Origin: Bacilli bacterium
GTDB taxonomy: Bacteria > Bacillota_I > Bacilli_A > RFN20 > CAG-826
Assembly (NCBI GenBank): GCA_035353055.1
Contig: DAOPYW010000001.1
Location: forward strand, 21,687 to 85,686
Length of the DNA stretch: 64,000 bases
Reading direction: 5' to 3'
Below the pieces are notes generated by a model. That model did no database searches, had not been told where the DNA came from, and saw only the letters and a program-made list of their open reading frames with translations. Made by a program: the position numbers and the translations under genes. Of this stretch, positions 1 through 64,000 are shown in pieces; within the stretch, counting starts at the first letter, position 1; every line of letters starts with the position of its first letter.

Positions 1-2331
1 GCGAGAATGAGCCAGGATTGGAAAGTGCGTTACCCATTAATTGATTTCCAAGGCAACAACGGCTCCATCGATGGCGATTCGCCTGCTGCCTATCGATATA
101 CTGAGTCAAGACTCAGCGAACTGAGCAATGAACTAGTTAAAAGCATCGACAAAAACACTGTAGACATGCAATTAAATTTTGACGATACTGAATTCGAGCC
201 AATCGTTTTGCCCAGCCGCTTTCCCAACTTATTATGCAATGGAACTGAAGGAATTGCAGTTGCTTTAGCAACTGAAATGCCACCCCATAATCTGAGAGAA
301 GTAATTGAGGCGATTATCTACCGCATCAATCACAAGACCGCCACAAGCGAAGAATTACTGACTTTTATCAAGGGTCCAGACTTCCCTGGCGGTGGCGTCA
401 TCTATGAATCTGAAGGGCTAAAGAACATTTACACAACTGGCCGCGGAAGAGTGGAGGTTGCAGCTAAAGCTGAGATTGTAAAAACTAAGGACCTTCAGCA
501 AATTGTCATCACCGAAATTCCTTATAAAGTGGTGAAAATTCAACTAGTCTATGAAATCGATAAAATCATCCATGCCAAATCAGTCAGCGGCCTATTAGAG
601 GTTCGCGACGAGAGCGATTGGAAAGGCATCCGCATTGTCATCGACTGCAAAAAAGATGCTCGCGCAGACTTGCTTTTGAAATACTTAATGAAGAAGACTT
701 CATTATTTTCTTCCTATTCCGCCAATATGGTCGCCATCGTCGATGGAAGGCCAAGAACTCTCACTTTGTTAGAATTAGTCGATGCTTATATTGCTCATCA
801 AGTGGATGTCATCACTCGTCAGAGCCAATTTGATCTGGCGAAATTCAATGAGCGATTGCATCTAGTTGTCGGTTTAATCACTGCTTCTCTTTCGATTAAC
901 GAAGTAGTGGATATCATTCGCAAAAGTAAAGATAAGGCCGATTCAAAAATCAACTTAAGCAATCGTTTTGGCTTCTCTAACGAACAGGCCGAAGCCATCG
1001 TCACCATGCCTTTATACAAATTGAGCCACACAGATGAAGAAGTTTTGGAAAAAGAGAAAATCCAGCTCGAAAAAGATATCGCGACACTTAATGAAATTCT
1101 CCAGGATTCCAATAAATTGAACCGCGTATTGATCAAAGATCTCAAGCAGATTAGTTTAAAATATGGCGATGATAGACGAACCGCTGTCGAAGGAAAAATT
1201 GAGATTGAGCCTATTGATAAGCGCGATTTAATCGCCAAAGAGAGCGTGATTGTCGCTGTCACAAGAGATGGCTACATCAAAAGATCTTCCATCAAATCTT
1301 TTAAAGGTTCGGGCAATGATTCTTTGCCAGGCATAAAGAGTGGCGATTGCCTCGTCAGTATGGGAGAAGCTTTTACTACTGATTATTTGATATGCTTCAC
1401 CAACTTAGCTAATTACACCTGCATTCCAGTGCATAAAATCCCCGATAACAAGTGGAAAGATGAGGGCGTCCACCTCAATACTTTCGTCACATTAGGTGCC
1501 GGAGAAAAAATCATCAAAGCTATCGTTGTCAGCAAGCTAAGAAATGACGTTTATCTTTCCGCATTGAGCCGCTTTGGACAAATTAAGAGAATGGCCAGTG
1601 ATGCTTTGGACTTCTCCAAAAGACCGCGCCTTTCCCGCTATATGCGTTTGTTGAGCACCGATGAAGTAATCGGAGTTCAAGTGTTGACCGGAAATAGCGA
1701 TTTACTAGTTTTAACTAGTAATGGTTATGCCACTCGCTTTAACGAAAACGAATTAGCGATTCTCAGCTCGAAAGCTGGAGGTGTTAAATCCGTGACTGGT
1801 TTGGGTAAAAATCAGACTGTGAGTTTGCTCGCTTTTGATGTCGATGAAAAATCAAAAGTCCTCATTTTCACTGATAAGGGCCATGAGCGCGTATTAGATC
1901 CTAATAAGGTTCCGTGCACGCCGCGCTTAGGAAAGCCAATGCTTGTCATGCCTTGCTTCAAAAGCGATATTCACTCTATCGTCAGTGCATGCAAAGCGAA
2001 GAGCCAAGTCGAAGGAGACTATATTGTTAATTTAAGCTTAAATGATCAGAGTGTCTTCTCCTATAAGATCGATGATTTATATCTAACCGATATAAATAAA
2101 TACGCCAAAAAGAATATTTCTATCCCAAGCAAAACACGGGTTGAATTGCTATTTAATGAAACGATTGATTATATCTATCAGGAATCTATTTCTCATCCAA
2201 TAATCGAAAAGGAAAGCAAGGAGAAAGAAACTGAAGAAAGCCAAAACATGGAAGAAGAAATCAGCGAAGGCAAACCTGGAGACGAACCTGGCACTTTTGA
2301 GCAAATATCCATATTTGATGATGATAAATAA
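1..2331 (+). CDS. Type IIA topoisomerase A subunit (GyrA/ParC family), 5'-truncated by the window edge
   Basis: The frame is open from position 1. The motif RYPLIDFQGNNGSIDGDSPAAYRYTESRL matches the GyrA/ParC breakage-reunion region. The C-terminal beta-pinwheel region ends in an acidic tail (…EEEISEGKPGDEPG…DDDK). Confidence 0.85.
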   Translation, partial: ARMSQDWKVRYPLIDFQGNNGSIDGDSPAAYRYTESRLSELSNELVKSIDKNTVDMQLNFDDTEFEPIVLPSRFPNLLCNGTEGIAVALATEMPPHNLREVIEAIIYRINHKTATSEELLTFIKGPDFPGGGVIYESEGLKNIYTTGRGRVEVAAKAEIVKTKDLQQIVITEIPYKVVKIQLVYEIDKIIHAKSVSGLLEVRDESDWKGIRIVIDCKKDARADLLLKYLMKKTSLFSSYSANMVAIVDGRPRTLTLLELVDAYIAHQVDVITRQSQFDLAKFNERLHLVVGLITASLSINEVVDIIRKSKDKADSKINLSNRFGFSNEQAEAIVTMPLYKLSHTDEEVLEKEKIQLEKDIATLNEILQDSNKLNRVLIKDLKQISLKYGDDRRTAVEGKIEIEPIDKRDLIAKESVIVAVTRDGYIKRSSIKSFKGSGNDSLPGIKSGDCLVSMGEAFTTDYLICFTNLANYTCIPVHKIPDNKWKDEGVHLNTFVTLGAGEKIIKAIVVSKLRNDVYLSALSRFGQIKRMASDALDFSKRPRLSRYMRLLSTDEVIGVQVLTGNSDLLVLTSNGYATRFNENELAILSSKAGGVKSVTGLGKNQTVSLLAFDVDEKSKVLIFTDKGHERVLDPNKVPCTPRLGKPMLVMPCFKSDIHSIVSACKAKSQVEGDYIVNLSLNDQSVFSYKIDDLYLTDINKYAKKNISIPSKTRVELLFNETIDYIYQESISHPIIEKESKEKETEESQNMEEEISEGKPGDEPGTFEQISIFDDDK

Positions 2332-2357
2332 ACATACTTTGTATGTTAATCAAAATA

Positions 2358-2385
2358 TTAGTAGTTTTTTAGTAATATTTTAGTA
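2358..2385 (+). repeat. Three TTAGTA direct repeats at exact 11-bp spacing (ATATTAGTAGTTTTTTAGTAATATTTTAGTA)
   Basis: TTAGTA occurs at 2358, 2369 and 2380. A 20-nt block is identical to the one at 16044-16063. Confidence 0.6.
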
Positions 2386-2499
2386 TTACACATTTTGTGT
2401 GTTAACTTTTTATTCAATCGTTTTAAATCGCTTAAAAGCGATATTTTGTGGCTATTACTAGGCACTCACTGGTTTTTATTATAAAATAAAGGAGAAATT

Positions 2500-3033
2500 A
2501 TGTGTTTTAGAAAAAAAGTATTTGCATACGCAAAATCCATCTACGATATCGAGACCTCCTTTTACCTTCAGCAGGGCATTAAGTACTTGCTAATCGATTT
2601 AGACAACACTCTTGATTCTTATCGCCTTTGCTATCCGACCTTGCCTGCTATCGACTTAGTCAATAGACTGAAAGAATCTGGCATTACTCCCATCATTGTT
2701 TCAAACAATCGCGGCAAAAGGGTGAGAACATATTCCCATTTTATTCAGGTGGATTGCATTAACAGCGCAATGAAACCTTTTGCAAAAAAGATTGTTGGTT
2801 TTCTAAAAGAGAAAAATATCAAACATGACGAAGTCATGCTTATCGGCGATCAAATTATGACTGATGTGGGGGCAGCAAATGCTGCTCACATAAAAGTGAT
2901 ATTAACTGATAAAATAGTTAGAGAGGATCAATGGACGACTAGATTGAATCGCCTGATTGATAAGCCCCTTCGAAGACGACTGTTCAAAAAAGGAAAATTA
3001 AAAGACTGGAGGACTTTCTATGGGAAAAGTTAA
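2500..3033 (+). CDS. yqeG: YqeG-family HAD-superfamily (IIIA) phosphatase
   Basis: The motif LLIDLDNTL is the HAD motif I. It is followed by yqeH-yhbY-nadD as in the B. subtilis yqe operon. The RBS AAAGGAG lies 7 nt upstream of the ATG. Confidence 0.75.
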   Translation: MCFRKKVFAYAKSIYDIETSFYLQQGIKYLLIDLDNTLDSYRLCYPTLPAIDLVNRLKESGITPIIVSNNRGKRVRTYSHFIQVDCINSAMKPFAKKIVGFLKEKNIKHDEVMLIGDQIMTDVGAANAAHIKVILTDKIVREDQWTTRLNRLIDKPLRRRLFKKGKLKDWRTFYGKS

Positions 3034-4162
3034 AAGAGTGATGCGATGCTATCACTGCGGTGAAGTTTTGCAAAGCAAAAAAGAGAACGAAAAAGGCTTT
3101 ATTGCTAATCAGATTTTATCCGCTCCTAATGCCGAAAAGGAAGTTTTATACTGCGATAGTTGCTATGAAAAAATGAAAGCGATCAACACTGGAATGCTCG
3201 AAAGAGATGCTGATGAAGAAATATTGACCATCCTCGAAGATGCTGTCGCTACTGATGCAGTCATCGTCTGGGTCGTCGACCTGTTTTCATTTAACGGAAC
3301 ATTAAATCCAGATGTCATTAACAAAGTTAAGAAATTAAAAGTCATCATTGCCGGAACCAAATTTGACTTGTTCCCCAAGAATGTCGAAAAAGAGCAGCTC
3401 GTTACTTTTTTAAAGGAGCGCTTTGGCGAAGCGGGGTTAATTCCTTGTGAAATCGTCTTGTTTGGCAATACTGATGGCATAGATGTCGAAAAAATGCTCG
3501 ATAAGTTATCCGAAGTCCGCGCAGGCCATGATGTCTACATGATCGGCTCCGTAGCTTCCGGAAAAACCACATTGATTAATCGAATGCTCAAATCATATAA
3601 GAATACCACTCGCCGCCCTATAAGAACCGAGACTTATCCTGGCACATCCGTAAAATTGTTAGATATTCCATTTTCGAACTCGGCTTCATTTTATGAAGTT
3701 CCAGGCTTTTCTTTGGTGACATCTGTCCTTGGAAAAGTGGAAAAAGATATCCAAAAAATGATTATTCCTAAAAAGGAAATCAAGATGACATTGAAAACCT
3801 TATCTCCGGGCGATGCTCTGCTTATCGGATCTCTCGCTAGTTATCAATTGATTAGCGGGAAAGCGACGATATTTAAGCTTTACACTGCAGAGATGGTGGA
3901 GACGAAAAAGATTCCCACCAAAAAAATGCGCGAAGTTTTACAAGACAACTTCGACAGGAAGTTTTTAAGGCCAGTCAGCTCAAGATTTACTACTTTCACT
4001 GATTACGATTTGTTTGATTACACGATGGAGAACGACGGACGGGTGCACGATATTGGTATCGCTGGCCTCTGCTGGATTTCTTTTGTCGCTAGGGGGCAAG
4101 TCATCCGCGTTTTATTCCCGAAGGGTGCCGCATTAAAAGAATATTTAGGAAAGTTGAGATAA
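3020..4162 (+). CDS. yqeH: Ribosome-biogenesis GTPase YqeH (circularly permuted GTPase with an N-terminal Zn finger)
   Basis: The N-terminal CYHCG…CDSC zinc ribbon, the GSVASGKTTLIN P-loop, and the position after yqeG all fit YqeH. Confidence 0.8.
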   Translation: MGKVKRVMRCYHCGEVLQSKKENEKGFIANQILSAPNAEKEVLYCDSCYEKMKAINTGMLERDADEEILTILEDAVATDAVIVWVVDLFSFNGTLNPDVINKVKKLKVIIAGTKFDLFPKNVEKEQLVTFLKERFGEAGLIPCEIVLFGNTDGIDVEKMLDKLSEVRAGHDVYMIGSVASGKTTLINRMLKSYKNTTRRPIRTETYPGTSVKLLDIPFSNSASFYEVPGFSLVTSVLGKVEKDIQKMIIPKKEIKMTLKTLSPGDALLIGSLASYQLISGKATIFKLYTAEMVETKKIPTKKMREVLQDNFDRKFLRPVSSRFTTFTDYDLFDYTMENDGRVHDIGIAGLCWISFVARGQVIRVLFPKGAALKEYLGKLR

Positions 4163-4164
4163 AT

Positions 4165-4458
4165 ATGCTAACTGCTAATGAAAAAAAACAATTGCGAGCG
4201 ATGGCGGAAAAATTGACCACAAGATATCAGGTCGGCAAGAACGAGATTTGTGATTCTCTCGTCTGCATGCTCGACAAAGCCTTGATTGTCAAAGAGCTGA
4301 TCAAAATAGATGTGTTAAAAGGAGCCAGCGCTTCAGTGATGGCGATCGCTTTAGACTTGTCTTCTCAGCTCAATGCTGACATAGTACAAGTAGTGGGAAA
4401 GGTCATTGTTTTATTTCGGAGAAATAAAGAAAATCCAATAATCCAGTTCAGGAAATAG
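4165..4458 (+). CDS. yhbY: YhbY/CRS1-family RNA-binding protein (YqeI)
   Basis: It is 97 aa and carries the KQLRAMAEKL…YQVGKN motif typical of the CRS1/YhbY domain. Its position is conserved. Confidence 0.75.
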   Translation: MLTANEKKQLRAMAEKLTTRYQVGKNEICDSLVCMLDKALIVKELIKIDVLKGASASVMAIALDLSSQLNADIVQVVGKVIVLFRRNKENPIIQFRK

Positions 4459-4459
4459 C

Positions 4460-5533
4460 ATGAATAAAGTCATTTTCGGAGGAGGATTCGATCCGATTCA
4501 TCTCGGCCATATCAACATGGCACGCTTAGCTTCCAAGCATTTTGATGCGGATGTAATTTTTGTTCCATCCCCCATTTCAATTTGGAAAGAAACATCGACG
4601 CCCATCGAAGATAAGATTGAGATGATACGACTTTCCATCGAAGGGTATAAACGTTTCAGCATTGACCTGTTTGAAGCGAAAAGTGGCAAATCTCACAATT
4701 ACTCCATCGACACCGTCCGCTATTTTCATAGTAAATATCCCGAAGATCATCTTTTCTATCTCATCGGAGGAGATCAAGTCAATGAATTCCACCGCTGGAA
4801 AGAAGCTGATGAGCTATCAAAACTGGCTCATGTGATTTTTTTATCTCGCCCAGGTTTTGATTTGAGCAAAGAAAATATCGAAAAGTATCACATGCAAATG
4901 CTGCCAGGAAAAGTGGTGGATGTCAGCGCGACTGATATCCGCTCATTTCACTCTTTGAAAATCGACGACAAAGTAATTAAATATATTGAAGAAAATGAGC
5001 TTTATTACATAAAGAAGATAAAATCGTTCCTCAAAAGCAAAAGATATGATCATTCGAAAGCGGTGGCGAATCTATCTTATGACATCGCCAAAAAGCATCA
5101 TCTAAGAAATCGCGATCAATTCTATATTTCTGGATTCCTCCACGATATTGGCAAAGAACAAATCGGAAACGAAATAATGAAAGAGCATTTCTCAAAATAC
5201 GCGGACTTGCCAACTTTCGCCTATCATCAATTTGTAGGAGCCTATATTGCGAAGACAGAATTCAACATCACTAATCGCTCAGTCATTAAAGCAATTGCTT
5301 TTCACGCCACAGGAACCGCGAAGATGAACCGACTCGGAAAAGTCATCTACGCCTCTGATAAAATCGATCCCACGAGAGATTACGATTCAAATTACATGAT
5401 TGAGGCGATGATGAAAGATATCGACGAAGGTTTCAAGCTAGTTTTGAGCGAGAACAGGAAATTTTTAGAAGAGAATCGCAAAAATATCAACAATCGATTA
5501 ACAAAAGAGTGCTTTGAGAATTACCTCGGTTAA
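4460..5533 (+). CDS. nadD: Nicotinate-nucleotide adenylyltransferase NadD fused to a YqeK-type HD-domain hydrolase
   Basis: The N-terminus GGGFDPIHLGHINMA is the NadD (H/T)xGH motif. The C-terminal half has an HD motif (FLHDIGKE) like YqeK. The single ORF is 357 aa. Confidence 0.8.
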   Translation: MNKVIFGGGFDPIHLGHINMARLASKHFDADVIFVPSPISIWKETSTPIEDKIEMIRLSIEGYKRFSIDLFEAKSGKSHNYSIDTVRYFHSKYPEDHLFYLIGGDQVNEFHRWKEADELSKLAHVIFLSRPGFDLSKENIEKYHMQMLPGKVVDVSATDIRSFHSLKIDDKVIKYIEENELYYIKKIKSFLKSKRYDHSKAVANLSYDIAKKHHLRNRDQFYISGFLHDIGKEQIGNEIMKEHFSKYADLPTFAYHQFVGAYIAKTEFNITNRSVIKAIAFHATGTAKMNRLGKVIYASDKIDPTRDYDSNYMIEAMMKDIDEGFKLVLSENRKFLEENRKNINNRLTKECFENYLG

Positions 5534-5605
5534 TTATCATTTTCGGTGGTGGAACCAACCACTATTTGGGCAATAATAAATTTTACAAAAGACCATCAAA
5601 CTTAG

Positions 5606-5630
5606 AAGGAGATTACTCCTTTTTTTATTT
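5606..5630 (+). terminator. Rho-independent terminator of the nadD-yqeK transcript
   Basis: The hairpin AAGGAG-ATTA-CTCCTT is followed by a TTTTTTTATTT run. Confidence 0.7.
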
Positions 5631-5719
5631 AACCTTTGAAAATATGAACAAAAAATGATTTCTTCTATCTCATTAATCTCATATTGTTTTGTTGAATCTG
5701 CAATGAGCAATACCGGTAG

Positions 5720-5730
5720 TTGTGTATAAT
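5720..5730 (+). promoter_or_regulatory. Strong -10-type promoter element TGTGTATAAT on the plus strand inside the nadD/mazF-like intergenic tract
   Basis: There is a perfect TATAAT with an upstream TGTG and no plus-strand ORF downstream. The transcript would run antisense toward the 3' end of the MazF-like gene. Confidence 0.35.
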
Positions 5731-5890
5731 CACTCGTAAAATATAGCACTTCGCATAATTTCCGTTATGTTAACTAGAATTAAAATATTGTTAGATATAT
5801 TCAGTATTTATTTTTTGCGAAATTCAAAATGTTCGCGGTTTAGTAACAGCTAATAAGTAAGTTTTCCACAGATAAGTTGTAGAAAATATC

Positions 5891-5907
5891 TACTAATTAT
5901 CTACTAA
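5891..5907 (-). repeat. Two TTAGTAG repeats (reverse orientation) at 11-bp spacing just 3' of the MazF-like gene stop
   Basis: Plus-strand TACTAA occurs at 5891 and 5902 (ATCTACTAATTATCTACTAA). Confidence 0.5.
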
Positions 5908-5909
5908 CA

Positions 5910-6491
5910 CTAAACACCACTTTTGTAATCATATTGCAATGTCAGGAGATTTATATAGGCTTGAGTAATCAATTCGACTTTGCGTTCTTCTAACCTATAC
6001 ACTTCATTAGCATGCGTGTCATATTCATTGAATTCTCCATCATTTCCAATCGCTAATTTTGTATAGATTCTCAATTTATCAATCGCTCTTATTTGATTGA
6101 TCACTGCCAAGGTGCTATGGCCGGTTTTTAAGCACTGAATGATTCCTAAATCCACATCGCTTCTAGGATGACCACCATTCTTGTTGCTTTTTAAGGGACA
6201 AACAATAACTAAAGGGTTATATTCTCCTGAGTCGGCGAGCACCACTCCAAAATGGCGATTTGAGAACTCGGCGTTGACGTTGATTCCCCAATCGAATTCT
6301 AAGATATCGCCTTTTTTCAAGTCGTAGCGCAACTTGTACTTCTCGGCAAACATTGAATATTCCAGTTGACGCTTAATCCAATCCAGCTGTTCCTTTCTTC
6401 CAATCATCTTGCTCGGCAACGAGCGATCATCGTAATCGGTGTTGTCGATCCAGCGATACTTTCCGCTTCCATAATAATTAGGGCCACTCAT
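5910..6491 (-). CDS. Extended PemK/MazF-family endoribonuclease-like protein (solo, no adjacent antitoxin ORF)
   Basis: The core KKGDILEFDWGINVNAEFSNRHFGVVL…PLVIVCPLKS…VINQIRAIDKLRI aligns with B. subtilis EndoA/MazF ([27 protein letters not shown]…QIRTIDKQRL). It has extra segments of about 55 aa at the N-terminus and about 45 aa at the C-terminus. The likely start is the ATG at 6491, preceded by AGGAGGG 8 nt upstream. The ORF-track start at 6527 would include the RBS. Confidence 0.6.
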   Translation of the reverse strand: MSGPNYYGSGKYRWIDNTDYDDRSLPSKMIGRKEQLDWIKRQLEYSMFAEKYKLRYDLKKGDILEFDWGINVNAEFSNRHFGVVLADSGEYNPLVIVCPLKSNKNGGHPRSDVDLGIIQCLKTGHSTLAVINQIRAIDKLRIYTKLAIGNDGEFNEYDTHANEVYRLEERKVELITQAYINLLTLQYDYKSGV

Positions 6492-6549
6492 AATAAATAC
6501 CCTCCTAGTAGACTTCGTTATCTCCAAAAAGCATAAAAGTTTGAAAAAT

Positions 6550-6580
6550 AAAAAAATAAGCAGGAAATGCTCTTGCTTAT
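6550..6580 (-). terminator. Rho-independent terminator of deoB
   Basis: The minus-strand hairpin ATAAGCAAG…CCTGCTTAT is followed by TTTTTTTATTTTT. Confidence 0.6.
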
Positions 6581-6602
6581 TTATTTTATAAATAACTATT
6601 AA

Positions 6603-7802
6603 TTAGTCTTTTAGCAATTCGCTAATAGGAGCACCAATTAAGTCGTCTGGCTTGCTGAGCTTGAAGTTTTTAAGAACAGTCGCTCCGATATCAGCGAATG
6701 AACTCCTCTCTTCAAGATAGCGGCCATTCTTAAACGATTTAGAACACATGAGGAGTGGGACTTTTTCGCGAGTGTGATCAGTGCCAGTCCAAGTCGGATC
6801 GTTTCCGTGATCAGCGGTGACAATCAATAAATCATCATCTCGTAAGGCTTCAATGAGCTCTTTTAATCTGCGATCAAATCTCTCGAGCGCTTTCGCGTAT
6901 CCTGGGACATCGCGGCGGTGGCCATACTCAGAATCGAATTCGACAAGATTGACGAAGCACAAGCCGGTGAAATCAAAATTCTTAGCTTCGCTAATGGTCT
7001 TATCCATTCCATCTTCATTGCTGATGGTTTTTTGTGTTTTAACCACCCCGTATTGATCGAAGATATCGCCAATTTTTCCGACGCAGGTGGTCATGAAACC
7101 ACCATCTTGCAAAACGTTCATAACTGTCGGTTTGTTTGGCTTCAATGCTAAATCGTGACGATTAGGTGTTCGCTTAAAGTTTGAAGCGCAAGTGCCGATG
7201 AATGGGCGAGCGATAATGCGTCCAACCATCCATTCAGGCTTCATGCATAATTCACGAGCAATCTCGCAGCAGCGATATAGCTCTTTGACGCCAGTGACTT
7301 CTTCGTGAGCAGCGATTTGGAGAACGCTGTCAGCGGAGGTGTAGACGATGAGAGAATCATCTCTCATTTGCTGCTCGCCAAGCTCTTTTAAGATTTCGGT
7401 TCCTGAAGCGGAATAGTTGCCGATCACTTTGTGGCCAGTTCGCTTTTCTAATTCGGCAATCAGCTCTAGAGGGAAGCCAGTATCCGTGAAGGTCTGAAAT
7501 GGTTTGATGGTGTAAATGCCCATCATTTCCCAGTGGCCAGTCATCGTGTCTTTGCCATTGCTCTCTTCTCGAGCTCTCGCGACATAGGATTGAGGATGAG
7601 CCACCTTAGTTGTTCCCACGATTGGAGCGAGGTCTCCAATTCCTAAAGCGTTCATCGTTGGGATGTGTAATCCATTGGCTCCCTCAGAGATGTGAACGAT
7701 GGTATTGCTGCCAACATCGCCGTATTTATCAGCGTCAGGTTCAGCTCCGATGCCGACAGAGTCGGCAACGATTAAAAATATCCTTTTGAATTTATACGCC
7801 AT
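6603..7802 (-). CDS. deoB: Phosphopentomutase
   Basis: MAYKFKRIFLIVADSVGIG is the DeoB N-terminus. The start was moved to the ATG preceded by AAAGGAG; the track start at 7829 would include the RBS. Confidence 0.85.
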   Translation of the reverse strand: MAYKFKRIFLIVADSVGIGAEPDADKYGDVGSNTIVHISEGANGLHIPTMNALGIGDLAPIVGTTKVAHPQSYVARAREESNGKDTMTGHWEMMGIYTIKPFQTFTDTGFPLELIAELEKRTGHKVIGNYSASGTEILKELGEQQMRDDSLIVYTSADSVLQIAAHEEVTGVKELYRCCEIARELCMKPEWMVGRIIARPFIGTCASNFKRTPNRHDLALKPNKPTVMNVLQDGGFMTTCVGKIGDIFDQYGVVKTQKTISNEDGMDKTISEAKNFDFTGLCFVNLVEFDSEYGHRRDVPGYAKALERFDRRLKELIEALRDDDLLIVTADHGNDPTWTGTDHTREKVPLLMCSKSFKNGRYLEERSSFADIGATVLKNFKLSKPDDLIGAPISELLKD

Positions 7803-7835
7803 GAGATTTCTCCTTTTGACCGTAGTCATTATAAA

Positions 7836-8717
7836 TTACTTTTTTCTCATATACAAATCATAAGCGCTCAAAATTCGTTTCGTTGAAACGTGAGTGTATA
7901 TTTGGGTGGTCGCGATATGAGCGTGACCGAGCATTTCTTGAACCGCGACCAGCTGGGCACCATTCTCTAAAAGATGGGTGGCAAAGCAGTGGCGAAGAGT
8001 GTGGGGAGAAATCGGGACATCGATTCCCGCTAGAGCGGCGTATTTTTTCACTTGTTTAAAGAAGAATTGCCGGGACAAAGGTTTTCCATATCTATTTAGA
8101 AATAGATACTTGCTATCTCTGCCCTGATTTTTGCATCGCACTTCATCGAGATATCTAGCGATGCATTCAATTGCGTAATCCCCTAGGGGAACCTTCCGCT
8201 CTTTGGCTCCTTTGCCTAGCACGGTTACAATGCCATTTTTGAGATTGGCTTTTCCTCTTTCCAGCATCAAAAGTTCGCTGACTCTCAGCCCCGTCGCATA
8301 CATGGTTTCAAGCATGGCGCGATCGCGGATGCCTTCGGGCTTTTCAGCATCGGGCATATCGAGCAAATGGTCGACTTCTTCGACAGTCAAGCAATGAGGC
8401 AAATGCTCGGGCTTTTTTGGCGATTCAATCTCCGGAATCTCATCTTGAAGATAGCCTTCGGTCTTTAAAAAGATGAAGAAGCTCTTCGTGGATGAAAGCC
8501 GGCGCAGAGCAGTTGAGGCTGACAGACCAATTGAAAACTCGTAGCGGAGAAAATCCAATAGATCAGTGCCGAGCAAATCATCGACTTGCTTTCGCTGCTT
8601 GAAAAATGCGAAAAATCGTTTCAAATCCTCTTGATAAGATTTTACTGTCTGATTAGCGAGGCCTTTTTCTGCCAGCAAATACTGCTCATATAGCTCAACG
8701 GCGTCTTGAATATCCAT
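7836..8717 (-). CDS. xerD: Tyrosine recombinase XerD/XerC family
   Basis: The C-terminal catalytic region HTLRHCFATHLLENGA…LGHAHIATTQIYTHV carries the R-H-R-Y residues. It is adjacent to deoB, as ripX-drm are in B. subtilis. Confidence 0.8.
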   Translation of the reverse strand: MDIQDAVELYEQYLLAEKGLANQTVKSYQEDLKRFFAFFKQRKQVDDLLGTDLLDFLRYEFSIGLSASTALRRLSSTKSFFIFLKTEGYLQDEIPEIESPKKPEHLPHCLTVEEVDHLLDMPDAEKPEGIRDRAMLETMYATGLRVSELLMLERGKANLKNGIVTVLGKGAKERKVPLGDYAIECIARYLDEVRCKNQGRDSKYLFLNRYGKPLSRQFFFKQVKKYAALAGIDVPISPHTLRHCFATHLLENGAQLVAVQEMLGHAHIATTQIYTHVSTKRILSAYDLYMRKK

Positions 8718-8719
8718 AA

Positions 8720-9910
8720 TTATTTCTTCTTTTCTTTTGGCTTAGCTTCAGAAGCCCGCATTAATGAGTCTTTTTTTAGCTTGCGATTCAATTCATTGAT
8801 CAATAGTCTCGTGCGATTGTCTTCTTCGGCTTTTTCATAATCGAATAAAGATATTTGAATTGCCATGTCGCGAGGGTCAATCAAGTTTTGCAAAGTGATG
8901 CCCACCAGTCGCACATTTAAAGAGAGGAAGTTTTTTTCGTATAGTTTAACCGCGGTGCGATATATCGTCTGATAATCATTAGTTGGATTATCGAAGGTTA
9001 TCGACTTGTTGTGAACAACAAAACTAGCTTCTTTGACGACGATTTGAATGGTCGAGCCCATTTTGTTTTCCTTGATCGCTCGCGATGAAACTTCTTTCGC
9101 GAGTTGCTCAAACATATATTTAATTTCATTGAAATCATCAGTGTCGTGATAGAAGGTTGAAGAACTCCCGATAGATTTCTGCTCTTCCGGTTCAGAGATG
9201 ACGACATCTGACCCGCGGCCGTTGATCCAATCTTTAATGACGAGATAGAATTTGCCGAGGATATTCATTAAATCGCGGTCGTTGCTCTCGCAGCGAGCGG
9301 CTAAGTCTCCGATTGTGAGAATTCCGACACTCTTTAATCGCGGAGCAGTCTTTTTGCCGATGCCAAACATCTTTTCAAGCGGCAGTGGATATAAAATGTT
9401 GGGAATGTCTCTTTTGCGGATGAAAGTTAATCCCATAGGTTTTTGATAGTCGCTGCCCATCTTCGCTAAGAATTTCGTGCTCGCGACTCCGATTGAGCAT
9501 TTTAGTTGGGTCTTTTTATAGAGATCGTCCTGCATTTTTTTGAAAAAGGCGGGAACATCTTCGACTTTTTTTACCACTTCTGTGAAATCCGCAAAACACT
9601 CGTCTACAGAGGCGACTTCCACTATGGGGGTATAACTTTTCACAAATTTGATAAATAAGCGCGACAGGCCCATATAATAGCGAAAATCGACGGGTTTGAT
9701 GATTAATTGTGGGCACATCTCTTTAGCCATGAACATCGGCATGCCACTAGCGACGCCAAATTTGCGGGCTGCATAAGAGCATGTCGAAACAATGCCCGAG
9801 CGACCTTCGTGACCGATGGCGACAGGTTTTCCCTCTAGAGATGGGTCACGAATTTCTTCAGCGCGAGCAAAAAAGGCATTTAGATCAATATGAACGATAA
9901 CTTTGCCCAT
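8720..9910 (-). CDS. dinB: DNA polymerase IV (Y-family)
   Basis: The N-terminus VIVHIDLNAFFARAEE matches the Y-family polymerase palm motif, and the overall length fits. Confidence 0.85.
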   Translation of the reverse strand: MGKVIVHIDLNAFFARAEEIRDPSLEGKPVAIGHEGRSGIVSTCSYAARKFGVASGMPMFMAKEMCPQLIIKPVDFRYYMGLSRLFIKFVKSYTPIVEVASVDECFADFTEVVKKVEDVPAFFKKMQDDLYKKTQLKCSIGVASTKFLAKMGSDYQKPMGLTFIRKRDIPNILYPLPLEKMFGIGKKTAPRLKSVGILTIGDLAARCESNDRDLMNILGKFYLVIKDWINGRGSDVVISEPEEQKSIGSSSTFYHDTDDFNEIKYMFEQLAKEVSSRAIKENKMGSTIQIVVKEASFVVHNKSITFDNPTNDYQTIYRTAVKLYEKNFLSLNVRLVGITLQNLIDPRDMAIQISLFDYEKAEEDNRTRLLINELNRKLKKDSLMRASEAKPKEKKK

Positions 9911-9958
9911 TTCCGATATAAATATTGTAAATGATATATGAGATTATGTTAACCAAAA

Positions 9959-11809
9959 CTAAATAATTTTGATGACGTCTTCCGGCAGCAATGAAAACTC
10001 GGCTTTTTGCTCTTCAATGCAAGCGTGATTGACGAATACATTGGGAATAGCTTTGATCACAACTTGCCCAGCATAGCGATGCTTGAGCAATTCGGCGGCT
10101 AATGCTTGAGCGAATCCGCTTTCCGCAGCGTAAGGATCATAGATGACGATTTTCTCATAGCTTAATAAATCGATAATCGCATCTGAATCCATGGGTTTTT
10201 GATAGATAGCATTAAATAAAGTGACGGAAAGATCATTTTCCTTAATCAGCTCTTTGAGCTTTTCAATCTCGGGACCGACAGCTACGATGGCGATTTTGGA
10301 ACCAGTTAATTCTTTTATCCATTTCCCAAAGGGAATGGTGGCGATTTTCACGGGTGGCTGGTAGTGGAAAACTCTCTCGCGAGGGTAGCGAATGCAAAAA
10401 ACGCCATGATGATTAAATGATTCTTCCACCAAAGTGCGAGCTTGTTCTGGCGTGGCGGCCATGGTCACGACCGTATTGGGAATCCCCATCAAAAAAGCTT
10501 CATCAAAGATGCCTTGATGGGAATTGCCATCTTTGCCCACGAGCCCGCTGCGATCAATGAGCAGTGTGGCGTCGAGTTCAATTCTCGCTAAATCATGATT
10601 GACTTGGTCATAGGCTCTTTGTAAAAATGTTGAATAAATAGAAATGATGGGGTGGAAACCGCTAATTGAAAGACCTCCAGCCATCGTCACGGCGTGCTCT
10701 TCGGCTATGCCGACATCGATGCAGCGGTCCGGGAATTTCGCGAAGACTTCCGAAAGATGGCTTCCATAGCCAGTCGCAGGGACAATCGTCACAGCATCCT
10801 TATGCTCGCTCATTACTTCGATGAGATAATCATTAAAGATTTGCGACCATCCGACGCCATTTTCATATATTTGCTCGCCAGTTTCAGGATTGAAGACATG
10901 AACTCCATGCCACAATCCCTTATCATCATCTTCAGCGAGTTTATAGCCTTTTCCTTTTATTGTCTTTATAAAGACAACGACTGACTTATCGGTTCTCTTG
11001 GCTCTAATGAGGGCTTTTTCCATAGCTTTGATATTGTGGCCATCCACTGGGCCGATGACAGAGAAACCGAAGGAGTCAAAAATGTTTATTTTTAAAATGT
11101 GCCTTTTAAACCAGTTTTTCATCGCGACGCCGGAAGCATACATTTTGCGGCCGAGCTTAGTGCCGCACATTAATCTCTTGAAGAAGTGCTTGGATCGGCG
11201 ATAAAAAGAAGAGGTGGAAAAGCGACGAAATACTTTGGCCAAGCCGCCGACTGGTTTGGAAATTGACATATTGTTATCGTTTAAAACGATAATCATCTTG
11301 TGCTTGCTTGTCCCAGCATCATTGAGGCCTTCAAAGGCCAAGCCGTTGACAATTGAGGCGTCGCCGATAAAGGAAACAACATCATAATTCTCTTTTTTCA
11401 AGTCTCGAGCAGTCGCTAAACCCAGTCCAGCGCTGATCGAAGTTGAACTGTGCCCGGCTTCGAAGTGGTCATAGATTGATTCTTTGACATCTTGGTAGCC
11501 AGCGGTTCCATCTTTTTGTCTTAATCGTTCTAGAGAACGACCAGTCAATAATTTGTAGGTATAGCATTGATGCCCAACATCGAAAATTAATTTATCTTTG
11601 GCGAAGTTAAAGACACGGCATAGCGCAATCGTGGCATCCACGACTCCAAGATTTGATGACAAGTGACCACCGTTCTTTGCGGTGACGCGAATAATGTGCT
11701 TGGCGATGTCGTCGCTTAAGACATCTAGCTCTTGATAAGATAGGTCCTTCAAGAAATCTGGATTTCTAATGTTTGATAAATCAATGTGCTGTATATCTTT
11801 GGGTTTCAT
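9959..11809 (-). CDS. dxs: 1-deoxy-D-xylulose-5-phosphate synthase
   Basis: GGHLSSNLGVVDATIALCRVFN and DVGHQCYTYKLLTGR are the Dxs TPP-binding signatures. It is 616 aa. Confidence 0.9.
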   Translation of the reverse strand: MKPKDIQHIDLSNIRNPDFLKDLSYQELDVLSDDIAKHIIRVTAKNGGHLSSNLGVVDATIALCRVFNFAKDKLIFDVGHQCYTYKLLTGRSLERLRQKDGTAGYQDVKESIYDHFEAGHSSTSISAGLGLATARDLKKENYDVVSFIGDASIVNGLAFEGLNDAGTSKHKMIIVLNDNNMSISKPVGGLAKVFRRFSTSSFYRRSKHFFKRLMCGTKLGRKMYASGVAMKNWFKRHILKINIFDSFGFSVIGPVDGHNIKAMEKALIRAKRTDKSVVVFIKTIKGKGYKLAEDDDKGLWHGVHVFNPETGEQIYENGVGWSQIFNDYLIEVMSEHKDAVTIVPATGYGSHLSEVFAKFPDRCIDVGIAEEHAVTMAGGLSISGFHPIISIYSTFLQRAYDQVNHDLARIELDATLLIDRSGLVGKDGNSHQGIFDEAFLMGIPNTVVTMAATPEQARTLVEESFNHHGVFCIRYPRERVFHYQPPVKIATIPFGKWIKELTGSKIAIVAVGPEIEKLKELIKENDLSVTLFNAIYQKPMDSDAIIDLLSYEKIVIYDPYAAESGFAQALAAELLKHRYAGQVVIKAIPNVFVNHACIEEQKAEFSLLPEDVIKII

Positions 11810-11852
11810 TTATACTATTTTTCTACTAATTTTTAACTAGTGAAAATCATTT

Positions 11853-12047
11853 TTACTTGATATCCACTACTTTTTCTACTTTTGATTCTGCTTCTTCTAA
11901 TTCCTTATTGAGAGAAGCGATGATTTCTTGCCCTTCTTGGTATAATTTTAAGCTTTCTTCTAACGGGAGAGTCTTCGAAGATATCTTGGTGACAATAGCA
12001 TCAAGCCTTTTTAATTCATCTTCGAACTTAATTTTTGTTTCTTTCAT
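11853..12047 (-). CDS. xseB: Exodeoxyribonuclease VII small subunit
   Basis: It is 64 aa and begins MKETKIKFEDELKRLDAIV. The RBS GAGGAAG lies upstream of this ATG; the track start is a GTG further upstream. It overlaps the xseA 3' end. Confidence 0.8.
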   Translation of the reverse strand: MKETKIKFEDELKRLDAIVTKISSKTLPLEESLKLYQEGQEIIASLNKELEEAESKVEKVVDIK

Positions 12048-13188
12048 TTTCAACTTCCTCACTTTGGTTGACAGTGCTGATAATTCTTCCGTTTCGAACT
12101 ATCGTGGTTATCTTTTCATCTGGCTTGACTTTGCTGACATCATCCACCACTTGTCCATTTTGGTCCATAGTGATGGAATATCCTCTATTGAGGATGCTAG
12201 TTGGATTTAAGGCGGTTAGTTGCTCTTTCCGCCATTTGATTTCCTGCTTCAGATAAGTCAGTTTATCATTGAGAACATCTTTCAGCTCTTCGCTGGTATC
12301 AATGATATTCTCGCGCATATCGTTGAGTTTCTCAACTATTGCCATTTTCATATTTTCCAAATGGTTTTCAAATTCTTGCTCGATTTCTCGGCGATCAACA
12401 GTGGCTAATTCTGCCGCTCCTGTCGGTGTGCTCGCTCGCTTGTCAGCGACATAATCGACGAGAGTCGTGTCAATCTCATGGCCGACAGCGGAAATGACTG
12501 GCATGCGGCTATTAGCGACAGCTCTGACGATTTTTTCATCGTTGAAAGCGCTAAGGTCTTCGCTTGAACCTCCTCCGCGACCGATGATTAATGTATCCAA
12601 AGGATACTTTTGCGATTCTTCGAAGGCTTTTAAAATTTCCTTAACGGCGTTATCTCCTTGCACAGAGCAATAGAAGACATAGATGTCCGCGATGGGATAT
12701 CTGCGCTTGATATTAGTGAGTATATCCTTGATAGCAGCGCTATTTGGGGCGGTGATGACGCCAATTGAACTAGGGTAGATGTTTATCTCTCTTTTGCGAG
12801 AAGCGTCGAAGAGGCCCTCGGATTGGAGCTTCTTTTTGAGCTTCTCTAATTCGATGAGAATCGCTCCTGCCCCAACTTGTTCCATCTCGTAGCAAAGAAG
12901 CTGATAAGTCCCTTTCACGGCGTAGACATCTAGCGAAGCTAATACGATGACCTCATCGCCATTTTTTGGGACAAAATTTAACCGTTGAGCGGATGAAGAG
13001 AACATCACCGCTCCAATTAGGGATTTGTCGTCTTTTAAAGAAAAATAAAGATGCCCTGCCGCACCATTTTTGAAGTTGGAGATCTCTCCTTTAACTAGTA
13101 TGTATTTTAATCCCGCATCTTGGGATAAGACAGATTTGACATATTGATTGATATCGTTTACGGAGTAAATAGTTCTCTCGTAATTCAT
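12028..13188 (-). CDS. xseA: Exodeoxyribonuclease VII large subunit
   Basis: An OB-fold N-terminus is followed by the catalytic core. It sits between nusB and xseB as in Bacillus. Confidence 0.8.
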   Translation of the reverse strand: MNYERTIYSVNDINQYVKSVLSQDAGLKYILVKGEISNFKNGAAGHLYFSLKDDKSLIGAVMFSSSAQRLNFVPKNGDEVIVLASLDVYAVKGTYQLLCYEMEQVGAGAILIELEKLKKKLQSEGLFDASRKREINIYPSSIGVITAPNSAAIKDILTNIKRRYPIADIYVFYCSVQGDNAVKEILKAFEESQKYPLDTLIIGRGGGSSEDLSAFNDEKIVRAVANSRMPVISAVGHEIDTTLVDYVADKRASTPTGAAELATVDRREIEQEFENHLENMKMAIVEKLNDMRENIIDTSEELKDVLNDKLTYLKQEIKWRKEQLTALNPTSILNRGYSITMDQNGQVVDDVSKVKPDEKITTIVRNGRIISTVNQSEEVENERNKN

Positions 13189-13604
13189 TTTTTGAGGACT
13201 CCATCTAAGATCGCGTTGATAAATTGAGCCTGCTTCACATCGATGTATTTTTTTGCCAGAGTGACAGCGATATCGATGATGACACTCTTGTCGGTTTTAT
13301 CGACGAAATAGTAGTGAGCGTAGGACATTAATAGAATCGCTTGAGTGAGGAGGGGAAGCCTCTCCCATTTCCAGCTCTTCAAGCAGGGAGAAAAAGCTTC
13401 GCGGATGACGCCGTATTTAGTGAGCGATTCGATGACGACGCTTTTGATGAAGTCATCGACCGCATCATAGGGTTCTCCCACCATCTCGCTGATCAATTCG
13501 CGAGCGTCGCGCTCAATTTCCGTGTTGTTAGACGAAAAATCGACCAGTTCATCATAAATGATGGTCATGATAATAAAATGCTGTTGATTTCTTGATAATT
13601 CCAT
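13185..13604 (-). CDS. nusB: Transcription antitermination factor NusB
   Basis: It is 139 aa with a NusB-like helical pattern. It is flanked by asp23 and xseA as in B. subtilis (yqhY-nusB-folD-xseA), but there is no folD here. Confidence 0.7.
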   Translation of the reverse strand: MELSRNQQHFIIMTIIYDELVDFSSNNTEIERDARELISEMVGEPYDAVDDFIKSVVIESLTKYGVIREAFSPCLKSWKWERLPLLTQAILLMSYAHYYFVDKTDKSVIIDIAVTLAKKYIDVKQAQFINAILDGVLKK

Positions 13605-13607
13605 AAA

Positions 13608-13946
13608 TTAAATGATAGAAACTACGCGGACTTGCACATCAAAAGGAATCTGCTCGGTCGAGATCATAAAGACGTTGTTTATCTCATCTTGAATCAAGCG
13701 AGAGACTTCTTGAATATTAGTTCCTTTCACCACATCGACAGCGATGCTGACGTGGACGATGCCACCGCGAATTGTCGTGTTGACTGGGGTGTTTAAGCGG
13801 AACAAGGAATAACCTTTATTTTTCTTGCTGATATTGATTCCGGGAATGCGCCCGATTGCCTCAGCGGCCAATCGATTAAAGGTGCGATATGAAATCGCTA
13901 GCTTGCCTCTTTTGAGATAATCATTGATGTAAATGTAGTCAGCCAT
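13608..13946 (-). CDS. Asp23/Gls24-family envelope stress protein
   Basis: It is 112 aa and shows the alternating hydrophobic pattern of the Asp23 family. Its position matches B. subtilis yqhY. Confidence 0.65.
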   Translation of the reverse strand: MADYIYINDYLKRGKLAISYRTFNRLAAEAIGRIPGINISKKNKGYSLFRLNTPVNTTIRGGIVHVSIAVDVVKGTNIQEVSRLIQDEINNVFMISTEQIPFDVQVRVVSII

Positions 13947-14005
13947 AGTTCTTACGTATAAATATATATGAAATATATGAAACGTGCAATTATTACGAGT
14001 TGAAG

Positions 14006-14035
14006 AAACAAAAAAGGCAACATTTGCGTTGCCTT
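14006..14035 (-). terminator. Rho-independent terminator of tkt
   Basis: On the minus strand the hairpin AAGGCAACGCAAATGTTGCCTT is followed by TTTTTTG. Confidence 0.7.
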
Positions 14036-14055
14036 ATTGTAATCGTTATCGAATT

Positions 14056-16032
14056 CTATCCAATGATGTCTGAGCACATCTTCACGAGGTGATCAGCAGT
14101 GAAATCAAATTTCTTGATCACATCTCCAGCTGGGGCGCTAGCACCAAAGGTGTCGATGCCCATGTGATAATGCGCATATCGATCCCAACCAAAGGTAGAT
14201 AGCATTTCAATCGAGACTCTCTTTTCCAAAGGAAGAGGGAGAATGCCCTTTTGATATTCTTTGCCTTGCTGTTCAAATAATTCCCAAGATGGCATCGAGA
14301 CCACGCGGACATCGTGCCCGCCTTCTCTCAGCTTTTTCTGAGCTTCGATGGCGAGAGAGACTTCAGAGCCGGTAGCGATGAGGATTAGTTCCGCTTCTTT
14401 TTGCTCGCCGCTGACGACGTAGGCACCCTTGCTCAATCCTTCCGCGCTGCTCTTCTCTAACAAGGGGAGATTCTGGCGGGATAAAATCAGAGCTGTTGGG
14501 GCTTTTTTGCTCGCCAATGCCTGATACCAAGCAGCGTAAGTTTCGCGCTCATCGCAGGGGCGAATAACGCGCAAATTGGGGATGCTGCGGAGCATAGCTA
14601 ATTGCTCGACTGGTTGATGAGTCGGTCCATCTTCTCCGACAGCGATTGAGTCGTGCGAGAACAAGTAGATGGCGGGCAAATGGCTGATGGCCGCCATGCG
14701 AATCGCGGCTTTCATATAATCAGCAAAGACTAGGAAGCAGCCGACATAAGTTCTCAGACCACCATGCAGTAGCATACCGTTTTGAGCGGAAGACATCGCG
14801 AACTCGCGAATGCCCCAGTTCATGTTGTGGCCTTGTCGGGAATCGGGAGTAAAGTTGACTCCGCCTTCTAATTTGGTCATCACCGAGCTGGCGACGTCGG
14901 CTGATCCACCGATGAGATTAGGCAAAGAGAGCATATAAGCATTCAAGGCTTTGCCTGAAGCCACGCGGCTGGAGGTTGAGGAACCCGCCACAAAATCAGG
15001 CATTACCTTCGGAAGATAGTTTTCCACGCTCAAATCGATCAAATATTGAAAGCGGTCAGCATACTCAGGGTGTTTTTCCGCATACTTTTTCAGAGCAGAC
15101 TGATTTTCGCCGTAGGCTTTTTCGCCTCGAGCGACAAAGGTCTCAGCAAAATGCTGGCGAACTTCTTCGGGAATGAAGAAATCTGGATAATCAAAACCGT
15201 AGACTTCAGTTTTGGCATAATGGCCATCTTCGATGCCTAATGGGCTTCCGTGCACTGAGTGAGTGCCTTGTTTCTTGGAGCCATAGCCAATAACGGTATG
15301 GACGATGATCATAGTCGGTTTTTCTTTTGACTTTTTCGCTTCGATGATGGCTTTGTCAATAGCTTCAATGTCATTGCCATCTTTGACTTCTAGAACATTC
15401 CATTCAGAAGCGAGCAAGCGGTTTTTAACAGTTTCAGAAAAGGATAATTCAAGCGCACCATCAAGTGTAACTTGATTGGCATCGTAGAATAAAATGAGCT
15501 TATTTAACTTTTGATGACCAGCGAGAGAGATCGCTTCCTGCGATAAGCCCTCCTGCAAGCATCCGTCTCCGCATAATGCATAGACATAATGATCATGGAT
15601 GGACTTTCCATCAGGATAATTGGCTTGAACGCTCTGCTCTGCCATTGCCATACCCACTGCTTGAGCAATGCCCTGACCTAAAGGTCCACTAGTAGCATCG
15701 ACACCAGCAGTCCAGCGATATTCTGGATGTCCAGGAGTCAAGGAGTCAATCTGGCGGAACTTCTGTAATTCCTCCATTGGCAAGTCGTAACCCGAGAGAT
15801 GCAAAAGAGCATACAGCAAAGCTGAGGCGTGGCCAGCGCTCAATACAAAGCGATCGCGATTAAACCAAGATGGCTCATGAGGATTGGCTACCAAGTGTCT
15901 CGTCCACAAAGTGTAGAGAATGGGAGCGCTTCCAAGCGCCATGCCAGGGTGGCCTGATTTGGCTTTATTAATCTCGTCGATGCATAGAGATCTAATCGTT
16001 GCCACTGCTAATTCATCAATTTTTTTATTCAT
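14056..16032 (-). CDS. tkt: Transketolase
   Basis: KSGHPGMALGSAPILYTLW is the transketolase N-terminal TPP motif. It is 658 aa. Confidence 0.9.
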   Translation of the reverse strand: MNKKIDELAVATIRSLCIDEINKAKSGHPGMALGSAPILYTLWTRHLVANPHEPSWFNRDRFVLSAGHASALLYALLHLSGYDLPMEELQKFRQIDSLTPGHPEYRWTAGVDATSGPLGQGIAQAVGMAMAEQSVQANYPDGKSIHDHYVYALCGDGCLQEGLSQEAISLAGHQKLNKLILFYDANQVTLDGALELSFSETVKNRLLASEWNVLEVKDGNDIEAIDKAIIEAKKSKEKPTMIIVHTVIGYGSKKQGTHSVHGSPLGIEDGHYAKTEVYGFDYPDFFIPEEVRQHFAETFVARGEKAYGENQSALKKYAEKHPEYADRFQYLIDLSVENYLPKVMPDFVAGSSTSSRVASGKALNAYMLSLPNLIGGSADVASSVMTKLEGGVNFTPDSRQGHNMNWGIREFAMSSAQNGMLLHGGLRTYVGCFLVFADYMKAAIRMAAISHLPAIYLFSHDSIAVGEDGPTHQPVEQLAMLRSIPNLRVIRPCDERETYAAWYQALASKKAPTALILSRQNLPLLEKSSAEGLSKGAYVVSGEQKEAELILIATGSEVSLAIEAQKKLREGGHDVRVVSMPSWELFEQQGKEYQKGILPLPLEKRVSIEMLSTFGWDRYAHYHMGIDTFGASAPAGDVIKKFDFTADHLVKMCSDIIG

Positions 16033-16047
16033 TTTATTTCCTCCATA

Positions 16048-16075
16048 TTAGTAGTTTTTTAGTATTTTTATAGTT
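16048..16075 (+). repeat. TTAGTA/TAGT direct repeats at 11-bp spacing immediately upstream of the tkt RBS
   Basis: TTAGTA occurs at 16048 and 16059, with TAGT at 16071. The block is ATATTAGTAGTTTTTTAGTA. Confidence 0.6.
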
Positions 16076-16101
16076 TTTATTATAAACAAAGTTTATAAAT
16101 G

Positions 16102-17838
16102 CTATTTTTCCTCTTTGACAAGAGAGATGCCTAATTCCCTGAGCTGGTCGTCAGAGACTTCCGTTGGAGCACCAGTCATAGGGCAGACTGCCGATAAGTT
16201 CTTTGGGAAAGCAATGACATCGCGAATATTGTCGGTGTCACCGAGAATCATCGCTAGTCGGTCGAGGCCGAAAGCCATGCCTCCGTGCGGGGGTGTGCCA
16301 TATTGCAATGCCTCGATAAAGTAGCCAAACTTCGCTTTGACTTCTTCATCGCTTAAGCCGAGAATATTGAAGATTTTCTTTTGGACATTTTGATCAAAGA
16401 TACGAAGGGTGCCACCACCAGCTTCATAGCCGTTGATAACGATATCGTAAGCATAGCTTAAAAGCTTGGTAGGATCAGTATCTAAATAATGTAAGTCTTC
16501 ATCTTTGGGGCGAGTGAATGGGTGATGGCTGGCCACCATCTTGTTGGATTCAATATCCCTTTCGAACATCGGGAAGTCCACGACCCATAGCAAATCAAAG
16601 GTATGAGGTTTGACGAGCTTCAATTGGCGGCCGTAGCTCAAGCGAATAGCTCCTAACAAGGGGCTGACGCGGTTTGTTGGACCCGAGGCGAGAATAAAGA
16701 TATCGCCTGATTGAGCATTAAACTCACTGACGAGCAATTTCTTTTCTTCTTCAGAGACGAACTTAGCAAAAGAACCGAGCAATTCACCATTTTCGTATTT
16801 TAAAACGCTGACTCCACCCAATCCGAATTTTTTAGCTTCAAGGTTAAGCGTATCAATGACTTTTCTTGTCGTCACTTCGCTCACTTGATTGACGCAGATG
16901 CCTTTCACGCATTCCGCCTTTTGAAATGGCTCAAATGATGAGTTTTTAAAAACTTTAGTTTTTAAATCATGGAGTTCAATCCCGAAGCGGGTATCGGGTT
17001 TATCACTGCCAAAGCGATCCATGGCCTCGCGATAGGTCATCTGTCTGAGAGGCAGCTGAACATCATAGCCAATGCAGTTATGGAAAATCTCTTTGATGAG
17101 CCCTTCCATCATATGCAAGAATTCATCTTGGTCTAAGAAACTGGTCTCAATATCGATTTGAGTAAAATCTGGCTGGCGATCAGCGCGCAAATCTTCGTCT
17201 CTGAAGCAGCGAGCGATTTGATAGTATCTTTCAAAGCCTCCCACCATCAGCATTTGCTTGAACATTTGCGGTGATTGAGGAAGAGCGTAAAAATTTCCGT
17301 GATGAATGCGCGAAGGAACTAGATATTCTTTGGCACCTTCGGGAGAAGAAGCGCAGAGCATAGGCGTTTCAATTTCAATGAAGCGATTCTTATGCAAGTA
17401 ACTATGAGCAGTGATTTTAATCTGATCGCGAATATCGAAATACTTTTGCATGCAAGGGCGACGCAAGTCGAGATAGCGATATTTCAAACGAGTGTCCTCT
17501 AAAGCATCGGTTTCATCTGCGATGATCATCGGAGTGATTTTAGCAGTATTGATGACTTTGATTTCATCGGCTAAAATTTCAATTTCTCCTGTCTTCATCT
17601 TGGGATTTGGTGTCTCTCTTTTAGCCACCACGCCTTTGACTTGTATAACGTACTCGTTGCGCACATCAGGAATTTTGTCAGCGTCTTTGACCATGATTTG
17701 GATCAAGCCGGACCGATCGCGAAGATCGATAAAAAGAATTGAGCCTAAATTTCTTCTTTTGCTGACCCACCCTACAAGGGTGACTGATTGATTAAGGTTT
17801 GAGATTGATAAATCTGTATTCCAACATGTTCTCTCCAT
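16102..17838 (-). CDS. aspS: Aspartate--tRNA ligase
   Basis: The N-terminal anticodon-binding OB fold (VTLVGWV…RDRSGLIQI) and class II motifs are present. It is translationally coupled to hisS (ATGA overlap). Confidence 0.9.
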   Translation of the reverse strand: MERTCWNTDLSISNLNQSVTLVGWVSKRRNLGSILFIDLRDRSGLIQIMVKDADKIPDVRNEYVIQVKGVVAKRETPNPKMKTGEIEILADEIKVINTAKITPMIIADETDALEDTRLKYRYLDLRRPCMQKYFDIRDQIKITAHSYLHKNRFIEIETPMLCASSPEGAKEYLVPSRIHHGNFYALPQSPQMFKQMLMVGGFERYYQIARCFRDEDLRADRQPDFTQIDIETSFLDQDEFLHMMEGLIKEIFHNCIGYDVQLPLRQMTYREAMDRFGSDKPDTRFGIELHDLKTKVFKNSSFEPFQKAECVKGICVNQVSEVTTRKVIDTLNLEAKKFGLGGVSVLKYENGELLGSFAKFVSEEEKKLLVSEFNAQSGDIFILASGPTNRVSPLLGAIRLSYGRQLKLVKPHTFDLLWVVDFPMFERDIESNKMVASHHPFTRPKDEDLHYLDTDPTKLLSYAYDIVINGYEAGGGTLRIFDQNVQKKIFNILGLSDEEVKAKFGYFIEALQYGTPPHGGMAFGLDRLAMILGDTDNIRDVIAFPKNLSAVCPMTGAPTEVSDDQLRELGISLVKEEK

Positions 17839-19253
17839 TATTTGTTCTCCTTATGGCATTCGCAGTCTTCGTCGTGGCATTGACAACTTCCATCATGACA
17901 GTCGCAGTCGCAGTCTTCATCATGGCAATCGCAATCATCGCCGTCATGACATCCGCAGGAACAATGGTGAGAATCATCTTCCATTATCTCCACGATTTTA
18001 TCTTCAAAGTCTTCTTGAACAACGACAATTTGCTCTTTGCTAACTAGGTTTTTAATAATCACTTTGTGTTTATTAATTTCATCTTCTCCGATGATGATGG
18101 CGTATTTAGCGCCTTTCTTCTCCGCTCGCTTGAACATCGCTGCGAGCTTAATGTCATCAAAACATATATCGGCGCTATAGCCGAGCAAGCGGATGTTTGT
18201 AGCGAGGGTGTGCGCCATGAGCTGAGCTTTTCCGCCGACAGGAATGACATAGAATGATAATTCGAAGGCGGGAATATCATCTGGAATCAAATTATTATCT
18301 CTTAAAATTGAGACAATTCTTTCGATTCCAAAGGAAAAACCAATACCAGGCATATCTGGTCCGCCTAATTCTTTCACTAATTTATCGTAGTGACCACCGC
18401 CTCCAATGGCGCCGTAGTCATTGCCTTTTTCGCTGACATAATGGAATTCGAAAACGGTCTCGCTATAGTAATCTAAGCCGCGAACAAGCGTATTATCAAA
18501 TTCATAGGGGATGGCAAAAGAATCGAGATATTCCGTGATGATTTTGAAGCGTTCTTTTGAAGCTTCTGAGAGGTATTGATCGATTTTGGGAGCGCCTTTA
18601 ACAATAGCTTGATCTTCAGGCACCTTGCAGTCGAGAATCCTTAAAGGATTCATTTCATAGCGAGATTGGCAATCTGGGCACATCTTGGCTACTGAATCTT
18701 TAAAGTATTCTTTTAGAGCTTGGCGATAGGCATCGCGGCTAGCCTCATCTCCTAAAGTGTTGATTTTTATCGTGACATTTTCTAATCCAAGGCTGGTGAG
18801 GATGGTATAGGCTAACACCATCACTTCTAAGTCGCATAATGGCGAATTGCTTCCCACTGACTCCACGCCGAATTGATTGAATTGGCGGTAGCGGCCAAGC
18901 TGCGGTCTCTCATAGCGGAAAACTGGCCCATTATAGTAGACTTTTAAAGGCAGTTCACTCGTGAATAATAATTTATTTTGGACCATCATTCGGATGATTC
19001 CGGCAGTGAATTCAGGTCTCAAGGTGAGGCTTCGTTTTCCTTTGTCGAGGAAAGTGTACATCTCTTTTCTGACCACATCGCTGCTCTCTCCCACTCCGCG
19101 AACGAAGACCTCGCTGTGCTCGATGACCGGAGGTCTGACCTCCATAAAAGCGAACAATTCCGCGATGTTTTTCATGAGAGCTTCCACTTGTGAATAAGCG
19201 GCGGCTTCCCCAGCGAAAACATCGTGAGTTCCCTTAACGTTGTTAATTTCCAT
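17838..19253 (-). CDS. hisS: Histidine--tRNA ligase with an unusual Cys/His/Asp-rich C-terminal extension of about 45 aa
   Basis: The HisRS core is present (GTHDVF…, class II motifs). The tail reads DDSHHCSCGCHDGDDCDCHDEDCDCDCHDGSCQCHDEDCECHKENK. Confidence 0.9.
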   Translation of the reverse strand: MEINNVKGTHDVFAGEAAAYSQVEALMKNIAELFAFMEVRPPVIEHSEVFVRGVGESSDVVRKEMYTFLDKGKRSLTLRPEFTAGIIRMMVQNKLLFTSELPLKVYYNGPVFRYERPQLGRYRQFNQFGVESVGSNSPLCDLEVMVLAYTILTSLGLENVTIKINTLGDEASRDAYRQALKEYFKDSVAKMCPDCQSRYEMNPLRILDCKVPEDQAIVKGAPKIDQYLSEASKERFKIITEYLDSFAIPYEFDNTLVRGLDYYSETVFEFHYVSEKGNDYGAIGGGGHYDKLVKELGGPDMPGIGFSFGIERIVSILRDNNLIPDDIPAFELSFYVIPVGGKAQLMAHTLATNIRLLGYSADICFDDIKLAAMFKRAEKKGAKYAIIIGEDEINKHKVIIKNLVSKEQIVVVQEDFEDKIVEIMEDDSHHCSCGCHDGDDCDCHDEDCDCDCHDGSCQCHDEDCECHKENK

Positions 19254-19268
19254 AATAATCCCTTTCTT

Positions 19269-21488
19269 TTAGTGAATCATCCTGGTCACGCGATAGACGC
19301 CAGGAATATTTTGAACGATATTAAAAATATCGTTTAATCTCTTTGCATCGCTCACCATTAATGTGGCAGTAATGGTCGCCGAAAAATTGGAGGCATTAGT
19401 CGAAGCATGAACAGAAGAGGCGCTCACTTTCGCAATAGATAAAGTCGAGAGAACATCAACGAGCAAGTTGGGCCGATCGTTAGCTTCGATAAAGACGTCG
19501 ACGGGATAAGTTGATGCTTCGATGTCGCTCCGCCAATAGACGTTGATTAAACGCTCTTCTTCTTTAGCAATATTAGGGCAAGATTTGCGGTGGACGCTAA
19601 TTCCTTTACCTTTGGTAATATATCCGACAATCTCATCTCCAGGAATCGGTGTGCAGCAATTGGCTAATGAGATAGCTAATCGGCTTCCACCACCACGGCA
19701 ATATACTGGGGCGCTGGAAGAAATAATCTTTGGCCGTCCTCCTCCGACGCTTAATGAGACTTGTTTCTTAATCTTTAAGAATTCTAGGATGGCGCTCGGA
19801 ATGGGCTTTCTTCCCGCCACTCCAGCGAAGAGATCATCGACATTATTGAAATGGAAATTGTTCAGCACCTTGGCGCTATCGAGATATTCCATCATCTCTG
19901 GTTCATCAATACTGCGATCGCGGAAAGCGTCGAGGCAGGATTGGCGACCTTTAGTGATTTTTTCGCTGCGCATGACATCAGCGTTTTTCTTCACGATGAA
20001 CTTGCGAATGCAGCTCTTAGCTTGAGCAGAGCGCACGAAGTTGAGCCAGCCTTCGCTTGGCCCTGGGGAGTTTTTAGAGGTCTTGATTTCCACCATGTCA
20101 CCAGTCTTTAAGATAGTGTTTAAAGGAACCATTACTCCATTGACTAATGATCCGGTGGTACTATCGCCAATTTTGGTGTGAATGCGATAAGCGAAATCTA
20201 CTGGAGTGCTGCCACTTGGCAATTCAATGACCTTACCTTTAGGGGTAAAAACATAGACATTTGCTTCGAAAATATCGCGGCTTAGACTGTTTAGATAGTC
20301 GCCGTCGTTTGATTCAGTGCTCTCGTTGGTGGCAGAGACAAAGTCTCGGAACCAGTGGAGCTTATCTTCGATTTCTTGCTGCTCTCTGTGAGAGCTGTAG
20401 CCGCTGTTCTCTTTATAAGCCCAGTGGGCGGCAACGCCGGTCTCGGCGATCTCATCCATCTCCTTGGTGCGGATTTGAATTTCATAGAAGTTGCCATTGC
20501 CAGAGACAATCGTCGTATGTAGCGATTGATACATGTTGGGTTTCGGCATTGCGATGTAATCTTTAAAGCGGCCAGGAACTGGCTTGTAGGTCTTGTGAAT
20601 CAATCCGAGAATTTCATAGCACTTCATTTCCGTATCAGTGATGATTCGGAGAGCGAGGATGTCATAAATTTCATCGAAAGGGTGACCTTTCACATACATT
20701 TTGGTGTAGATAGAATAAATTGATTTGACGCGAGCGGAGATATCAAAAGTGATGTTATTCTCAAAGAGAATATCGGCGATGCGCTTGCGAATGGCGTCCA
20801 GAGATTTGCCCATGGTCTTAGCTTTATTGGACAAGAGCTTTTTGATCTCATAATATTTTTCTGGCTCCAAATATTTTAAGCAGAGGTCTTCCATCTCCGA
20901 CTTCACAATATCGAGACCAAGGCGGTGAGCGATAGGCACGAAGACTTCGATGGTCTCTTGAGCGATGGCGATTTGCCGCTCGCTCGATAGAGCCGCTAGG
21001 GTTCTTAAGTTATGGAGGCGATCAGCGAGCTTAATAATGATGACTCGGATATCTTTAGCCATGCCAATTAAAATTTTGCGATGGTCTTCCGATTCGAATT
21101 CTTCGCTGCTGATTTTAGATAATTTTAAGCGTTGGATTTTGGTGAGAGAGTCGACAATCTTGGCGACTTCGCTTCCCCACAGCCTCTCAATATCCACGAC
21201 TGTTACATCAGTGTCTTCGACAACATCGTGCAAAAATGCGGAGATGATCGTCGCTGGTCCGCCTTGCAAAGAGGCGATGATATAAGCGACTTCGACAAGG
21301 TGATGATAGTAGGGCTCACCGCTCTTGCGGAACTGATTTTGGTGCTTTTCCACGATGAAATCATAGGCAGCACGTATTTGTTTGCGGTCTTCGGGTGATG
21401 AGATATAGTTCTGATAAATAGCCTCTACATCTTCGAATGTATGAAGAGGATATCCACCATTGACAAGGGGCTTTTTGTTTTCTTCCAT
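19269..21488 (-). CDS. relA: Bifunctional (p)ppGpp synthetase/hydrolase (RelA/SpoT family)
   Basis: An HD hydrolase domain (HHLVEVAYII…HDVVED), a synthetase domain, and TGS/ACT domains are present. It is 739 aa. Confidence 0.9.
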   Translation of the reverse strand: MEENKKPLVNGGYPLHTFEDVEAIYQNYISSPEDRKQIRAAYDFIVEKHQNQFRKSGEPYYHHLVEVAYIIASLQGGPATIISAFLHDVVEDTDVTVVDIERLWGSEVAKIVDSLTKIQRLKLSKISSEEFESEDHRKILIGMAKDIRVIIIKLADRLHNLRTLAALSSERQIAIAQETIEVFVPIAHRLGLDIVKSEMEDLCLKYLEPEKYYEIKKLLSNKAKTMGKSLDAIRKRIADILFENNITFDISARVKSIYSIYTKMYVKGHPFDEIYDILALRIITDTEMKCYEILGLIHKTYKPVPGRFKDYIAMPKPNMYQSLHTTIVSGNGNFYEIQIRTKEMDEIAETGVAAHWAYKENSGYSSHREQQEIEDKLHWFRDFVSATNESTESNDGDYLNSLSRDIFEANVYVFTPKGKVIELPSGSTPVDFAYRIHTKIGDSTTGSLVNGVMVPLNTILKTGDMVEIKTSKNSPGPSEGWLNFVRSAQAKSCIRKFIVKKNADVMRSEKITKGRQSCLDAFRDRSIDEPEMMEYLDSAKVLNNFHFNNVDDLFAGVAGRKPIPSAILEFLKIKKQVSLSVGGGRPKIISSSAPVYCRGGGSRLAISLANCCTPIPGDEIVGYITKGKGISVHRKSCPNIAKEEERLINVYWRSDIEASTYPVDVFIEANDRPNLLVDVLSTLSIAKVSASSVHASTNASNFSATITATLMVSDAKRLNDIFNIVQNIPGVYRVTRMIH

Positions 21489-21551
21489 AAGCTTATAGAA
21501 ATATGATAAAGGTTTTTCTTTATTATTTAAAGAAATAAGATGTTTAAAATA

Positions 21552-21577
21552 ATTAAAAAAAGACGGAAATCGTCTTT
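21552..21577 (-). terminator. Rho-independent terminator after the ABC exporter pair
   Basis: A hairpin with AAGACG/CGTCTT arms and a 5-nt GAAAT loop is followed by a U-run on the minus strand. Confidence 0.65.
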
Positions 21578-23353
21578 TTAGTTTTCAGCGAACTGCAGTT
21601 TGTAGAGCTTGTAATAATGCCCTTTTTGTTTCAGCAGCGATTGGTGATTGCCCTTCTCGATAATCTCACCATGCTGCAAAACGATGATTTGATCAGCCTT
21701 CTGAATGGTAGAGAGGCGGTGCGCTACAATAAGCATTGTTCCGATATTTTTCATCTTTTCCAGGGATGCTTGAATCAAGACTTCGGTTTCAGTATCAATA
21801 TTGGCGGTCGCTTCATCCAAGACGAGAATTTGTGGCTGGCTTAAAACCGTGCGAGCAAAGGAGATGAGCTGCCTCTGACCTTGGGAGTAGTTTTCTCCTC
21901 GTTCAATGACCATTTCATCCAAGCCTTTTTCGCTCTTGTTAATGAAGGAATCCGCATTGACATATTGGCAGGCTTGCATGATTTGCTCGTCTGTGTATTC
22001 ACTATCGTGTAGGGTAATGTTATCGCGCATAGTGCCCGAGAATAAGAAGACATCTTGAAGCATCTGGCCAATCTTCTTGCGCAGAGATTTTATTTTGATA
22101 TGTTTGATATCGATGTCATCAATGAGAATCTGACCTTTTTGAATCTCGAAATTGCGAACGATCAAGCCGAGAATAGTTGTCTTCCCTGCTCCGGTAGCAC
22201 CGACGAAAGCCACTGTCTGTCTGGGTTCGATGACAAAAGAGACGTCTTTGAGAATCCAGTTCTCTTTTTCATAGGCAAACCAAACATTGCGGAATTCGAT
22301 TTTTCCTTTGAAGTCTTCCACATCAATAGAATCAGATTCATCAAGCACTTCTGGCTGAATATCCAACAGATTAAATAGTCTTTCAGAAGCGGTGTTAGCC
22401 TTTTGAATGGCATTGAGTTGATCAGCGATATTTTGAACAGGGTTAAAGAAGCGGCTGACGTATAGATAGAATTCGACAGCTACGGCGGCAGTCATGGCGG
22501 AATTCATGCCAACGATAAAGGTGGTAATGATTGCAGCATAATACAAAACGGTGAGGGTTGGTCGATATAATCCAAACGCAAGGACTACTTGATAACGAGT
22601 TTTGCGGAGGTTTTCATTCTTGACTAAGAATTCCTGCTCTTTTCGCTTTTGCTGATTGAAAATTTGCGTGATTTTCATCCCGGATAAGTTCTCGTTAACA
22701 AAGGTGTTCATCTCAGAAAGATATTGCCGTTCTTTTTTGAAGACGCGATAGACGATCATGCGGAATAAATATGAGATTAAAAACACGACTAACAAGAATC
22801 CCAATTGTATTAATGCTAAGTACCAAGAAACAAGCAGCATCATGATGAAAACTACCACGACCATCAAGATGTTCTTCACGAGGTTGACCAGGACATTAGT
22901 GAACAAGTCGGACATCGAAGATGTGTAATTGGTCACGCGAGTGACGAGAGATCCAACTGGCATTTCGTTGAATTGATTTTGCGACATGCTCTCGATGTGC
23001 TCAAAGACTTCCATGCGGAGATTGTAAATGATCCTTTGACCAGATTTTTGGAGGGCAATTCCTTGGAAATAATAGAATATATAGGAGGTGACACTCAGGA
23101 TAAAATACCCGAGGGCAACCCAAATTATGTAGGATAGAGACGGCACGCCAGTGCCCACATCTAGTTCATCGACAATCATTCCAATAAACTGCGGCATGAC
23201 CGCTTCAATGGAGACGTTGACAATAATGAGCAAAAAAGCAAAAACAAACCACCAGATTTCTGGTTTGATATAATGCCAAAGCCGCTTCAAAAGAATCGAG
23301 AGCGGAATCTTTTTGTCGCCTTTTAAGCGTTCATTTTTGTCAAAATCGGACAT
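21578..23353 (-). CDS. ABC transporter ATP-binding/permease (type I exporter half-transporter)
   Basis: Six predicted TM helices are followed by an NBD with Walker A GATGAGKTT, the signature LSQGQRQ, and Walker B ILVLDEAT. Confidence 0.85.
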   Translation of the reverse strand: MSDFDKNERLKGDKKIPLSILLKRLWHYIKPEIWWFVFAFLLIIVNVSIEAVMPQFIGMIVDELDVGTGVPSLSYIIWVALGYFILSVTSYIFYYFQGIALQKSGQRIIYNLRMEVFEHIESMSQNQFNEMPVGSLVTRVTNYTSSMSDLFTNVLVNLVKNILMVVVVFIMMLLVSWYLALIQLGFLLVVFLISYLFRMIVYRVFKKERQYLSEMNTFVNENLSGMKITQIFNQQKRKEQEFLVKNENLRKTRYQVVLAFGLYRPTLTVLYYAAIITTFIVGMNSAMTAAVAVEFYLYVSRFFNPVQNIADQLNAIQKANTASERLFNLLDIQPEVLDESDSIDVEDFKGKIEFRNVWFAYEKENWILKDVSFVIEPRQTVAFVGATGAGKTTILGLIVRNFEIQKGQILIDDIDIKHIKIKSLRKKIGQMLQDVFLFSGTMRDNITLHDSEYTDEQIMQACQYVNADSFINKSEKGLDEMVIERGENYSQGQRQLISFARTVLSQPQILVLDEATANIDTETEVLIQASLEKMKNIGTMLIVAHRLSTIQKADQIIVLQHGEIIEKGNHQSLLKQKGHYYKLYKLQFAEN

Positions 23354-23354
23354 C

Positions 23355-25166
23355 TTATTGGCCTCCTTCCGCTTCTTTTTCTAATTCTTGTAGACGAACC
23401 ATTCTCTGATAGAAAGGTGATATTTTCATGAGGTTAGCATGAGTATCGAAGGCCTGCAGTTTGCCTTCTTCTAAGACGATGATACGGTCGAGGTGAGAGA
23501 CGGTAGAGACGCGAGAAGCAATGACAATTGTAGTCATGTCTTTTCTCTGCTCAGTAATATTGCGGAGAATCTTCTCTTCCGTCTTAACATCGACTGCGGA
23601 AACTGAGTCATCCAAAATCATGATGGGTGCGTTTTTCGCAAAAGCGCGAGCGATTGAAATGCGCTGTTTCTGTCCACCAGATAAAGTCACGCCTCTCTCG
23701 CCGCTGACGGTTTGATAGCCTTCTGGGAATTCTTTAATATCATCGTCGACATCAGAAAATCTCGCAGCTTCTTCAACTTTCTCTTGAGGCATATTTATAT
23801 CGCTAAAAGCGATATTGTTGGTGACAGTGTCGCTGAATAAAAAGTTATCTTGTGGGACGTAAGCAATCGCGCGGCGAATCGAGTCGATGTCGCACTCCAT
23901 CAAATCATAGCCATCGATAAAGACGGTGCCTTTGTCGACGTTATACAAGCGAAGCAAAATATTCATTAATGTTGATTTTCCGCAGCCAATCTTTCCCACT
24001 ACTCCGATTTTTTCTCCCGGCTTGATGACTAAGTTAATGTCGCTTAATACAGGAGCGTTATCTTCGGGATAGTTAAAGGAGAAGTTCTTGAAGGAGATCT
24101 CGCCTTTGACTTCCTCTAATAAATGAGCAGCTGAAGGATTTTGAATCTCTTCTAGCTGGTCTAAATATTTCGCTACACGCTCCATTGAAGTTTTTGCTCG
24201 CGAGCGCATGCTCACCACTTGGCCAAGAGCGATCAAAGGCCAAATCAAGATGTCGAAATATCCGATGAATTTAAAGAAATCACCTGGTGTTTGCAGAGCG
24301 ATGATCTGTCCAAACAATGACATTGGTTGTCCAACGACAGCTTCGTATACAAACCAGCCGCCGAGGCAGAGGATGAGAGTCAAGATAGAGATGATGATAA
24401 TCTCCAAGATAACATCGAACATAATATAGAGTTTTCCAAAGGAAATATTGATATCGCGGTTCTTTTTGGCAATCTTGGAAAATGCCAATAATTGCTGATT
24501 CTCTTTGACGAAAGCTTTGATGACGCGAATGCCGGTAAAACTCTCTTGAGAGTAATCGTACATCTCATCGTAAGCTTTTTGGCGCTGCATCCATTTGGCG
24601 CTGACTAACTTCTCCACCATCGCACCCCAGAAAATAATTAATATCATTGGGGCGAGGGATATCAGAGCGAGTTGCCAACAGGTAAAGAACATAAATATGA
24701 GAGCGAAGACCGATAGGAACATCGCATCGATGAGCATGATGGTTCCCCATCCGAGAAATTCTTCGATGGTCTCGAGATCAGTGGTAAACCATGACATGAC
24801 GGTTCCGACTGAGTTCTCGTGATAATAAGATAAGGAGAGCCTCTCACCCTTTAAAAACATGTCGTGGCGAATTCCGGCTTCAATCTTTTGGCTGGCCATA
24901 AATAAGGTGAATCGCCAGATGATGCGGCCGAAGAACATTCCTCCGCCTATCGCTGCAATCCAGTAGCAGCAAGTGAGAATATTTTTTTTGCTTTCAGCAT
25001 CTAGAAATCCGTTTTGCGATACTATTCTTAAGGTGTCGACGATATCGCCGATATAAGAGGGGATGAATACCTGAATTAAATCCACGCCAATAAGCGCGAG
25101 AATACCAATAATGTATAACCACGCGTATCGAAGATAGTACTTTTTTAAATGTTTGTTGAAGAGCAT
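23355..25166 (-). CDS. ABC transporter ATP-binding/permease (partner half of a heterodimeric exporter)
   Basis: A TMD is followed by an NBD with GKIGCGKST, LSGGQKQRISIARA and IMILDD. A 1-nt gap separates it from the downstream ABC gene. Confidence 0.85.
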   Translation of the reverse strand: MLFNKHLKKYYLRYAWLYIIGILALIGVDLIQVFIPSYIGDIVDTLRIVSQNGFLDAESKKNILTCCYWIAAIGGGMFFGRIIWRFTLFMASQKIEAGIRHDMFLKGERLSLSYYHENSVGTVMSWFTTDLETIEEFLGWGTIMLIDAMFLSVFALIFMFFTCWQLALISLAPMILIIFWGAMVEKLVSAKWMQRQKAYDEMYDYSQESFTGIRVIKAFVKENQQLLAFSKIAKKNRDINISFGKLYIMFDVILEIIIISILTLILCLGGWFVYEAVVGQPMSLFGQIIALQTPGDFFKFIGYFDILIWPLIALGQVVSMRSRAKTSMERVAKYLDQLEEIQNPSAAHLLEEVKGEISFKNFSFNYPEDNAPVLSDINLVIKPGEKIGVVGKIGCGKSTLMNILLRLYNVDKGTVFIDGYDLMECDIDSIRRAIAYVPQDNFLFSDTVTNNIAFSDINMPQEKVEEAARFSDVDDDIKEFPEGYQTVSGERGVTLSGGQKQRISIARAFAKNAPIMILDDSVSAVDVKTEEKILRNITEQRKDMTTIVIASRVSTVSHLDRIIVLEEGKLQAFDTHANLMKISPFYQRMVRLQELEKEAEGGQ

Positions 25167-25172
25167 ATCATC

Positions 25173-25191
25173 ATGTTAATTTAATTAACAT
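25173..25191. promoter_or_regulatory. 19-bp perfect palindrome ATGTTAATTTAATTAACAT just upstream of the ABC exporter start; candidate repressor operator
   Basis: The sequence is exactly self-complementary around a central T. It lies 7-25 nt upstream of the start codon at 25166. Confidence 0.4.
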
Positions 25192-25227
25192 CTCTTGTAT
25201 TCTAGCACTTATTTGATATTTCACAAC

Positions 25228-25258
25228 AAAATAAAAACCGCACCAAGCGGTTTTTTGT
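25228..25258 (-). terminator. Rho-independent terminator of the lipoprotein gene (bidirectional hairpin)
   Basis: The hairpin AAAACCGC-ACCAA-GCGGTTTT is flanked by A/T runs on both sides. Confidence 0.65.
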
Positions 25259-25272
25259 TCTATTTTAAATAT

Positions 25273-25938
25273 TTAGTTAATGGCGGAATAAATTACGATG
25301 CGCGTGAGAATTGCTCGTTGCCCATACACCTCAATTTGAAGGTGATTGGTCGCTTCTTTTAACTCATAGGAACATTTCGTTTCAGCAATCGAGGCAATCG
25401 CATCAAAATCAGTATCAAGCCTGACATAATGCGAATCGTTGAGTGAGATTGCCACTGGTGAATCGATTGAATCGCGGCTTCCAGTTTCAGTAAATACTGA
25501 GGCACTGCGTGGTTTAGCATAGATTTCGACAAATGCCGGAGTAATCGAGCTCGCTAGGCCAATATCTAAAAGCCCATTTACGGAATTATTCAAATGCCCA
25601 ACTTTTAAGCCCCCGACTCCAACAGCGACATAGTCAGCAGTCACCACTGTGGCTAATAGAGAATCTGGGTCATTAAATAAAGTGAGAATTTCATTCTGAT
25701 TTTCAGCGGTGAAATCCGCGCCTTGCTCTTCCGCGGTAGAAGAGATGGTCAAGCTGTGAGCGGTATAGCCTTCAGTGTCGAAGACATCGCCATAGCCATC
25801 GTAATACTCGATGACCTCTTCGTCAGGGATCTCTCCCCCAGTTCCTTCGTCATGTTCATCCGGCGACCATTCAAAAGTACAGCCTGCGAGAAGGAAAGCG
25901 AGAGGAACTAAAGATAATAGGCGAATCTTTTTTGACAT
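25273..25938 (-). CDS. Putative lipoprotein of unknown function
   Basis: The signal peptide MSKKIRLLSLVPLAFLLAGC has an LAGC lipobox. A TATAAT hexamer lies 6 nt upstream of the ATG, so the mRNA may be leaderless. I recognise no domain. Confidence 0.55.
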   Translation of the reverse strand: MSKKIRLLSLVPLAFLLAGCTFEWSPDEHDEGTGGEIPDEEVIEYYDGYGDVFDTEGYTAHSLTISSTAEEQGADFTAENQNEILTLFNDPDSLLATVVTADYVAVGVGGLKVGHLNNSVNGLLDIGLASSITPAFVEIYAKPRSASVFTETGSRDSIDSPVAISLNDSHYVRLDTDFDAIASIAETKCSYELKEATNHLQIEVYGQRAILTRIVIYSAIN

Positions 25939-25956
25939 ACACACATTATAGCAAAT

Positions 25957-27525
25957 CTACGATTTATCGCTCTCAGAAAAATGCGAAATTAGAAATTCGA
26001 TGTTTTGAAATCCGCGATAGACATTGATTCTCAGGTGTCCCAACAAGTCGATATAGCGGTACTTTTGAATCTCTTGGCGAGAGAAGTTGAAGCCAGTCAA
26101 ACGCGTGTTAGAACCAATCTGAGTTAAGATGTGCTTCTCATCGCGAGAGAAGAACAAAGAGGAAGTGCTGATTCTCTTGAGGCTCAGTAGAGGAGATGGC
26201 CAACCTTCACCAAATGGTGAAAAGGATTGGATTAAGCGATAGGAATCCTCATTAATTTCAGTGATTCCCATCGTGATTTCTTCTTTTTTCGCCACGGTTA
26301 AAGGTCTGGCTTTAACCAGCTCCATAAACTCTTTTCTAAACGAATCGAAATGATCCGCCATCAAAGAGCAACCGCCAGCGGAAGCGTGGCCGCCAAAATT
26401 GACTAAGTGATGTTGCAAAGTTTTGAAAGCTTCGACGACGTTGAAGCCTTCAGGAGCGCGGCAGCTGCCTTTTAGCAAGTCTCCAGTTTTGTCTTTAGCG
26501 AAAACAATACAGGGCACTTGGTATTTATTGACTAGCTGATTGGCAATGAGACCTAGCAGGCCTTCTTTGGCGTCAGAGATGAAAGCAATAGCGGGTTCTT
26601 CGAGAGCGAAGCCATCGAGAGAATCGCTGGCGTTTTTCGAGGCGATTTTGCGATCGTCATTGACGCTATTGATCCAAGCGATGTCGCTTAAAAGATTGCT
26701 CTTGTCATCGCTGGTGAAAAACTCGACAAGTCGGTTAATATCATCGCCGTCGATAAGGCGTCCAATCGCGTTGATTTTTGGGGCGATTTTCAAGCCGATT
26801 GTCGCCTCATTAAAAGGCTCGCTTTCTTTGAGTGCATCAATCTGAAAAAACTCTCCTTCACGGTAATTGGCGAAGACTAAGCGGAGCAGATTTCGGTTAT
26901 AGCTTACTAGGGGCATGATATCGGAAATGATCGATATCGAGGCCAAGGTAGAAAGGTATTTATCGAAGCGATTGAGAAAAGCGATGGAAAACATAAAAGC
27001 CGTGAAAGCGCCACTTGAGGGAACCTCGCCAAAATGCGAGAGAATCGGATGAATAATAAAGTCAGCCTCGGGCAAAATTTCTTGGCTTTGATGATGGTCG
27101 ATGACCAGCACTTTCACCCCGCGCTCTTTTAAGAGCTTTATCGGCTCAAAAGCGGTCACGCCATTATCGACAGTGATGACCAATTTAACTTGGCTATCGA
27201 TGGCTTCCTGAGCTTTTTTCATCGTCAAGCCATACCCATCTTCATAGCGATTAGGGAGGTAATAATCGGCTAGATAGTCAGCATATTTAAACATCTTGAT
27301 TAAGATGGAAGTGCCCATCACTCCATCGGCGTCGTAATCGCCATAGACGAGAATCCTTCCCTTTTCTGCTATCACTTGCTTGACTAGGTCGACTGCTTCC
27401 GTTAGATTATCGAAATGATGGCCGAGAGCAAAATCATTTTCGCTGACAGGTAAAATCAGCGATTGATAGGTTTCGTTATCAATGTGATAGTAGTTTAATA
27501 ATTTTTGAAATAATTTCTCGTTCAT
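25957..27525 (-). CDS. recJ: DHH-family single-stranded-DNA exonuclease RecJ-like
   Basis: VYGDYDADGV and the DHH motif (VIDHHQ) are present with a DHHA1 region. It lies between secDF and relA as in Bacillus. It is short for RecJ at 522 aa. Confidence 0.7.
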   Translation of the reverse strand: MNEKLFQKLLNYYHIDNETYQSLILPVSENDFALGHHFDNLTEAVDLVKQVIAEKGRILVYGDYDADGVMGTSILIKMFKYADYLADYYLPNRYEDGYGLTMKKAQEAIDSQVKLVITVDNGVTAFEPIKLLKERGVKVLVIDHHQSQEILPEADFIIHPILSHFGEVPSSGAFTAFMFSIAFLNRFDKYLSTLASISIISDIMPLVSYNRNLLRLVFANYREGEFFQIDALKESEPFNEATIGLKIAPKINAIGRLIDGDDINRLVEFFTSDDKSNLLSDIAWINSVNDDRKIASKNASDSLDGFALEEPAIAFISDAKEGLLGLIANQLVNKYQVPCIVFAKDKTGDLLKGSCRAPEGFNVVEAFKTLQHHLVNFGGHASAGGCSLMADHFDSFRKEFMELVKARPLTVAKKEEITMGITEINEDSYRLIQSFSPFGEGWPSPLLSLKRISTSSLFFSRDEKHILTQIGSNTRLTGFNFSRQEIQKYRYIDLLGHLRINVYRGFQNIEFLISHFSESDKS

Positions 27526-27561
27526 ATAAATAAAAGGCTACCGGTTGGTAGCCATTAAGAG

Positions 27562-30243
27562 TTAGTCGTTAATGCCGATAAAAACGGCTTCTTCTGGCTC
27601 GGCGGATTTGTTCGGGTGGCGAGCAGATACTTTCTTGCTCTTGCGGGGCTTGCGCTTGATATTCACGTTCTTAAATAGCTTAAAGAAGAACGAGCTGATC
27701 GGAGCGAATAAAACCGTCACGATCCAAGTAGCAAAGACCACTCCGAGGAATAAGAGACCATAGATCCAAGCTGATGCATCTGGACCAAAGCCAAAGAAGC
27801 CTAAGGCAATCCATCCGACGAAGATGGCAACTGCGCTCACGCAAGTGAAGGCATAGGAAGTCGCTTTAACCGCTAACTGATGGCGATTTTCCACCGAGTT
27901 GTCGTGATTCTTATCTTCGAGGACCATCTCTCTCTCGCGGTTCATAATGATGACAGAAATCATCATGGCAAACATCGCGACGGCTGGAACAGCCGCTAAG
28001 ACTAAAGAGGAGACAGGCAGACGAGCGAGAGATAAGACTCCGAGGATGACACCGCTAACCGCTGTGGTCACCACGATGGAGGCTAATCCGCGAGATAAGC
28101 GATATCTCAAGACGAAGTACAAGCCAAGCACGGCGATGGAAACGCCAATTGCCAGGCCAACTGAACTAAATTTAACCGAGGATGTCTCGGAAGATTTGAG
28201 CGATTTTAAAGAGATGCTGGTCTTGGTGGTATCGTATTCCAAATCGGAAACTGCATCAGCCAAGTGATCGTTAATGTTTCTATCATCAGTAGTTTGAACG
28301 ATGGTTCCATCATTGTATAAGCCCAAAGTTTTATCGGATAAAACGATATCGAGAGCGACTACATAATAATGGTGAGTGATAGTCTCTTCTTCTAACACTT
28401 CAGCGTAAGGATCGGAGATGAGAAGGTCGATAACGTGGTTATCTTTCGTGGCTTTACCTTCGCCATCGGCGTCGTATAGAGGAGTGGCAGAAATGTCGTA
28501 GCCACTATCAGTTTTTTCATAAAGGTAGACATTAGAGAGGAAATCATAGATTGTCTTCTCATCAAAAGGAGAAGTCTCGGTATCGCTAGTCGTCTTCGCT
28601 TCAAAGTAGATTTGGGAAGAGTAGGCAGCATTTCTGTTCACGAAAGCGTTGTCGCCATTTAATGCCGCAAAGGTGATTGAACCGCCGAGGCAGGCGACGA
28701 ATAAAACAGCCGAGATGATACTGACGAGCTTGTGTCTCTTAGTGAAGTCTTTTTCCGCGTAAGCACCAAAATAGCTCTGCTTTTCTTCGTTGATGATGTT
28801 GGGAACTCTCTCGCTGTTGATGCCAAACATCTCATATTTGCCATTCAAAGCGGTGGCGTTAGTGGCTAGCCACATCATTCCCTTTAAGCCTAAAGTGTTG
28901 AGAAGGAGAGAGCATAATCCGCCGATGACAGTGATGGCACCGAAGGCGCGGAAGATGGCTCCGCCAAATAGATAAGCGAATACGCCAAAGACAATGACGA
29001 TGATATTGATATCGATAATTGGGAGCAAAGATTTCTTGGAAGCTTCGGTGTTAGCTTTTTTCAAGCTTCTCCCGCGATAAGCTTCGCTTTTGAGTTTGGA
29101 CATATAGATGGCACCGCTGGCAATGGAAGCCACCGCTACAGCGATGACGCCCAGAACACCAAAGATGCTAAATTCGGCTGAGAACCAAATCGTCGATAAT
29201 AAGCCGAGATAAGCAGAGCTGATGCTGAGAGTGCCGATGGCTAAGGCACCCATCCGGTAATAGATGACCAAGATGAGAGCTAGCACGACGAGGACAAATA
29301 AGGTCGCTGACATGGTGCGATTCCAAGCTAAGCGATCGTAGTTGATCAATGTTTCGATGGAAGAGGTGATTCTCTCTTCGTACATGAATTGAACTTTGTA
29401 GTCGATGGCGCCGGCGTTGATTAAATTGATAAAGAAGCGGGCGTTATTATAAGCGAAGGTCTTCTCATCGACCGAGGCTTTGCCATCGCTGTTGGTATCG
29501 AGATTGATAAGGCTGAAGAGGCGATTGTTGTCATCGTCTTTATAGTATTGAATCTTGGGATCAGATGAGACTTCGAATTTCATCAATAGGCGGCTGTTGT
29601 ATTTATTGTTGGAATCGGTGGCTGCTTCGAAGTTGCACTTGCCTTCTTCGTAGTCATACCAAAGGTATAAGAAATATTTATAGGTCTTCTCTTCGCTTTG
29701 ACCGCTGGAGGATTCTTCAGCGTATGTGTGGTCTTCTTCGGAGAGATCATCGCGAGCAACTTGCAATAGCTCGTCGACAGGAGTGGTGTTAACAGGGAGC
29801 AAAATGGCCGGATAACCTTGATAAGTGCTGATCGTCGCTTTTTTACCTTCGAGGAGGAATTCATCGGCGGTTAAAGCGTCGTCGCCATAAGTTAATCCGA
29901 GATTGCCATTAAAGGTCAAATAGGTGGAGATATTTTGGTAGTCAGAGCTGGTCTTCTCCGTCAATCTCACTTTGACAGTATCGTAGCCAACTGTCAAAAT
30001 CTCATAGGAAGTCACCTTCGCGGTGTTGAGCCGCTTTTTCATCATCTTGGTGATGTTGTCAACCGCGGTGGTATCCTGAAATTCGACGTCTTCTTCGTCT
30101 TTGTCAGAGATGCGAAAAGTAATCTCTCTTCCATTTTCAAATTGATTGTTAGAATTCACTTTCGTGATCTCTCCAATAAAGGTCGTTCCCACTACAACTA
30201 AAGCGGTGAAGGCCAAGACAATATAAGCCCAAAGTCTACGCAT
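27562..30243 (-). CDS. secDF: Protein translocase subunit SecDF (fused)
   Basis: Two 6-TM bundles are separated by a large periplasmic domain. Several G/A/I-rich transmembrane segments carry the kind of small-residue patterns seen in SecD/SecF. The start was moved to the ATG preceded by AGGAGGAAG; the track start at 30348 is upstream. Confidence 0.75.
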   Translation of the reverse strand: MRRLWAYIVLAFTALVVVGTTFIGEITKVNSNNQFENGREITFRISDKDEEDVEFQDTTAVDNITKMMKKRLNTAKVTSYEILTVGYDTVKVRLTEKTSSDYQNISTYLTFNGNLGLTYGDDALTADEFLLEGKKATISTYQGYPAILLPVNTTPVDELLQVARDDLSEEDHTYAEESSSGQSEEKTYKYFLYLWYDYEEGKCNFEAATDSNNKYNSRLLMKFEVSSDPKIQYYKDDDNNRLFSLINLDTNSDGKASVDEKTFAYNNARFFINLINAGAIDYKVQFMYEERITSSIETLINYDRLAWNRTMSATLFVLVVLALILVIYYRMGALAIGTLSISSAYLGLLSTIWFSAEFSIFGVLGVIAVAVASIASGAIYMSKLKSEAYRGRSLKKANTEASKKSLLPIIDINIIVIVFGVFAYLFGGAIFRAFGAITVIGGLCSLLLNTLGLKGMMWLATNATALNGKYEMFGINSERVPNIINEEKQSYFGAYAEKDFTKRHKLVSIISAVLFVACLGGSITFAALNGDNAFVNRNAAYSSQIYFEAKTTSDTETSPFDEKTIYDFLSNVYLYEKTDSGYDISATPLYDADGEGKATKDNHVIDLLISDPYAEVLEEETITHHYYVVALDIVLSDKTLGLYNDGTIVQTTDDRNINDHLADAVSDLEYDTTKTSISLKSLKSSETSSVKFSSVGLAIGVSIAVLGLYFVLRYRLSRGLASIVVTTAVSGVILGVLSLARLPVSSLVLAAVPAVAMFAMMISVIIMNREREMVLEDKNHDNSVENRHQLAVKATSYAFTCVSAVAIFVGWIALGFFGFGPDASAWIYGLLFLGVVFATWIVTVLFAPISSFFFKLFKNVNIKRKPRKSKKVSARHPNKSAEPEEAVFIGIND

Positions 30244-30380
30244 AATTCTTCCTCCTGAGTGATAATGCAGCGCTGGCGCGCCTATGTTATAACATACAAC
30301 AGATGCGCGTCGTATGCAATAGTATTTTGCGCGCATGAGCGGACACATTGCGCGATACTCTTCGATTCATCGAAGAAAGG

Positions 30381-31385
30381 CTAAAATAATTTATTCTGAT
30401 GCAAAATTTTTAAGTGCTCGTAAGCTTTTTGATTGGCAATTCGTCCGCGAGGGGTCCTCTCAATCATCCCGATTTGCAAAAGATATGGCTCGTAAACATC
30501 TTCCAAGTTAGGTATTTCTTCGCCGATAGCGTTGGCTAAAGTCTCGAGCCCGACGGGACCACCATGGAAGCGATTGATCAGGGTCTCTAGATACCGGACA
30601 TCGACATCATCGAGTCCGATCTCGTCGACTTTTAAAGCCTTCAATGCTTTCTCAGCATCTTCTAAAGAGATGGAATCCTTGCCTTCAAAGTTGGCGAAAT
30701 CTCTCACTCTTTTGAAGAGTCGGTTCGCGATTCGAGGAGTGCCTCGGCTTCGCTGGCTGATCATCGTCGCAGCTTCAGGAGATATCTCCGTTTTAAAGAC
30801 TTTTGAAGTTCTCAAGACAATCTGGCGAATCTCATCTTCGTCGTAGTAATTGATCTTTTCAGTGATGCCAAAGCGAGCTCTTAATGGCGAGCTTAGATTG
30901 CCTGCGCGAGTGGTCGCACCAATGAGCGTAAAAGGCGGCAGATCCATCGTCAGAGAACGGGAGCCATTTTCGCGGTTGATGACCACCGAAAAGCGGAAGT
31001 CTTCCATCGCGGTAAAAAGCGATTCTTCGATGATGCGAGGCAGGCGATGTATCTCATCGATAAAAAGGATATCACCAGGCTTTAAATCCGATAAAATGGC
31101 GGCGAGATCACCAGTCTTTTCGATGCTCGGGCCAGTGGCGACGTGGATGTTGGCTTTCATCTCGTTAGCGATGACGTAAGCTAAAGTCGTTTTTCCTAAG
31201 CCGGGAGGGCCATAAAATAAGAGGTGATCGAGGGGTTCATCGCGATGGAGAGCCGCGCCAATAAAAATCTTTAGATTTTTCTTTAAGTCCTTTTGCCCGA
31301 CATATTCAGCCAGGGTGCGAGGGCGCAAAGAAATCTCTTCTTGGCGATCGATTTCATGGGGTAAAGCATCTACAAGTCTCGGCAT
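30381..31385 (-). CDS. ruvB: Holliday junction ATP-dependent DNA helicase RuvB
   Basis: LRPRTLAEYVGQ and the Walker A GPPGLGKTTLA are present. It is 334 aa. Confidence 0.9.
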   Translation of the reverse strand: MPRLVDALPHEIDRQEEISLRPRTLAEYVGQKDLKKNLKIFIGAALHRDEPLDHLLFYGPPGLGKTTLAYVIANEMKANIHVATGPSIEKTGDLAAILSDLKPGDILFIDEIHRLPRIIEESLFTAMEDFRFSVVINRENGSRSLTMDLPPFTLIGATTRAGNLSSPLRARFGITEKINYYDEDEIRQIVLRTSKVFKTEISPEAATMISQRSRGTPRIANRLFKRVRDFANFEGKDSISLEDAEKALKALKVDEIGLDDVDVRYLETLINRFHGGPVGLETLANAIGEEIPNLEDVYEPYLLQIGMIERTPRGRIANQKAYEHLKILHQNKLF

Positions 31386-31393
31386 ATGTTCTC

Positions 31394-31960
31394 CTATTTT
31401 TTCTTTAGTTCATTGAGCTTAACGAGGGCTAAACGCAAGATATCTTCTGGCTTGGCATCGGGCTCATTGATGGTCGCTAAAATGCGGTCGATGGCGGCGC
31501 CTTTAAAGCCCATTTCTTTGAGGGCGTCATAGACGTCTTCGTAGACTTCGGGATCGCCTTTGCTACCACCGGTTAAAACACCCTTTAAATCGAGGATGAT
31601 CTGAGCGGCAGCTTTCGCGCCGATTCCGGGAAGTTTTTTTAGGTACGCCACGTTGTTGCTTGCAATCGCAGTGATCACTTGTTGCGGGGTAGTCGCTTTC
31701 AGGGCATTGATCGCTGTGCGAGGTCCGAGACCCTTTACTTTAATCAAGGATAAAAAGACCGATTTTTCTTCTAAAGACTTAAAGCCAATGAGGTATTGCT
31801 CATCTTCCCTGATCACATTATGAGTGTAGAGGAAAATGTCTTGCCCCACTTCGTAATCGTCGATGTGGGACACGAGGACTTGATAGCCGACATCATGTAC
31901 ATCGATGATGACCGTGTCTTTCTCCAGCTGTGCGATTCGACCTTTAAGGAAATAAATCAT
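31394..31960 (-). CDS. ruvA: Holliday junction DNA helicase RuvA
   Basis: The N-terminus MIYFLKGRI…DTVIIDVHDVGYQVLVS matches RuvA domain I, and HhH motifs are present. The RBS is AAGAGGAGAAG. Confidence 0.85.
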   Translation of the reverse strand: MIYFLKGRIAQLEKDTVIIDVHDVGYQVLVSHIDDYEVGQDIFLYTHNVIREDEQYLIGFKSLEEKSVFLSLIKVKGLGPRTAINALKATTPQQVITAIASNNVAYLKKLPGIGAKAAAQIILDLKGVLTGGSKGDPEVYEDVYDALKEMGFKGAAIDRILATINEPDAKPEDILRLALVKLNELKKK

Positions 31961-31974
31961 AAGTCTTCTCCTCT

Positions 31975-32073
31975 TTATTGAAACAAAATAATAAACAAGA
32001 CGATAAGTCCGAGAGACAAGAGAGCCGTGATCAGGCTAGCTAATATCGCGATGACTGTCCGTTTATTTTCCAT
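31975..32073 (-). CDS. Candidate 32-aa hydrophobic small protein (MENKRTVIAILASLITALLSLGLIVLFIILFQ)
   Basis: It has an ATG start and a TAA stop that overlaps the ruvA RBS. It forms a single predicted TM helix. Its start overlaps the last 11 nt of nadE in another frame, and it has only a weak SD (GAGAAA). It is below the ORF-track cutoff. Confidence 0.25.
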   Translation of the reverse strand: MENKRTVIAILASLITALLSLGLIVLFIILFQ

Positions 32074-32812
32074 CTTTTTCTCGAATGTAATCTATCGGAG
32101 TGGGGATGGGATCGCGTTTGTGGCGGCTGATTTCGTGGAGGTGATCAATGCGCTTTTTCGCGGTTTCATCGATCTCTTTTCCTAATAGGAAGCGGTCTAA
32201 GTCGCGGTAGGTCACACCCATCTCTTTTTCATCGGTCTGGCCAGGGAATAAGCCGGCTGAAGGAACGCGATTAACCAAGTAATCAGGCACTCCTAAAAGC
32301 TTCGCGGCTTCTAAAACTTCCGATTTAACTAAGTGAACAATGGGCATTAAATCAACTGCACCATCGCCATATTTAGTGAAGTATCCAGTGTATCTTTCAT
32401 CTTTATTATCAGTGCCGAGGACTAAGCCATTCGCGGTCTGAGCATAAGCGTATAAAATCGTCATTCTAATTCGCACTTTGAGATTAGCGAGAGCCACAGA
32501 GCTGAGTTCAATGCCTTGGGCTTTGAACTGCTTCACGGTTTCATGGAAGCTATTTGAACCATCGATAATCAAGTGCCGAAGGTCAAACTGCTTAGCGAGG
32601 TAAATTGCATCCTTTAAGTCATCAGGATGAGAGTCGATAGGAATCATGATGCACATCAGCTTTTCTCTTCCGACCGCTTGAGTAGCTAAAACCGCCGTCA
32701 GGGAGGAATCAATGCCGCCCGAAAGGCCGAGCACATAAGTGGACATGTTGGTTTTGGTCAGCGTGTCTTTCAAAAACTTTTTGATTTCCTGAAGATAGTC
32801 CTGCAAAATCAT
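32063..32812 (-). CDS. nadE: NH3-dependent NAD+ synthetase
   Basis: The PP-loop motif LGLSGGIDSS is present. It is 249 aa. Confidence 0.85.
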   Translation of the reverse strand: MILQDYLQEIKKFLKDTLTKTNMSTYVLGLSGGIDSSLTAVLATQAVGREKLMCIMIPIDSHPDDLKDAIYLAKQFDLRHLIIDGSNSFHETVKQFKAQGIELSSVALANLKVRIRMTILYAYAQTANGLVLGTDNKDERYTGYFTKYGDGAVDLMPIVHLVKSEVLEAAKLLGVPDYLVNRVPSAGLFPGQTDEKEMGVTYRDLDRFLLGKEIDETAKKRIDHLHEISRHKRDPIPTPIDYIREKDGK

Positions 32813-32815
32813 GTT

Positions 32816-34093
32816 TTACCTCCAATATTCAAAGGAAAAGTCATCGAGGAAGACGGTGTCTCCGTCTGAGGCCCCGAGTTTTTCCAGAGCATCGTCAATT
32901 TGCAACTTGCGGATTTTCATCATCAAAACCATCATGCCTTCGTCGGTGGAGATGTTGGTCATGCGGTAGAACTTGATAATTTTATCTCCTTCAATTCTCC
33001 ATCTATGAGCATCCATGCGGCGAATAGTAAATGTTTTTTCCTCTTCGGGTAGCTCATAAATCTTATGTTCGAGTTCCTCTTCGTTTTCTCCGTAGAGAGG
33101 GAAAGCGGGAGTTTTATCGAGTAAATCAGCGCATTGATATAGGAGTTTATCAAGGCCTTCTTCAGTGATGGCAGAGATGGGAATAATCGGCAAATTAACT
33201 TGCTTTTGGAATTTCACCAATCGCTCCTTAGCTCCTTCTTCATCCATCTTGCTAGCGACGAGGATCACCGGTCGCTTGTCGAGGCCAAATCCATAGCTCT
33301 TTAGCTCATTGTTAATAATCAAATAATCGCTGTAGGGATCGCGGTCTGATAGCCCCATGTTCACGATGTGAACAATCACTCGGCATCTCTCGATGTGACG
33401 GAGAAAGCGGAGGCCTAAGCCTTTGCCTTGATGAGCGCCTTCAATTAACCCTGGAAGGTCCGCCATCACAAAGCTTCTTCCATCCTTGGATGTCACAACT
33501 CCCAAGTTGGGAACGATGGTCGTGAAAGGATAGTCCGCGATTTCGGGACGAGCGCTTGATACGAGAGATAAAAGAGTGGATTTACCCACGCTGGGATATC
33601 CCACTAAGCCGACATCGGCTAATAATTTTAATTCTAAGATGAGCCTCTTGGTTTCACCTGGCTCACCATTTTCCGCAACTTTAGGAGTGCGATTGGTCGA
33701 GCTCTTAAAGCAGGTATTGCCTCGCCCACCACGGCCACCTTTGGCCACGACGATGGTCTTGCCATCTTCGTTTAAGTCGCCGAGAACGCGATTGTCATTC
33801 TCTTCGAAGATGACAGTTCCGACTGGCACATCGATGATTAAATCGTCGCGCGATTTGCCGTACTGATTCTTGATTCCACCTTTTTCGCCATCTGGGCCGA
33901 TAAAGGTTCTGCTATGGCGGAAGTTGTAGAGGGTATTGATGTGGCTGTTAGCTTTGAAGATAATGCTCGCTCCACGCCCTCCGTTACCACCGGCTGGTCC
34001 GCCATTAGGCATATATTTTTCACGGAGAAAAGCGATGGCACCGTCGCCACCTTTGCCGCTTCGAACTTCTACTACTGCGCGATCGATAAACAT
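32816..34093 (-). CDS. obg: GTPase Obg
   Basis: The N-terminus MFIDRAVVEVRSGKGGDG and the Gly-rich Obg fold are present, with a GTPase domain GYPSVGKSTLL. The start was placed at the ATG with RBS AAGAGGAG 7 nt upstream. Confidence 0.9.
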   Translation of the reverse strand: MFIDRAVVEVRSGKGGDGAIAFLREKYMPNGGPAGGNGGRGASIIFKANSHINTLYNFRHSRTFIGPDGEKGGIKNQYGKSRDDLIIDVPVGTVIFEENDNRVLGDLNEDGKTIVVAKGGRGGRGNTCFKSSTNRTPKVAENGEPGETKRLILELKLLADVGLVGYPSVGKSTLLSLVSSARPEIADYPFTTIVPNLGVVTSKDGRSFVMADLPGLIEGAHQGKGLGLRFLRHIERCRVIVHIVNMGLSDRDPYSDYLIINNELKSYGFGLDKRPVILVASKMDEEGAKERLVKFQKQVNLPIIPISAITEEGLDKLLYQCADLLDKTPAFPLYGENEEELEHKIYELPEEEKTFTIRRMDAHRWRIEGDKIIKFYRMTNISTDEGMMVLMMKIRKLQIDDALEKLGASDGDTVFLDDFSFEYWR

Positions 34094-34171
34094 ATAATAT
34101 GCTCCTCTTGTATTATACAAGTAGATAAAGAAAAAGACCACATTTTAGTGGTCTTAATCGCAATTTTTTAA

Positions 34172-34456
34172 TTATTCACTGACGACGATTTTTACGGCAG
34201 TGCGATCTTTTCCAACTCGATAATACTTGGCTACACCACTGGCGGTAGCAAAAATTGTATCATCTTTCCCAATTTGGGTATTTTCTCCTGGATAGATTTT
34301 CGTGCCCCTTTGACGATAGATAATGGAACCAGCATGGCACCATTGACCGTCAGCGACTTTGGCGCCTAATCGGCGACCAGCAGAATCGCGGCCGTTCTTT
34401 GTCGACCCAACACCTTTTTTAGAAGCGAAGAGTTGAAGATTTAATTTAAACATCAT
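34172..34456 (-). CDS. rpmA: 50S ribosomal protein L27 (with an N-terminal propeptide cleaved by Prp)
   Basis: [25 protein letters not shown] has the Firmicutes pro-L27 cleavage motif (F/A-S) ahead of the mature L27. Confidence 0.9.
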
Positions 34457-34473
34457 AATCTATGACACCCTTT

Positions 34474-34779
34474 CTAAAGTTTTTTTACTTGGACAAAGTC
34501 TTGATGGCTATCAGCGATGGTTTCTAAACCAGAGATGATGGTCTCAACCACGACTTCATCATGTGGGGAAAGAGACTGTTTGACTTCTAGAGAAGCATAA
34601 CCTTCTTTGAGGATTAGTTCGAGACTTGTGACATCTTGGATGGCATTGAATCCGCCGGTGAGGACAGCAGACACTGCCGCACAGACAAGATCCTTGCCAT
34701 AAGGTGCGCTGTCAGCGTGACCTTTGACCTCGAGGAGCTTAACTTTCTTTCCTTCTTGTTTGATTAAAATTTTAATCAT
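34474..34779 (-). CDS. prp: Ribosomal-processing cysteine protease Prp
   Basis: KGHADSAPYGKDLVCAAVSAV carries the Prp catalytic His/Cys dyad. It lies between rplU and rpmA. Confidence 0.85.
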   Translation of the reverse strand: MIKILIKQEGKKVKLLEVKGHADSAPYGKDLVCAAVSAVLTGGFNAIQDVTSLELILKEGYASLEVKQSLSPHDEVVVETIISGLETIADSHQDFVQVKKL

Positions 34780-34780
34780 G

Positions 34781-35089
34781 TTAATTGTTGATGGCTTCAA
34801 TCACTAAGCATGTGTATGGTTGGCGATGACCAATGGTTTTATGGTAATTTGCCTTTGCTTTGTACTTGAAGACACGAATCTTTTTGGATAAGCCTTGTTT
34901 TTCCACTTTCGCGGTGACGGTTGCACCAGCGACATATGGAGTTCCGACTTTCATCGACTTGTTGCTGACGAGCAGAACTTTGTCGAAGGTAACGGTCGAG
35001 TTGACTTCAGCTTCTAACTTCTCAACGAAGATTTTAGAACCGACTTCAACGCGAATTTGCTTACCACCAGTTTCGATAATTGCGTACAT
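34781..35089 (-). CDS. rplU: 50S ribosomal protein L21
   Basis: [17 protein letters not shown] is the L21 N-terminus. The RBS is AAGGAGGG. Confidence 0.9.
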
Positions 35090-35235
35090 AATGTCCCTCC
35101 TTATCAATTCACTAATGACTCGCTATTAAGGTATCTTAATAGATTTTAAAACCTTTTCTATGCGGTTGTAGCTTGTGAGGCGACAACGTTTGTAATATAA
35201 CATATGTTATAAAGGGGTGTCAATTTACTTTTCAC
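35090..35235 (-). promoter_or_regulatory. rplU promoter plus a structured 5' leader of about 100 nt (possible L21-leader-type autoregulatory element)
   Basis: On the minus strand TTGACA-17nt-TTATAT is followed by an imperfect hairpin (GTTGT/ACAAC arms with offset pairing) ahead of the RBS. Firmicutes rplU operons commonly carry an r-protein leader. Confidence 0.35.
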
Positions 35236-35946
35236 TTATTTTTTGGGGATAAAAGCGTTGGTTTGGAAAGAATAAGCTCCTTCATCGCTGATAATCAGAT
35301 GATCGATGAGGGAAAAGCCGATTCTCTTTGCTTCAGTAATAATCGCAGAAGTAAAGGCAATGTCTTGATTAGAGGGTTCGATGTGATTGCCGGGGTGATT
35401 ATGAATCAAATAGAAATATGTTCCTTTGTTTAGGATCAGGGTTCGCAAGATATCTCGAATTGAACAGGAGACATTGTTCTCGCTCCCGATGGATAAGAGG
35501 TGCTCGTGAATGATCTTCTTTTGGCGATTTAAGGTGATGATGATTATTTTCTCTTGGAGCTGTCCAGAGAGCATGGGAGCGTATTTTTGATAAATCATCT
35601 GAAAATCGGCAGCTGAGTTTTCGGGCTCAGCGCTTCCAATCTGATAGCGCTTGCCTAATTCTAAGGTCGCTGATAGTTTGATGGCCGAGGTTTTGTTCAA
35701 GCCTGAGTAGGCGAGAAAATCTTGATATGGGCAATGAAATACATTGAAAAGGCCTCGCTTGTCGCGGATGATTTCATGGGCGATATCAAGAGCGGAGTGA
35801 TTCTTAGTTCCTGAGCCGATAATAATCGCTAACAATTCGACATTTGAAAGCGATTCAATGCCGTAGCGCATTGCCTTTTCTCTTGGCCTTTCGAGGGGCG
35901 GCAAATTCTTGATCTGCGTCAAAATCAGCTCCAGGTGAATTTCCAT
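35236..35946 (-). CDS. radC: RadC-like JAB/MPN-domain protein
   Basis: An HhH N-terminus (SNVELLAIIIGSG) and the JAMM motif HNHPGNHIEPSNQD are present. Confidence 0.85.
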   Translation of the reverse strand: MEIHLELILTQIKNLPPLERPREKAMRYGIESLSNVELLAIIIGSGTKNHSALDIAHEIIRDKRGLFNVFHCPYQDFLAYSGLNKTSAIKLSATLELGKRYQIGSAEPENSAADFQMIYQKYAPMLSGQLQEKIIIITLNRQKKIIHEHLLSIGSENNVSCSIRDILRTLILNKGTYFYLIHNHPGNHIEPSNQDIAFTSAIITEAKRIGFSLIDHLIISDEGAYSFQTNAFIPKK

Positions 35947-36107
35947 CCGCCAGGAATCGCTGCGCTTCCTTTATTGGACAGGAAAAGCCGATAGATGACG
36001 ACCGCCATTACCGCGATGGCGAGAAGTGCCATCACCGTGGTTAAAGTAATAGCTTCGCCGACAAAGTGACTAGTCATCTCCTGATTGGTTAGTTGGATAT
36101 AGTTCAT
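35925..36107 (-). CDS. Candidate 60-aa single-TM membrane protein
   Basis: A strong SD (AGGAGG, 6-nt spacer) precedes the ATG. It has a TM helix AITLTTVMALLAIAVMAVVIY and overlaps the radC start by 22 nt, which suggests coupling. The SD is itself the 3' arm of the valS terminator hairpin. Confidence 0.3.
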   Translation of the reverse strand: MNYIQLTNQEMTSHFVGEAITLTTVMALLAIAVMAVVIYRLFLSNKGSAAIPGGWKFTWS

Positions 36108-36133
36108 AAAAAACCTCCTATTTTATTAGGAGG
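36108..36133 (-). terminator. Rho-independent terminator of valS
   Basis: The perfect 7-bp inverted repeat CCTCCTA-TTTTAT-TAGGAGG is followed on the minus strand by TTTTTT. Confidence 0.7.
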
Positions 36134-36159
36134 CTTAGAATCAGGAAAAGTTTTAAAAG

Positions 36160-38754
36160 TTAGGAAAGTTTTTCTTTCTTGTCTAAGAGAGACTGGAGAT
36201 TTTCTCGGTGCTTATTTAACTTACTTTTTTCTAATTCAATTTTCTCTTGCGGAGCTTTGCTGAGGAAGTTGGCGTTGGTGAGCATTTTCTCAGCGCGAGC
36301 GATTTCGCTTACAGCTTCGAGAATTTCCTTGTTGATGCGAGCGATGATTTCATCGCGCCCTGCTTCATTATTGATCAGCATGTCACCATGGTCGTAAATC
36401 TTTAACTCGCCACGCCTTGAGATGATATCTTCGCCGATGACTTTGACATCGCTAAAGGTGAATCGCTTTAGATAGGTAAAGAAGTTATCAAATACCGCGA
36501 TTTTTAAGTTGATGAATAAAGTGAGATTGGCGTTTGGTGCGAGCTTATTTTCAATCTTGTAATTGCGAGCATCTCTGATCATCGAGAACAGCATATTCAC
36601 TTCATCATTGACGCTGCTATCAATCAAATTTTCTTCGACTAATGGATAGCTTTCTTCCATCACTGATGGGAGATGTCCGGGTAAAGAAAGATATAATTCT
36701 TCGGCGATAAATGGAGTGTATGGGTAGATTAAAAGGATGATTGATTTCAAACACTTAAAGAGGATTTGATGAGTGGTTTTAACGCTCGCTTCATCATTCG
36801 ATGATAAGGAGACTTTGCTCATTTCAAGATACTGAGAGCAGAAATCATCGTAGACAAAGTTATAGAGGTGGCTACTCGCCGCATTGAAATCGTATTTTTC
36901 CATGTTGGTCGTCACCTTTTCAATCGTGTCTTCTAAGCGGTTGATGATCCATTGATCAAGCGGTGAAAGCGCTAAATGTTTGATATTAATCGCAGAGAAA
37001 TCTTCTGGCAACACGCTCAAGACATAGCGAGCGGAATTCCAAATTTTGTTGAGATAGTTGGCGGCAGAAGCAACCTTTTCTTCGATATATCTCATATCTT
37101 GTCCGGGGGTGCTGTTGGTCGTCAAGAAATAACGGAGAGCATCAGCGCCATATTTCTCGGCTTCCTGAATTGGGTCGACACCATTGCCTAGTGTCTTGCT
37201 CATCTTTCTTCCTAAATTGTCGCGGACTAATCCGTGGATCACTGCCTCCTTAAAAGGAGCGCGATGAGTGAGTTCCAATGATTGGAAAATCATGCGGCTG
37301 ACCCAGAAGAAAATAATATCGTAGCCTGTCACGAGAACATTCGTGGGGAAATAGCGTTTAAAATCAGGAGTCATATCCGGCCATCCAAAAGTCGAGAAAG
37401 GCCATAAGGCGCTGGAGAACCAGGTATCGAGAACATCGGAGTCTTGAATCCAATTTTCCATATCTTTAGGAGCATCAACGCTGACTAATAGCTCTCCGGT
37501 TTGTTTGTTGGTGTAAGCGGGAATGCGATGCCCCCACCATAGCTGGCGGGAAATGCACCAGTCTTCGACTTTCTCCATCCACTGGATGAAGATCTTCTCA
37601 AATCTATCAGGGATAAAATTGACTTTTTGATCGGAGTTTTGATTCGCAAGAGCTTGCTCAGCGAGAGGCTTCATTCTCACAAACCACTGCTTAGAGAGCA
37701 TCGGTTCCACGACCGCGTTGCTTCTCTCACTGTGGCCGACTGGATGAATCATGTCTTCAATCTTGACAAAATTGCCATCCTTTTTAATTTGTTTAAGCAA
37801 GCTCTCGCGGCAGACAAATCGATCTTGCCCTTCATAGGGACCACAGAGATGATTCATCGTCGCATTCTTATTAAAGATAATAGGTTTTTCTAAATGATAT
37901 TTTTCGCCGATTACGAAATCGTTGGGGTCGTGAGCAGGAGTGCATTTCATCGCTCCCGTGCCAAAGCTGGTATCGACATACTCATCAGCGATGATAGGAA
38001 TGGCTTGATTGTTGGCGGGATTAATAACCTTCAGGCCGATATATTTTTGATAGCGTTTATCGGCTGGATTGACCACGACGCACACATCGCCAAACATCGT
38101 CTCTGGACGAGTGGTAGCGATGATCAAAGATTCTTTGGTGCCAATGATAGGATATTTGAAGTAGTACATTTTGCCTGGATCATCTTGGTGAATGACTTCG
38201 ATATTGCTCAAGGCCGTCATCTGGACTGGATCCCAGTTAATGATGCGCTCACCCTGATAGATGAGGCCGCGATTATAGAGATCGACAAATACTTTTCTTA
38301 CCGCGGCGTTCAGCCTTTCATCAAGGGTGAATCTCTCGCGGGAATAGTCGAGTGATAATCCGAGAATCTTCCATTGTTCATGAATGGAATTCGCGTATTC
38401 ATCTTTCCACTTCCACGCCCACTTTAAAAACTCTTCGCGAGTGATTTTTGTCACGTCAATGCCCGATTTTACGAGCTTTTCCATCACTTTGGCTTGGGTG
38501 GCGATGCCGGCGTGGTCCATGCCTGGCAAATAGCACACATCAAAACCTTTCATTCTCTTGTAGCGAGCGATGATATCTTGAATGGTCGTATCCCATGCGT
38601 GGCCAATATGTAATTTGCCTGTGACGTTTGGAGGCGGAATAACAATTGAGAACGGAACCTTTTTAGGGTCTCCAGCATGAAAATAGCCACCGTCTTTCCA
38701 GCGGTCGTATTTCCCTTCTTCTACAGCGCGATGATCATAGCGTTTGTCTAGCAT
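36160..38754 (-). CDS. valS: Valine--tRNA ligase
   Basis: The HIGH motif (KLHIGHAWD), the KMSKS motif (RKMSKTLGN) and a C-terminal coiled coil are present. It is 864 aa. Confidence 0.95.
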   Translation of the reverse strand: MLDKRYDHRAVEEGKYDRWKDGGYFHAGDPKKVPFSIVIPPPNVTGKLHIGHAWDTTIQDIIARYKRMKGFDVCYLPGMDHAGIATQAKVMEKLVKSGIDVTKITREEFLKWAWKWKDEYANSIHEQWKILGLSLDYSRERFTLDERLNAAVRKVFVDLYNRGLIYQGERIINWDPVQMTALSNIEVIHQDDPGKMYYFKYPIIGTKESLIIATTRPETMFGDVCVVVNPADKRYQKYIGLKVINPANNQAIPIIADEYVDTSFGTGAMKCTPAHDPNDFVIGEKYHLEKPIIFNKNATMNHLCGPYEGQDRFVCRESLLKQIKKDGNFVKIEDMIHPVGHSERSNAVVEPMLSKQWFVRMKPLAEQALANQNSDQKVNFIPDRFEKIFIQWMEKVEDWCISRQLWWGHRIPAYTNKQTGELLVSVDAPKDMENWIQDSDVLDTWFSSALWPFSTFGWPDMTPDFKRYFPTNVLVTGYDIIFFWVSRMIFQSLELTHRAPFKEAVIHGLVRDNLGRKMSKTLGNGVDPIQEAEKYGADALRYFLTTNSTPGQDMRYIEEKVASAANYLNKIWNSARYVLSVLPEDFSAINIKHLALSPLDQWIINRLEDTIEKVTTNMEKYDFNAASSHLYNFVYDDFCSQYLEMSKVSLSSNDEASVKTTHQILFKCLKSIILLIYPYTPFIAEELYLSLPGHLPSVMEESYPLVEENLIDSSVNDEVNMLFSMIRDARNYKIENKLAPNANLTLFINLKIAVFDNFFTYLKRFTFSDVKVIGEDIISRRGELKIYDHGDMLINNEAGRDEIIARINKEILEAVSEIARAEKMLTNANFLSKAPQEKIELEKSKLNKHRENLQSLLDKKEKLS

Positions 38755-38985
38755 ATGCTACCTCCGGGACGTAAAATAAAACGCCCTTATCTAAGGACGC
38801 TCATGGCGCGGTACCACCTTAGTTCATCTTTCGATGCACTTCATTAACCTATTTTCGCTAGGCAGCTATCTCTCAGAAGCGACCTTCTCTCATTCTCCTT
38901 ATCGAGCTTCCACCGTCCTCGATTCTCTATATAGGAAGAATAAGGTACTCCTCTTCTTCAACGAGCTATGTATTAAGTCTAGTAT
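38755..38985 (-). promoter_or_regulatory. T-box riboswitch leader of valS
   Basis: On the minus strand the conserved T-box sequence AACTAAGGTGGTACCGCG sits at 38806-38823. A terminator hairpin (CGTCCTTA…TAAGGGCG) plus TTTTATTTT lies immediately before the valS RBS. Confidence 0.8.
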
Positions 38986-38987
38986 AA

Positions 38988-39566
38988 CTAAATAACCTTT
39001 TCAATAGCGGCTTTCAAACTTTCGAAGAGCCTCGGATGTAAGGAACTGGTATAGAAAAGCCGTTCCTCTTCGATATTCATATCCCTTAAATGCTTGACCA
39101 GCGCGTATTTTTCTTTTTGATTAACCTTATCGACTTTCGTGATGACGATGAAATATGGCAGATGGTTATTGATCAGATAAGAGATGATCTCCAAGTCGTT
39201 AACATTCATCTCGCGGCGAGAGTCTAAGAGGACTAAGACTAATTTCAGCCTTTGACAATGGACGAAATAATCTTCCATCATCTTGCCGAAGAGAGCATCT
39301 AAGTCGATGCCACCACGGGCATAGCCATAGCCTGGAGCATCCACCAGATAGAATTTATCATCAATTAGATAATAGTTGAGCAATCGAGTGTGCCCAGGTT
39401 TAGAGGAAGTATAAGCTAGCCTTCTCTTTTGGCAAATCGAGTTAATCAGCGTCGATTTTCCCACGTTACTTTTGCCGACAATCAAAACTTCGGGAAATGA
39501 TCCTTCCGGCGCCTCGGAATAATTCGGGGCGGATTTGACAAAAGCAACGTTGAGAAAATTAATCAT
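38988..39566 (-). CDS. engB: Ribosome-biogenesis GTPase YsxC/EngB
   Basis: The P-loop GKSNVGKSTLIN is present. It is 192 aa and lies downstream of lon as in B. subtilis. Confidence 0.85.
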   Translation of the reverse strand: MINFLNVAFVKSAPNYSEAPEGSFPEVLIVGKSNVGKSTLINSICQKRRLAYTSSKPGHTRLLNYYLIDDKFYLVDAPGYGYARGGIDLDALFGKMMEDYFVHCQRLKLVLVLLDSRREMNVNDLEIISYLINNHLPYFIVITKVDKVNQKEKYALVKHLRDMNIEEERLFYTSSLHPRLFESLKAAIEKVI

Positions 39567-41894
39567 TTACTTTAATAATGCCACCTTAACGGCGTCTTCG
39601 ACCGTGGACATATAGAGAATGTGCAGGGACTGTTTCACTTCTTTAGGGAGTTCGTCGACATCCTTTTTATTGTTCTTTGGAACAATGATGGTCTGAATAC
39701 CCGAGCGCAAAGCAGCGAGAGACTTCTCTCTTAAGCCACCGATTGGCAGAGCGTTGCCGCGAAGGGTCACTTCGCCAGTCATCGCTAAGTTCGGATCGAC
39801 TGGGCGCTTGGATAAGCAAGAGATGATCGCGGTAGTAATGGCAATGCCAGCGCTAGGGCCATCTTTTGGAACCGCTCCCTCCGGAACGTGAATGTGGATG
39901 TCTAAATCGTTGAAAATATCGTATTTAATGCCGTAAGTTTCAGCATTGGCTTTGACATAGTCTAAAGCGATGGAGGCGCTCTCCTTCATCACATCGCCGA
40001 GATGGCCAGTGAGAATTAAAGCTCCTTTGCCTTTGAAATTATTGACTTCAATCGGAAGGATGTCACCACCATATTCGGTATAAGCCAAGCCAGTGACGAC
40101 ACCGACTTGGGGTTCTTTTTCCTTCTTGCTGTCTTCAAAAATCGGTGTGCCCAAGTATTTGCGAGCTTGTTCAACATCAATTTTCACAGAACCGATGGCG
40201 GAATCTTTGACGATAGCGACCGCCACTTTTCGGAGGCAAGAAGCAATCTTTCTCTCGAGTTCGCGGACGCCCGCTTCGCGAGTGTAGCTGCGGATGATGT
40301 CCTGAATGGCTTCCTCAGTGAAAGAGGCTTGCTCAGGTTTGAGACCATTGATAGCAATCTGCTTTTTGATCAGATGGCGCTGAGCGATCTGAACTTTTTC
40401 TAATTCGGTATAGGAAGAGAGCTGAATGAGCTCCAGACGATCTCTTAAAGGACCAGGAATTTGATCGAGGTAGTTAGCGGTGCAGATAAATAAGACATCG
40501 CTCAAATCGTATGGCTCTTCCAAATAGTTGTCGTTGAAGACGTTGTTTTGTTCGGGATCTAGCACCTCTAATAGAGCGCTGGCTGGGTCGCCTTTATAGG
40601 AGCTCGCGACCTTATCGACTTCGTCGAGCAGGAAAACGGGGTTAGTGACACCGGCTTTGCGCATGCCTTGAATAATGCGTCCAGGCATCGAGCCGACATA
40701 GGTGCGGCGGTGACCGCGGATTTCCGCTTCATCGCTGATCCCACCGAGGGAGGCTTTGAAGAATTTGCGGCCTAAAGCTCTGGCAATAGACTTGCCAAGA
40801 GAGGTCTTGCCGGTTCCGGGAGGCCCATAGAAGCAGAGGATTGGCGATTTTAAGTTGCCAGTTAATCGCTTAACCGCTAAGTATTCGACAATGCGCTTTT
40901 TGGGCTCTTCGAGACCATAGTGATCTTCATCGAGAATGCGCTCGACATTCTTTAAATCGTTGTTATCTTCGGTTTTTTGCCACCAAGGAACATTCATGAG
41001 AATGTCGAGGTAGCTCTGAATCAAGGCGCCTTCCAATGAGCCCGAAGGCATCATATCAAAGCGCTTTAATTCGCTTTTTACTTTAGCTTTGACAAATTCA
41101 GGATAAGGATTGCTCTCGAGGCGCTCTAAAATAGTGTCGGGATCATTAGCCTTGTCCGAATCTTCGCCAAGCTCTTTTTTAATGGCTTTTAATTTTTCGC
41201 GCAGGAAGTATTCTTTCTGCGATTTTTCCGCTGATTCTCTCACCTGCTCAGAGATCTCTCTTTCGATTTCTGATCTCTGATTCTCACCATTTAATAAAAC
41301 GGTGATTAAAGTCATGAGAATCTCGGCGTTGTTTGCCTCAAGAATCTCTTGCTTTTTTGCGACTGGAGCTTCTAAAAAGCCTGCCAATGCATAGCATAAA
41401 GATGCCGCATCTTCAGCTTTGGAGATGAGGTTGGCCACGTTGCGAGGCATCTGCGAGACGATGTTAGGCATCGAATCGAGAATCTTGCTGATGGCGACAA
41501 TAATAGCTTTGTTCTTCTCTTCGCTCACAGGTTTCAATTCTAAAATTGATCCTTGCGAGACGTAGTAGTTCCCTTGGCTCTCAAGGGCGATGTTGTCCAG
41601 CTGGACTCTTTCCACCACTTCGACGCGCACTCTCTGATGGCCTTCTCTTTCCGAATTGGAAATGATGTGGCAAAGAGTGCCGATGCGATAGACATCGTTC
41701 TCCGTGGGGTTTTCAACGTCGATGTCGCTTTGGCTGGTGACGAAAACTAACGAGTTAGTTTCGTTTCTGGCCGCGTTGATCGCGTTGATTGAAAATTCTC
41801 TCCCTGCCTCAATCAATTGTTGATTGCCTGGAAAAATGACGAGGGAACGAGTAATCAGTAAAGGGAGAGTTAGTGTTTGGTTTTTATCCACCAT
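39567..41894 (-). CDS. lon: ATP-dependent protease Lon (LonA)
   Basis: An N-terminal LON domain, the AAA+ Walker A GPPGTGKTSLG and a C-terminal protease with the Ser-Lys dyad (DGPSAGIAI) are present. Confidence 0.9.
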   Translation of the reverse strand: MVDKNQTLTLPLLITRSLVIFPGNQQLIEAGREFSINAINAARNETNSLVFVTSQSDIDVENPTENDVYRIGTLCHIISNSEREGHQRVRVEVVERVQLDNIALESQGNYYVSQGSILELKPVSEEKNKAIIVAISKILDSMPNIVSQMPRNVANLISKAEDAASLCYALAGFLEAPVAKKQEILEANNAEILMTLITVLLNGENQRSEIEREISEQVRESAEKSQKEYFLREKLKAIKKELGEDSDKANDPDTILERLESNPYPEFVKAKVKSELKRFDMMPSGSLEGALIQSYLDILMNVPWWQKTEDNNDLKNVERILDEDHYGLEEPKKRIVEYLAVKRLTGNLKSPILCFYGPPGTGKTSLGKSIARALGRKFFKASLGGISDEAEIRGHRRTYVGSMPGRIIQGMRKAGVTNPVFLLDEVDKVASSYKGDPASALLEVLDPEQNNVFNDNYLEEPYDLSDVLFICTANYLDQIPGPLRDRLELIQLSSYTELEKVQIAQRHLIKKQIAINGLKPEQASFTEEAIQDIIRSYTREAGVRELERKIASCLRKVAVAIVKDSAIGSVKIDVEQARKYLGTPIFEDSKKEKEPQVGVVTGLAYTEYGGDILPIEVNNFKGKGALILTGHLGDVMKESASIALDYVKANAETYGIKYDIFNDLDIHIHVPEGAVPKDGPSAGIAITTAIISCLSKRPVDPNLAMTGEVTLRGNALPIGGLREKSLAALRSGIQTIIVPKNNKKDVDELPKEVKQSLHILYMSTVEDAVKVALLK

Positions 41895-41928
41895 AACGGT
41901 ATCCTCCTTTCAAGAATTTGGTTATGTG

Positions 41929-43203
41929 TTAGTCGTTTTTAGATAGTAAGAAGTCTTCGACTCTTTGCATTTTCAAGTTGTTGCGGAATTCGCTCTCTTG
42001 TTTTTCGAGAGCTTTCTTGACATCTTCAATCTTCATCTTGTATTGGTCGGCGATTTTCGCGTATTCGAAATCGATTTCTTCTTGAGTGACTTCGACTTTT
42101 TCGACTTTGGCGATCTCTTCCATCACCATGTAGTTAGCGACATCGTGGAGGGACTCTTCTTTTAGTTTAGCAGAAAATTCCTCTTCTTTTTGGCCGACAA
42201 ATTGTAAATATTGCTCTAAAGATAAACCGGATTGTTTGATCTTATTCTCTAAATCTTCTCTGCGAGAGGCGATTTGAGAATCGACGATTTCATCAGGAAT
42301 ATCAATCTTGGAACCCTTGGCAATCGCATCGATCAATTTGCTGAGATAGGTGCGTCTTTCTTCGGCTTCCTTGCTGGCTTTTAATTCGTTCTTTTTGTAG
42401 TCTTTGAACTGAGCGACGGTAGAGACACCACCGATCTTTAATTCGGCGACTAATTCATCGGTGAGCTCGGGAACTTTCTTTTCCTTCACTTCGTGAATAT
42501 CGCAAGCGAAGATCGCTTCTTTGCCTTTTAATTCTTCCATGTAGTTCTCTGGGAAGGTGACTTTGACATCGACGTGCTCACCAGCTTTGTGGCCGACTAA
42601 TTGCTCTTCGAAGCCAGGGATGAAGGAATGGGAGCCTAACTCTAATTCATGGTTAGTGGCTGAGCCGCCTTCGAATGGCTTGCCTTCGATGGTGCCGGCG
42701 AAATCGAGAATGACGGTGTCACCCATCGCGGCTGCACCCTCTTTTAAAGCGAGGCTAGCATTTTGATTTTTGACTGATTCGATGGCGTCTTGTAAGTCTT
42801 TGTCGGTGACTTTGACTTCTTCGTGGCCGATCTTTAAGCCAGTGTAAGCTCCTAATTTGACTTCAGGAGCGGTGACGATGAGGAACTTGAGTTCGAGTTC
42901 GACATCGCTGATTTTGGTGACATCAACCTTTGGTTGGGCGAATGGTTTAACATTGTCGACAGTGATGATATCTTTGTAGATGCCAGGGAGAAGGGCGTTG
43001 ATGGCTTCATCCATGACTTTCATCTGATCAACTTTAGCTTTGATTAAGTGCTCTGGAGCTTTGCCTTTGCGGAATCCATCGACCGTGACGTTGGCGGCGA
43101 TTTTATCAAAAGATTTCTTTTGGGCAGCTTTCCAAGCTTCTTTATCGACGATTACTGAGACTTCGACGTGTGAATGTTCTAATTTTGTTACTTTTCTTTC
43201 CAT
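41929..43203 (-). CDS. tig: Trigger factor
   Basis: The N-terminus MERKVTKLEHSHVEVSV, an FKBP-type PPIase middle domain, and an acidic C-terminus are present. The start is at the ATG with RBS GGAGGAAA. Confidence 0.9.
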   Translation of the reverse strand: MERKVTKLEHSHVEVSVIVDKEAWKAAQKKSFDKIAANVTVDGFRKGKAPEHLIKAKVDQMKVMDEAINALLPGIYKDIITVDNVKPFAQPKVDVTKISDVELELKFLIVTAPEVKLGAYTGLKIGHEEVKVTDKDLQDAIESVKNQNASLALKEGAAAMGDTVILDFAGTIEGKPFEGGSATNHELELGSHSFIPGFEEQLVGHKAGEHVDVKVTFPENYMEELKGKEAIFACDIHEVKEKKVPELTDELVAELKIGGVSTVAQFKDYKKNELKASKEAEERRTYLSKLIDAIAKGSKIDIPDEIVDSQIASRREDLENKIKQSGLSLEQYLQFVGQKEEEFSAKLKEESLHDVANYMVMEEIAKVEKVEVTQEEIDFEYAKIADQYKMKIEDVKKALEKQESEFRNNLKMQRVEDFLLSKND

Positions 43204-43308
43204 GTATATTTCCTCCGAACATGTGCGATATTGATTATAAAGAAATAATTCTTTAATCACAAGAAAAACGCACATAACGTGCTGTTTTGCTTTTTCTGGG
43301 GCTTATAA

Positions 43309-44223
43309 TTAAAAATTATCGAGCGAATTTTTGATCTCGCTGATGAGCGATTTTACTTCGTCGGGGTCGAGATTTTTTTCTTTGCATCTCTCGAGGAGAT
43401 GACCTTTTTCATCGCTGTTTAAATACTCGCTGGCAATTTGGAATAAAGCTTCGACGAGAATAGCGGTTTCAATATTTATTGACTGGGGATAAATGTAGAG
43501 GAGATGAGTGGAGAGAATCGAGACGGCGTTTTCGCTCAACACTGGGTTGCGATAAGCGGAGTCAAGAGCTTTCACTAACTGATTGAAAGAGTCTCCCACG
43601 AAGGGGGGCTCAAGTTCACTAGGATTCACCTTGATCATCTCTCCGATGTGATTGAATGAAAATGAGCGGTCGACTTTCTTTTGGACGAGGAGTAATAACG
43701 CGAGTGACCTAATTGACTGCTTAGGGAATTTGACCATGATGTTTTGGATATAATCCAAGAATTTGTTGATGTCTCTCTCGCGGACGATATCGATGGCCAT
43801 GAGAATAACGTCTGGGTCATCGCTCTCTAGCTTTTTGATTAGCTCCTCATCTTTTATGAAACGCATCGAGGAGTGCTTTCGCTCTTCTAATCTGATCATT
43901 TGTGGCATATCTCTTAAGAGCTCTTCCACTTCTTGGGAGACGTAAGGGCGATTTTTGTAGTATTCGAGAATCGCGTAGGCTTCATCAAAGCGCGTTAGCA
44001 GGCAGAGAATTTCGACATGGGTTTTGATCAATAGGCTCATATGAGATTCGAGAATCTTTTGGTTGCTGGTAATGGAGTTTAAAGCATCCTCTGTTTTTCC
44101 TACAGCGAGCAAAGCCGAAATACGATAGAACAAAGCGTTTGGTTCATCCGCGATTTCCGTGAGTTTGATGACCAAGTCATATTGTCTTTTGTCCATTAAT
44201 GTCTTTAAATTATCCATAGCCAT
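43309..44223 (-). CDS. Alpha-helical TPR-like hypothetical protein (positional equivalent of B. subtilis ysoA, upstream of tig)
   Basis: It is 304 aa and all-helical with repeat-like helix pairs. Its position upstream of tig is conserved. Confidence 0.45.
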   Translation of the reverse strand: MAMDNLKTLMDKRQYDLVIKLTEIADEPNALFYRISALLAVGKTEDALNSITSNQKILESHMSLLIKTHVEILCLLTRFDEAYAILEYYKNRPYVSQEVEELLRDMPQMIRLEERKHSSMRFIKDEELIKKLESDDPDVILMAIDIVRERDINKFLDYIQNIMVKFPKQSIRSLALLLLVQKKVDRSFSFNHIGEMIKVNPSELEPPFVGDSFNQLVKALDSAYRNPVLSENAVSILSTHLLYIYPQSINIETAILVEALFQIASEYLNSDEKGHLLERCKEKNLDPDEVKSLISEIKNSLDNF

Positions 44224-44224
44224 A

Positions 44225-44241
44225 TTAGTAGTTTATTAGTA
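44225..44241 (+). repeat. Two TTAGTAG repeats at 11-bp spacing abutting the start of the ysoA-like gene
   Basis: ATATTAGTAGTTTATTAGTAGTTTTTTG; TTAGTA occurs at 44225 and 44236. Confidence 0.6.
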
Positions 44242-44447
44242 GTTTTTTGTGTTTCCTTAACTTTGTTAATGTCATGTAGGTTATAGATTTTTCGATTCTC
44301 TTTTAAACAGCCAAATTTTATCTGACCAGGAAGAAGAATAACCAATCTGTTTTTCCTAACGCTTATTATACTGCATCTCCAACTTCTCACCAACAATTTG
44401 CGATATTTTTTGTTCTCTATTTCCAAGATTTGACTATAATAGTTACG

Positions 44448-45086
44448 ATGATTAGAAAAGACATTCAAACCTTTATCCAAACAATCCCGTCAGAGATCAC
44501 TATCGTCGCGGCAACAAAGTATGTTGAAGCGGATGATATGCTGGCTCTTTTCAATAGCGGCATTACTAACTTTGGCGAAAACCGCGTCGATGACTTCCTG
44601 AGAAAATATGAATCATTAAAACAATATCCCATCTCCTGGCACTTCATCGGCCATCTTCAAAGGAACAAAGCTCATAAGGTAATCAATAAAATTGATTATT
44701 TGCATTCGCTTGATTCGCTATTGCTCGCCGAAGATATCGAGAAAAGCCGTGGCACTCCTCTATCTTGTTTCGTTGAGGTTTCAGTCAATCATGAAGAAAA
44801 TAAAAACGGCGTCCCTTATGAAGAGGTGACCGAATTCATCAAAAGCCTATTGAAGTTTTCCAAAGTCAAAGTGGTCGGCCTGATGATGATGGCCATCCAA
44901 GCGAGCGATGAGAACTCTCTAGCCCATCAATTTGGAAAATTGAGGGCTCTACGCGATGATTTAGAAAAAGAGCTCAATATTTCTCTTCCCTACCTATCGA
45001 TGGGTATGAGCGAGGATTATCTCGAAGCTATCAAGCAAGGGGCGACTCACATTCGCCTCGGTCGCATATTATTCGAAAAGCTGTAA
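44448..45086 (+). CDS. yggS: YggS-family pyridoxal-phosphate homeostasis protein
   Basis: The PLP-binding TIVAATKYV and the C-terminal HIRLGRILF are present. A TATAAT lies 7 nt upstream of the ATG and there is no SD, so the mRNA is probably leaderless. The track start at 44430 is a TTG inside the promoter. Confidence 0.8.
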   Translation: MIRKDIQTFIQTIPSEITIVAATKYVEADDMLALFNSGITNFGENRVDDFLRKYESLKQYPISWHFIGHLQRNKAHKVINKIDYLHSLDSLLLAEDIEKSRGTPLSCFVEVSVNHEENKNGVPYEEVTEFIKSLLKFSKVKVVGLMMMAIQASDENSLAHQFGKLRALRDDLEKELNISLPYLSMGMSEDYLEAIKQGATHIRLGRILFEKL

Positions 45087-45118
45087 AAAAGTAAGATGGT
45101 CGCCCATCTTACTTTTTA
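45085..45118. terminator. Bidirectional rho-independent terminator between convergent yggS and aguB
   Basis: The perfect hairpin AGTAAGATGG-TCGC-CCATCTTACT is flanked by an A-run and a T-run. Confidence 0.7.
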
Positions 45119-45983
45119 TGATTGTCAGTTACTGACAATTTTAATATGTCTTTGTAGAGGTCTACGCGGCGATCGCGGAAGACTCCCCAGCCTTCTCTTT
45201 CTTCGCTGATCTTCTTTAAATCAAACTCCACGACGCGGAAGCCGGTGGATTCGCGGTCCATCTCTTCGACGACGTTGCCATATTCATCGGAGATGAAGGA
45301 AGAGCCAAAGAAGGTCATGCTTGAGCCATCTTGCTCTTCAATTCCGACGCGGTTAGAAGCGATGACGGGAATGATATTCGCTGCCGCATGTCCACACATG
45401 ACGTTTTGCCAATGCGCTTTGCTGTCTTTAGGAAGGACAGGCTCACTGCCGATGGCAGTGGGATATAGCAAAATCTCCGCTCCTTTGAGAGCCATGATAC
45501 GCGCGGCTTCGGGGAACCATTGATCCCAGCAGATGCCGACACCTAAAATGCCATACTTTGTTTTAAAGGTTTTAAAGCCAGTATCACCGGGAGTGAAATA
45601 GAATTTTTCTTCGTAGCACTGGCCGGTGGGAATGTGCGATTTGCGATATAAGTCTACGACTTTGCCATCAGCATCGATGACTGCGAGGGAATTGAAGTAA
45701 CAATTGCCCGCTTTTTCAAAGAATGAAATGGGCAGGACGACATCGTATTTTTTAGCCATCTCTTGATAATGCTTGATCAAAGGAGAATCTTCGGCGGATT
45801 GCGCTAAAGCAAAATGATTGTAGTTTTCGGTCTGGCAGAAATAAGGGGCTTGAAATAGCTCGGGGAGAAGGATGATATTGGCACCTTTTTGACTGGCTAA
45901 GGCAATCAGAGCATCAGCTTGCTGAATGTTTTGCTCTAGTTGCCAAGACATCGACATCTGAGTGCAGCACACTTTAACTTTCA
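45109..45983 (-). CDS. aguB: N-carbamoylputrescine amidase (carbon-nitrogen hydrolase family)
   Basis: The nitrilase-superfamily triad context (…LLPELF…, …GICWDQWFPE…) is present. The start ATG has RBS AAAGGAG. Its first 10 nt overlap the speA-aguA 3' end. Confidence 0.75.
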
Positions 45984-48592
45984 TGTTTTGCTCCTTTGGG
46001 TATCTGCATAGTAACGCAGTGGATATTTCCACCACCAATCAATATTTCTTTGGAATAAATCTGGATGACTTCTTTATCGGGGAAGATGGCTTTGAATTGC
46101 TCTAGAGCAATCTGATCTTCCTTGACTCCGAAGCCAGGAATGATAACAAAGCGGTCGCTCTGATAGAAGTTGATGTAGGTCGCTAAGAGATTGTCGCCCG
46201 CTTGGCGAGGCTTAGCGTTGTAGCGGCTGGCGGAGATGCCTTTAGCTTCTTTAGTTGATAAATATATCGGAGCGGGCATCTTGACTTTAGTCACTTTGAG
46301 AGTTCGTCCATGAGCGTCTTTCGTGGTCTCGAGAATTTTTAGGGCTCTAGTGGCAGCGCTATATTGAACTTTGTCGGCGGTTGATGGCCAAGCCAGCAAG
46401 ACTTCGCCGGGGCGAGCAAACGCCACCATGTTATCGACGTGCTCATCAGTCTCATCGCCGATGATGCCATGGGGAATCCAGATGATGTCGTTGACGCCGA
46501 GGTATACTTTGAGGGTTTCCTCGATTTCAGCTTTGCTGAGATGAGGGTTGCGCCCTTTGGAGAGGAAGCAAGCTTCGGTGACGATGAGGGTGCCATCGCC
46601 ATCCGTGGCAATCGCACCGCCCTCCATGACGAAGGAAGGCAAGCGGTAACTTGAGAGCTTGAATTTCTTGACGATGTTATTGCCTAAGGCATCATCATCT
46701 TGATAGTTGGTGTATAAGCCATCGTACTCGCCGCCCCAAGCATTGAAGCGGAAGTCGACGCTGCGGATATCGTTCTGCTTGTTGCGCAGGAAAATAAGCG
46801 TGTTATCGCGTGCCCAAGCGTCGTTGTAGCGAACTTTGATGGGAATGACGTTGGGAATATTTTCGAGCCACGCAAGGCTCTTTTTATATATTGTCGGGTG
46901 AACTCCGACATAGACCTTTTCGAATTTTGCGATTGTCGCGATTAATTCGCGGTATTCTTCAGTAGCGTCTTTGGCGTGGTTGCGCCAGACATCGCTGCGG
47001 AAGGGCAGGAGGATGATCGTTCCATCATGCTTATCGCCTTCAAAAGGCAAGTAATAGCCATCTCTTCGGGGAGTAGTCTGCTCATTTTTGACGTAATCAT
47101 GCAATCTTTTCTTATAGAAAGAGAAGTTTTTCCATCTCTCTTCATCGACGATTTCCACTAGCTCGCAATTGGGATGATTGGATAAAATCGTGCACTGCTT
47201 GTTCAAGCCATCTTCGATTTGGAAGATGATGTCTTTGGAAAAGACTTCGCCCGCTTGGATGAGCGGGATTCCCGGAGGGTAGATGACAATGGATTCTTTG
47301 CTGATGTGATTCAAGGCTTGGCGGAGCGGAACTGCAAGGCTCGGAGCGAAGAAAGCCGTTCTCGGTCTGGCGAGCATAAAGCCATATTTAAAGGCAAAGG
47401 AATGCATCGGATAAGTCTGATTCTTGTGGAAGTGCTCTTTAGAGATGCTCTTCAGAGCTTTGACTAAGGCGTTGAGGTGAGCATCGGTCGTTCCGAGGGC
47501 TAAGATGCAGAGGATGACGTAGGTTTCCGCTAGCTCGACTTGCACATGGTAGCGAGTTTTTAAAAGGCGGTAGACTTCGTAGCCGTTGATATCGAGGCGA
47601 TCGAGTTCAATCAAGAGCTTGGTTTTATCGTAGTTAAAAGCCCCGGAGGATTTGAAGTAATCTTTCCCGCGGACGATGAAGCCGGGAATCTTGTTGATTT
47701 CATCAAAAGCTCTCTCGCTGATAGCGATTACTCGCTTGGAGACCTCTTCACCATGCTCAGCGATGTAAGCGCGAGCGGCATCCAAAGAGCCGATCAATAT
47801 TGAGCTCGGTGAGGTGGTATTCATAAGGTTGAGAGTCTCTTGAATCTTGATATTGGAGACGCGGTCACCTTTTAATAATAAAACCGAGGACTGAGTGAGC
47901 GAACCGGCGGTCTTATGGAAGGAGACGGAGCTGAGATCCGCTCCAGCATCCATCGCGGTGACAGGATCGTTGTTGGTCAAGTAGTAATGCGCGCCATGCG
48001 CCTCATCGACGATGACGGCCATGTTTCTCTCGTGGGCGAATTCCACGATTGAGCGCAGGTCAGCGATGACGCCAAAATAAGTCGGGTTGATCACGACAAC
48101 GGCTTTTGCGGAAGGATAGCGCTGGATCATTTTTTTATATTCCTCTAAAGAGGGTTGATTAGCAATTTCAATGTTCGCATCGATGTGGGGTTCCACATAG
48201 ATGGGGACGGCGCCAGAGAGAACTAAGGCGTTTGTTAAAGATTTATGGACATTGCGGGGAATGATGATCTTATCGGTCGGCTTGCAGACCGTCATCACCG
48301 CGGCGATGAGACCCGAAGAAGTGCCGTTAATTAAAAAATAAGCGTAGTCTGCGTGACAGACTTCCGCCATTAATTTCTCACTTTGCAAAATAACCCCGCT
48401 AGGGTGGGCTAAATTATCTAATCCATAAGGGGCATTGACATCGCATTGGTAGACCTTTTTGCCGACGAGATCAGTCATCTCATTTTTGATGTTGCCCATG
48501 TGGTGTCCAGGTACATCAAAAGGGGATATCCCTTCATTAACATAGCTCTTTAGAGCATCTACAAAAGGCGTCTGAATGTCTTTCTTGTCCAT
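45974..48592 (-). CDS. Fusion of Orn/Lys/Arg-decarboxylase-family arginine decarboxylase (N-terminal) and agmatine deiminase (C-terminal)
   Basis: The N-terminal half matches the SpeA-type PLP decarboxylase (FDVPGHHMG, SFHKTAGSL). The C-terminal half matches AguA (YNDAWARD, FNAWGG, KGRNPHLSK, GGGNIHCVTMQ). It is a single 872-aa ORF. Confidence 0.8.
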   Translation of the reverse strand: MDKKDIQTPFVDALKSYVNEGISPFDVPGHHMGNIKNEMTDLVGKKVYQCDVNAPYGLDNLAHPSGVILQSEKLMAEVCHADYAYFLINGTSSGLIAAVMTVCKPTDKIIIPRNVHKSLTNALVLSGAVPIYVEPHIDANIEIANQPSLEEYKKMIQRYPSAKAVVVINPTYFGVIADLRSIVEFAHERNMAVIVDEAHGAHYYLTNNDPVTAMDAGADLSSVSFHKTAGSLTQSSVLLLKGDRVSNIKIQETLNLMNTTSPSSILIGSLDAARAYIAEHGEEVSKRVIAISERAFDEINKIPGFIVRGKDYFKSSGAFNYDKTKLLIELDRLDINGYEVYRLLKTRYHVQVELAETYVILCILALGTTDAHLNALVKALKSISKEHFHKNQTYPMHSFAFKYGFMLARPRTAFFAPSLAVPLRQALNHISKESIVIYPPGIPLIQAGEVFSKDIIFQIEDGLNKQCTILSNHPNCELVEIVDEERWKNFSFYKKRLHDYVKNEQTTPRRDGYYLPFEGDKHDGTIILLPFRSDVWRNHAKDATEEYRELIATIAKFEKVYVGVHPTIYKKSLAWLENIPNVIPIKVRYNDAWARDNTLIFLRNKQNDIRSVDFRFNAWGGEYDGLYTNYQDDDALGNNIVKKFKLSSYRLPSFVMEGGAIATDGDGTLIVTEACFLSKGRNPHLSKAEIEETLKVYLGVNDIIWIPHGIIGDETDEHVDNMVAFARPGEVLLAWPSTADKVQYSAATRALKILETTKDAHGRTLKVTKVKMPAPIYLSTKEAKGISASRYNAKPRQAGDNLLATYINFYQSDRFVIIPGFGVKEDQIALEQFKAIFPDKEVIQIYSKEILIGGGNIHCVTMQIPKGAKHES

Positions 48593-48689
48593 TTCTACAT
48601 TATGTTAATCTTACTATCTACGATATACAATAGTTTTTTTCAAAAATAAAAGAGGAAAATTTCTCCCTTATATTCGCGAAGGATAATTT

Positions 48690-49388
48690 CTATTTTTTAT
48701 TCTTTGGCGTGAGAATTAGCTCTGGTTCTGGAAGAGTGACACGGTAGTTATCGGGGATGGATTTCAAGAGGAAAACGTTCGAGCCAATGACGACATTTTC
48801 ACCGATCACTACTTCGCCGCCGAGAATAGAAGCACCAGCGTAAATAGTGACGTGATCTTTGATGGTTGGGTGGCGTTTAACGCCTTTTAAAAGGCGACCC
48901 TTGGATAACGACAGGGCCCCTAAAGTCACGCCCTGATACATTTTGACATAGCTGCCGATATCGGTAGTTTCGCCGATGACGATGCCCGTTCCGTGATCAA
49001 TAAAGAAAGGCGAGGCAATATTGGCGCCCGGATGAATATCAATGCCAGTCAATAAGTGAGCTTGCTCGCTGATGATGCGCGCTTGAAGCTTATAACCAAG
49101 GTTATATAAGATGTGGGCTAACCGATGATAAGTGATCGCAAAGTAGCCAGGATAGGCGAGGATAATCTCTTCTTTGCTATCCACTGCGGGATCGCTCTCA
49201 TAGAAGAACTCTAAATCCTTTTCCAATTGTTTATTTACCGCTGGCAGATCTTCTAAAAAGATTTGGAGCTTCTTATCGTCAGTATCATCGATGCTGGACA
49301 AAAACTCCGCTTTGACATCGATGTCTTGCTTGCAGATCAAATACTTTTTTAAGGCATTAGCAAAGCTGATTACTTTTTCTTTTACCAT
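48690..49388 (-). CDS. cysE: Serine O-acetyltransferase
   Basis: Hexapeptide-repeat left-handed beta-helix (GANIASPFFIDHGTGIVIGETTDIG…). Confidence 0.8.
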   Translation of the reverse strand: MVKEKVISFANALKKYLICKQDIDVKAEFLSSIDDTDDKKLQIFLEDLPAVNKQLEKDLEFFYESDPAVDSKEEIILAYPGYFAITYHRLAHILYNLGYKLQARIISEQAHLLTGIDIHPGANIASPFFIDHGTGIVIGETTDIGSYVKMYQGVTLGALSLSKGRLLKGVKRHPTIKDHVTIYAGASILGGEVVIGENVVIGSNVFLLKSIPDNYRVTLPEPELILTPKNKK

Positions 49389-50302
49389 GTGTAGCGGTCT
49401 CCTTTATCAGGGAATATCACGAGGATATTTTTATCTTGGAGGTGATGCTTTTTCGCGTACTCAATCGCTCCGAGGAGCGCAGCTCCGCTGGAATAGCCAA
49501 TGTCGAGGTCTTCGAGGTCTCTGACGATTTTGGCCATCTCGATGCTTTTAGCATCATCGACATCGACGACTTCATCGAGGCAATCTCTATTTAGAGTATG
49601 AGGAACAAAATTCGCGCTGATGCCTTCGATGCGATGTGAATGAGCTTCTCCTTTAGTTAATAAGGGAGATTGCAAGGCTTCGACACCCACTACTACGACA
49701 TCTTTTTGCGCCTTTTTAAAATAGGCAGCACATCCGCTGACGGTACCTCCCGTGCCGATGCCGGAGACAAAGACATCGAGATCAGGGACTTGCTTCAATA
49801 TTTCCGGGCCAGTTCCCATAAAATGGGACATGGGGTTATTTTCATCTTCAAATTGACCGAAGATGAAAGAGTTTTCAATCTCTTGGTGGAGCTCTTCGGC
49901 TTTTTTCTTGCAGTCCGCCATCCCGCCTTTGACGAGGACTAAGACACCGCCATAGCTGGCGATCATCTTTCTTCGCTCTAATGACATGCTCTCAGGCATC
50001 ACGATAATGGCCCGATAATGGAAGACTGAGGAATAGAAGCTCAGAGCGATGCCGGTGTTTCCCGATGTCGCTTCGATGATGGTTGTTCCTTGTCGGAGGA
50101 GACCTTTCTTTTGATCTTCTAACAGCATGTAGTAAACGGGGCGATCTTTTATCGACCCCGTGGGGTTGGTGTTCTCGACTTTAGCGAAAAGATGATTTTT
50201 TACATCGTACTTCTCTTCGATTTTCTTTAATGGCACTACTTTAGTGTTGCCGGGTATATATTTCATATTCTTGTATAAAAAGGCGGGCTTACGCTCCGCC
50301 AT
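49382..50302 (-). CDS. cysK: Cysteine synthase A (O-acetylserine sulfhydrylase)
   Basis: The PLP-lysine motif NPTGSIKDR and GTGGT are present. The start MAERKP has RBS AAGGAAA; the track's longer N-terminus overlaps the upstream small ORF. Confidence 0.85.
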   Translation of the reverse strand: MAERKPAFLYKNMKYIPGNTKVVPLKKIEEKYDVKNHLFAKVENTNPTGSIKDRPVYYMLLEDQKKGLLRQGTTIIEATSGNTGIALSFYSSVFHYRAIIVMPESMSLERRKMIASYGGVLVLVKGGMADCKKKAEELHQEIENSFIFGQFEDENNPMSHFMGTGPEILKQVPDLDVFVSGIGTGGTVSGCAAYFKKAQKDVVVVGVEALQSPLLTKGEAHSHRIEGISANFVPHTLNRDCLDEVVDVDDAKSIEMAKIVRDLEDLDIGYSSGAALLGAIEYAKKHHLQDKNILVIFPDKGDRYTW

Positions 50303-50307
50303 TTTCC

Positions 50308-50466
50308 TTATTTTTCTTTTGCCAATCGATGCGATACTTGCTGCTTGCACATTGGGCAGATGGTAAAACCTTCGGGTTTCAAGGGAGTCTTTTGAATTTC
50401 ATCCTCAGTATAGGTATAAACAAATCCGCAATGAGGACACTTCACTTCGTAAACTTTTTTTGACAT
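50308..50466 (-). CDS. Small Zn-ribbon protein (52 aa, CPHC…CPMC) heading the cysK-cysE operon
   Basis: The ORF reads MSKKVYEVKCPHCGFVYTYTEDEIQKTPLKPEGFTICPMCKQQVSHRLAKEK. An AAGGAG lies 11 nt upstream. Its stop is 5 nt before the cysK ATG. It is below the ORF-track length cutoff. Confidence 0.45.
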   Translation of the reverse strand: MSKKVYEVKCPHCGFVYTYTEDEIQKTPLKPEGFTICPMCKQQVSHRLAKEK

Positions 50467-50596
50467 ATGCTTAATATCTCCTTAGTATCTTCGTTAGTGA
50501 TTATAACATTAATCGCTTTTTTGTGGTAGCACCACGCATATCAAAAATATATACTTAAAATAATCAAATAAGGTAGAGAGGTTTAGGCATTATAAA

Positions 50597-51295
50597 ATGG
50601 CTATCACCACTTTTAGGCGAGTTGAGAAAAAGTATGTCGTCACGGAAGAAGATAAGCAAAAGCTTCTCCCTATTTTAAGAGAGCACATGGCTCTTGACCC
50701 CTACTGTCTCAATGAGGAAACCTATCATATTCAGAATTTATATTTTGATACCGCCCATAATAGCCTGATTGTCAAATCCATCGCTAAGCCGCTCTTTAAA
50801 GAGAAGGTGCGCTTAAGAAAATACGATGGCGAGGATTTCATCTATCTCGAGATCAAGAAAAAAGTGGTTGGCGTGGTCGGAAAGCGTAGAATAAGGCTAA
50901 GCCAGCAAGAAGGCGACGACTTCATCTTCAGAGGCATAAAGCCGATTCGAGAAGCACCCTTAGATATTCAGCTCGTCGAAGAGATGAGCTACTTCCTCTC
51001 CCTCTACAGGATTGAGCCAAAGGTATATATCTGCTACGACCGCTTAGGGTTCTTCGATAAAGATGATCCAGAATTCCGCCTCACCTTCGATAGCAATATC
51101 CACTCCAGAAGAAATCACTTTGAGTGGGATAAGGATGACTACGAAAACAATCTATTGCCCAAAGGGTACTATGTCATGGAAATCAAGAGCGTCAAGAACT
51201 TGCCCTTGTGGCTAGTTCAAGCTCTCAGCCATTTAAAAATCTACCCGCAGTCATATAGCAAATATGGCACGGAATACCAAATCAATCACCGATAA
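50597..51295 (+). CDS. VTC-domain (polyphosphate-polymerase-like/CYTH-like) protein
   Basis: The pattern (RRVEKKYVV…, EIKKKVVGVVGKRRIRL) is VTC-like. Its pairing with a DUF4956-type membrane protein is the canonical bacterial arrangement. Confidence 0.55.
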   Translation: MAITTFRRVEKKYVVTEEDKQKLLPILREHMALDPYCLNEETYHIQNLYFDTAHNSLIVKSIAKPLFKEKVRLRKYDGEDFIYLEIKKKVVGVVGKRRIRLSQQEGDDFIFRGIKPIREAPLDIQLVEEMSYFLSLYRIEPKVYICYDRLGFFDKDDPEFRLTFDSNIHSRRNHFEWDKDDYENNLLPKGYYVMEIKSVKNLPLWLVQALSHLKIYPQSYSKYGTEYQINHR

Positions 51296-51309
51296 AGGAG
51301 AAAAAATTA

Positions 51310-52028
51310 TGTTCGATTCAATCATTTCCGAAACCGCACCCCAATGGTGGGCGATGCTCATCTCGATCGCTGTCGCTTTATTAATGGGAATAGTCTTTGC
51401 TATCTTGTACGCAAAACTCAAAGAGCATGATAGCTACTATAAAGATATGCCCATCAGCTTCGCTTTATTTCCTTTTATCGTCGCAGTGCTAGTAATCGGC
51501 ATCACCTTATTGACCATCTCATTTAGCGGCTCTGGCGATCTCACCACTTCCCGCTTGCTTCGCGCAGGTGGCGCTTTGCTAGGCTGCTTCCTCGTCTTGA
51601 GATTCCGCAGCTTTCCTCGAAGCTTCGAAGATCTCACCTATCTTTTCTCCCTTGTTGGCTGCGGCTTATTAGTGGGCCTCGGATATCTAGCTTTCTCCGG
51701 AATTCTCTACGCGGTCTTAATCGCGATGTTCATCATTTTCCGATTAGTTGGATTCCCGCAGATCTCTGCCCGTCGCTTGAATCTCAAAATCACCATTCCC
51801 GAAGATCTCAATTATGAAGGCGTCTTTGAAGAGACGATGAAAAAATACACTGTTCACTACGATTTAACGAAGATTAAATCAAGCGATATGGGAACTCTGT
51901 TTATTCTCAATTACGAAGTAACCCTCGCGAAGAATGCCTCCTTAAAAGATTTCATTGATGAGATCCGACAAAAAAACAGCAACCTTGACATTGCTGTCAG
52001 CAAGAAGAAATTTATCAGCGAAGAATAG
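51310..52028 (+). CDS. DUF4956-like integral membrane protein (partner of the VTC-domain protein)
   Basis: The start MFDSII follows an AAAGGAG RBS. It has three predicted TM helices and a soluble C-terminal domain. Confidence 0.5.
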
Positions 52029-52031
52029 CCC

Positions 52032-52589
52032 CTACTTTTTGGGATTATTTAAGATGTATTCCCGCGTATCTCTTTTGGTGCCCATGCGAGTGGTAAAGAC
52101 ATGAGCATAAGCATAGGTAAAGCCGCTTTTCTCAATCACTCGCTTAGAGCGAATATTATCGATGAAGTGTCCGACCGTCAGGTGGGACATTTTTAATGTA
52201 TTGAAGCAATAGTCAATCACCGCTTTGACCGCTTCGCTCATCAAGCCTTGACCCCAGTAGTCTTTCGATAGGACGTAGCCGATATCGCGGACAGTCTCTC
52301 CTGGATAGTAGGTGCGAGGGAAATGGGATTTTTCAAGCCCGAGAGAGCCGATGACCTTATTGTTCGCTTTATAGACGATAGAAAAGGTCTTCTTGGTCTG
52401 AATGAAGCTCTCGAGGATTTTGTGAGAGACGTTTTTGTCGGAGTGATGAACCCAGCCCGCCATCTCGCCGACACCATCGACAGAAGCGTATTCAAAGAAA
52501 TCATCGAGATCCTCGTAGCGGAAGGCACGGAGTATCAATCTCGGTGTTTCGAGAACCACATGCGTGAGGTTAATCGGTCGGTTAATCAT
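52032..52589 (-). CDS. GNAT-family N-acetyltransferase (RimJ/RimL-like)
   Basis: The acetyl-CoA-binding motifs IGSLGLE… and …YWGQGLMSEAVKAVIDY are present. Confidence 0.7.
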   Translation of the reverse strand: MINRPINLTHVVLETPRLILRAFRYEDLDDFFEYASVDGVGEMAGWVHHSDKNVSHKILESFIQTKKTFSIVYKANNKVIGSLGLEKSHFPRTYYPGETVRDIGYVLSKDYWGQGLMSEAVKAVIDYCFNTLKMSHLTVGHFIDNIRSKRVIEKSGFTYAYAHVFTTRMGTKRDTREYILNNPKK

Positions 52590-52699
52590 CGGTGTTTAAT
52601 CCTTTAATGTTATAAGCATTTTAGCACATCCCATCGAATTTCTTGGCAAAAATTGTGCGATTGAAATTGTTTGACAGGTTATATAAGCTTGCGATAGAG

Positions 52700-52966
52700 T
52701 AATAGCCAAAGACAGTGCGAAAGAGAAAGATATCACGAATCTGATAGAGAGTTTGCGGTTGGTGGAAGCAAATAGAGAACGATATGCAATATACACTTTC
52801 AAGTCGAATCGCTGAACTGACAGTAGGCGACTCCGGAAATCCTCCGTGACAGGGATAAGAGTTATATGACTCGATGAGTGATGGCAAACGCCATAAGATG
52901 GGTGGTACCGCGGAAATCATACGATCTTCGTCCCATAACTAGGGGGAGAAGATCGCTTTTTATTTT
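52700..52966 (+). promoter_or_regulatory. T-box riboswitch leader upstream of a tryptophanase/tyrosine phenol-lyase-family gene
   Basis: The T-box motif AAGATGGGTGGTACCGCGG sits at 52894-52912. The terminator ACGATCTTC…GAAGATCG plus CTTTTTATTTT is at 52921-52966. TTGACA at 52671 serves as a -35. Confidence 0.75.
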
Positions 52967-52993
52967 CTCGCTCCTGAGAAAGGAACATATTTT

Positions 52994-54445
52994 ATGTCTC
53001 ACATCGCCCGCTTCAAAGCTGAGCCTTTCCCATTAGAGATGCACAAGGCTCGCATCGTCCAGAAAATCACTCTGTTACCAATCAAAGAAAGATTAAAAGC
53101 CATCCAAGGGGCGGGAAACAACACCTTCTTATTAAGAAATCGCGACGTCTTCCTCGATATGCTGACCGACAGCGGCACGAATGCGATGAGCAATGAGCAG
53201 ATCGCTGCGATGAATATCGCTGATGACGCTTATGCGGGAAGCGAGACCTTCTATCGCTTAGAGAAAGCCGTCAATCGCTTTTTCGGCACGAAGTACTTCT
53301 TGCCTGCCCATCAAGGCCGAGCTTGCGAGCACATCTTGGCCAAGCAATATGTCAAGCCCGGGGATGTCGTCCCGATGAACTATCACTTCACCACCACAAA
53401 GGCTCATATCATGGAATGCGGTGGCACGGTCGAAGAATGCTTCATCGATGAGGCAGTAAAAACCACTAGCAATTGCCCATTCAAGGGTGATATGGACATG
53501 GATAAATTAAGAGCCATCGTCAATAAAGTCGGGAGCAACCATGTTCCCTTTATCAGAATCGAGCTAGGCACCAACCTCATCGGTGGTCAGCCCATCTCTT
53601 TAAGAAGCATTAAAGAAGTCAGCAGCTTTGCTCGCAAAGAAGGGATCATGATGGTCATCGACGCGAGCTTATTAGCGGATAATCTCTACTTCATCAAGCA
53701 GAGAGAAACAGCCTATAAAAATGCTGATACTCAAACCATCGTTCACGAGATCGCCAAATGCGCGGATATCATCTATTTCTCCGCTCGCAAGTTGGCCTGT
53801 GCGAGAGGCGGTGGATTAGCGATGCTCAGCCAGAAATACTTCGATGATATGAAATCTCTGGTACCACTATATGAAGGGTTCCTCACCTATGGTGGTATGT
53901 CCGTCCGAGAGATGGAAGCCATGGCAGTAGGCTTAGAAGAGACCCTCGACATGGATATGATCTCTCAGGGTCCTGAATTCATCAGTGAGTTCGCCTCACA
54001 ACTGCAAAAAGAAGGTATCCCCATTGTCACCCCCGCGGGAGGATTGGGACTACATATTAACGCGAGAGAATTCTTGCCTCATATCCGCGGCGAGCAATAT
54101 CCCGCGGGAGTGCTGGCCACCGCCATCTACCTCATCACTGGATCAAGAGGCATGGAAAGGGGCACCATTTCTGAAGCGCGCAACCCCGATGGTAGCGAGC
54201 ACATCGCTTCTGTGGAACTCGTCAGATTAGCGATGCCAAGAAGAGTATTCACTCTATCTCATATCACCTTTATGGTTGATCGTTTAGCGTGGCTATATAA
54301 AAATCGCGACCTAATCGGTGGCTTAAAGTTCATCGAAGAGCCACAAGTGCTCCGCTTCTTTATCGGACGCCTAGGAGAGATCGGCGATTGGCAGGAACGA
54401 TTAGTAGATAAATTCATCGAAGACTTTGGCAAAGACGCCTTATAG
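52994..54445 (+). CDS. Beta-eliminating lyase (tryptophanase/tyrosine phenol-lyase family, PLP-dependent)
   Basis: It is 483 aa with …FLLRNRDVFLDMLTDSGTNAMS…AGSE…FYRLE…, a PLP-lysine region …FSARKLA…, and the C-terminal …LKFIEEPQVLRFF. It is colinear with TnaA/TPL. Confidence 0.8.
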   Translation: MSHIARFKAEPFPLEMHKARIVQKITLLPIKERLKAIQGAGNNTFLLRNRDVFLDMLTDSGTNAMSNEQIAAMNIADDAYAGSETFYRLEKAVNRFFGTKYFLPAHQGRACEHILAKQYVKPGDVVPMNYHFTTTKAHIMECGGTVEECFIDEAVKTTSNCPFKGDMDMDKLRAIVNKVGSNHVPFIRIELGTNLIGGQPISLRSIKEVSSFARKEGIMMVIDASLLADNLYFIKQRETAYKNADTQTIVHEIAKCADIIYFSARKLACARGGGLAMLSQKYFDDMKSLVPLYEGFLTYGGMSVREMEAMAVGLEETLDMDMISQGPEFISEFASQLQKEGIPIVTPAGGLGLHINAREFLPHIRGEQYPAGVLATAIYLITGSRGMERGTISEARNPDGSEHIASVELVRLAMPRRVFTLSHITFMVDRLAWLYKNRDLIGGLKFIEEPQVLRFFIGRLGEIGDWQERLVDKFIEDFGKDAL

Positions 54446-54475
54446 ACACTCGCAGAATAAATCAACGAATCATTA

Positions 54476-54515
54476 AAAATACCCAGCATTATTGTCATTG
54501 GGTATTTTCTTTTGA
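54476..54515. terminator. Bidirectional rho-independent terminator between convergent tnaA-like and corA genes
   Basis: AAAAATACCCA-GCATTATTGTCA-TTGGGTATTTTCTTTTG. Confidence 0.7.
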
Positions 54516-54590
54516 TTTGATTTTTTTATTTTTTTGATCGAGGGATAAGCAGTTTTTTGCGATTAAAACATTCTTTTAAAATGCGGATAT

Positions 54591-55553
54591 CTATTTGATG
54601 CGATTGGTCATTTTAATCAAAACAATTGCACCCACGATGGAGAGAAGCAAACTGGCCCCGACGACGATGAAGAATCCAGCGGGAGAATCCCCGAGGGGAA
54701 TGTTCTTAAAATTCATTCCATAGAACGAAGCCACTAAGGTTGGGATGGAGAGAACGATGGTTATCACCGCTAAAACCTTCATCACGATATTGAGGTTATT
54801 AGAGATGATCGACGCGAAGGCATCCATGGTGCCAGCGAGAATGTCGCGGTAAACCGAGCACATGTCCACGGCCTGATTGAATTCGATCTCGGTATCTTCA
54901 AGCAAATCCAAGTCGCTCTCAAATTGGTTAAATTCAGGGCTGCGGGTCAGCTTATGGACAACTACTTTATTTGAATTTAGGGAGTTGGAGAAGTAAACAA
55001 GCGATTTATTTAATTCCATCAGATCAAATAGCTCCTTGTTTCGCAGAGAAGTATGCAGCTCTTTTTCCACCTCTTTTGACTGCGCATCAATTCGCTTCAG
55101 GAAAGTGATGTAAGACACGGCGAGGCGATAGAGGAATAGCAAGGTCAAACGAATGGTTTTGTGCGGTTCGATTTTTTTGTTTTTTGCGATTAGATCTTTT
55201 ACAAGATAGGTCTCTTGAGCGCTGATGGTAATCAGATGGTTATCGCAAAGAATAAGGGCGAACGGAATCGTTGTGTAAGCATATTTATTGTTTTTGCTCG
55301 TATCGAAGATCGGCAAATCTAAAATAATCAATTTGGCATTGTCATCGGTATCGATGTGAGAGCTTTCTTCTTCGTCGGTGGCGCTTTTTAAGAATTCAGG
55401 GGGGACATTAAACGTGATGCGCAACCATTCAATTTCTTGAGCGGTTGGGGCGATGACGTCGAGCCATGAATTGGCGATAATCTCGACATTTTCGGTGATT
55501 ATCACCTCTGATTTTTCTAGTTTGCTGTTTTTTTCAAAGTATTGGTTAATCAT
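54591..55553 (-). CDS. corA: CorA-family Mg2+/Co2+ transporter
   Basis: Two C-terminal TM helices carry the signature YGMNF. It is 320 aa. Confidence 0.85.
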   Translation of the reverse strand: MINQYFEKNSKLEKSEVIITENVEIIANSWLDVIAPTAQEIEWLRITFNVPPEFLKSATDEEESSHIDTDDNAKLIILDLPIFDTSKNNKYAYTTIPFALILCDNHLITISAQETYLVKDLIAKNKKIEPHKTIRLTLLFLYRLAVSYITFLKRIDAQSKEVEKELHTSLRNKELFDLMELNKSLVYFSNSLNSNKVVVHKLTRSPEFNQFESDLDLLEDTEIEFNQAVDMCSVYRDILAGTMDAFASIISNNLNIVMKVLAVITIVLSIPTLVASFYGMNFKNIPLGDSPAGFFIVVGASLLLSIVGAIVLIKMTNRIK

Positions 55554-55780
55554 GAGACACCTCCGCTTCTAGTGTGAGCACTTCGCACATTTTGTTCATC
55601 TTTTCTTTCATAATACATGTCCTTGTCAATAAAAGGCTTGCCAAGGTGATTAAAGCTTATCAAACACGGTATTTGCTTTAGCAACACCAAGCTTTGCTCA
55701 ATAGCCACATCGCCTTCGCACACCATTGATTTTGACAGTTTAGTCCCCTTTCTAAGGGAATTATAACCCAATCAAGCAGC
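55554..55780 (-). promoter_or_regulatory. Long structured 5' leader of corA (about 200 nt) with a TATAAT promoter
   Basis: On the minus strand a TATAAT at about 55765 is followed by the hairpin CCCTT-AGAA-AGGGG. An AAAGCTT…AAGCTTT-enclosed stem-loop with an inner GGTGTT/AATACC helix follows. No M-box consensus was recognised. Confidence 0.35.
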
Positions 55781-55850
55781 AAACCGAAACAGCAAAAAGC
55801 AAGACCGTAACAATTCGGACAATTTCGTCTCAAGTCTCAAGAAGAGACTA

Positions 55851-56381
55851 TCACCACTTCTCGCGGTGAATTTTGTTTTCTTCTAGCTCTGGTTTATTCT
55901 CTTTGATTTTAAAGAAATTTGTCTCGTCTAGAGGATAGCCAAAAGAGATGATGGAATGCGGCATGATATGGCTTGGCATGCCGAATAATTCTTTTTGAGC
56001 ATTCATTCTATCTTCGTTAGGGAAAGTTCCAATCCAAACAGAACCGATACCTAGCTCATGAGCGGCGAGAATCATGTTCTGCGAAGCAATCGCGCAGTCG
56101 ACTTGCCAGTAATTTCCGGAAGATAAAGTGGTATCGCCTAGGACGATGATCGCCATCTTAGCTCCCAATAAAGGAGTGGAGACATCGAGTCCCGCTTTCT
56201 CCGCCATCTTCTTTAAGGTGACGCGATTCTTAATCACTAGGAAATGCCAGTCTCTTCTATTTCTAGCAGATGGACCAGCTTGGCCAGCTTTTAAGATGGT
56301 TTGAAGCGCTTCTTCACTGATATCTTTCTCGCTATATTTTCTGACGCTTTTGCGGCTCAAAATGGCATCGATGGTTTTCAT
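55851..56381 (-). CDS. Nitroreductase-family protein
   Basis: The nitroreductase N-terminal motif AILSRKSVRKY is present. It is 176 aa. Confidence 0.75.
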   Translation of the reverse strand: MKTIDAILSRKSVRKYSEKDISEEALQTILKAGQAGPSARNRRDWHFLVIKNRVTLKKMAEKAGLDVSTPLLGAKMAIIVLGDTTLSSGNYWQVDCAIASQNMILAAHELGIGSVWIGTFPNEDRMNAQKELFGMPSHIMPHSIISFGYPLDETNFFKIKENKPELEENKIHREKW

Positions 56382-56516
56382 AATGCATACCTCTATTTTT
56401 ATTATATATCACTAAGCGAGAGCAAAATCATCCGGTTAGAGATTTTGTTTTTCTTGAAATAAATATTTCCTTTTTCTATTCCTTATAATATTGTGTTTTA
56501 GTGAGAAGGAAGCATT

Positions 56517-57176
56517 ATGAATATCAAAGAAGTTAAGAATCAATCGATAGTATTTTGGGATGAGTATTTTAAAAATTACCCAGCATTCAAAATTCAAAAA
56601 AGCGATGTCACCATCGACACAAGTCTCGATGAGTGCTTGAAGTTTTTAGGCGACAACTGCCAGGAAGTCCTCGACGTCGGATGCGGCGATGGGGTGTGCT
56701 TGATGGAAATCGCGTTAATCGGCGAGAAGATCAAATCTTGCTTAGGAGTAGACTCCTCTCTTAATGCCGTTAATAAAGCGACAGAAATCGTCAATCTATC
56801 TAATATTGAAAAAATCAAATTTGTGCAGGGAGATGAGAACTATCTAAAGACTATTCCTTCTCAAAGCTACGAAGGCATCTACTGCTCAAACTTCCTCGAT
56901 GTCATCCCCGTAGAAATCAGCGATGTAGTCATCCAAGAGATGATAAGAATCATCAAGCCTAAAGGTTACCTTCTACTTAAGTTCAATTTCGTGCTAACCA
57001 ATGATTTGATAGAAAAATTAAAGATGGTCGAGATCGCAAAAAATACCTACGCGATGAATCGCTCCACGGAAGGTTGGATTAGATTATTCCCGGATTTCAA
57101 AGTTCTCCGAATTGATGAATTCGAAAGAGCGCCTGGATTACCAAAAGATCGCATTATCCTCCTGCAAAAGGATTAA
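56517..57176 (+). CDS. Class I SAM-dependent methyltransferase
   Basis: SAM-binding motif I VLDVGCGDG is present. It is 219 aa. Confidence 0.7.
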   Translation: MNIKEVKNQSIVFWDEYFKNYPAFKIQKSDVTIDTSLDECLKFLGDNCQEVLDVGCGDGVCLMEIALIGEKIKSCLGVDSSLNAVNKATEIVNLSNIEKIKFVQGDENYLKTIPSQSYEGIYCSNFLDVIPVEISDVVIQEMIRIIKPKGYLLLKFNFVLTNDLIEKLKMVEIAKNTYAMNRSTEGWIRLFPDFKVLRIDEFERAPGLPKDRIILLQKD

Positions 57177-57179
57177 TTG

Positions 57180-58118
57180 TTAATTCTTAGCGACCGCGAC
57201 TTCCGTCTTTTTGACTTTGGCTCGGTCTCTGATCAAGACGATAGCAATGAACGCTGCTAGTAAAACTAGCGCGGTCACACCGACAATTAAGAAACAAGTG
57301 CCATTAGATAATTTATTGCCGAAGAATTCAATCTCGGTATCAAAGTTTACGCGAATGCTGTCAATGGCCTCCGCTGGCAAGTCTTTTCCTAATGCTTCTG
57401 TCGCTCCTCTTACGAAGTAATAGCGGAACAAAATGGTCCCATAAGTGCCAGGAAGGAATTTAATAAAGTTTTGAATGCTATCCGAGAATTGCGAGATGGG
57501 CATATAAGCTCCGCATAGGAATCCATACATGGATGACACTAATGTCGATAAAGCGGTTCCCACTCCCATCGATTTGATGAATGATTCAATAATCGTTGCG
57601 AGTAATGAACCGAATAAAGTCAATAATAGAGTATTTAAAATAATCATGATCACATCATTGAAAGACAGATACCATCCGACGATGGCCATGTAGCCAAAGC
57701 CGAGTCCTAGACAGGCCAGACACACAATAGTTGTAGTTATGTAGTTAGATATCAGATAGCTGAGTGAGAGAACAGTCTTTTTAACTGGCGTGACTAAGAT
57801 GTCATCGACGATACCATTGGCTCGATCAGCGATGATGATAGTATTGCTGCAGAACGCGATGGTAATGCAGGATGAGGCGAGAATCGATGAGACCAGCCAT
57901 CCAGCGGTGAAGCCGTTGAGGACGCGAGAAGAGATGATTACTCCCTCAGGGATGTAATGTTCCAAAGAGCTAGTGTACAAGCTTCTTAAGAAGGTAATGA
58001 ATAAAATCAACAAGATGGCAGGAGTGATTAAAGAGATTAAAAAGGTCCCTTTATCCTTGAAGTACATCTTGATATTGCGCTTGATGAGATAGAGCAAATC
58101 GTATAGGTTCTTATTCAT
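57180..58118 (-). CDS. ABC-2-type transporter permease
   Basis: Six TM helices are predicted. The start MNKNLYDLLYLIKRN has a GGAGG RBS and overlaps the ATPase gene's 3' end by 8 nt. Confidence 0.7.
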   Translation of the reverse strand: MNKNLYDLLYLIKRNIKMYFKDKGTFLISLITPAILLILFITFLRSLYTSSLEHYIPEGVIISSRVLNGFTAGWLVSSILASSCITIAFCSNTIIIADRANGIVDDILVTPVKKTVLSLSYLISNYITTTIVCLACLGLGFGYMAIVGWYLSFNDVIMIILNTLLLTLFGSLLATIIESFIKSMGVGTALSTLVSSMYGFLCGAYMPISQFSDSIQNFIKFLPGTYGTILFRYYFVRGATEALGKDLPAEAIDSIRVNFDTEIEFFGNKLSNGTCFLIVGVTALVLLAAFIAIVLIRDRAKVKKTEVAVAKN

Positions 58119-59049
58119 TGGCGGATCCTCCAGTGAGCACTTTCCCAGTGACATTAAGGAAGACTTCGTCCATCGTCCCTTTTAGCAGCTCGACATCTTT
58201 AAATAAGTCGGCGTGAGCAATGATGAATTCTTTGCCCTGTTCGACATTTTTGACTTCGATGCGGATGAAGTCATCTTTTTCTTCGAATTTCATCTTTTCT
58301 TCTTTTAAGACGCGGATGAGCTCATCGCTCTTGTCGTAGATTTTGATGAAGTCATGGGCGTATTTATTCTTTAAGTGATTAGGCAGATCATCAGCGACGA
58401 TATGACCGGAGTCCAAGATGACCACGAAATCCGCGTTCGCCGCTTCTTCCATATAATGGGTGGTCAAGAAAATCGTCACTTCCTTGTGATCTTTTAAGGT
58501 GTTCAAACACGACCAAACCATGATTCTCGTCTGAGGATCTAAGCCAGTGGTCGGCTCATCTAATATTAATATCTTAGGCTTATGAATTAAGGCTCTGGCG
58601 ATATCGATTCTTCGCCTCTGCCCACCGGACATCTTTTCCAAGCTCTTTTTGAGGAGCGGCTTTAATTCTAGCAAGTCGGCTAACTCCTCGAGTCTATCCT
58701 CAAAGGCTTTGCCTTTAATCCCGTATAGAGCGGCTTTTAAGCGCAAATTATCGTAAGCGGTTAGTTTCTTATCGAGGCAGGAGTTCTGAAAGACAATGCC
58801 TACCTTAGTTTTTGTCTCATCGGTGTGGTTGTCGATGTCGATGCCATCGATGGAGATGGTTCCACTATCTTTGGTGGAGATGCCAGCTATCACATTGATG
58901 GTTGTCGACTTTCCCGCTCCATTGAGACCTAAAAAAGCGAACAGTTCGCCTTCTTTAACGCAAAAGGAAATATCATCGACAGCTTTGACCTGCCCAAAAT
59001 ACTTCTTTAGATGTTTGACTTCGATAATATTTCTTTCGATTTTATCCAT
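58111..59049 (-). CDS. ABC transporter ATP-binding protein (ABC-2 subfamily)
   Basis: Walker A GLNGAGKST, the signature MSGGQRRR and Walker B ILILDEPT are present. The RBS is GAGGGG. Confidence 0.85.
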   Translation of the reverse strand: MDKIERNIIEVKHLKKYFGQVKAVDDISFCVKEGELFAFLGLNGAGKSTTINVIAGISTKDSGTISIDGIDIDNHTDETKTKVGIVFQNSCLDKKLTAYDNLRLKAALYGIKGKAFEDRLEELADLLELKPLLKKSLEKMSGGQRRRIDIARALIHKPKILILDEPTTGLDPQTRIMVWSCLNTLKDHKEVTIFLTTHYMEEAANADFVVILDSGHIVADDLPNHLKNKYAHDFIKIYDKSDELIRVLKEEKMKFEEKDDFIRIEVKNVEQGKEFIIAHADLFKDVELLKGTMDEVFLNVTGKVLTGGSANE

Positions 59050-59063
59050 GGCATTTACCCCTC

Positions 59064-59083
59064 ATCAATACCTAGATATTGAT
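59064..59083. promoter_or_regulatory. Inverted repeat ATCAATA-CCTAGA-TATTGAT 15-34 nt upstream of the ABC ATPase start; candidate operator
   Basis: The 7-bp arms are perfectly complementary and sit next to the RBS. Confidence 0.35.
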
Positions 59084-59201
59084 AACGTGGGTATTCTAAA
59101 AGAATAGGCTGAATGATTCAACCTTTATTTAGTTACGTGAAGGTGGTTGTGTAACAAAGGGAAAGAAATTAACTTAAGACTTTGGCTATCTGCCCAATAT
59201 C

Positions 59202-59549
59202 CTAGATGGCAAAAAACAGTATTATTTTAATGGCTGAAACAAGGAAGCAAATCGCAAAGGTGCCCGTCATAACATAATTAGTGACTTTTATTTTCTTAGT
59301 GCTAGATTTCGCAAATTTAAAAGTGAAAAGAAACCCGATAATCGAAACATGCAACGAAATGCCTATTGCACACAGCAATGAAATACGAAGAAAAGCATCT
59401 CCGAAAACATCACCAATATTATTATCTGGAGTGTTGTTTTTGAGGTCAATAACGCTGATGGATAATAGAAAGATTGCAAAAGCAAAGGTAATCGCGAGCA
59501 GGACACCCATGACAATTGTCCCGACTAATCGCGATTTTTTTTGAACCAT
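59202..59549 (-). CDS. Small polytopic membrane protein of unknown function
   Basis: Three to four predicted TM helices are present. It lies upstream of the ABC-2 transporter genes. The start is uncertain (ATG at 59549 or TTG at 59582). Confidence 0.45.
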   Translation of the reverse strand: MVQKKSRLVGTIVMGVLLAITFAFAIFLLSISVIDLKNNTPDNNIGDVFGDAFLRISLLCAIGISLHVSIIGFLFTFKFAKSSTKKIKVTNYVMTGTFAICFLVSAIKIILFFAI

Positions 59550-59580
59550 ATAAAATCTCTTTTCAACTTTAAGTCTGCTC

Positions 59581-59605
59581 AAAAAGCGGCTGCTTTCAAC
59601 CGCTT
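59581..59605 (-). terminator. Rho-independent terminator of the HTH-M18 gene
   Basis: The minus-strand hairpin AAGCGG-TTGAAAGCAG-CCGCTT is followed by TTTTTG. Confidence 0.6.
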
Positions 59606-59627
59606 AATTTGAAGGTGTCTGTGCTAA

Positions 59628-61076
59628 TTACTTGATTACCGTTTGAAAATCGTCATTGCTGATGTTGGTTTCATAGAAGCATTTGACCAACTTAATCATT
59701 TTTTCGATGTCGTATTTGCCGACGGTTTCGATGGCTGAGTGCATTGCCAACTGAGCGAGGCCGATGTCGCAAGTGTTAATTCCCAATTGGGCGCTTGTCA
59801 CTAGTCCAATTGTTGACCCACATCGGATATCGCTGTTGTTGTAGTATTCTTGAATAACAATATCGTTCTTTTTAGCGATGGACTTCACAACGGCACTGCT
59901 ATAGCCATCTGTGGCGTAGTTAGGGTGATGTTTGATGATTACTCCCTCGTTGAGCTTAACCATCTCAGAGGGGTCACTTTTCTCGGGATGAGCAGGATGA
60001 ACTGCATGACCATTATCAATCGATAGGGCGAATCCATTAGCGATGGCCTGATAATAATCATCTTTAGTTTTATTTAAAGCAGTATTGATTTTCTCTAGAA
60101 CATTAGCGAGGAAGATTGATTCCGCTCCCTGCTTGGATAAGCTGCCGATCTCTTCATTGTCAGTCGCGTAAAGCATGGATATTCCTTGCTCTCGGCAAGA
60201 AATAATCGCTTCGATAATCGCGTATAAACTAGTGAGATTGTCGATGCGAGGTGAGACAAGTAGTTCAGAGTCTAAGCCAGAATATGTTGGCTTGACAAAA
60301 GGAACGCAGTATAGATCACCATCCACGATTTTCTCATTAGGTAGCAAGGATAAATATAAGTTGTCGCATTTTCCGTATATTGGCAACATATCGCTTTGAT
60401 TCTTAAGTTCCATGCCCTCATTAACGGTTGGATTATGATGAATACATAAGCTAGGAATGTTCACATTGAAATCGCTGGATATCAGCCTTTGTTCGATACC
60501 ACTTTCGGTTTCGATAAAGACTCTCCCACCTATCTTTAGTGGGATATCTAGAAATGAATAATTAATTAAACTACCATAGCGTTCGACATTGATTCTTTTT
60601 CCTTCGGGAGAATCAATGACACTATTGCCCTTAATCTTTAAGGATGGGGAATCAGTGTGGCAAGAGGCAATATGAAAAGCATAGCGAGATAAATCACCGA
60701 CTTTAAAAGCGATGAGAGCGCTGCTGTTCTTTGTGACAAAATACTTGCCCCCTTCTTTGAGCTTCCACTCCTCGTGTTCTTTCAGTTCCACAAATCCTTC
60801 TTTGGCTAAAAGCACACATGCATTATGAGTTGCATGATAGGAAGTTAATGACTTATGTAAGAACTCAGTAATGGAATCATTTTCTAGTTCTGATTTAAAA
60901 AGAAATTGATCAGGGTCAATCATCAAGATCTTCGCTAACTTATCAATGATTTTGCTGGGAATCGAAGAATCATCTCTTTCATAATTTCCATAGGCTTGTT
61001 GAGAAATACCAAGTTTATTTGCTATTTCGGCTTGTGTTAATCCGCATTTCTTTCTAAAAAATTGTAATTTTGACAT
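59628..61076 (-). CDS. XRE-family HTH domain fused to an M18-family aminopeptidase
   Basis: The N-terminus LTQAEIANKLGISQQAYGNYERD is a Cro/C1-type HTH. The remainder carries the M18 signature ASCHTDSPSLKIKG and DNGHAVHP…CGSTIG. Confidence 0.75.
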   Translation of the reverse strand: MSKLQFFRKKCGLTQAEIANKLGISQQAYGNYERDDSSIPSKIIDKLAKILMIDPDQFLFKSELENDSITEFLHKSLTSYHATHNACVLLAKEGFVELKEHEEWKLKEGGKYFVTKNSSALIAFKVGDLSRYAFHIASCHTDSPSLKIKGNSVIDSPEGKRINVERYGSLINYSFLDIPLKIGGRVFIETESGIEQRLISSDFNVNIPSLCIHHNPTVNEGMELKNQSDMLPIYGKCDNLYLSLLPNEKIVDGDLYCVPFVKPTYSGLDSELLVSPRIDNLTSLYAIIEAIISCREQGISMLYATDNEEIGSLSKQGAESIFLANVLEKINTALNKTKDDYYQAIANGFALSIDNGHAVHPAHPEKSDPSEMVKLNEGVIIKHHPNYATDGYSSAVVKSIAKKNDIVIQEYYNNSDIRCGSTIGLVTSAQLGINTCDIGLAQLAMHSAIETVGKYDIEKMIKLVKCFYETNISNDDFQTVIK

Positions 61077-61091
61077 ATAAACACTCTTTTC

Positions 61092-61146
61092 TACAATTAT
61101 TGTAATATAAAAGCAAAAACAATAATAGCAAACAATTATAATTGCT
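61092..61146. promoter_or_regulatory. Two AT-rich palindromes (TACAATTATTGTA at 61092-61104; CAATTATAATTG at 61133-61144) upstream of the HTH-M18 gene; candidate auto-operators
   Basis: Both are perfectly self-complementary, and XRE regulators typically bind such dyads. They lie within about 70 nt of the start codon. Confidence 0.35.
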
Positions 61147-61210
61147 ATGTATTTAAGAATAATAGATATAAATTTGGGTAATTTTTAAATGCTAATTTAG
61201 TGAGTGGATA

Positions 61211-62494
61211 TTATGGTTTATTAACAATTGCTTTGGGTTTCTTTTTTTCAATAATGATTTCGCCAGCTTTAGTTAAAGCAATCTTGGTGATGATTGGACC
61301 AACTAGTTCATAGACGAGCGTTGCTGCTAAAGCAACGGCCAAAATCATCGCTCCATATTCAGGATTTGTTGGGAACCCTTGAGATGCTAGAGTGGCCATG
61401 CCAATGGCAACACCCGCTTGCGGAAATAATGCCCAACCAAGGTATTTTTGAACCTTTGGTTCAGCTTTGGTGATTTTGCCGCCAAGGAATGAACCAAAAA
61501 ACTTTCCTACCATTCGGAAAACGATGTAGACACCAGCGACAATTAATATTAATCCGCCTTTGAAAAAGACACTTAAATCAAGGGATGCACCACTAATGAC
61601 AAAGAACAGCATAAATAATGGCGGTGTCCATCGCTCCACTCCTTCGAGTATCTGCTCGCCATCAGCGCGAGCATTGACGAGTATCGTGCCAATCATCATG
61701 CAGGCTAGTAAAGATGATATAGTAGCTTCATAGCTGCCAACTTTAATGCGAGCAAGCATCACAACTAGCAATACAGAAACAATCATCAGTGAAAGGCGGT
61801 TCGCTCGAGAATGGAACCAGCGCATAGCTAGAGTCAAAAGAAAACCAACGGCAGTCCCTATGCCTAATGAGATGACAATCTCAGCTAATGGGATGAGCAA
61901 AACTTCGATGATTGTAATCGCTCTTCCGCTCGCCAAAGCTTCGGCGACGGGAAAGCAAATGGCAAAACTCATTAAAGCAACAGCGTCATCTAAAGCAACA
62001 ACTGGCAATAGCGTATTAGTCACTGGACCTTTGGCTCGATATTGACGGACGACCATCAAAGTGGCCGCCGGAGCTGTGGCTGTAGCGATTGCGCCTAGAG
62101 TGATCACTACTGGCAATGGAATACCTGGGACAAAAAAGTAAACTAATAAAAGCGCAATTAAGGTAATGAAAAGTGCTCCTAATCCTTCAAATATGGTGAT
62201 AATAATAATGCTTTTGCCAGCTGACTTTAGCGTTTCTTTTTTAAAGCTGGTGCCAATTGAGAAGGCAATGAACCCAAGAGCAATTTCAGTAATAATACCA
62301 AACGATTTAACATCATCTGCATCCAAGAAGAAATCGGGCAGCCATTTTCCTAATAGAAATGGTCCGATTAAGACACCAGCTATTAGAAAGCCAGTGACAT
62401 TAGGCAGACCTAATGGCTTCATCAAACGAGTAGCCAGTAGGCCAAAAAACATAGCCAAAATAAGCGGTAATAAGATGCCAAGTTGTTGGAGCAT
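61211..62494 (-). CDS. Cation:proton antiporter (CPA-family, KefB/NhaP-like)
   Basis: It has 12-13 TM helices and the motif GLPNVTGFLIAGVLIGP. It is 427 aa. Confidence 0.75.
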   Translation of the reverse strand: MLQQLGILLPLILAMFFGLLATRLMKPLGLPNVTGFLIAGVLIGPFLLGKWLPDFFLDADDVKSFGIITEIALGFIAFSIGTSFKKETLKSAGKSIIIITIFEGLGALFITLIALLLVYFFVPGIPLPVVITLGAIATATAPAATLMVVRQYRAKGPVTNTLLPVVALDDAVALMSFAICFPVAEALASGRAITIIEVLLIPLAEIVISLGIGTAVGFLLTLAMRWFHSRANRLSLMIVSVLLVVMLARIKVGSYEATISSLLACMMIGTILVNARADGEQILEGVERWTPPLFMLFFVISGASLDLSVFFKGGLILIVAGVYIVFRMVGKFFGSFLGGKITKAEPKVQKYLGWALFPQAGVAIGMATLASQGFPTNPEYGAMILAVALAATLVYELVGPIITKIALTKAGEIIIEKKKPKAIVNKP

Positions 62495-62496
62495 AT

Positions 62497-62829
62497 TTAG
62501 AAACTTCCTTCAAATGAAACCAAGGGGATGATGGCCATCCCACCACGCGTGGTCGCAAAGGAATGAGTAGCTTCTCGAATCAATTGTTTTACTTCTTCGA
62601 CATGGCTCTCATCAAGAATGATATACAAGGCAACGTTTTTTTGAAAACCGGCTGATACCACTTGTCGAAGATTGCCAAACATTGGCTGAAAATCAGGATC
62701 GTCAAGAAGCGTTGAAGATATTGATCCGGTTTCTGTGGTTGTTCCGTTATAACCCCGCTCATGAAGCTCTTTAAAAAGCCGATGAGATTCTTCGGTATTT
62801 TGTAATATTGCAAATAAAAGTTGTTTCAT
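62497..62829 (-). CDS. PII-like small signalling protein (DarA/DUF970-like) coupled to the antiporter
   Basis: It is 110 aa. The N-terminal MKQLLFAILQNTEE…GYNGTTTETGSI pattern resembles B. subtilis DarA (MKLIVAIVQDQD…FRATKLATTGGFL). A 2-nt gap separates it from the antiporter gene. Confidence 0.45.
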   Translation of the reverse strand: MKQLLFAILQNTEESHRLFKELHERGYNGTTTETGSISSTLLDDPDFQPMFGNLRQVVSAGFQKNVALYIILDESHVEEVKQLIREATHSFATTRGGMAIIPLVSFEGSF

Positions 62830-62967
62830 AGAAAAAGCCTTCCTTTAATATTGATACTAGTATAAAACATTTATTGATTACTTCAATAAGAGACTGCAGA
62901 AATCAAGAAAAGGCCGACCTCATAATTTTCCGGAGTCTCAAAATAAAGAAATCTGTTTAGTTCGTCA

Positions 62968-63348
62968 CTAAAATTGAAGGAGAGGTTTTGCTTTTTCAAT
63001 CAACTTCTTTTGGTCTATTTCAATAAAATAGTTATGCTCTTCTATTTTCTGTTTTTGGTTTAATTTAAAAGCAACGTAAATAATCCCAGGAATAATAAAG
63101 AGCAAGAAGCAAAGCAATGCAAGCAAGAAATCGATGTCCTCATAATACTTTCTTTTATGTTCCAAAGCATCGTATTGTTCCATAAAAGCTTTTAATTCAT
63201 CGGCATGAGGATTGCTTCTGTCCAAAATCATCACCGATTTAAGAAGGTGAAGAGGACCGGAACGAACTGTCTTGTCTTCGACCCAACGAAAGCCAAAGGC
63301 TTCATAGATCCATCTTTTATCTGGAAATATTACTACTTCGTCTTCCAT
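62968..63348 (-). CDS. Hypothetical protein with a C-terminal TM anchor
   Basis: It is 126 aa with a cytoplasmic N-domain followed by the TM helix FLLALLCFLLFIIPGIIYVAF. Confidence 0.4.
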   Translation of the reverse strand: MEDEVVIFPDKRWIYEAFGFRWVEDKTVRSGPLHLLKSVMILDRSNPHADELKAFMEQYDALEHKRKYYEDIDFLLALLCFLLFIIPGIIYVAFKLNQKQKIEEHNYFIEIDQKKLIEKAKPLLQF

Positions 63349-63358
63349 ATTCTTTTAC

Positions 63359-64000
63359 CTACCCTATCTTTGTGGGTGTTCCACCAGTTAACGGAACACT
63401 ATAGAAACGAGAGTCGCTTTGAAGACCGGCTAAATTCACGTTTATAAAATAAACAATGTTATCCACTACCGCAAAACACTCAGAATAATATGTTGAGTTA
63501 TTCGCTAGAACAAGAGTTCCGTTTGTTTCAGTAGCGGTTTTGCTGACTCTATATAAGCCATTAGTCCCCGTCAGTGTATCAGTGTAGTAGAAAACCTCAC
63601 TGCCTATCACTTTAATTGAAGTCGGATCTGTAGAACTCGTCACTACTCCAACCTTATTGCTTCCATCGAGATTCATTCTCGATAGCTGCTTTGTTGTATA
63701 TCCAAAGCCAGACATATCGCGGTAATAGATGAATGTCCCATCGGTATCAAATGCCGTCGTGTGAACAGACTTTGTTCCAGCTTTAATTTCAGTGACGACC
63801 TTGGTAGACGGATCTAAATTAAAAATCTGATAGCCATCAATGAATAGCAGCTTTCCTCCAGCTACACGAAGATTTGAAACGCCTTTGGCGTGCATTTCTT
63901 CATCGGTATATGTTTCGATATTGAATCTATGAATCGCGGTGGCAGCGCCAGCAGCATTATCCATTGAATAATAGATGTAATCCCCAAGCTGGACAAAGTC
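63359..64000 (-). CDS. Hypothetical protein, C-terminal part only (beta-rich, possibly propeller-like); the 5' end lies beyond the window
   Basis: The ORF is open to the window end. It is rich in Thr/Gly/Tyr/Asn repeats (…YYRD…YYTD…YFINVN…). Confidence 0.4.
   Translation of the reverse strand, partial: DFVQLGDYIYYSMDNAAGAATAIHRFNIETYTDEEMHAKGVSNLRVAGGKLLFIDGYQIFNLDPSTKVVTEIKAGTKSVHTTAFDTDGTFIYYRDMSGFGYTTKQLSRMNLDGSNKVGVVTSSTDPTSIKVIGSEVFYYTDTLTGTNGLYRVSKTATETNGTLVLANNSTYYSECFAVVDNIVYFINVNLAGLQSDSRFYSVPLTGGTPTKIG

Follow-up and report, generated by a model that had tools for sequence, protein, structure and literature searches.

Short direct repeats with an exact 11-bp period form five intergenic arrays in the 64,000-nucleotide stretch of Bacilli DNA analysed here (the window), and comparison with related genomes supports the conclusion that these arrays are a real, selected cis-element. 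An array contains two to four units, all head-to-tail and exactly 11 bp apart. Because the arrays occur in both orientations and have neither an RNA fold nor a match to an Rfam family, a DNA-level array for tandem protein binding is the best reading. Recognition of double-stranded DNA accounts for the two orientations relative to the adjacent genes, which an RNA signal does not explain. The arrays are thus predicted to be double-stranded DNA sites for one sequence-specific protein that would bind head-to-tail on one face of the helix, and we put the chance that this is correct at about half. The array-binding protein probably serves this uncultured, Erysipelotrichaceae-like lineage of Bacilli as a global or architectural regulator across the clade.

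A sequence-only reading of the window had placed TTAGTA hexamers, spaced 11 bp apart, at 2358/2369/2380, 16048/16059 and 44225/44236 on the forward strand and at 5891/5902 on the reverse strand. These coordinates are correct. The phasing is also confirmed, as TTAGTA-N5-TTAGTA is found five times in the window where dinucleotide shuffles give 0.01 matches, and no such pair is found at 10 or 12 bp. The excess of phased pairs over expectation is several-hundred-fold. A 20-nt block said to be shared by three sites, ATATTAGTAGTTTNTTAGTA, has three matches in the window vs 0.01 expected; within this one genome it is identical at two sites and agrees at 19/20 positions at the third. What had been called a weaker single copy at 11824 is actually a fifth array of three units (CTAGTT-N5-TTAGTA-N5-ATAGTA). 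The TTAGTA hexamer alone is not enriched (14 in the window vs 18 expected) and 11 of the 14 fall inside the five arrays; hence, the signal is the phasing. When the half-site is relaxed to TAGTW, nine phased pairs are found, all within 4.1 kb of intergenic DNA, while 0.18 are expected, or 0.09 if intergenic composition is used. TAGTA pairs are spaced by 11 bp in six cases in the window and in 22 cases in 184 kb of relatives, and none is spaced by 10 or 12 bp in either set. The unit consensus is tA-TTAGTAG-WTTW, which is a half-site of 5-7 bp followed by a spacer made of A/T only. The half-site TAGTA degenerates to TAGTT (WACTA on the opposite strand). Among 43 distinct instances, position 0 is T in 36 and position 6 is G in 35, and spacer positions 7-10 contain no G and at most two C. 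A description of TTAGTA, TTAGTAG or CTACTAA operators was not found in the literature searched.

Array 1 (2355..2385, plus strand) comprises three units, ATA-TTAGTAG-TTTT-TTAGTAA-TATT-TTAGTAT. It is in sense orientation, 24 nt past the parC stop codon and 115 nt ahead of the yqeG start. A small hairpin or palindrome, AACATAC-TTT-GTATGTT (2331..2347, plus strand), directly follows the parC stop just 5' of the array. In relatives, both sides of its stem change (ACATAC/GTATGT, AACAC/GTGTT, ATACAC/GTGTAT) and the TTT loop is constant. Array 2 (5880..5907, minus strand) has two exact units and a degenerate third, TTAGTAG-ATAA-TTAGTAG-ATAT-(TTTCTA). It begins 3 nt past the stop codon of a PemK/MazF-like gene and lies beside dif. 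Array 3 (11813..11840, minus strand; CTAGTT-AAAAA-TTAGTAG-AAAA-ATAGTAT, three units, sense) follows the xseB stop and ends 3 nt short of the dxs ATG (11809), and dxs is without a Shine-Dalgarno sequence.

Array 4 (16045..16075, plus strand; ATA-TTAGTAG-TTTT-TTAGTAT-TTTT-ATAGTT) is antisense to tkt and its third unit, ATAGTT near 16070, is degenerate. Read on the tkt strand, the sequence is AACTAT-N5-TACTAA-AAAAC-TACTAA, with its end 3 nt upstream of the GGAGG ribosome-binding site. A palindrome or hairpin after the aspS stop codon, TTATAAAC-TTT-GTTTATAA (16080..16098, minus strand), contains TATAAT in its 3' arm, 14 nt upstream of the array, and this TATAAT is a candidate -10 box of tkt. The stem of the aspS-end hairpin is retained via a C-G to T-A change, its loops vary, and TATAAT is present in 4/6 species. 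Array 5 (44222..44241, plus strand; ATA-TTAGTAG-TTTA-TTAGTAG) is antisense to a ysoA-like gene (43309-44223, minus strand) and adjoins its start codon. In the source species, the stretch from the array to the ysoA-like ATG contains no Shine-Dalgarno sequence. A palindrome, TTAAC-TTT-GTTAA (44257..44269, plus strand), is 15 nt from array 5; it is identical in one relative (L173) and has an analogous AT palindrome in another (L175). This layout of hairpin, N15 and array is common to array 5 and the tkt locus. In total, three arrays abut a ribosome-binding site or a start codon, and two of these are antisense to the gene. A promoter and terminator scan returned counts at chance level, and the arrays keep no consistent distance to -35/-10 elements. 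PDB sequence searches with the ysoA-like, PemK-like and 223-aa unknown proteins returned nothing useful beyond weak MazF similarity.

Phylogenetic footprinting, which had been proposed as a check, bears the arrays out: as many as eight related genomes keep them at orthologous intergenic positions, whereas their flanks diverge. The relatives compared have 54-85% protein identity, and their exact pairs are found almost only at orthologous intergenic sites. These are 3' of parC, adjacent to dif, between xseB and dxs, between aspS and tkt, upstream of the ysoA-like gene, and 3' of plsY, which is outside the window. In syntenic loci amounting to ~250 kb, exact pairs are found solely at these sites, and both flanks and spacers diverge; loci retrieved by pattern scans, unlike the syntenic ones, hold a few extra pairs. 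Three of the six orthologous sites (parC, plsY, PemK-like) are just 3' of stop codons, and such a location past the stop is unusual for an operator. Orientation is sense at parC, plsY, PemK and dxs and antisense at tkt and ysoA. Array 1 is kept after parC in L144-L147 (NadD-YqeK 54-76% identical). Array 2 is kept in L141, L143, L144, L145, L147, L139 and L154, and L147 carries it without any PemK-like gene called there. Array 3 is kept 0-5 nt before the dxs ATG in L141-L144, L128/L138 and L154; in L147 this distance is 19 nt. At the tkt site, the 17 nt TACTAAAAAACTACTAA are the longest invariant block of a six-species alignment whose mean column identity is 74%. Array 5 is kept directly upstream of the ribosome-binding site or ATG of the ysoA-like gene in L173, L175 and L174; the L174 version is degenerate with three phased units, and in L175 the array stays with the ysoA-like gene despite a different upstream neighbour. 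Presence/absence polymorphism among relatives is seen only where the whole locus is rearranged (L142). More distant genomes have arrays beside lepA, htpG, nrdG and rsmH, with no dif within these 8-kb loci. At htpG of one of them (L134), 2 nt separate the end of a four-unit array from the TATAAT box that follows.

The array architecture is consistent, by analogy, with that of OmpR/PhoB-type winged-helix proteins. The WalR box (TGTWAH-N5-TGTWAH), the CiaR box (TTTAAG-N5-TTTAAG) and the pho box are sites of this family. Like these boxes, the arrays have two to four direct half-sites of 6-7 bp, a centre-to-centre distance of 11 bp, i.e., one helical turn, and an A/T-rich spacer. OmpR/PhoB boxes can replace a -35 element or overlap transcribed DNA, and some of the arrays may do likewise. 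The C. difficile RR_1586 site is laid out in this way too. In contrast, the TTAGTAG half-site matches none of the pho, WalR and CiaR consensus sequences, nor that of Clostridioides difficile RR_1586, whose site is DRTTAAGNWWW repeated twice (PMC6222199). Also unlike OmpR/PhoB boxes, half of the array sites are located 3' of genes or directly beside ribosome-binding sites, and one shows phasing with dif. Promoter positions are mixed, as the L134 htpG array precedes a TATAAT box, the tkt array is 14 nt downstream of one, and the parC, plsY and PemK arrays are 3' of genes. The sequence-only reading had suggested OmpR/PhoB-type response regulators. The part of this idea that concerns anatomy stands (head-to-tail half-sites of 5-7 bp, 11 bp, A/T spacers), but no regulator is found in the fetched loci. 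An OmpR-family gene is absent from the window and from every fetched locus, as judged by tblastn with PhoB and by Pfam tables. The companion idea of a promoter regulon under a response regulator is not supported, since the sites share no promoter geometry and lie at ribosome-binding sites or starts, 3' of stops, or at a set distance from dif. The genes next to the arrays (tkt, dxs, parC/yqeG, plsY, ysoA-tig-lon) have no obvious common physiology. A simple activator regulon is therefore improbable, given that no regulator is found and that several sites are located 3' of genes or right beside the ribosome-binding site. MraZ and CtsR-type operators are direct repeats with a 10-bp period and GTGG-type or GGTCAAA half-sites; such a tandem operator is ruled out by the strict 11-bp period and the unrelated half-site of the arrays. 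The abundant intergenic TAACTGA repeats of Beggiatoaceae have been described as sets of directly repeated heptamers with a proposed post-transcriptional action (PMC4679880). Like them, the arrays are lineage-specific short direct repeats, intergenic and near gene starts, for which no binder is known; unlike the TAACTGA repeats as described there, the arrays have a helical register fixed at 11 bp, and either strand can carry them.

How one tandem-bound protein would act may differ among sites. Where the array is flanked by a -10-like box and the ribosome-binding site, as at tkt and the ysoA-like gene, a bound protein would be expected to block RNA polymerase, which would amount to repression or a roadblock. 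The position of the L134 htpG array would suit activation. The arrays 3' of parC, plsY and the PemK-like gene, together with the array spaced from dif, point to a further role as a barrier or in architecture. ArcA and ArgR, which have been co-opted as accessory factors beside the plasmid Xer sites psi and cer, would be a precedent for architectural use. A repressor, roadblock or architectural role would suit the positions at least as well as promoters activated by a response regulator.

The Xer dimer-resolution site dif is found at 5748..5775 (plus strand) as ACTTCGCATAA-TTTCCG-TTATGTTAACT. Reference dif sequences are GGTGCGCATAATGTATATTATGTTAAAT in Escherichia coli and ACTTCCTAGAATATATATTATGTAAACT in Bacillus subtilis (PMC3025954). 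In a comparison of seven genomes the dif arms are conserved and the central 6 bp are variable. Since dif is located between convergent gene blocks, the region is the replication terminus, a location that the earlier reading had not recognised. A xerD-like gene is present at 7836-8717. Array 2 is on the XerD-arm side of dif, and an alignment of relatives reveals a conserved box between the two, GTGGAAAAC(T/C)NAC (5857..5869, minus strand), which is absent from L154. Few sites are conserved as deeply as the dif-adjacent array (eight genomes, NadD identity down to ~42%). Across these eight genomes its distance to dif is 121, 131-135 or 143 bp, with a cluster at 131-135. The distance from the start of array 2 to GGAAAA is 39 bp in five genomes, 40 in one and 50 in one. 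The outliers in both distances are about one helical turn off. Relative to dif, the arrays lie at about -9, -3.4, +0.13, +6, +10 and +38 kb. Five of the six orthologous sites are within ~10.5 kb of dif and one is in the remaining 48 kb, a clustering with a post-hoc binomial p of ~0.007.

These observations raise the alternative that the arrays are a terminus-specific element, i.e., a Ter/RTP-like barrier, a matS/MatP-like organiser or a cer/psi-like Xer accessory site, with gene regulation incidental. We consider this unlikely. The clustering, the deep conservation of the dif-adjacent array and its near-constant, roughly helically phased distance to dif all speak for it. The B. subtilis RTP-Ter and E. 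coli Tus-Ter systems are clusters of short asymmetric protein-binding sites in the terminus region around dif, and the arrays, as putative binding sites, resemble them in this. RTP is a winged-helix protein, as is proposed for the array binder. The RTP Ter core contains TACTAA, and the RTP A and B sites are ~16 bp apart, unlike the 11 bp of the array repeats. Both RTP and Tus systems also autoregulate through their own sites, and their innermost ter sites flank dif (PMC10331603). However, the arrays near dif are oriented -,+ on its left and -,-,+,+ on its right and do not form two opposed groups; a fork trap is therefore impossible even though the location near dif agrees with one. The gene tables of the syntenic loci contain no RTP or Tus Pfam family. 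The arrays of distant genomes that lie away from dif, and the tight coupling of three arrays to start codons, also stand against a terminus-specific element. In cer and psi the accessory sequences flank the XerC arm, which is not the side on which array 2 lies. ArcA is an OmpR-family regulator whose half-sites are direct repeats with an 11-bp period. Plasmid Xer sites employ ArcA or ArgR bound within ~180-bp accessory sequences, and as in psi and cer the putative regulator site is on the order of 100 bp from the XerCD core, in what may be a fixed nucleoprotein architecture; ArcA and ArgR also bind ordinary regulon sites elsewhere (PMC9113270). Unlike psi and cer, the site here is a chromosomal dif, which is classically without accessory sequences, the array is on the XerD-arm side and no PepA-like partner is shown. 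A bolder version, to which we give slightly less credence still, is that the binder would be a previously unknown terminus or dif factor, that array 2 would combine with the GTGGAAAAC box and dif in one helically phased nucleoprotein complex, and that the other terminus arrays would be barriers or anchors and not classical operators. Such a complex may be a chromosomal counterpart of plasmid cer/psi or a new polar barrier beside dif. The conserved array-dif spacing is the more unusual aspect of the arrays. If it is functional, accessory architecture, which has so far been a feature of plasmid Xer sites, would extend to a chromosomal dif, and the spacing would be a test case for terminus organisation in Firmicutes without RTP.

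It is distinctly improbable that the arrays nucleate a Rok-like nucleoid protein, an oligomerising winged helix that binds the minor groove, rather than a classical transcription factor. B. subtilis Rok does favour the 5-mers TACTA and AACTA (PMC6212790), which here are the half-site and the degenerate unit, and intergenic, 3'-end and near-gene placement would fit an architectural protein. Yet Rok, a xenogeneic silencer, has homologues reported only in some Bacillus species and disfavours A-tracts (PMC6212790), while array spacers are often T5-6/A5-6 tracts. The AT-rich regions that Rok binds are dispersed and show no fixed register, and its targets are not known to have the strict 11-bp phasing or the conservation at orthologous positions seen in the arrays. 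TACTA occurs at 0.36x of the composition expectation but at 1.06x of the Markov-3 expectation, and AACTA at 0.95-1.24x, so that the rarity of TACTA is explained by lower-order word statistics and is not a specific avoidance like that in Rok genomes. No Rok homologue is annotated in the fetched loci. We find it harder still to believe that the arrays act as RNA, with UAGUAG repeats as sRNA seeds, protein-binding sites or three-frame stops; their partners, or opponents, would be the CUACUA repeats that lie next to the ribosome-binding site in the 5' UTRs of tkt and ysoA. In most arrays TAGTA does appear on the sense strand of the preceding gene, in many cases between stop codon and terminator hairpin, the array 3' of parC is perfectly complementary over 20 nt to the 5' UTR of tkt in the source genome, and three units at an 11-nt period put TAG in all three frames (11 mod 3 = 2). 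However, both orientations are conserved, each at its own locus, and the array-to-dif region folds at -1.8 kcal/mol in RNAalifold with essentially no covariation. No array matches Rfam at gathering or permissive thresholds, the exact 11-nt register has no rationale for a single strand, and TAA or TGA would be equally good stops. In the L141/L146 genome the tkt spacer is AAAAAC vs GATATT, GATTAT or GAAAAT in all the sense arrays; pairing of an sRNA with its target is rejected because spacer complementarity is lost in this second genome. Highly improbable as well is curved DNA that needs no protein, built of phased A/T tracts as a generic module upstream of promoters or flanking terminators. Several of the arrays do have helix-phased T5-6 or A5 tracts, but the invariant part is TAGTA(G) and not the tracts, the spacers vary and include the non-tract GATAAT and GATATT, and positions relative to promoters are inconsistent. 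Finally, a chance low-complexity match or a recently spread REP/MITE-like mobile repeat has a close to negligible probability and is refuted in practice by the footprinting results. The near-identity of ATATTAGTAGTTTNTTAGTA at three sites and the numbers of matches in collection scans, which are close to a rough chance estimate and mostly in AT-rich DNA, would agree with it. Against it, 0.01-0.2 matches are expected in the window, orthologous positions are conserved across species with diverged flanks, and polymorphism is confined to the rearranged L142 locus. Moreover, the repeats are direct only, with no terminal inverted repeats and no target duplications.

Two further candidate functions were rejected. 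MazF cleavage sites were considered because a PemK-like gene is adjacent, but arrays persist where no such gene is called (L142, L147) and an 11-nt register is meaningless for an RNase. A DnaA box with a DnaA-trio (TGTGGAAAA plus TAGTAG) was dropped: the box is variable at its first base (GGTGGAAAAC), the trios are non-contiguous, and this is the terminus.

All that is known of this lineage comes from metagenome-assembled genomes, recovered from various public metagenomes, and no regulator has been described for it. Being sharply defined and deeply conserved, the array motif offers a handle on the protein that may serve as the lineage's main global DNA binder, and the arrays flag unusual control of central genes, namely tkt, dxs, the parC/yqeG junction and ysoA-tig-lon. 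A scan of 185,579 species genomes with ATATTAGTAGTTTNTTAGTA returned 14 single matches and a scan of JGI metagenomes returned 25; neither list includes the source genome, and most of the matches look like chance in AT-rich DNA. Viral contigs scanned with a 14-base version of the motif gave only noise among the matches listed. A few of the collection-scan matches are orthologous sites, namely those at dxs in L128/L138 and L154, beside dif in L139 and L154, and at tkt in L168.

The repeats of the window are marked by phased arrangement, since the hexamer TTAGTA by itself is not enriched (14 observed versus 18 expected). TTAGTA-N5-TTAGTA has five matches in the window, where dinucleotide-preserving shuffles predict 0.01, and the 20-mer ATATTAGTAGTTTNTTAGTA has three copies against 0.01 expected. 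With half-sites relaxed to TAGTW, nine phased pairs are found where 0.18 would be expected (0.09 with intergenic composition), and 9/9 lie inside the 4.1 kb of intergenic DNA. By spacing, TAGTA pairs give one sharp peak, at 11 bp, with 6 pairs from the window and 22 from 184 kb of related loci. A minor harmonic appears at 22 bp, and no pair in either set is spaced by 10 or 12 bp. A sequence-only reading had reported these phased repeats, and its coordinates for TTAGTA were all correct on checking. The count now stands at five arrays in the window, and a sixth orthologous site lies beyond its edge. Array 1 lies 3' of parC (2355-2385, plus strand), array 2 near dif, the Xer dimer-resolution site (5880-5907, minus), array 3 before dxs (11813-11840, minus), array 4 before tkt (16045-16075, plus), and array 5 before a ysoA-like gene (44222-44241, plus). 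Array 3 had been described as a weak single copy at 11824; with mismatches allowed it comprises three units, CTAGTT/TTAGTA/ATAGTA, and ends 3 nt upstream of the dxs start codon.

Syntenic loci (designated L and a number, as are all fetched loci) were collected via homologues of transketolase (L140-L143, 78-85% identity), NadD-YqeK (L144-L147, 54-76% identity) and trigger factor (L173-L175, 65-78% identity). In ~250 kb of these loci, exact TAGTA-N6-TAGTA pairs occur solely at positions orthologous to the arrays of the window and at one further conserved site, 3' of plsY, just outside it. The earlier proposal of a regulon motif called for conservation at orthologous promoters, and the arrays are clearly retained at orthologous sites in the syntenic loci. 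Between aspS and tkt, the 17 nt TACTAAAAAACTACTAA are invariant in six species, lie 3-8 nt upstream of the Shine-Dalgarno sequence, and form the longest invariant block of an alignment with a mean column identity of 74%. Between xseB and dxs, 7/8 related genomes have two or three units that stop 0-5 nt short of the dxs ATG, a set that takes in more distant genomes from pattern scans (L128/L138, L154); the distance is 19 nt in L147. No Shine-Dalgarno sequence for dxs was found in the window genome (dxs 9959-11809, minus) or in any relative examined. Genes neighbouring dxs do have one, such as GGAGG at tkt, and the array sits in the place of the dxs ribosome-binding site. The array 3' of parC comes after a small hairpin whose stem varies on both sides yet stays paired. 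At the ysoA-like gene the array directly adjoins the ribosome-binding site or the ATG. Because it stays with ysoA in L175, where the upstream gene is different, array 5 is assigned to ysoA rather than to the divergent yggS. Half-sites are constant and spacers variable among orthologous arrays. Across 43 distinct compiled instances the consensus unit is tA-TTAGTAG-WTTW, with zero G at spacer positions 7-10.

Recognition of double-stranded DNA by a tandemly bound protein predicts the exact 11-bp register, the A/T-only spacers and the strand-independent use of the arrays. The sense strand reads TAGTA at parC, plsY, the PemK-like gene and dxs, and TACTA at tkt and ysoA, and array orientation relative to the gene is conserved locus by locus. 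No Rfam family was found at the arrays, and RNAalifold detected no conserved fold in the best-sampled region, array to dif. In the window genome, the tkt leader and the parC 3' array are perfectly complementary over 20 nt, a match that prompted the idea of pairing between a small RNA and its target. The partner is lacking in the L141/L146 genome, where the tkt spacer AAAAAC is uncomplemented and the sense arrays carry GATATT, GATTAT and GAAAAT. Three units at 11 nt do put TAG in three frames, but a function as stop codons in all frames explains neither the invariance of TAGTA over other stop codons nor the exact register. The earlier interpretation is partly supported: the arrays are a DNA element under selection, with the OmpR-like geometry suited to proteins bound in tandem. 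They are classified as a putative direct-repeat operator array, a known kind of element; no description of the motif was found in the searchable literature.

OmpR/PhoB-type or similar winged-helix factors had been suggested as binders. The anatomy of the arrays fits, being like that of OmpR/PhoB-type sites; for example, C. difficile RR_1586 binds DRTTAAGNWWW repeated twice (PMC6222199). The positions of the arrays, on the other hand, are unlike those of a simple activator regulon, and no OmpR-family gene was found in the window or any fetched locus by tblastn with PhoB and Pfam tables. At tkt a conserved TATAAT box lies 14 nt upstream of the array, the array itself is immediately 5' of the ribosome-binding site, and at dxs it abuts the ATG. 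It lies 3' of the stop codon at parC, plsY and the PemK-like gene, at plsY upstream of a terminator hairpin. Upstream of htpG in L134, from a distant genome, the array has four units; a TATAAT box lies 2 nt beyond its end and a CIRCE half-site comes after the box, an activator-like position. From these positions we infer a single dual-purpose factor. Between the -10 box and the ribosome-binding site it would repress or act as a roadblock, in place of a -35 element it may activate, and at 3' ends it would serve as a barrier or in an architectural role. A second lead is a Rok-like binder, a minor-groove-binding winged-helix nucleoid protein as in B. subtilis. The best Rok 5-mers match both half-site forms here exactly, TACTA the invariant one and AACTA the tolerated degenerate one, but A-tracts are disfavoured by Rok, which occurs in a narrow range of taxa (PMC6212790), and the word-avoidance signature of Rok genomes is absent here.

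The source of the window is an uncultured lineage of Bacilli (G+C 43%). GCA_035403865.1 and several ENA, Logan and JGI metagenome assemblies encode an identical transketolase, and relatives are named "Bacilli bacterium" or "Erysipelotrichaceae bacterium" in the sources. On the plus strand the arrays are flanked by parC, then yqeG-yqeH-yhbY-nadD/yqeK, and on the minus strand by the PemK/MazF-like gene, deoB, xerD-like, dinB, dxs, xseBA, nusB, tkt, aspS, hisS and relA. These convergent blocks meet at ~5.7 kb, the location of dif (5748-5775, plus; ACTTCGCATAA-TTTCCG-TTATGTTAACT), which keeps its arms and varies in its central 6 bp in seven related genomes. The sequence agrees with the dif sites established by experiment in E. 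coli and B. subtilis (PMC3025954). The convergent blocks and the dif match therefore place the replication terminus within the window, a feature missed by the sequence-only reading. The xerD-like gene is 2 kb and parC 3.4 kb from dif. G-C skew is positive on the plus strand over 20-56 kb, though genes there are on the minus strand, and does not change sign at dif within the window (1-64000).

Array 2 is conserved in eight genomes, at NadD identity down to ~42% (L139, L154), and persists in L147, where no PemK-like gene is called at the locus. Its distance to dif is 121, 131, 131, 133, 133, 135, 135 and 143 bp. A conserved box, GTGGAAAAC(T/C)NAC (5857-5869, minus), which matches no known family, recurs at orthologous positions in L139, L141, L143-L145 and L147. 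It lies ~91-96 bp from dif. The array start is 39 bp away in five genomes, 40 bp in one and 50 bp in another (L143); the outliers of both array distances are therefore about one helical turn off. A semi-conserved GATAATATC is seen ~25 bp from dif. Five of the six orthologous sites fall within ~10.5 kb of dif (p ~0.007, post-hoc binomial calculation), and part of the array function may be architectural at the terminus. A fork-trap (Ter) reading fails on the orientations, which are -,+ left of dif and -,-,+,+ right. In more distant genomes, arrays adjoin lepA, htpG, nrdG and rsmH with no dif nearby. Chromosomal dif sites have no known requirement for accessory sequences. ArcA belongs to the OmpR family. 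At the plasmid Xer sites cer and psi, accessory sequences of ~180 bp use ArgR and ArcA, both global regulators, as accessory factors (PMC9113270), a precedent by which a regulon-type factor would be compatible with phasing to dif. Plasmid cer/psi are the closest precedent for array 2, which here lies on the XerD-arm side of a chromosomal dif. That array 2 is a cer/psi-like accessory site, part of a possible new dif-associated system, seems rather improbable. The PemK/MazF-like protein (205 aa; 5910-6527, minus) has a 70-residue N-terminal extension and no adjacent antitoxin gene; its gene is conserved beside deoB in most relatives and is not called there in L142 and L147.

Further matches were seen outside the syntenic loci. 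The exact 20-mer ATATTAGTAGTTTNTTAGTA is an isolated AT island in the very G+C-rich contigs L126 (60% G+C) and L151 (70% G+C), and in the archaeal contigs L136/L161 (Methanosarcinales) it lies within a stretch rich in TAGTAG units at 10-11 bp spacing; chance is an unlikely source of these copies. In Mycoplasmatales MAGs (L127 1790-1855, L129 3992-4038), two inverted arrays ~30 bp apart are upstream of rsmH (mraW), the usual place of MraZ boxes.

Three independent assemblies of the window's species (L003, L004, L005) all start 137 nt upstream of tkt, within the aspS 3' end, which suggests a recurrent assembly break or a strain-variable junction beside array 4. In L144, tkt is absent from this position. 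NadD (nicotinate-nucleotide adenylyltransferase) is fused to a YqeK HD-domain phosphohydrolase in one 357-aa protein (4460-5533, plus), and the fusion is conserved across the lineage. A fusion of XRE-type helix-turn-helix and M18 aminopeptidase (482 aa; 59628-61076, minus) recalls DNA-binding aminopeptidases such as PepA, and any link to the arrays would be conjectural. An 872-aa fusion of Orn/Lys/Arg decarboxylase and agmatine deiminase (PAD_porph; 45974-48592, minus) is followed by a carbon-nitrogen hydrolase (45109-46038, minus), and together they look like a fused arginine-to-putrescine pathway. A T-box leader (52706-52938, plus; 101.5 bits) precedes a tryptophanase/tyrosine phenol-lyase-like beta-eliminating lyase (52994-54445, plus), which is an unusual T-box target.

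Follow-up and report, generated by a model that had tools for sequence, protein, structure and literature searches.

A solitary long-form MazF-fold gene beside the dif site in reduced-genome Bacilli

Introduction

A gene for a toxin fold which stands without a partner raises the question of what replaces the antitoxin. Textbook MazF toxins belong to addiction modules of two genes. The gene considered here lies in a 64-kb stretch of DNA (the window) from a clade of uncultured low-GC, reduced-genome gut and rumen Bacilli. It codes for a long-form protein with the PemK/MazF fold, and its stop codon (5910-5912) is separated from that of nadD-yqeK (5533) by 376 nt, the length which the initial annotation gave for this tract. 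The features of the region are collected in Table 1.

The explanation which we hold to be probable, though by no means assured, is that two separate things adjoin at this locus. One is the region around the chromosomal dif site. The other is a domesticated solitary long-form MazF-fold protein, a probable RNase, which would be controlled through its own expression and not by an antitoxin.

Table 1. Features of the gene, its leader and the tract downstream of it (positions in the window).
Feature	Position	Strand	Details
Intrinsic terminator of the yqeG-yqeH-yhbY-nadD/yqeK operon	5604..5623	+	Terminator scan
Second DnaA-box-like 9-mer	5721..5729	-	TTATACACA; + strand TGTGTATAA; the "extended -10" of the initial annotation
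dif, XerCD chromosome-dimer resolution site	5748..5775	+	ACTTCGCATAA-TTTCCG-TTATGTTAACT, 28 bp
DnaA-box-like 9-mer	5862..5870	+	TTTTCCACA (TGTGGAAAA on -); exactly 100 bp from dif, on the XerD-arm side
Two TTAGTAG direct repeats	5901-5907 and 5890-5896	-	11-bp period; start 2 nt past the stop codon
Long-form PemK/MazF-fold protein gene	5910..6491	-	193 aa; ATG start, TAG stop at 5910-5912
Shine-Dalgarno GGAGGG	6500..6505	-	Read from sequence; 8 nt 5' of ATG
Leader hairpin	6501..6531	-	Shine-Dalgarno paired with upstream U-rich tract; weak in this genome, strong in most orthologues
deoB intrinsic terminator hairpin	6554..6582	-	Terminator scan; stem then T-run; immediately upstream of the gene
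XerD-type tyrosine recombinase gene	7836..8717	-	2 kb from dif

Results

A MazF fold with apparently substituted catalytic positions

The MazF/EndoA core which the initial annotation recognized in the protein is found in sequence as well as in structure. Residues 59-156 match the Pfam family PemK_toxin (PF02452) with 31.1 bits (cut-off 23.1), and the structure prediction of the whole protein, which had been proposed as a check, returned a MazF fold (AF2, pLDDT 92, pTM 0.84). This model was built on an alignment of 147 sequences; a run on 24 sequences gave a pLDDT of 51 and was unusable. In Foldseek the model scores TM 0.76-0.80 against MoxT, S. aureus MazF and B. subtilis MazF, and in both sequence and structure the protein is nearer to MazF/Kid than to CcdB.

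In the model an N-terminal hairpin and a long helix are followed by the MazF barrel, an insertion and the usual C-terminal helix. Of the additional segments postulated at the two ends, the N-terminal one is real, but the C-terminal one of ~45 aa is mostly the normal MazF helix, displaced by the insertion at residues ~140-168. Residues 1 to ~30 are variable in the subfamily, while the helix is strongly kept from residue ~34 on, with W38, R41, Q42, E44 and Y45 invariant.

These properties bear on the hypothesis of a fused antitoxin, in which the RNA-binding groove is filled by the N-terminal helix (residues ~25-51), the insertion at 140-168, or both, and the protein inhibits itself until a signal or proteolysis intervenes. 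The conserved part of the helix is modelled with high confidence, the variable first ~30 residues are what would be expected of a linker or degron, and a separate antitoxin gene is absent from the flanks. The helix is, however, common to the wider family, phage proteins included, which makes it look like a structural part of the fold; furthermore, it matches none of the MazE, PemI, AbrB or RHH families. We consider a fused antitoxin unlikely.

The ungapped profile alignment places His80 and Lys101 of the protein at the positions of Arg25 and Thr48 of EndoA (R29 and T52 of E. coli MazF). The gapped phmmer alignment instead pairs Arg79 with R25, and Ser/Thr102 adjoins Lys101. Judged from the fold the protein may be an RNase: it would cut RNA internally at specific sequences, as a dimer whose remodelled active site is formed by His80 and Lys101, with Arg79 and Ser102 adjacent. 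The substitution of both Arg25 and Thr48 in the ungapped alignment counts against a nuclease, as does Arg79 being variable across the wider family.

A gene without a partner at a fixed position

No conserved small ORF was found in either flank of the gene across ~50 loci, the conserved small-ORF clusters all being inside the gene or the upstream gene. The space upstream of the gene is 111 nt with the deoB terminator included, which is too little for an antitoxin gene. The lack of a flanking antitoxin ORF, claimed from this one locus, holds here and in the ~50 orthologous loci, and the search for conserved partners of the homologues recommended at that time found none beside ~50 orthologues. 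A literature search on solitary MazF, prophage PemK and dif accessory DNA gave nothing specific.

The gene is present at the same locus in 47 species genomes and on further contigs, where it follows (dinB-)xerD-deoB and converges with nadD-yqeK, and its position is fixed across at least 50 species. Protein identity between orthologues is 45-80%, no lower than for the neighbours, and dN/dS is 0.03-0.13 compared to 0.03-0.21 for deoB, xerD, nadD and yqeH. The gene is absent from the sister lineages L093, L123, L111 and L136 despite the same xerD-deoB...dif...nadD synteny. The description of the gene as an accessory insertion is thus right in part: some sister lineages are without it and its distant homologues are prophage genes, but within the clade it is inherited vertically at a fixed position under strong purifying selection, and it is not a recent insertion. 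Nor does it stand in for yqeL/yqeM, whose place in B. subtilis it was said to occupy; rsfS (yqeL) is retained in L054, across dif from the gene.

The distant homologues, from Staphylococcus phages and a Veillonella prophage, are solitary as well and have a CI-like repressor on one side and an integrase on the other. Examples of such long phage PemK-like proteins are gp02 of Staphylococcus phage P954, ORF017 of phage 77 and a Veillonella magna prophage protein; no functional characterization of them was found in the literature. The family PHROG_1412 matches our protein at E 6e-16; its label "antitoxin mazE-like" is a mislabelling. The gene was probably captured long ago from this temperate-phage lysogeny-module family, and would then have been passed on vertically under strong purifying selection.

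The same ancestry could be read as that of a domesticated prophage defence gene, i.e., a nuclease for abortive infection or superinfection exclusion which is activated by phage and has been parked by dif. The repressor-integrase setting of the homologues and the PHROG_1412 match agree with this, and so does the loss of the gene in some lineages; moreover, foreign genes often land in DNA near the terminus. Defence genes are, however, usually patchy with a fast turnover, whereas in at least 50 species this gene occupies one locus, with dN/dS at ~0.05, no PADLOC model matches it, and there are no phage genes in its flanks. A defence function is therefore given a low probability.

The tract downstream of the gene contains dif

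The tract is far from empty: it contains dif and a conserved array of motifs. The dif site is identical to the published ACTTCGCATAATGTATATTATGTTAAAT at 21/22 arm positions (PMC2731167) and is unique within the window. It was found in all of the 52 orthologous loci reaching far enough, with the arms kept and the centre variable. The XerD-type gene close by scores 326.1 bits with NCBIfam TIGR02225 (cut-off 329.6) and 309 bits with PRK00283 (cut-off 279).

The gene strand switches at the tract, and the genes converge on dif over at least 70 kb. Against a terminus at this site, bulk GC skew has no sign change at dif. What mainly shapes the skew is that codons ending in C are preferred; the coding-strand skew at 4-fold sites is ~-0.44 on both sides of dif, i.e., symmetric. 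The site is expected to be the replication terminus, an expectation built on dif itself, the gene orientation and the symmetric 4-fold-site composition rather than on skew. Two other interpretations of the tract were rejected. An oriC, which DnaA-box-like motifs in an AT-rich spacer might suggest, is ruled out by the convergent genes and the canonical dif. For an insertion of the IMEX/dif-module type no second dif-like site flanking the gene was found; the hits on the reverse strand are the same near-palindromic dif.

The tandem TTAGTAG at the stop codon, seen already in the initial annotation, consists of two copies 11 nt apart. The repeats are present in 47/47 aligned loci, with 2-4 copies in 11-bp phase with dif. 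In L056 they begin ~90 nt past the stop codon with the distance to dif kept. Repeat pairs of the same kind are also found at other, unrelated intergenic sites. An exact TGTGnAWAA occurs at -100 +/-2 from dif in 35 of 52 loci, and the density of this motif is 3.3 per kb around dif vs 0.10 per kb elsewhere. The sequence at 5721-5729 agrees with the DnaA box TTATNCACA, and close relatives have TTATGCACA, TTATTCACA or TTATCCACA at the equivalent position; the sequence at 5862-5870 has one mismatch, with exact TTATCCACA in relatives. Binding of DnaA to these motifs is putative, and a location at the terminus would be atypical. Repeats, box and dif are present with the same spacing in L093, L111, L119, L123 and L136, which have no PemK-like ORF, and because of this presence in relatives without the gene the array belongs to dif and not to the gene. 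Conservation of the array extends over 52 related loci.

Two further models connect the protein with the terminus. In the first, a MazF/CcdB-fold protein which is not a nuclease has been recruited to terminus biology, acting on topoisomerase IV or gyrase as CcdB does, on Xer/FtsK, or in fork arrest at the dif array. Extra genes have entered the deoB/gene and dif/nadD intervals, but where the gene meets the array no insertion is ever seen, which sets this junction apart from all others of the locus; parE-parC and xerD lie near the gene; and the Arg25 and Thr48 positions appear to be substituted. The tus and rtp genes likewise adjoin a ter site (PMC10331603). On the other side, lineages without the gene keep a complete array, and the array thus does not depend on the protein; adjacency says little where all of the surrounding genes are syntenic too; the protein is closer to MazF/Kid than to CcdB; and nothing connects the phage homologues with dif. 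Such a role seems to us improbable. In the second model the ~150-bp array itself, with the DnaA-box-like 9-mer at 100 bp, the phased repeats and more TTATNCACA boxes on the other side, is an undescribed terminus-organizing element, either a third kind of fork trap or Xer accessory DNA, with which, in the lineages having the gene, the MazF-fold protein would work (for instance through topoisomerase IV, Xer or DnaA) and not as an RNase. We have little confidence in this model as well.

The tract as promoter or RNA

The initial annotation placed an extended -10 element at 5720-5730, from which an RNA antitoxin might be transcribed. The sequence TGTGTATAAT is indeed found at 5721-5730 on the + strand, but it is not among the sites which the promoter scan returned, and the region as a whole has 3 promoter-like sites vs 4.9 expected from shuffles. 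In the close relatives L007, L008 and L010 the hexamer loses the invariant T of a -10; TTATNCACA is retained there, TAnnnT is not. RNAalifold on 47 orthologous 207-nt elements found 0 covarying pairs on both strands, and no pairs beyond the dif palindrome. The comparison with Rfam gave nothing at gathering threshold in the whole window, and only noise at E<=10 over 5400-6700.

An RNA antitoxin, either a type I antisense RNA or a type III repeat RNA, would be transcribed from TGTGTATAAT toward the 3' end of the toxin gene, with TTAGTAG as a functional part. This fails on several points: conservation in the tract falls on dif, the DnaA-box-like motif and the repeats, which keep the same spacing in relatives without the gene; the repeat pairs recur at unrelated intergenic sites; their units are 11 nt and downstream, not 34-45 nt and upstream; neither strand has covariation or a consensus fold; the -10 T is lost where TTATNCACA stays; and in L056 the repeats have moved from the stop codon and not from dif. 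We regard an RNA antitoxin as very improbable, although an unstructured antisense RNA may arise from the tract. A type I system of the usual kind, a small hydrophobic peptide with an antisense RNA, was rejected, the product being a 193-aa soluble MazF fold and the putative antisense -10 not being kept. Also rejected was a 28-aa ORF at 5767-5853 (+), which is cut to 8 aa in L007; there is no conserved small ORF past the stop codon.

Expression of the gene

The deoB terminator was correctly placed upstream of the gene by the initial annotation, and no promoter is recognizable between the two. The leader was folded sequence by sequence together with control genes. In orthologues the leader hairpin has z -3.7 to -7, and the mean P(SD paired) is 0.81 vs 0.33-0.40 for neighbouring genes; RNAalifold on MAFFT-aligned leaders gave no consensus fold. 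In the window the hairpin has -9.2 kcal/mol and z -1.07, which is weak and not significant, and this counts against control through expression.

The ribosome-binding site buried in a hairpin in most orthologues nevertheless suggests that the gene is controlled through its expression. The model which we propose is that synthesis is throttled, the gene being located directly behind the deoB terminator with no recognizable promoter and, in most orthologues, with a hairpin-locked ribosome-binding site. The cell would tolerate the RNase because of this throttled synthesis and not because an antitoxin binds it.

Discussion

With no adjacent antitoxin, apparently altered catalytic positions and a housekeeping-like conservation in dozens of species, the gene offers a natural case of a toxin fold becoming a resident protein. 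The dif site may serve as a terminus marker when genomes of this uncultured group are assembled and oriented. The rigidly spaced array beside it is unexpected, chromosomal dif sites being generally regarded as independent of accessory DNA; a functional array would bear on replication termination and dimer resolution beyond the E. coli and B. subtilis models.

The protein shares the PemK/MazF domain and the fold of the type II toxins MazF, PemK, Kid and EndoA. It is ~80 residues longer than these, adding an N-terminal hairpin, a 27-residue helix and a ~25-residue insertion, in the ungapped alignment it has His80/Lys101 where they have Arg25/Thr48, and there is no adjacent MazE/PemI gene. MazF/PemK toxins have a patchy, mobile distribution, whereas this gene has a fixed chromosomal position and is under purifying selection in a large clade.

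The long phage PemK-like proteins share its plan. They have an N-terminal helix and a PemK core with E...H and PL(K/T)S motifs, and they also lack an adjacent antitoxin. They are 205-290 aa long, some with a coiled-coil insertion within the barrel, and are 25-40% identical to our protein; unlike this chromosomal gene they sit in lysogeny modules.

In the type III systems ToxIN, CptIN and AbiQ the antitoxin comes from 34-45-nt direct repeats upstream of the toxin gene, whose transcript is processed into pseudoknot RNAs which bind the toxin. The repeats found here are 11 nt (7+4) and downstream, are without RNA structure, and recur at unrelated loci as well as in genomes from which the gene is missing.

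Compared to the XerCD/dif systems of E. coli and B. subtilis the site likewise spans 28 bp, with an 11-bp arm on each side of a variable centre of 6 bp, and of the arms the XerD one is better kept; it occurs once within the window, with a xerD gene nearby and genes converging on it. The accessory DNA of the plasmid sites cer and psi is located on the XerC side and bound by ArgR, ArcA and PepA, in contrast to the array described here, which is on the XerD-arm side. Chromosomal dif sites have been described as needing no accessory DNA (PMC2731167), whereas here an array of ~150 bp with a fixed geometry adjoins the XerD arm.

The dif Site and the Probable Terminus

Alignment of the gaps between the PemK-like gene and nadD in close relatives shows two conserved islands in otherwise diverged sequence, each of which is found again in almost all species. 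The first island is a dif site, ACTTCGCATAA-TTTCCG-TTATGTTAACT, whose arms are identical at 21 of 22 positions to published dif sites, e.g., ACTTCGCATAATGTATATTATGTTAAAT (PMC2731167); E. coli dif is GGTGCGCATAATGTATATTATGTTAAAT (PMC2731167). Species differ in the 6-bp centre but not in the arms. The site is present as a single copy in the 64-kb window and was found in 52/52 orthologous loci that extend far enough. The initial annotation described the tract as unusually long, AT-rich non-coding DNA; judged by its sequence it is the dif region of the chromosome, flanked by a conserved DNA array.

Left of dif (1-5533 and a further 7.5 kb with plsY-parE-parC and others) genes are mostly on the + strand, and to the right (5910 to ~50 kb) almost all are on the - strand. 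Thus transcription converges on dif, as expected at a replication terminus. The xerD gene is found 2 kb from dif. No sign change of the bulk GC skew was seen at dif. The coding strand has a skew of -0.42 (left) and -0.44 (right) at its 4-fold degenerate sites, and in the coding regions of the window (1-64000) C-ending codons are strongly preferred over G-ending ones, every gene group having a 4-fold coding-strand GC skew of about -0.42 to -0.47. This symmetric preference dominates the composition and cancels the usual replication-linked skew, so bulk skew is uninformative here and cannot place the origin or terminus in this genome. That the dif locus is the replication terminus is well supported, though not proven.

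The Array Beside dif

A DnaA-box-like 9-mer, TGTGGAAAA or TGTGGATAA (complementary to TTWTCCACA), is located on the XerD-arm side, 100 ± 2 bp from dif, as an exact match in 35 of the 52 loci and as one-mismatch variants in most others. The density of the motif is 3.3/kb around dif vs. 0.10/kb elsewhere in the loci, a 33-fold enrichment. The array has a spacer of ~85 bp which is kept in length, not in sequence, and beyond the 9-mer come 2-4 T(T/A)AGTAG units in an 11-bp register at -148, -137, -126 and -115. Some loci have extra TTATNCACA boxes ~40 bp past the XerC arm, and 9-mers are seen on both sides of dif in the gaps of relatives (loci L001-L064) and in the window.

The window's box past the XerC arm, TTATACACA, is the reverse complement of TGTGTATAA, the motif in which an antisense promoter had been proposed. 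At this position TTATGCACA, TTATTCACA and TTATCCACA are found in the closest relatives, which on the + strand read CATAAC, AATAAC and GATAAA; the invariant T of a -10 is lost, and the promoter scan gave nothing at 5721-5730. We read the supposed promoter as one of the DnaA-box-like motifs of the dif region.

The tract and its TTAGTAG repeats had also been suggested to act as an RNA antitoxin. RNAalifold on 47 elements, both strands, yielded neither a consensus structure nor any covarying pair besides the invariant dif palindrome. Furthermore, the array persists in loci without the gene: L108 and L123 keep the repeats, and L093, L111, L119 and L136 keep both the repeats and the box at 100 bp, with unchanged distances; in L093 the repeats directly follow the deoB stop codon. 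These two observations speak against an RNA antitoxin from the tract. The box-plus-repeat array belongs to dif, and neither array nor repeats are likely to be an antidote for the PemK-like gene. A metagenome scan with the dif pattern gave 80 loci from bacteria of 23-73% GC, and 11 low-GC loci with xerD-deoB...dif...nadD synteny carry a PemK-like ORF.

About 20 species have the same repeat pairs downstream of parC and upstream of yqeG, and others have them between dinB and xerD. Because they are found at such unrelated sites and in gene-less loci, the repeats are a general DNA motif, probably the operator of a tandem-site-binding protein. The window's other copies (see table) lie at the parC/yqeG site, directly upstream of two minus-strand genes, and just ahead of the start codon of dxs, a gene without a Shine-Dalgarno sequence. 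Besides the two Rfam leaders in the table, no further curated Rfam families were detected in the window.

Features of the window discussed in the text
Feature	Position	Strand	Remarks
T(T/A)AGTAG-N4 direct repeats	2358-2386	+	intergenic, 11-bp period
NadD-YqeK fusion, 357 aa	4460-5533	+	nicotinate-nucleotide adenylyltransferase + Ap4A hydrolase (HD domain)
yqeG-yqeH-yhbY-nadD/yqeK operon terminator	5604-5623	+	terminator scan
TGTGTATAAT	5721-5730	+	read from sequence
Box past XerC arm	5721-5729		
dif	5748-5775	+	
DnaA-box-like 9-mer, XerD-arm side	5862-5870		
Two TTAGTAG copies	after PemK-like stop codon		read from sequence
PemK-like ORF, 193 aa	5910-6491	-	ATG start, GGAGGG ahead of start
Leader hairpin	6501-6531		
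deoB terminator	6554-6582		just upstream of PemK-like gene; terminator scan
T(T/A)AGTAG-N4 direct repeats	11809-11829	-	intergenic, 11-bp period
T(T/A)AGTAG-N4 direct repeats	16048-16070	+	intergenic, 11-bp period
Ribosomal protein L21 leader	35105-35177	-	Rfam, 44.5 bits
T(T/A)AGTAG-N4 direct repeats	44225-44242	+	intergenic, 11-bp period
T-box leader	52706-52938	+	Rfam, 101.5 bits

Conservation of the PemK-like Gene

A database search with the protein gave 173 relatives (177-228 aa, 50-80% identity), all from uncultured 'Bacilli'/Erysipelotrichales-type MAGs, and an exhaustive profile search gave 556 representatives of the family. The gene always follows (dinB-)xerD-deoB and is convergent with nadD-yqeK-yhbY-yqeH-yqeG (47 species-level genomes and further contigs), in some loci with ~2 kb of ABC-transporter or other genes intervening; even distant members (E 1e-20 to 1e-33) hold this position. 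The identities of the flanking genes were confirmed (phosphopentomutase, XerD-type recombinase, DinB, NadD-YqeK fusion, YqeH). Identity to the window copy is 45-80%, equal to or above that of the housekeeping neighbours. Pairwise dN/dS is 0.03-0.13 vs. 0.03-0.21 for deoB, xerD, nadD-yqeK and yqeH, rough values because dS is partly saturated. This pattern is that of a conserved resident rather than of a recent insertion. The absence of an antitoxin ORF was borne out: neither flank has a conserved small ORF, and all clusters that are conserved are shadows inside the gene or the upstream gene.

The ORF is absent from L093, L111, L119, L123, L136 and L108 (tblastn and family HMM on all ORFs); such syntenic loci show that some sister lineages lost the gene or never acquired it. 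Many genomes with the gene are no closer to the window than L123. In L051 (5001-5482, a horse-faeces MAG) the frame is broken, with two tblastn segments and an ORF restart at 5186; the copy is a pseudogene or the MAG is misassembled here. In L004 (4221-5953), L111, L119, L136 and L108 a cassette of two ABC-transporter genes (lipoprotein and BPD_transp_1 permease) separates deoB from the dif-side elements, a set that includes lineages carrying the PemK-like gene and lineages lacking it. In L111 and L119 the opposite strand also encodes a small Cys-rich ORF of 66-84 aa. The NadD-YqeK fusion is also present in related genomes, and rsfS (yqeL) is missing in the window and kept in L054.

Fold, Active Site and Phage Relatives

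Pfam PemK_toxin matches residues 59-156 with 31.1 bits (gathering score 23.1), direct matches to S. aureus MazF in the PDB are weak (E ~0.02), and no PADLOC defence model matches. The AlphaFold model (147-sequence alignment; pLDDT 92, pTM 0.84) has a short N-terminal beta-hairpin, a helix (residues 25-51), a barrel (62-138), a less confident insertion (~140-168) and a C-terminal helix (169-184). Since the alignment of the family profile to EndoA runs through this last helix, the presumed C-terminal extension is the normal MazF helix displaced by the insertion.

Arg25 and Thr48 of EndoA are catalytic. In an ungapped profile alignment His80 and Lys101 stand at their positions, with Arg79 and Ser102 adjacent, and in a gapped alignment Arg25 pairs with Arg79. 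E75 and P99 never vary across the wide family, H80 occurs in at least 90% of its sequences, and Arg79 is not conserved. With these substitutions nuclease activity is plausible, not assured.

Homologues at a greater distance (205-290 aa) belong to prophages. One is found in a Veillonella prophage, directly after a CI-like repressor and ahead of a serine integrase, another in Staphylococcus phage P954 (L185 574-4652) between the repressor region and the integrase; neither has a partner gene. The chromosomal gene is probably phage-derived. In temperate phages, long PemK-like proteins of 245-290 aa stand alone between CI-like repressor and integrase (L062/L063 4261-7632, and L185), and the barrel of some contains a coiled-coil insertion. 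The top PHROG of the window protein is phrog_1412 (E 6e-16, matched over the PemK core), and its label 'antitoxin mazE-like' appears to be a misnomer for the long phage proteins.

Expression and Overall Reading

In most orthologues the leader ahead of the start codon contains a hairpin formed by a pyrimidine tract and the Shine-Dalgarno sequence, such as CCTCCTA-N8-TAGGAGG, CCCTCTA...TAGGGGG and GCCCCT...AGGGGG (e.g., L004 5968-5991, L033, L036, L064). By per-sequence folding, with no alignment-based consensus for leaders, the mean probability of this upstream pairing is 0.81, and above 0.7 in 70% of 47 leaders, vs. means of 0.33-0.40 and 6-23% above 0.7 for xerD, yhbY and yqeH in the same loci. 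Individual orthologue hairpins have z = -3.7 to -7 against shuffles; the window's own is G-U dependent, weak and not significant (z -1.07). As a U-run often follows, the orthologue hairpin could also be a terminator or attenuator. The promoter scan detected no promoter for the gene, which lies directly behind a terminator. The hairpin in most orthologues, the terminator ahead and the lack of a detected promoter suggest that expression is gated, and such gating would make an antitoxin unnecessary.

The initial annotation described the sequence accurately (the ORF, the PemK core, TGTGTATAAT and the TTAGTAG pair after the stop codon) and these features are real, but its favoured interpretation, an RNA antitoxin and antisense promoter, is not supported. 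The gene still stands as that of a solitary long-form MazF-fold protein whose catalytic pair is apparently remodelled, and purifying selection maintains it at a single locus throughout a large clade of uncultured bacteria. DnaA boxes are unexpected at a terminus, and literature searches turned up no counterpart of such a DnaA-box-like motif at a fixed distance of 100 bp from the dif site of a chromosome.

Follow-up and report, generated by a model that had tools for sequence, protein, structure and literature searches.

The hisS gene of a Bacilli bacterium (assembly GCA_035353055.1) raises the question of why a histidyl-tRNA synthetase (HisRS) should continue past the end of its anticodon-binding domain with a stretch rich in Cys, His, and Asp, and whether this stretch binds metal. 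We addressed the question computationally within a window of 64,000 nucleotides, which denotes the whole stretch of DNA analyzed, and in related loci. To our knowledge, bacterial aminoacyl-tRNA synthetases rarely gain appended modules, and we know of none with a metallothionein-like tail. The literature searched, which covered few subscription journals, contained no account of a tail rich in Cys and His on HisRS or another bacterial aminoacyl-tRNA synthetase. Annotation pipelines call the tailed proteins just 'histidine--tRNA ligase'.

HisRS carries a Cys/His-rich C-terminal tail

The hisS gene (17838..19253, minus strand) encodes 471 amino acids followed by a TAA stop codon, and its assignment as histidine--tRNA ligase is based on the open reading frame listing and on NCBIfam, Pfam, and PDB matches. 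The NCBIfam equivalog model TIGR00442 matched residues 5-410 with 454.8 bits (cutoff 286.75), whereas the HisZ models scored far under their own cutoffs. Pfam placed tRNA-synt_His (PF13393) at residues 8-313 and HGTP_anticodon (PF03129) at residues 335-422, and the best PDB match was the S. aureus HisRS (1qe0, E 6e-105). AlphaFold2 predicted a confident fold for the body, with a pLDDT above 85 over most of it. Including its last helix (residues 413-428, high pLDDT), the anticodon-binding domain spans residues 335-428 (17970..18251, minus strand), as judged from the Pfam match, the AlphaFold2 model, and the ends of Bacillaceae HisRS, which stop 0-4 residues past the equivalent of this helix. 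The hisS product is a true HisRS, ordinary through residue ~428, and shows the features by which class IIa membership is recognized. In T. thermophilus, the anticodon-binding domain (Leu331-Gly421) is the end of the enzyme (PMC4357726). The solved HisRS structures in the PDB comprise 420-438 amino acids, align to the query up to residue ~422 only, and are devoid of a C-terminal extension, in agreement with the view of the initial annotation that the tail is not a normal feature of HisRS.

Translation, residue counts, and the AlphaFold2 model place the tail, DDSHHCSCGCHDGDDCDCHDEDCDCDCHDGSCQCHDEDCECHKENK, at residues 426-471 (17841..17978, minus strand), exactly as it had been quoted. A recount of its 46 residues gave 12 Cys and 7 His instead of the 13 and 8 given before for about 45 residues; the 13 Asp were reproduced. 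The tail also contains 4 Glu, and its net charge amounts to -15. Cys makes up 26% (12/46), His 15%, and Asp plus Glu 37%, and aromatic and aliphatic residues are absent altogether. The tail contains seven CxC and five CxCH motifs and neither CC nor CxxC. Residues 429-467 (17853..17969, minus strand) form a Cys/His cluster core of five degenerate (CxC)n-H-D-[EG]-[DS] units, which is the presumed metal-ligand region. Long open reading frames in the window contain on average 1.05% Cys and 2.2% His, and the binomial probability of at least 12 Cys in 46 residues is 5e-14 at the window's Cys background. For residues 429-471, AlphaFold2 returned a pLDDT of 30-40 and no secondary structure, and the tail is accordingly predicted to be disordered.

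A six-frame scan of the 64-kb window revealed the HisRS tail as its sole Cys/His-rich stretch; neither AspRS nor ValRS, both encoded in the window, carries such a segment. In ~720 kb of sequence flanking 80 related loci, we found no Cys/His-rich segments in real genes. Among the genes examined, the Cys/His tail is limited to HisRS. At the DNA level, the core uses both Cys codons (4 TGT, 8 TGC) and both His codons. Overlapping alternative-frame ORFs lie within and around the tail (17792..17977, minus strand; 17799..18047, plus strand), which we attribute to the periodic TGY/CAY/GAY codon composition. An internal start yielding a separate Cys-rich peptide was considered and rejected: the sole in-frame ATG (M424) has a GGAG only 3 nt upstream, and relatives lack this Met (ELLE, ELLD).

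Searches with the tails did not connect them to any known family. No Pfam family matched the window tail or three of four relatives' tails at E ≤ 10; the match of the fourth to DUF1979 (E 0.032) is weak and meaningless, and DUF1979 is not a metallothionein family. A PDB chain search with the tails gave zero matches. Two word-indexed database searches, one using just the tail and the other the additional Cys module found in relatives with long tails, yielded three candidates and one candidate, respectively, and zero matches in either case. A zinc ribbon, zinc finger, or Fe-S motif was rejected, given the absence of CxxC from the window tail, its rarity in homologue tails (11 in 3461 residues), and the lack of a Pfam domain and of predicted structure.

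The tail is widespread within one lineage

Among the 120 closest homologues (62-81% identical), 114 have at least four Cys in their tails, which are 5-87 residues long. Overall, relatives' tails range from 5 to ~100 residues and stay in frame with the HisRS body. The 120 pooled tails (3461 residues) consist of 23.7% Cys, 21% Glu, 13.3% His, 10.9% Gly, 10.8% Lys, and 8.7% Asp, with no more than 0.4% for any of F, Y, W, L, I, V, and M, and contain 289 CC and 273 CxC motifs. In more distant MAGs of Bacilli and Erysipelotrichaceae from gut, rumen, and digester, the tails are rich in Cys, in Cys and His, or in His. The set of ligands thus differs between clades, some of which (L023, L015, L011) have a tail that is His-only or just acidic. 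According to the record titles, the carriers are MAGs from rumen, gut, digester, and anoxic lake. The tail was not found in Bacillaceae, in any solved HisRS structure, or in most other 50%-identity clusters. Within the compared proteins, it is restricted to one lineage yet widespread there, covering many uncultured anaerobic Bacilli. The initial annotation had proposed comparing related C-termini and had counted a common, lineage-wide low-complexity extension without metal binding against its proposal; the lineage-wide half of this description applies. Tail-less members occur inside the clade (P0089, P0093, P0120, L004, L005, L007); the tail was lost repeatedly and is thus dispensable for HisRS function.

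Tail sequence is hypervariable while Cys and composition persist

The homologue tails can barely be aligned with each other; their sequence is hypervariable and their composition is held. Within one 90%-identity cluster, 21 of 57 tail columns are variable compared to 25 of 425 body columns, a ~6-fold rate, and the Cys positions stay. Between the window HisRS and its 81%-identical relative P0002, all 11 aligned tail Cys are kept, five of them with a switch between TGT and TGC; in both comparisons the apparent Cys conservation is inflated, because alignment of low-complexity tails pairs Cys with Cys. In the body of the same pair, 179 synonymous codons face 177 identical ones, which places synonymous sites near saturation, and the synonymous codon use of the tails mirrors that of the gene bodies. 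Retention of Cys across such synonymous turnover points to selection on Cys rather than to neutral low complexity. On these alignments, the tail evolves fast in length and spacer residues and retains Cys and composition.

How tails grow can be read from L072, which contains in-frame tandem repeats of 39 nt (3.4 copies) and 33 nt (5.6 copies), each unit comprising a Cys cluster and a His cluster. Similar repeats occur in the tails of P0031, P0016, and P0017, indicating that the tail expands via in-frame tandem duplication. For the window tail, a DNA tandem repeat was rejected as the origin: its DNA is not a simple repeat, and only a 17-nt trace, (CAGTCG)x2.8, was seen.

These data bear on the possibility that the tail is a functionless expansion, produced by replication slippage and tandem duplication where the C-terminus, flanked by the last helix and the ribosome-binding site of aspS, is structurally permissive, with drifting repeats merely tolerated. 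Length variation from 5 to ~100 residues and hypervariable sequence are what slippage-prone low complexity predicts, and the perfect recent tandem duplications, the elevated rate of variable columns, the repeated loss, and the predicted disorder fit as well. However, the same odd composition of Cys, His, Asp/Glu, Gly, and Lys without hydrophobics recurs across clades that are only 41-50% identical in the body. Cys, which is reactive and accounts for ~1% of proteins here, would hardly persist neutrally in 12-21 copies, and it is retained despite synonymous turnover. Neighboring genes show no such drift, and the window tail is not made of simple DNA repeats. We therefore regard a functionless expansion as unlikely; the pattern of conservation favors selection acting on the tail Cys.

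The hisS-aspS junction and the operon

As the initial annotation stated, the tail lies within the hisS frame up to the aspS start; the junction itself is TAATG (17836..17840, minus strand), with one shared base at 17838, and not the ATGA overlap described there. It is likely to act as a translational-coupling junction. The aspS Shine-Dalgarno sequence AAGGAG (17847..17852, minus strand) is located inside hisS codons K468-E469, 8 nt upstream of the aspS ATG, so that the final four codons of hisS (AAG GAG AAC AAA, KENK) carry it. The commonest tail ends among the 120 homologues, KEGK, KKGE, KKEN, and KEEK, are all encoded by Shine-Dalgarno-like codon strings, and relatives with a more distant aspS have this signal after the hisS stop codon. 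Hence, the last four residues of the tail are dictated by the aspS ribosome-binding site and not by metal chemistry, which also explains the conserved K/E/G/N ends in general.

The aspS gene (16102..17838, minus strand) encodes a bacterial-type AspRS of 578 residues with a GAD domain (Pfam tRNA-synt_2, tRNA_anti-codon, GAD). Upstream of hisS, at a distance of 15 nt, lies a relA/spoT-family gene for a (p)ppGpp synthetase/hydrolase (19269..21488, minus strand; Pfam HD_4, RelA_SpoT, TGS, ACT_4). A promoter-like site (21531-21503) was identified, and terminator-like hairpins (21579-21557 and 14035-14014) flank relA, hisS, aspS, and tkt, which probably form one operon. Genes for metal homeostasis, metal transport, hydrogenase, or urease were not found near hisS. 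An Rfam scan detected neither a T-box nor any other match between relA and hisS or at the hisS-aspS junction. Tail-less Bacillaceae have a T-box before hisS in all cases; the element also precedes the tail-bearing hisS of L010, L044, L050, L080, and L035, and is missing in L005 and L007, two close relatives without a tail. T-box presence is uncorrelated with the tail, and the idea that the tail replaces the T-box was discarded.

One alternative is that, in these strict anaerobes, the tail is a thiol or zinc-thiolate redox switch that senses oxidants. Oxidation or metal release would collapse or cross-link the tail and lower HisRS activity, and uncharged tRNA-His would then elicit the RelA-dependent stringent response. 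Oxidant sensing by a CxC/CxxC zinc center is known from Hsp33. The very dense Cys in CxC and CC arrangement, the anoxic habitats of the carriers, the tethering of the tail to the tRNA-binding domain, and the position of relA in the same apparent operon are all compatible with such a switch. The relA-hisS-aspS linkage, however, is a general Firmicute arrangement that is also present with tail-less HisRS and is therefore not informative, and the His-only and acidic-only tails of sister clades cannot be thiol switches. Moreover, this model overlaps with metal binding and does not exclude it. As a separate explanation, it has a small chance of being correct.

A role at the level of nucleic acid or translation is considerably less probable. 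Here, the His, Cys, and Asp codons would form a ribosome-pausing sensor comparable to the his leader peptide, or RNA structure would tune the coupling of hisS to aspS. The tail does end in the aspS Shine-Dalgarno sequence with overlapping stop and start codons, the window hisS lacks the T-box found in Bacillaceae, and some relatives contain uninterrupted His stretches, for example HHHHH. Attenuation by polycysteine leader ORFs is known from mycobacteria, according to the account of Canestrari et al. (2020) given in PMC9031893. Yet the tail mRNA shows no excess folding (z = -0.43), which led us to reject RNA structure within it, and has no Rfam match. As the codons belong to hisS and synonymous codons vary, a cis-regulatory RNA or leader-peptide attenuator was rejected as well: amino acid identity is conserved, whereas codon identity is not. 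His is not conserved, with 0-2 His in many tails, and relatives have Glu in place of Asp. Tail and T-box coexist, as in L010, L044, L050, and L080, and tails also occur where aspS begins 10-25 nt downstream with its own Shine-Dalgarno sequence. Finally, pausing at the hisS 3' end during a shortage of His-tRNA would reduce the yield of HisRS, the opposite of what homeostasis requires.

An artefact in which a frameshift, misassembly, or miscalled stop codon extended hisS by sequence that is non-coding or out of frame, which the initial annotation had named as grounds for refutation and for which only the oddity of the sequence and the two composition-driven overlapping ORFs speak, is refuted for practical purposes by the identical HisRS protein on 14 independently assembled contigs, by nucleotide identity over the whole CDS in five of five contigs checked base by base (ENA, NCBI GCA_035403865.1, two JGI metagenomes), and by in-frame tails of like character in hundreds of homologues.

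A putative metal-binding tail on HisRS

We consider it somewhat probable (roughly 55%) that the HisRS extension is a selected, polyanionic, multidentate metal-binding tail with thiolate and imidazole ligands, similar to metallothioneins and SlyD. This assessment is based on its composition and motifs, the selection on Cys, the predicted disorder, the specificity for HisRS, the modular growth, and the precedents among other proteins. Points that speak against it are the lack of matches to metallothioneins, other Pfam families, and PDB chains, the repeated loss of the tail, its hypervariable length and sequence, the differing ligand sets, the inflated apparent conservation of Cys, and the absence of metal-homeostasis genes next to hisS. 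Each CxC(H) or CC unit would provide two or three soft ligands, and several units could wrap several Zn2+, Ni2+, Co2+, or Fe2+ (or Cu+) ions. Asp and Glu may keep the apo tail soluble and extended. As every subunit of the dimeric HisRS bears a tail, metal would be buffered or captured at HisRS, and charging of tRNA-His could become sensitive to the metal load.

Histidine, the substrate of HisRS, is a major cellular metal ligand; the link between histidine and metal status proposed in the initial annotation is speculative. A bolder and rather doubtful reading is that the tail acts as a metal/redox gate: occupancy or oxidation beside the anticodon-binding surface would turn the charging of tRNA-His on or off and transmit metal or oxygen status via uncharged tRNA-His to the co-transcribed RelA in small-genome anaerobic gut Bacilli. 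If true, a gated HisRS would be an aminoacyl-tRNA synthetase under a new kind of regulation, one that makes use of histidine as a metal ligand.

Hundreds of HisRS homologues from uncultured anaerobic Bacilli of gut, rumen, and digester keep the tail, and no neighboring protein has it. This points to an unrecognized link of histidine charging to the physiology of transition metals or thiol redox in a little-studied part of the microbiome. Should the tail bind metal, HisRS would be a further abundant housekeeping protein, besides SlyD, HspA, and GroEL1, that doubles as a metal buffer, which would bear on estimates of cellular metal quotas in organisms without classical metallothioneins. HisRS tails could also serve as natural affinity tags for purification by IMAC.

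Comparison with known systems

Canonical HisRS enzymes (S. aureus 1qe0, E. coli 1kmm, T. thermophilus 4rdx) share the catalytic, insertion, and anticodon-binding domains and the hisS-aspS gene pair with the window HisRS. They end with the anticodon-binding domain, whereas the window HisRS adds the C-terminal extension. Polycysteine and polyhistidine leader peptides resemble the hisS tail in that dense Cys or His codons directly precede the start of the next gene. However, they are short separate ORFs before Cys or His biosynthesis genes, whereas the tail is the end of a 471-residue enzyme before aspS and is conserved at the amino acid level.

Bacterial metallothioneins of the SmtA/BmtA type and the HisRS tail have in common about 25-30% Cys arranged as CxC and CC, a lack of aromatic residues, and His that serves, in the tail presumably, as an additional ligand. 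The tail shows the high Cys content (about 15-30%) in CxC/CC/CxxC arrangement and the scarcity of aromatic and hydrophobic residues that define this class; family homology was absent in the Pfam, PDB, and word-indexed searches. Moreover, metallothioneins are folded and zinc-finger-like, whereas the HisRS tail is predicted to be disordered, is fused instead of independent, and contains far more Asp and Glu. Fusion has a counterpart in Runella aurantiaca TrxA, a bacterial thioredoxin-metallothionein chimera that binds heavy metals and likewise places a metallothionein module on a housekeeping enzyme (PMC13578184). A nematode metalloprotein carries a poly-Cys/His tail (PMC2954182).

In H. pylori HspA (GroES) and mycobacterial GroEL1, as in HisRS, a lineage-specific tail resides on an essential, abundant protein whose orthologues elsewhere lack it (PMC4671568, PMC10170517). 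The tail of GroEL1 is His-rich and binds Cu (PMC10170517). Both chaperonin tails are mainly His-rich and tied to host Ni or Cu physiology, in contrast to the Cys-dominated HisRS tail.

A parallel in architecture is SlyD, the FKBP-type PPIase of E. coli and H. pylori; several Ni2+/Zn2+ ions are bound by its C-terminus, which is rich in His and Cys (PMC3292732). The carriers differ, an FKBP chaperone versus a class IIa aminoacyl-tRNA synthetase, and the HisRS tail contains more Cys than His, is more acidic, is not connected with the maturation of hydrogenase or urease, and binds metal only putatively. Both tails have CC and CxCH-like clusters and vary in length by species (PMC3292732). The likeness to SlyD, HypB, and metallothioneins noted in the initial annotation thus holds with regard to composition, motifs, and predicted disorder. 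The pattern typical of SlyD and HspA, an unstructured, species-variable C-terminal extension rich in His, Cys, Asp, and Glu on a folded housekeeping protein, is the one found in HisRS, where the lack of structure is predicted.

HisRS from the window carries a C-terminal tail

The hisS gene (17838..19253, minus strand) is flanked by relA/spoT (19269..21488, minus) on its 5' side, and by aspS (16102..17838, minus) and tkt (14056..16032, minus) on its 3' side. Its 471-aa product matched the NCBIfam hisS equivalog with 454.8 bits (cutoff 286.75) over aa 5-410 and contains the Pfam domains tRNA-synt_His (aa 8-313) and HGTP_anticodon (aa 335-422). Among solved structures, S. aureus HisRS (1qe0) is the best match, with E 6e-105. 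Judged by these matches, the protein is a true HisRS. All solved bacterial HisRS proteins comprise 420-438 aa and align to query residue ~422 at furthest; in the T. thermophilus enzyme, the final residue of the anticodon-binding domain, Gly421, is the C-terminus (PMC4357726). AlphaFold2, run with 30 homologues as input, placed the final helix of our protein at residues 413-428, followed by residues 429-471 with a pLDDT of 30-40.

The tail, DDSHHCSCGCHDGDDCDCHDEDCDCDCHDGSCQCHDEDCECHKENK, occupies aa 426-471 (window 17841..17978). It lies within the hisS reading frame, which confirms the proposal of the initial annotation that it is appended to HisRS. Its 46 residues include 13 Asp, 4 Glu, 12 Cys and 7 His, the latter two each one fewer than originally counted, and have a net charge of -15. 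The Cys residues form seven CxC and five CxCH motifs, with neither CC nor CxxC. Cys and His account on average for 1.05% and 2.2% of residues in the long ORFs of the window, a background against which 12 or more Cys among 46 residues would arise with a probability of 5e-14. A six-frame scan of the 64-kb window revealed no second stretch comparably rich in Cys and His, and AspRS and ValRS, also encoded in the window, have ordinary ends. Pfam and PDB searches returned no known-domain match for the tail.

An assembly or frameshift artefact, a concern raised initially, was excluded. The identical HisRS protein is recorded at NCBI (two accessions), JGI, ENA, and Logan, in 14 contigs altogether, and in five contigs from different samples the whole hisS CDS is identical at every base.

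The DNA encoding the tail also contains, in other frames, two overlapping ORFs of 61 aa (17792..17977, minus) and 82 aa (17799..18047, plus). Both encode hydrophobic strings rich in Ala, Val, Thr, and Met, and are most simply regarded as by-products of the periodic TGY/CAY/GAY codons. A separate Cys triad, CxxC...C (MCPDCQ...ILDCK; C192, C195, C209; ~18627..18680, minus), resides in the insertion domain. It is kept in 54/54 tail-bearing and 106/125 tail-less Bacilli HisRS proteins examined and changes jointly to Ser/Ser/Ser in ~15 sequences. The joint switching suggests that the three residues share a role unconnected with the tail, possibly in binding a metal or forming a disulfide.

The tail is widespread among close relatives

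Comparing HisRS C-termini across related genomes, as the initial annotation had proposed, revealed that the tail is lineage-wide. Among the best 120 database matches (62-81% identity, 428-511 aa, 'Bacilli bacterium' MAGs where named), 114 have at least four tail Cys and only three have none; the tail spans 5-87 residues (median 26). Scanning one genome per GTDB species yielded 80 loci, of which ~32 encode Cys-rich, mixed Cys/His, or poly-His tails. These loci belong to MAGs from rumen, gut, digester, or anoxic lake, labelled Bacilli, Erysipelotrichaceae, Mollicutes, Merdibacter, or Candidatus Faecimonas. The longest Cys-rich tails reach 100 aa with 21 Cys (loci L030, L035), locus L023 provides a poly-His example (EGEHHHHHEE), and Erysipelotrichaceae tails, e.g. 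of Merdibacter and 'bacterium c-19' (L044, L050, L036), read ...CSCGHHHE or ...CNCEPGNCTCTHHHE. In Bacillaceae, Planococcaceae, and similar aerobes, HisRS stops 0-4 residues past the last helix. Such tails occur in only ~6 of the nearest 150 50%-identity cluster representatives from 1.84 billion proteins, most of them belonging to the clusters nearest the query. The statement that the tail is not a normal feature of HisRS consequently stands for HisRS in general and fails within this radiation, where the tail is normal. In a neighbour-joining ordering, several adjacent clades are tail-bearing with few tail-less members interspersed (homologues P0089, P0093, P0120 and loci L004, L005, L007), indicating repeated loss and/or gain of the tail.

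Three homologues of 503-511 aa (P0012, P0054, P0069) share, besides Cys/His repeats, a better conserved Pro/Gly-containing Cys module, CG(H)xPGxFPCxxTGxCPCGxNPxxCxC. This module resembles a small folded domain; it had no Pfam match (only DUF1979, E 0.03) and no database match. In the 90% cluster of P0002, the 81%-identical relative, member P0272 is labelled Sphaerochaetaceae bacterium at NCBI and the remaining members Bacilli bacterium. The deviating label probably reflects wrong binning or contamination of this MAG.

Cys residues persist while spacers and copy number vary

The 120 homologue tails are composed mainly of Cys (23.7%), Glu (21.0%), His (13.3%), Gly (10.9%), Lys (10.8%), and Asp (8.7%), with each hydrophobic or aromatic residue below 0.5%. 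They contain 289 CC, 273 CxC, and 11 CxxC motifs, and 55 of them have a CCEG-type motif (e.g. RECCEGDECEC) in common. Among the members of a single 90%-identity cluster, 21 of 57 columns vary in the tail versus 25 of 425 in the body of the enzyme. In this cluster, whole Cys units are inserted or deleted and D/E/G/S/N/H residues are swapped, whereas the Cys columns stay constant. When the window hisS was compared with its 81%-identical relative, synonymous sites were near saturation (in the body, 179 codons were synonymous and 177 identical). Of the tail Cys, 11 could be aligned; all were retained, five of them with TGT/TGC switches, although an alignment of low-complexity sequence is biased towards pairing Cys with Cys. 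The choice among synonymous codons in the tails matches that in the gene bodies.

Tail growth occurs by in-frame tandem duplication. At locus L072 (5288..5499), recent in-frame arrays (39 nt x3.4, 95% identical, and 33 nt x5.6) account for a HisRS tail of 97 aa, and every unit encodes a HECECGHHHDDKE-like module; the window tail DNA retains a 17-nt trace of repetition only. Together, these observations indicate purifying selection on the amino-acid composition of the tail, chiefly on Cys, with spacers and copy number free to vary.

The tail terminus coincides with the aspS Shine-Dalgarno sequence

The genes hisS and aspS share one base in a TAATG junction, rather than the ATGA overlap originally described. 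The final hisS codons, AAG GAG AAC AAA, include AAGGAG (17847..17852), located 8 nt 5' of the aspS ATG. The most frequent homologue tail endings, KEGK, KKGE, KKEN, and KEEK, are encoded by Shine-Dalgarno-like codon strings throughout, and the endings ...KEGDE or ...QGE persist in members of the clade that have no tail. At loci with an aspS start 10-25 nt further downstream, the Shine-Dalgarno sequence is placed past the hisS stop codon. To judge from this pattern, the tail terminus is dictated by the aspS Shine-Dalgarno sequence. The tail thus amounts to a Cys/His module that sits between the last helix and a terminus encoded by the Shine-Dalgarno sequence.

In a distant tail-bearing clade (L026, L051, L053, L060, L076), the gene after hisS encodes ~435-439 aa, compared with 570-600 aa for bacterial aspS, and may be an archaeal-type AspRS or an AsnRS. 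At L026, the 435-aa frame downstream of hisS, probably this short gene, contains CxCxxC...CxxC ~30 residues from its start.

Other genes in the window

A T-box leader (52706..52938, plus; 101.5 bits) directly precedes a 483-aa gene (52994..54445, plus) whose sole Pfam match is Beta_elim_lyase (tryptophanase/tyrosine phenol-lyase type), an uncommon kind of gene to follow a T-box. The alignment tentatively suggests that the specifier may be UAC (Tyr), a codon that would be consistent with tyrosine phenol-lyase working in the synthetic direction. An 872-aa ORF (45974..48592, minus) fuses OKR_DC_1 (Orn/Lys/Arg decarboxylase, aa 8-306) to PAD_porph (Porphyromonas-type peptidyl-arginine/agmatine deiminase, aa 515-865). 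The fusion would join two consecutive arginine-to-putrescine steps in a single polypeptide.

Possible function of the tail

Most likely, the tail is a metal-binding tail of the metallothionein/SlyD type. This prediction rests on the CxC- or CC-rich Cys pattern with adjoining His, the lack of hydrophobic residues, the polyanionic spacers, the disorder, the modular copy number, and the abundant housekeeping carrier. The CxC(H) units would act as chelators for multiple divalent ions of soft or borderline character. Free histidine is itself a cellular Zn/Ni ligand. Attached to every subunit at the anticodon-binding domain, the tail could buffer metal at an enzyme that takes a strong metal ligand as its substrate. 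Its charge of -15 may, in addition, influence how tRNA is bound.

As an explanation, a redox switch based on thiols or zinc-thiolate competes closely with metal binding. Neutral low-complexity drift is less likely, as the retention of Cys speaks against it. A sensor based on codon runs is unlikely, given that relatives do not conserve His and have Glu in place of Asp, and that conservation acts at the amino-acid level. The tail does not replace a T-box either. The window hisS follows relA after a 15-nt gap (19254..19268) with no T-box or dtd gene in between, and a T-box is likewise absent before hisS in the closest relatives (L001-L007), whereas one precedes hisS in all Bacillaceae loci (L027, L029, L031, L040, L047, L058). 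Yet the T-box is kept in five tail-bearing loci and missing in tail-less close relatives; the two features are thus independent. Nor does the tail look like a general trait of these proteomes, to judge from the flanks of the 80 loci (~720 kb), in which no real gene has a comparable segment. An RNA structure was dismissed: the tail mRNA folds no better than shuffled sequences (z = -0.43), and hisS-aspS has no Rfam match.

In our full-text literature search, no description of a tail of this kind emerged for HisRS or any other bacterial aminoacyl-tRNA synthetase, and the AARS Online survey lists WHEP as the sole appended HisRS domain. There are precedents on other proteins. SlyD binds Ni2+ and Zn2+ through its His- and Cys-rich C-terminus (PMC3292732), and GroEL1 of mycobacteria binds Cu through a His-rich tail (PMC10170517). 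Heavy metals are also bound by a chimera of thioredoxin and metallothionein from a bacterium, which increases tolerance (PMC13578184), and a nematode metalloprotein has a poly-Cys/His tail (PMC2954182). Metal-binding Cys/His tails on housekeeping proteins are therefore already known; what is new is HisRS as the carrier and the wide spread in uncultured gut Bacilli.
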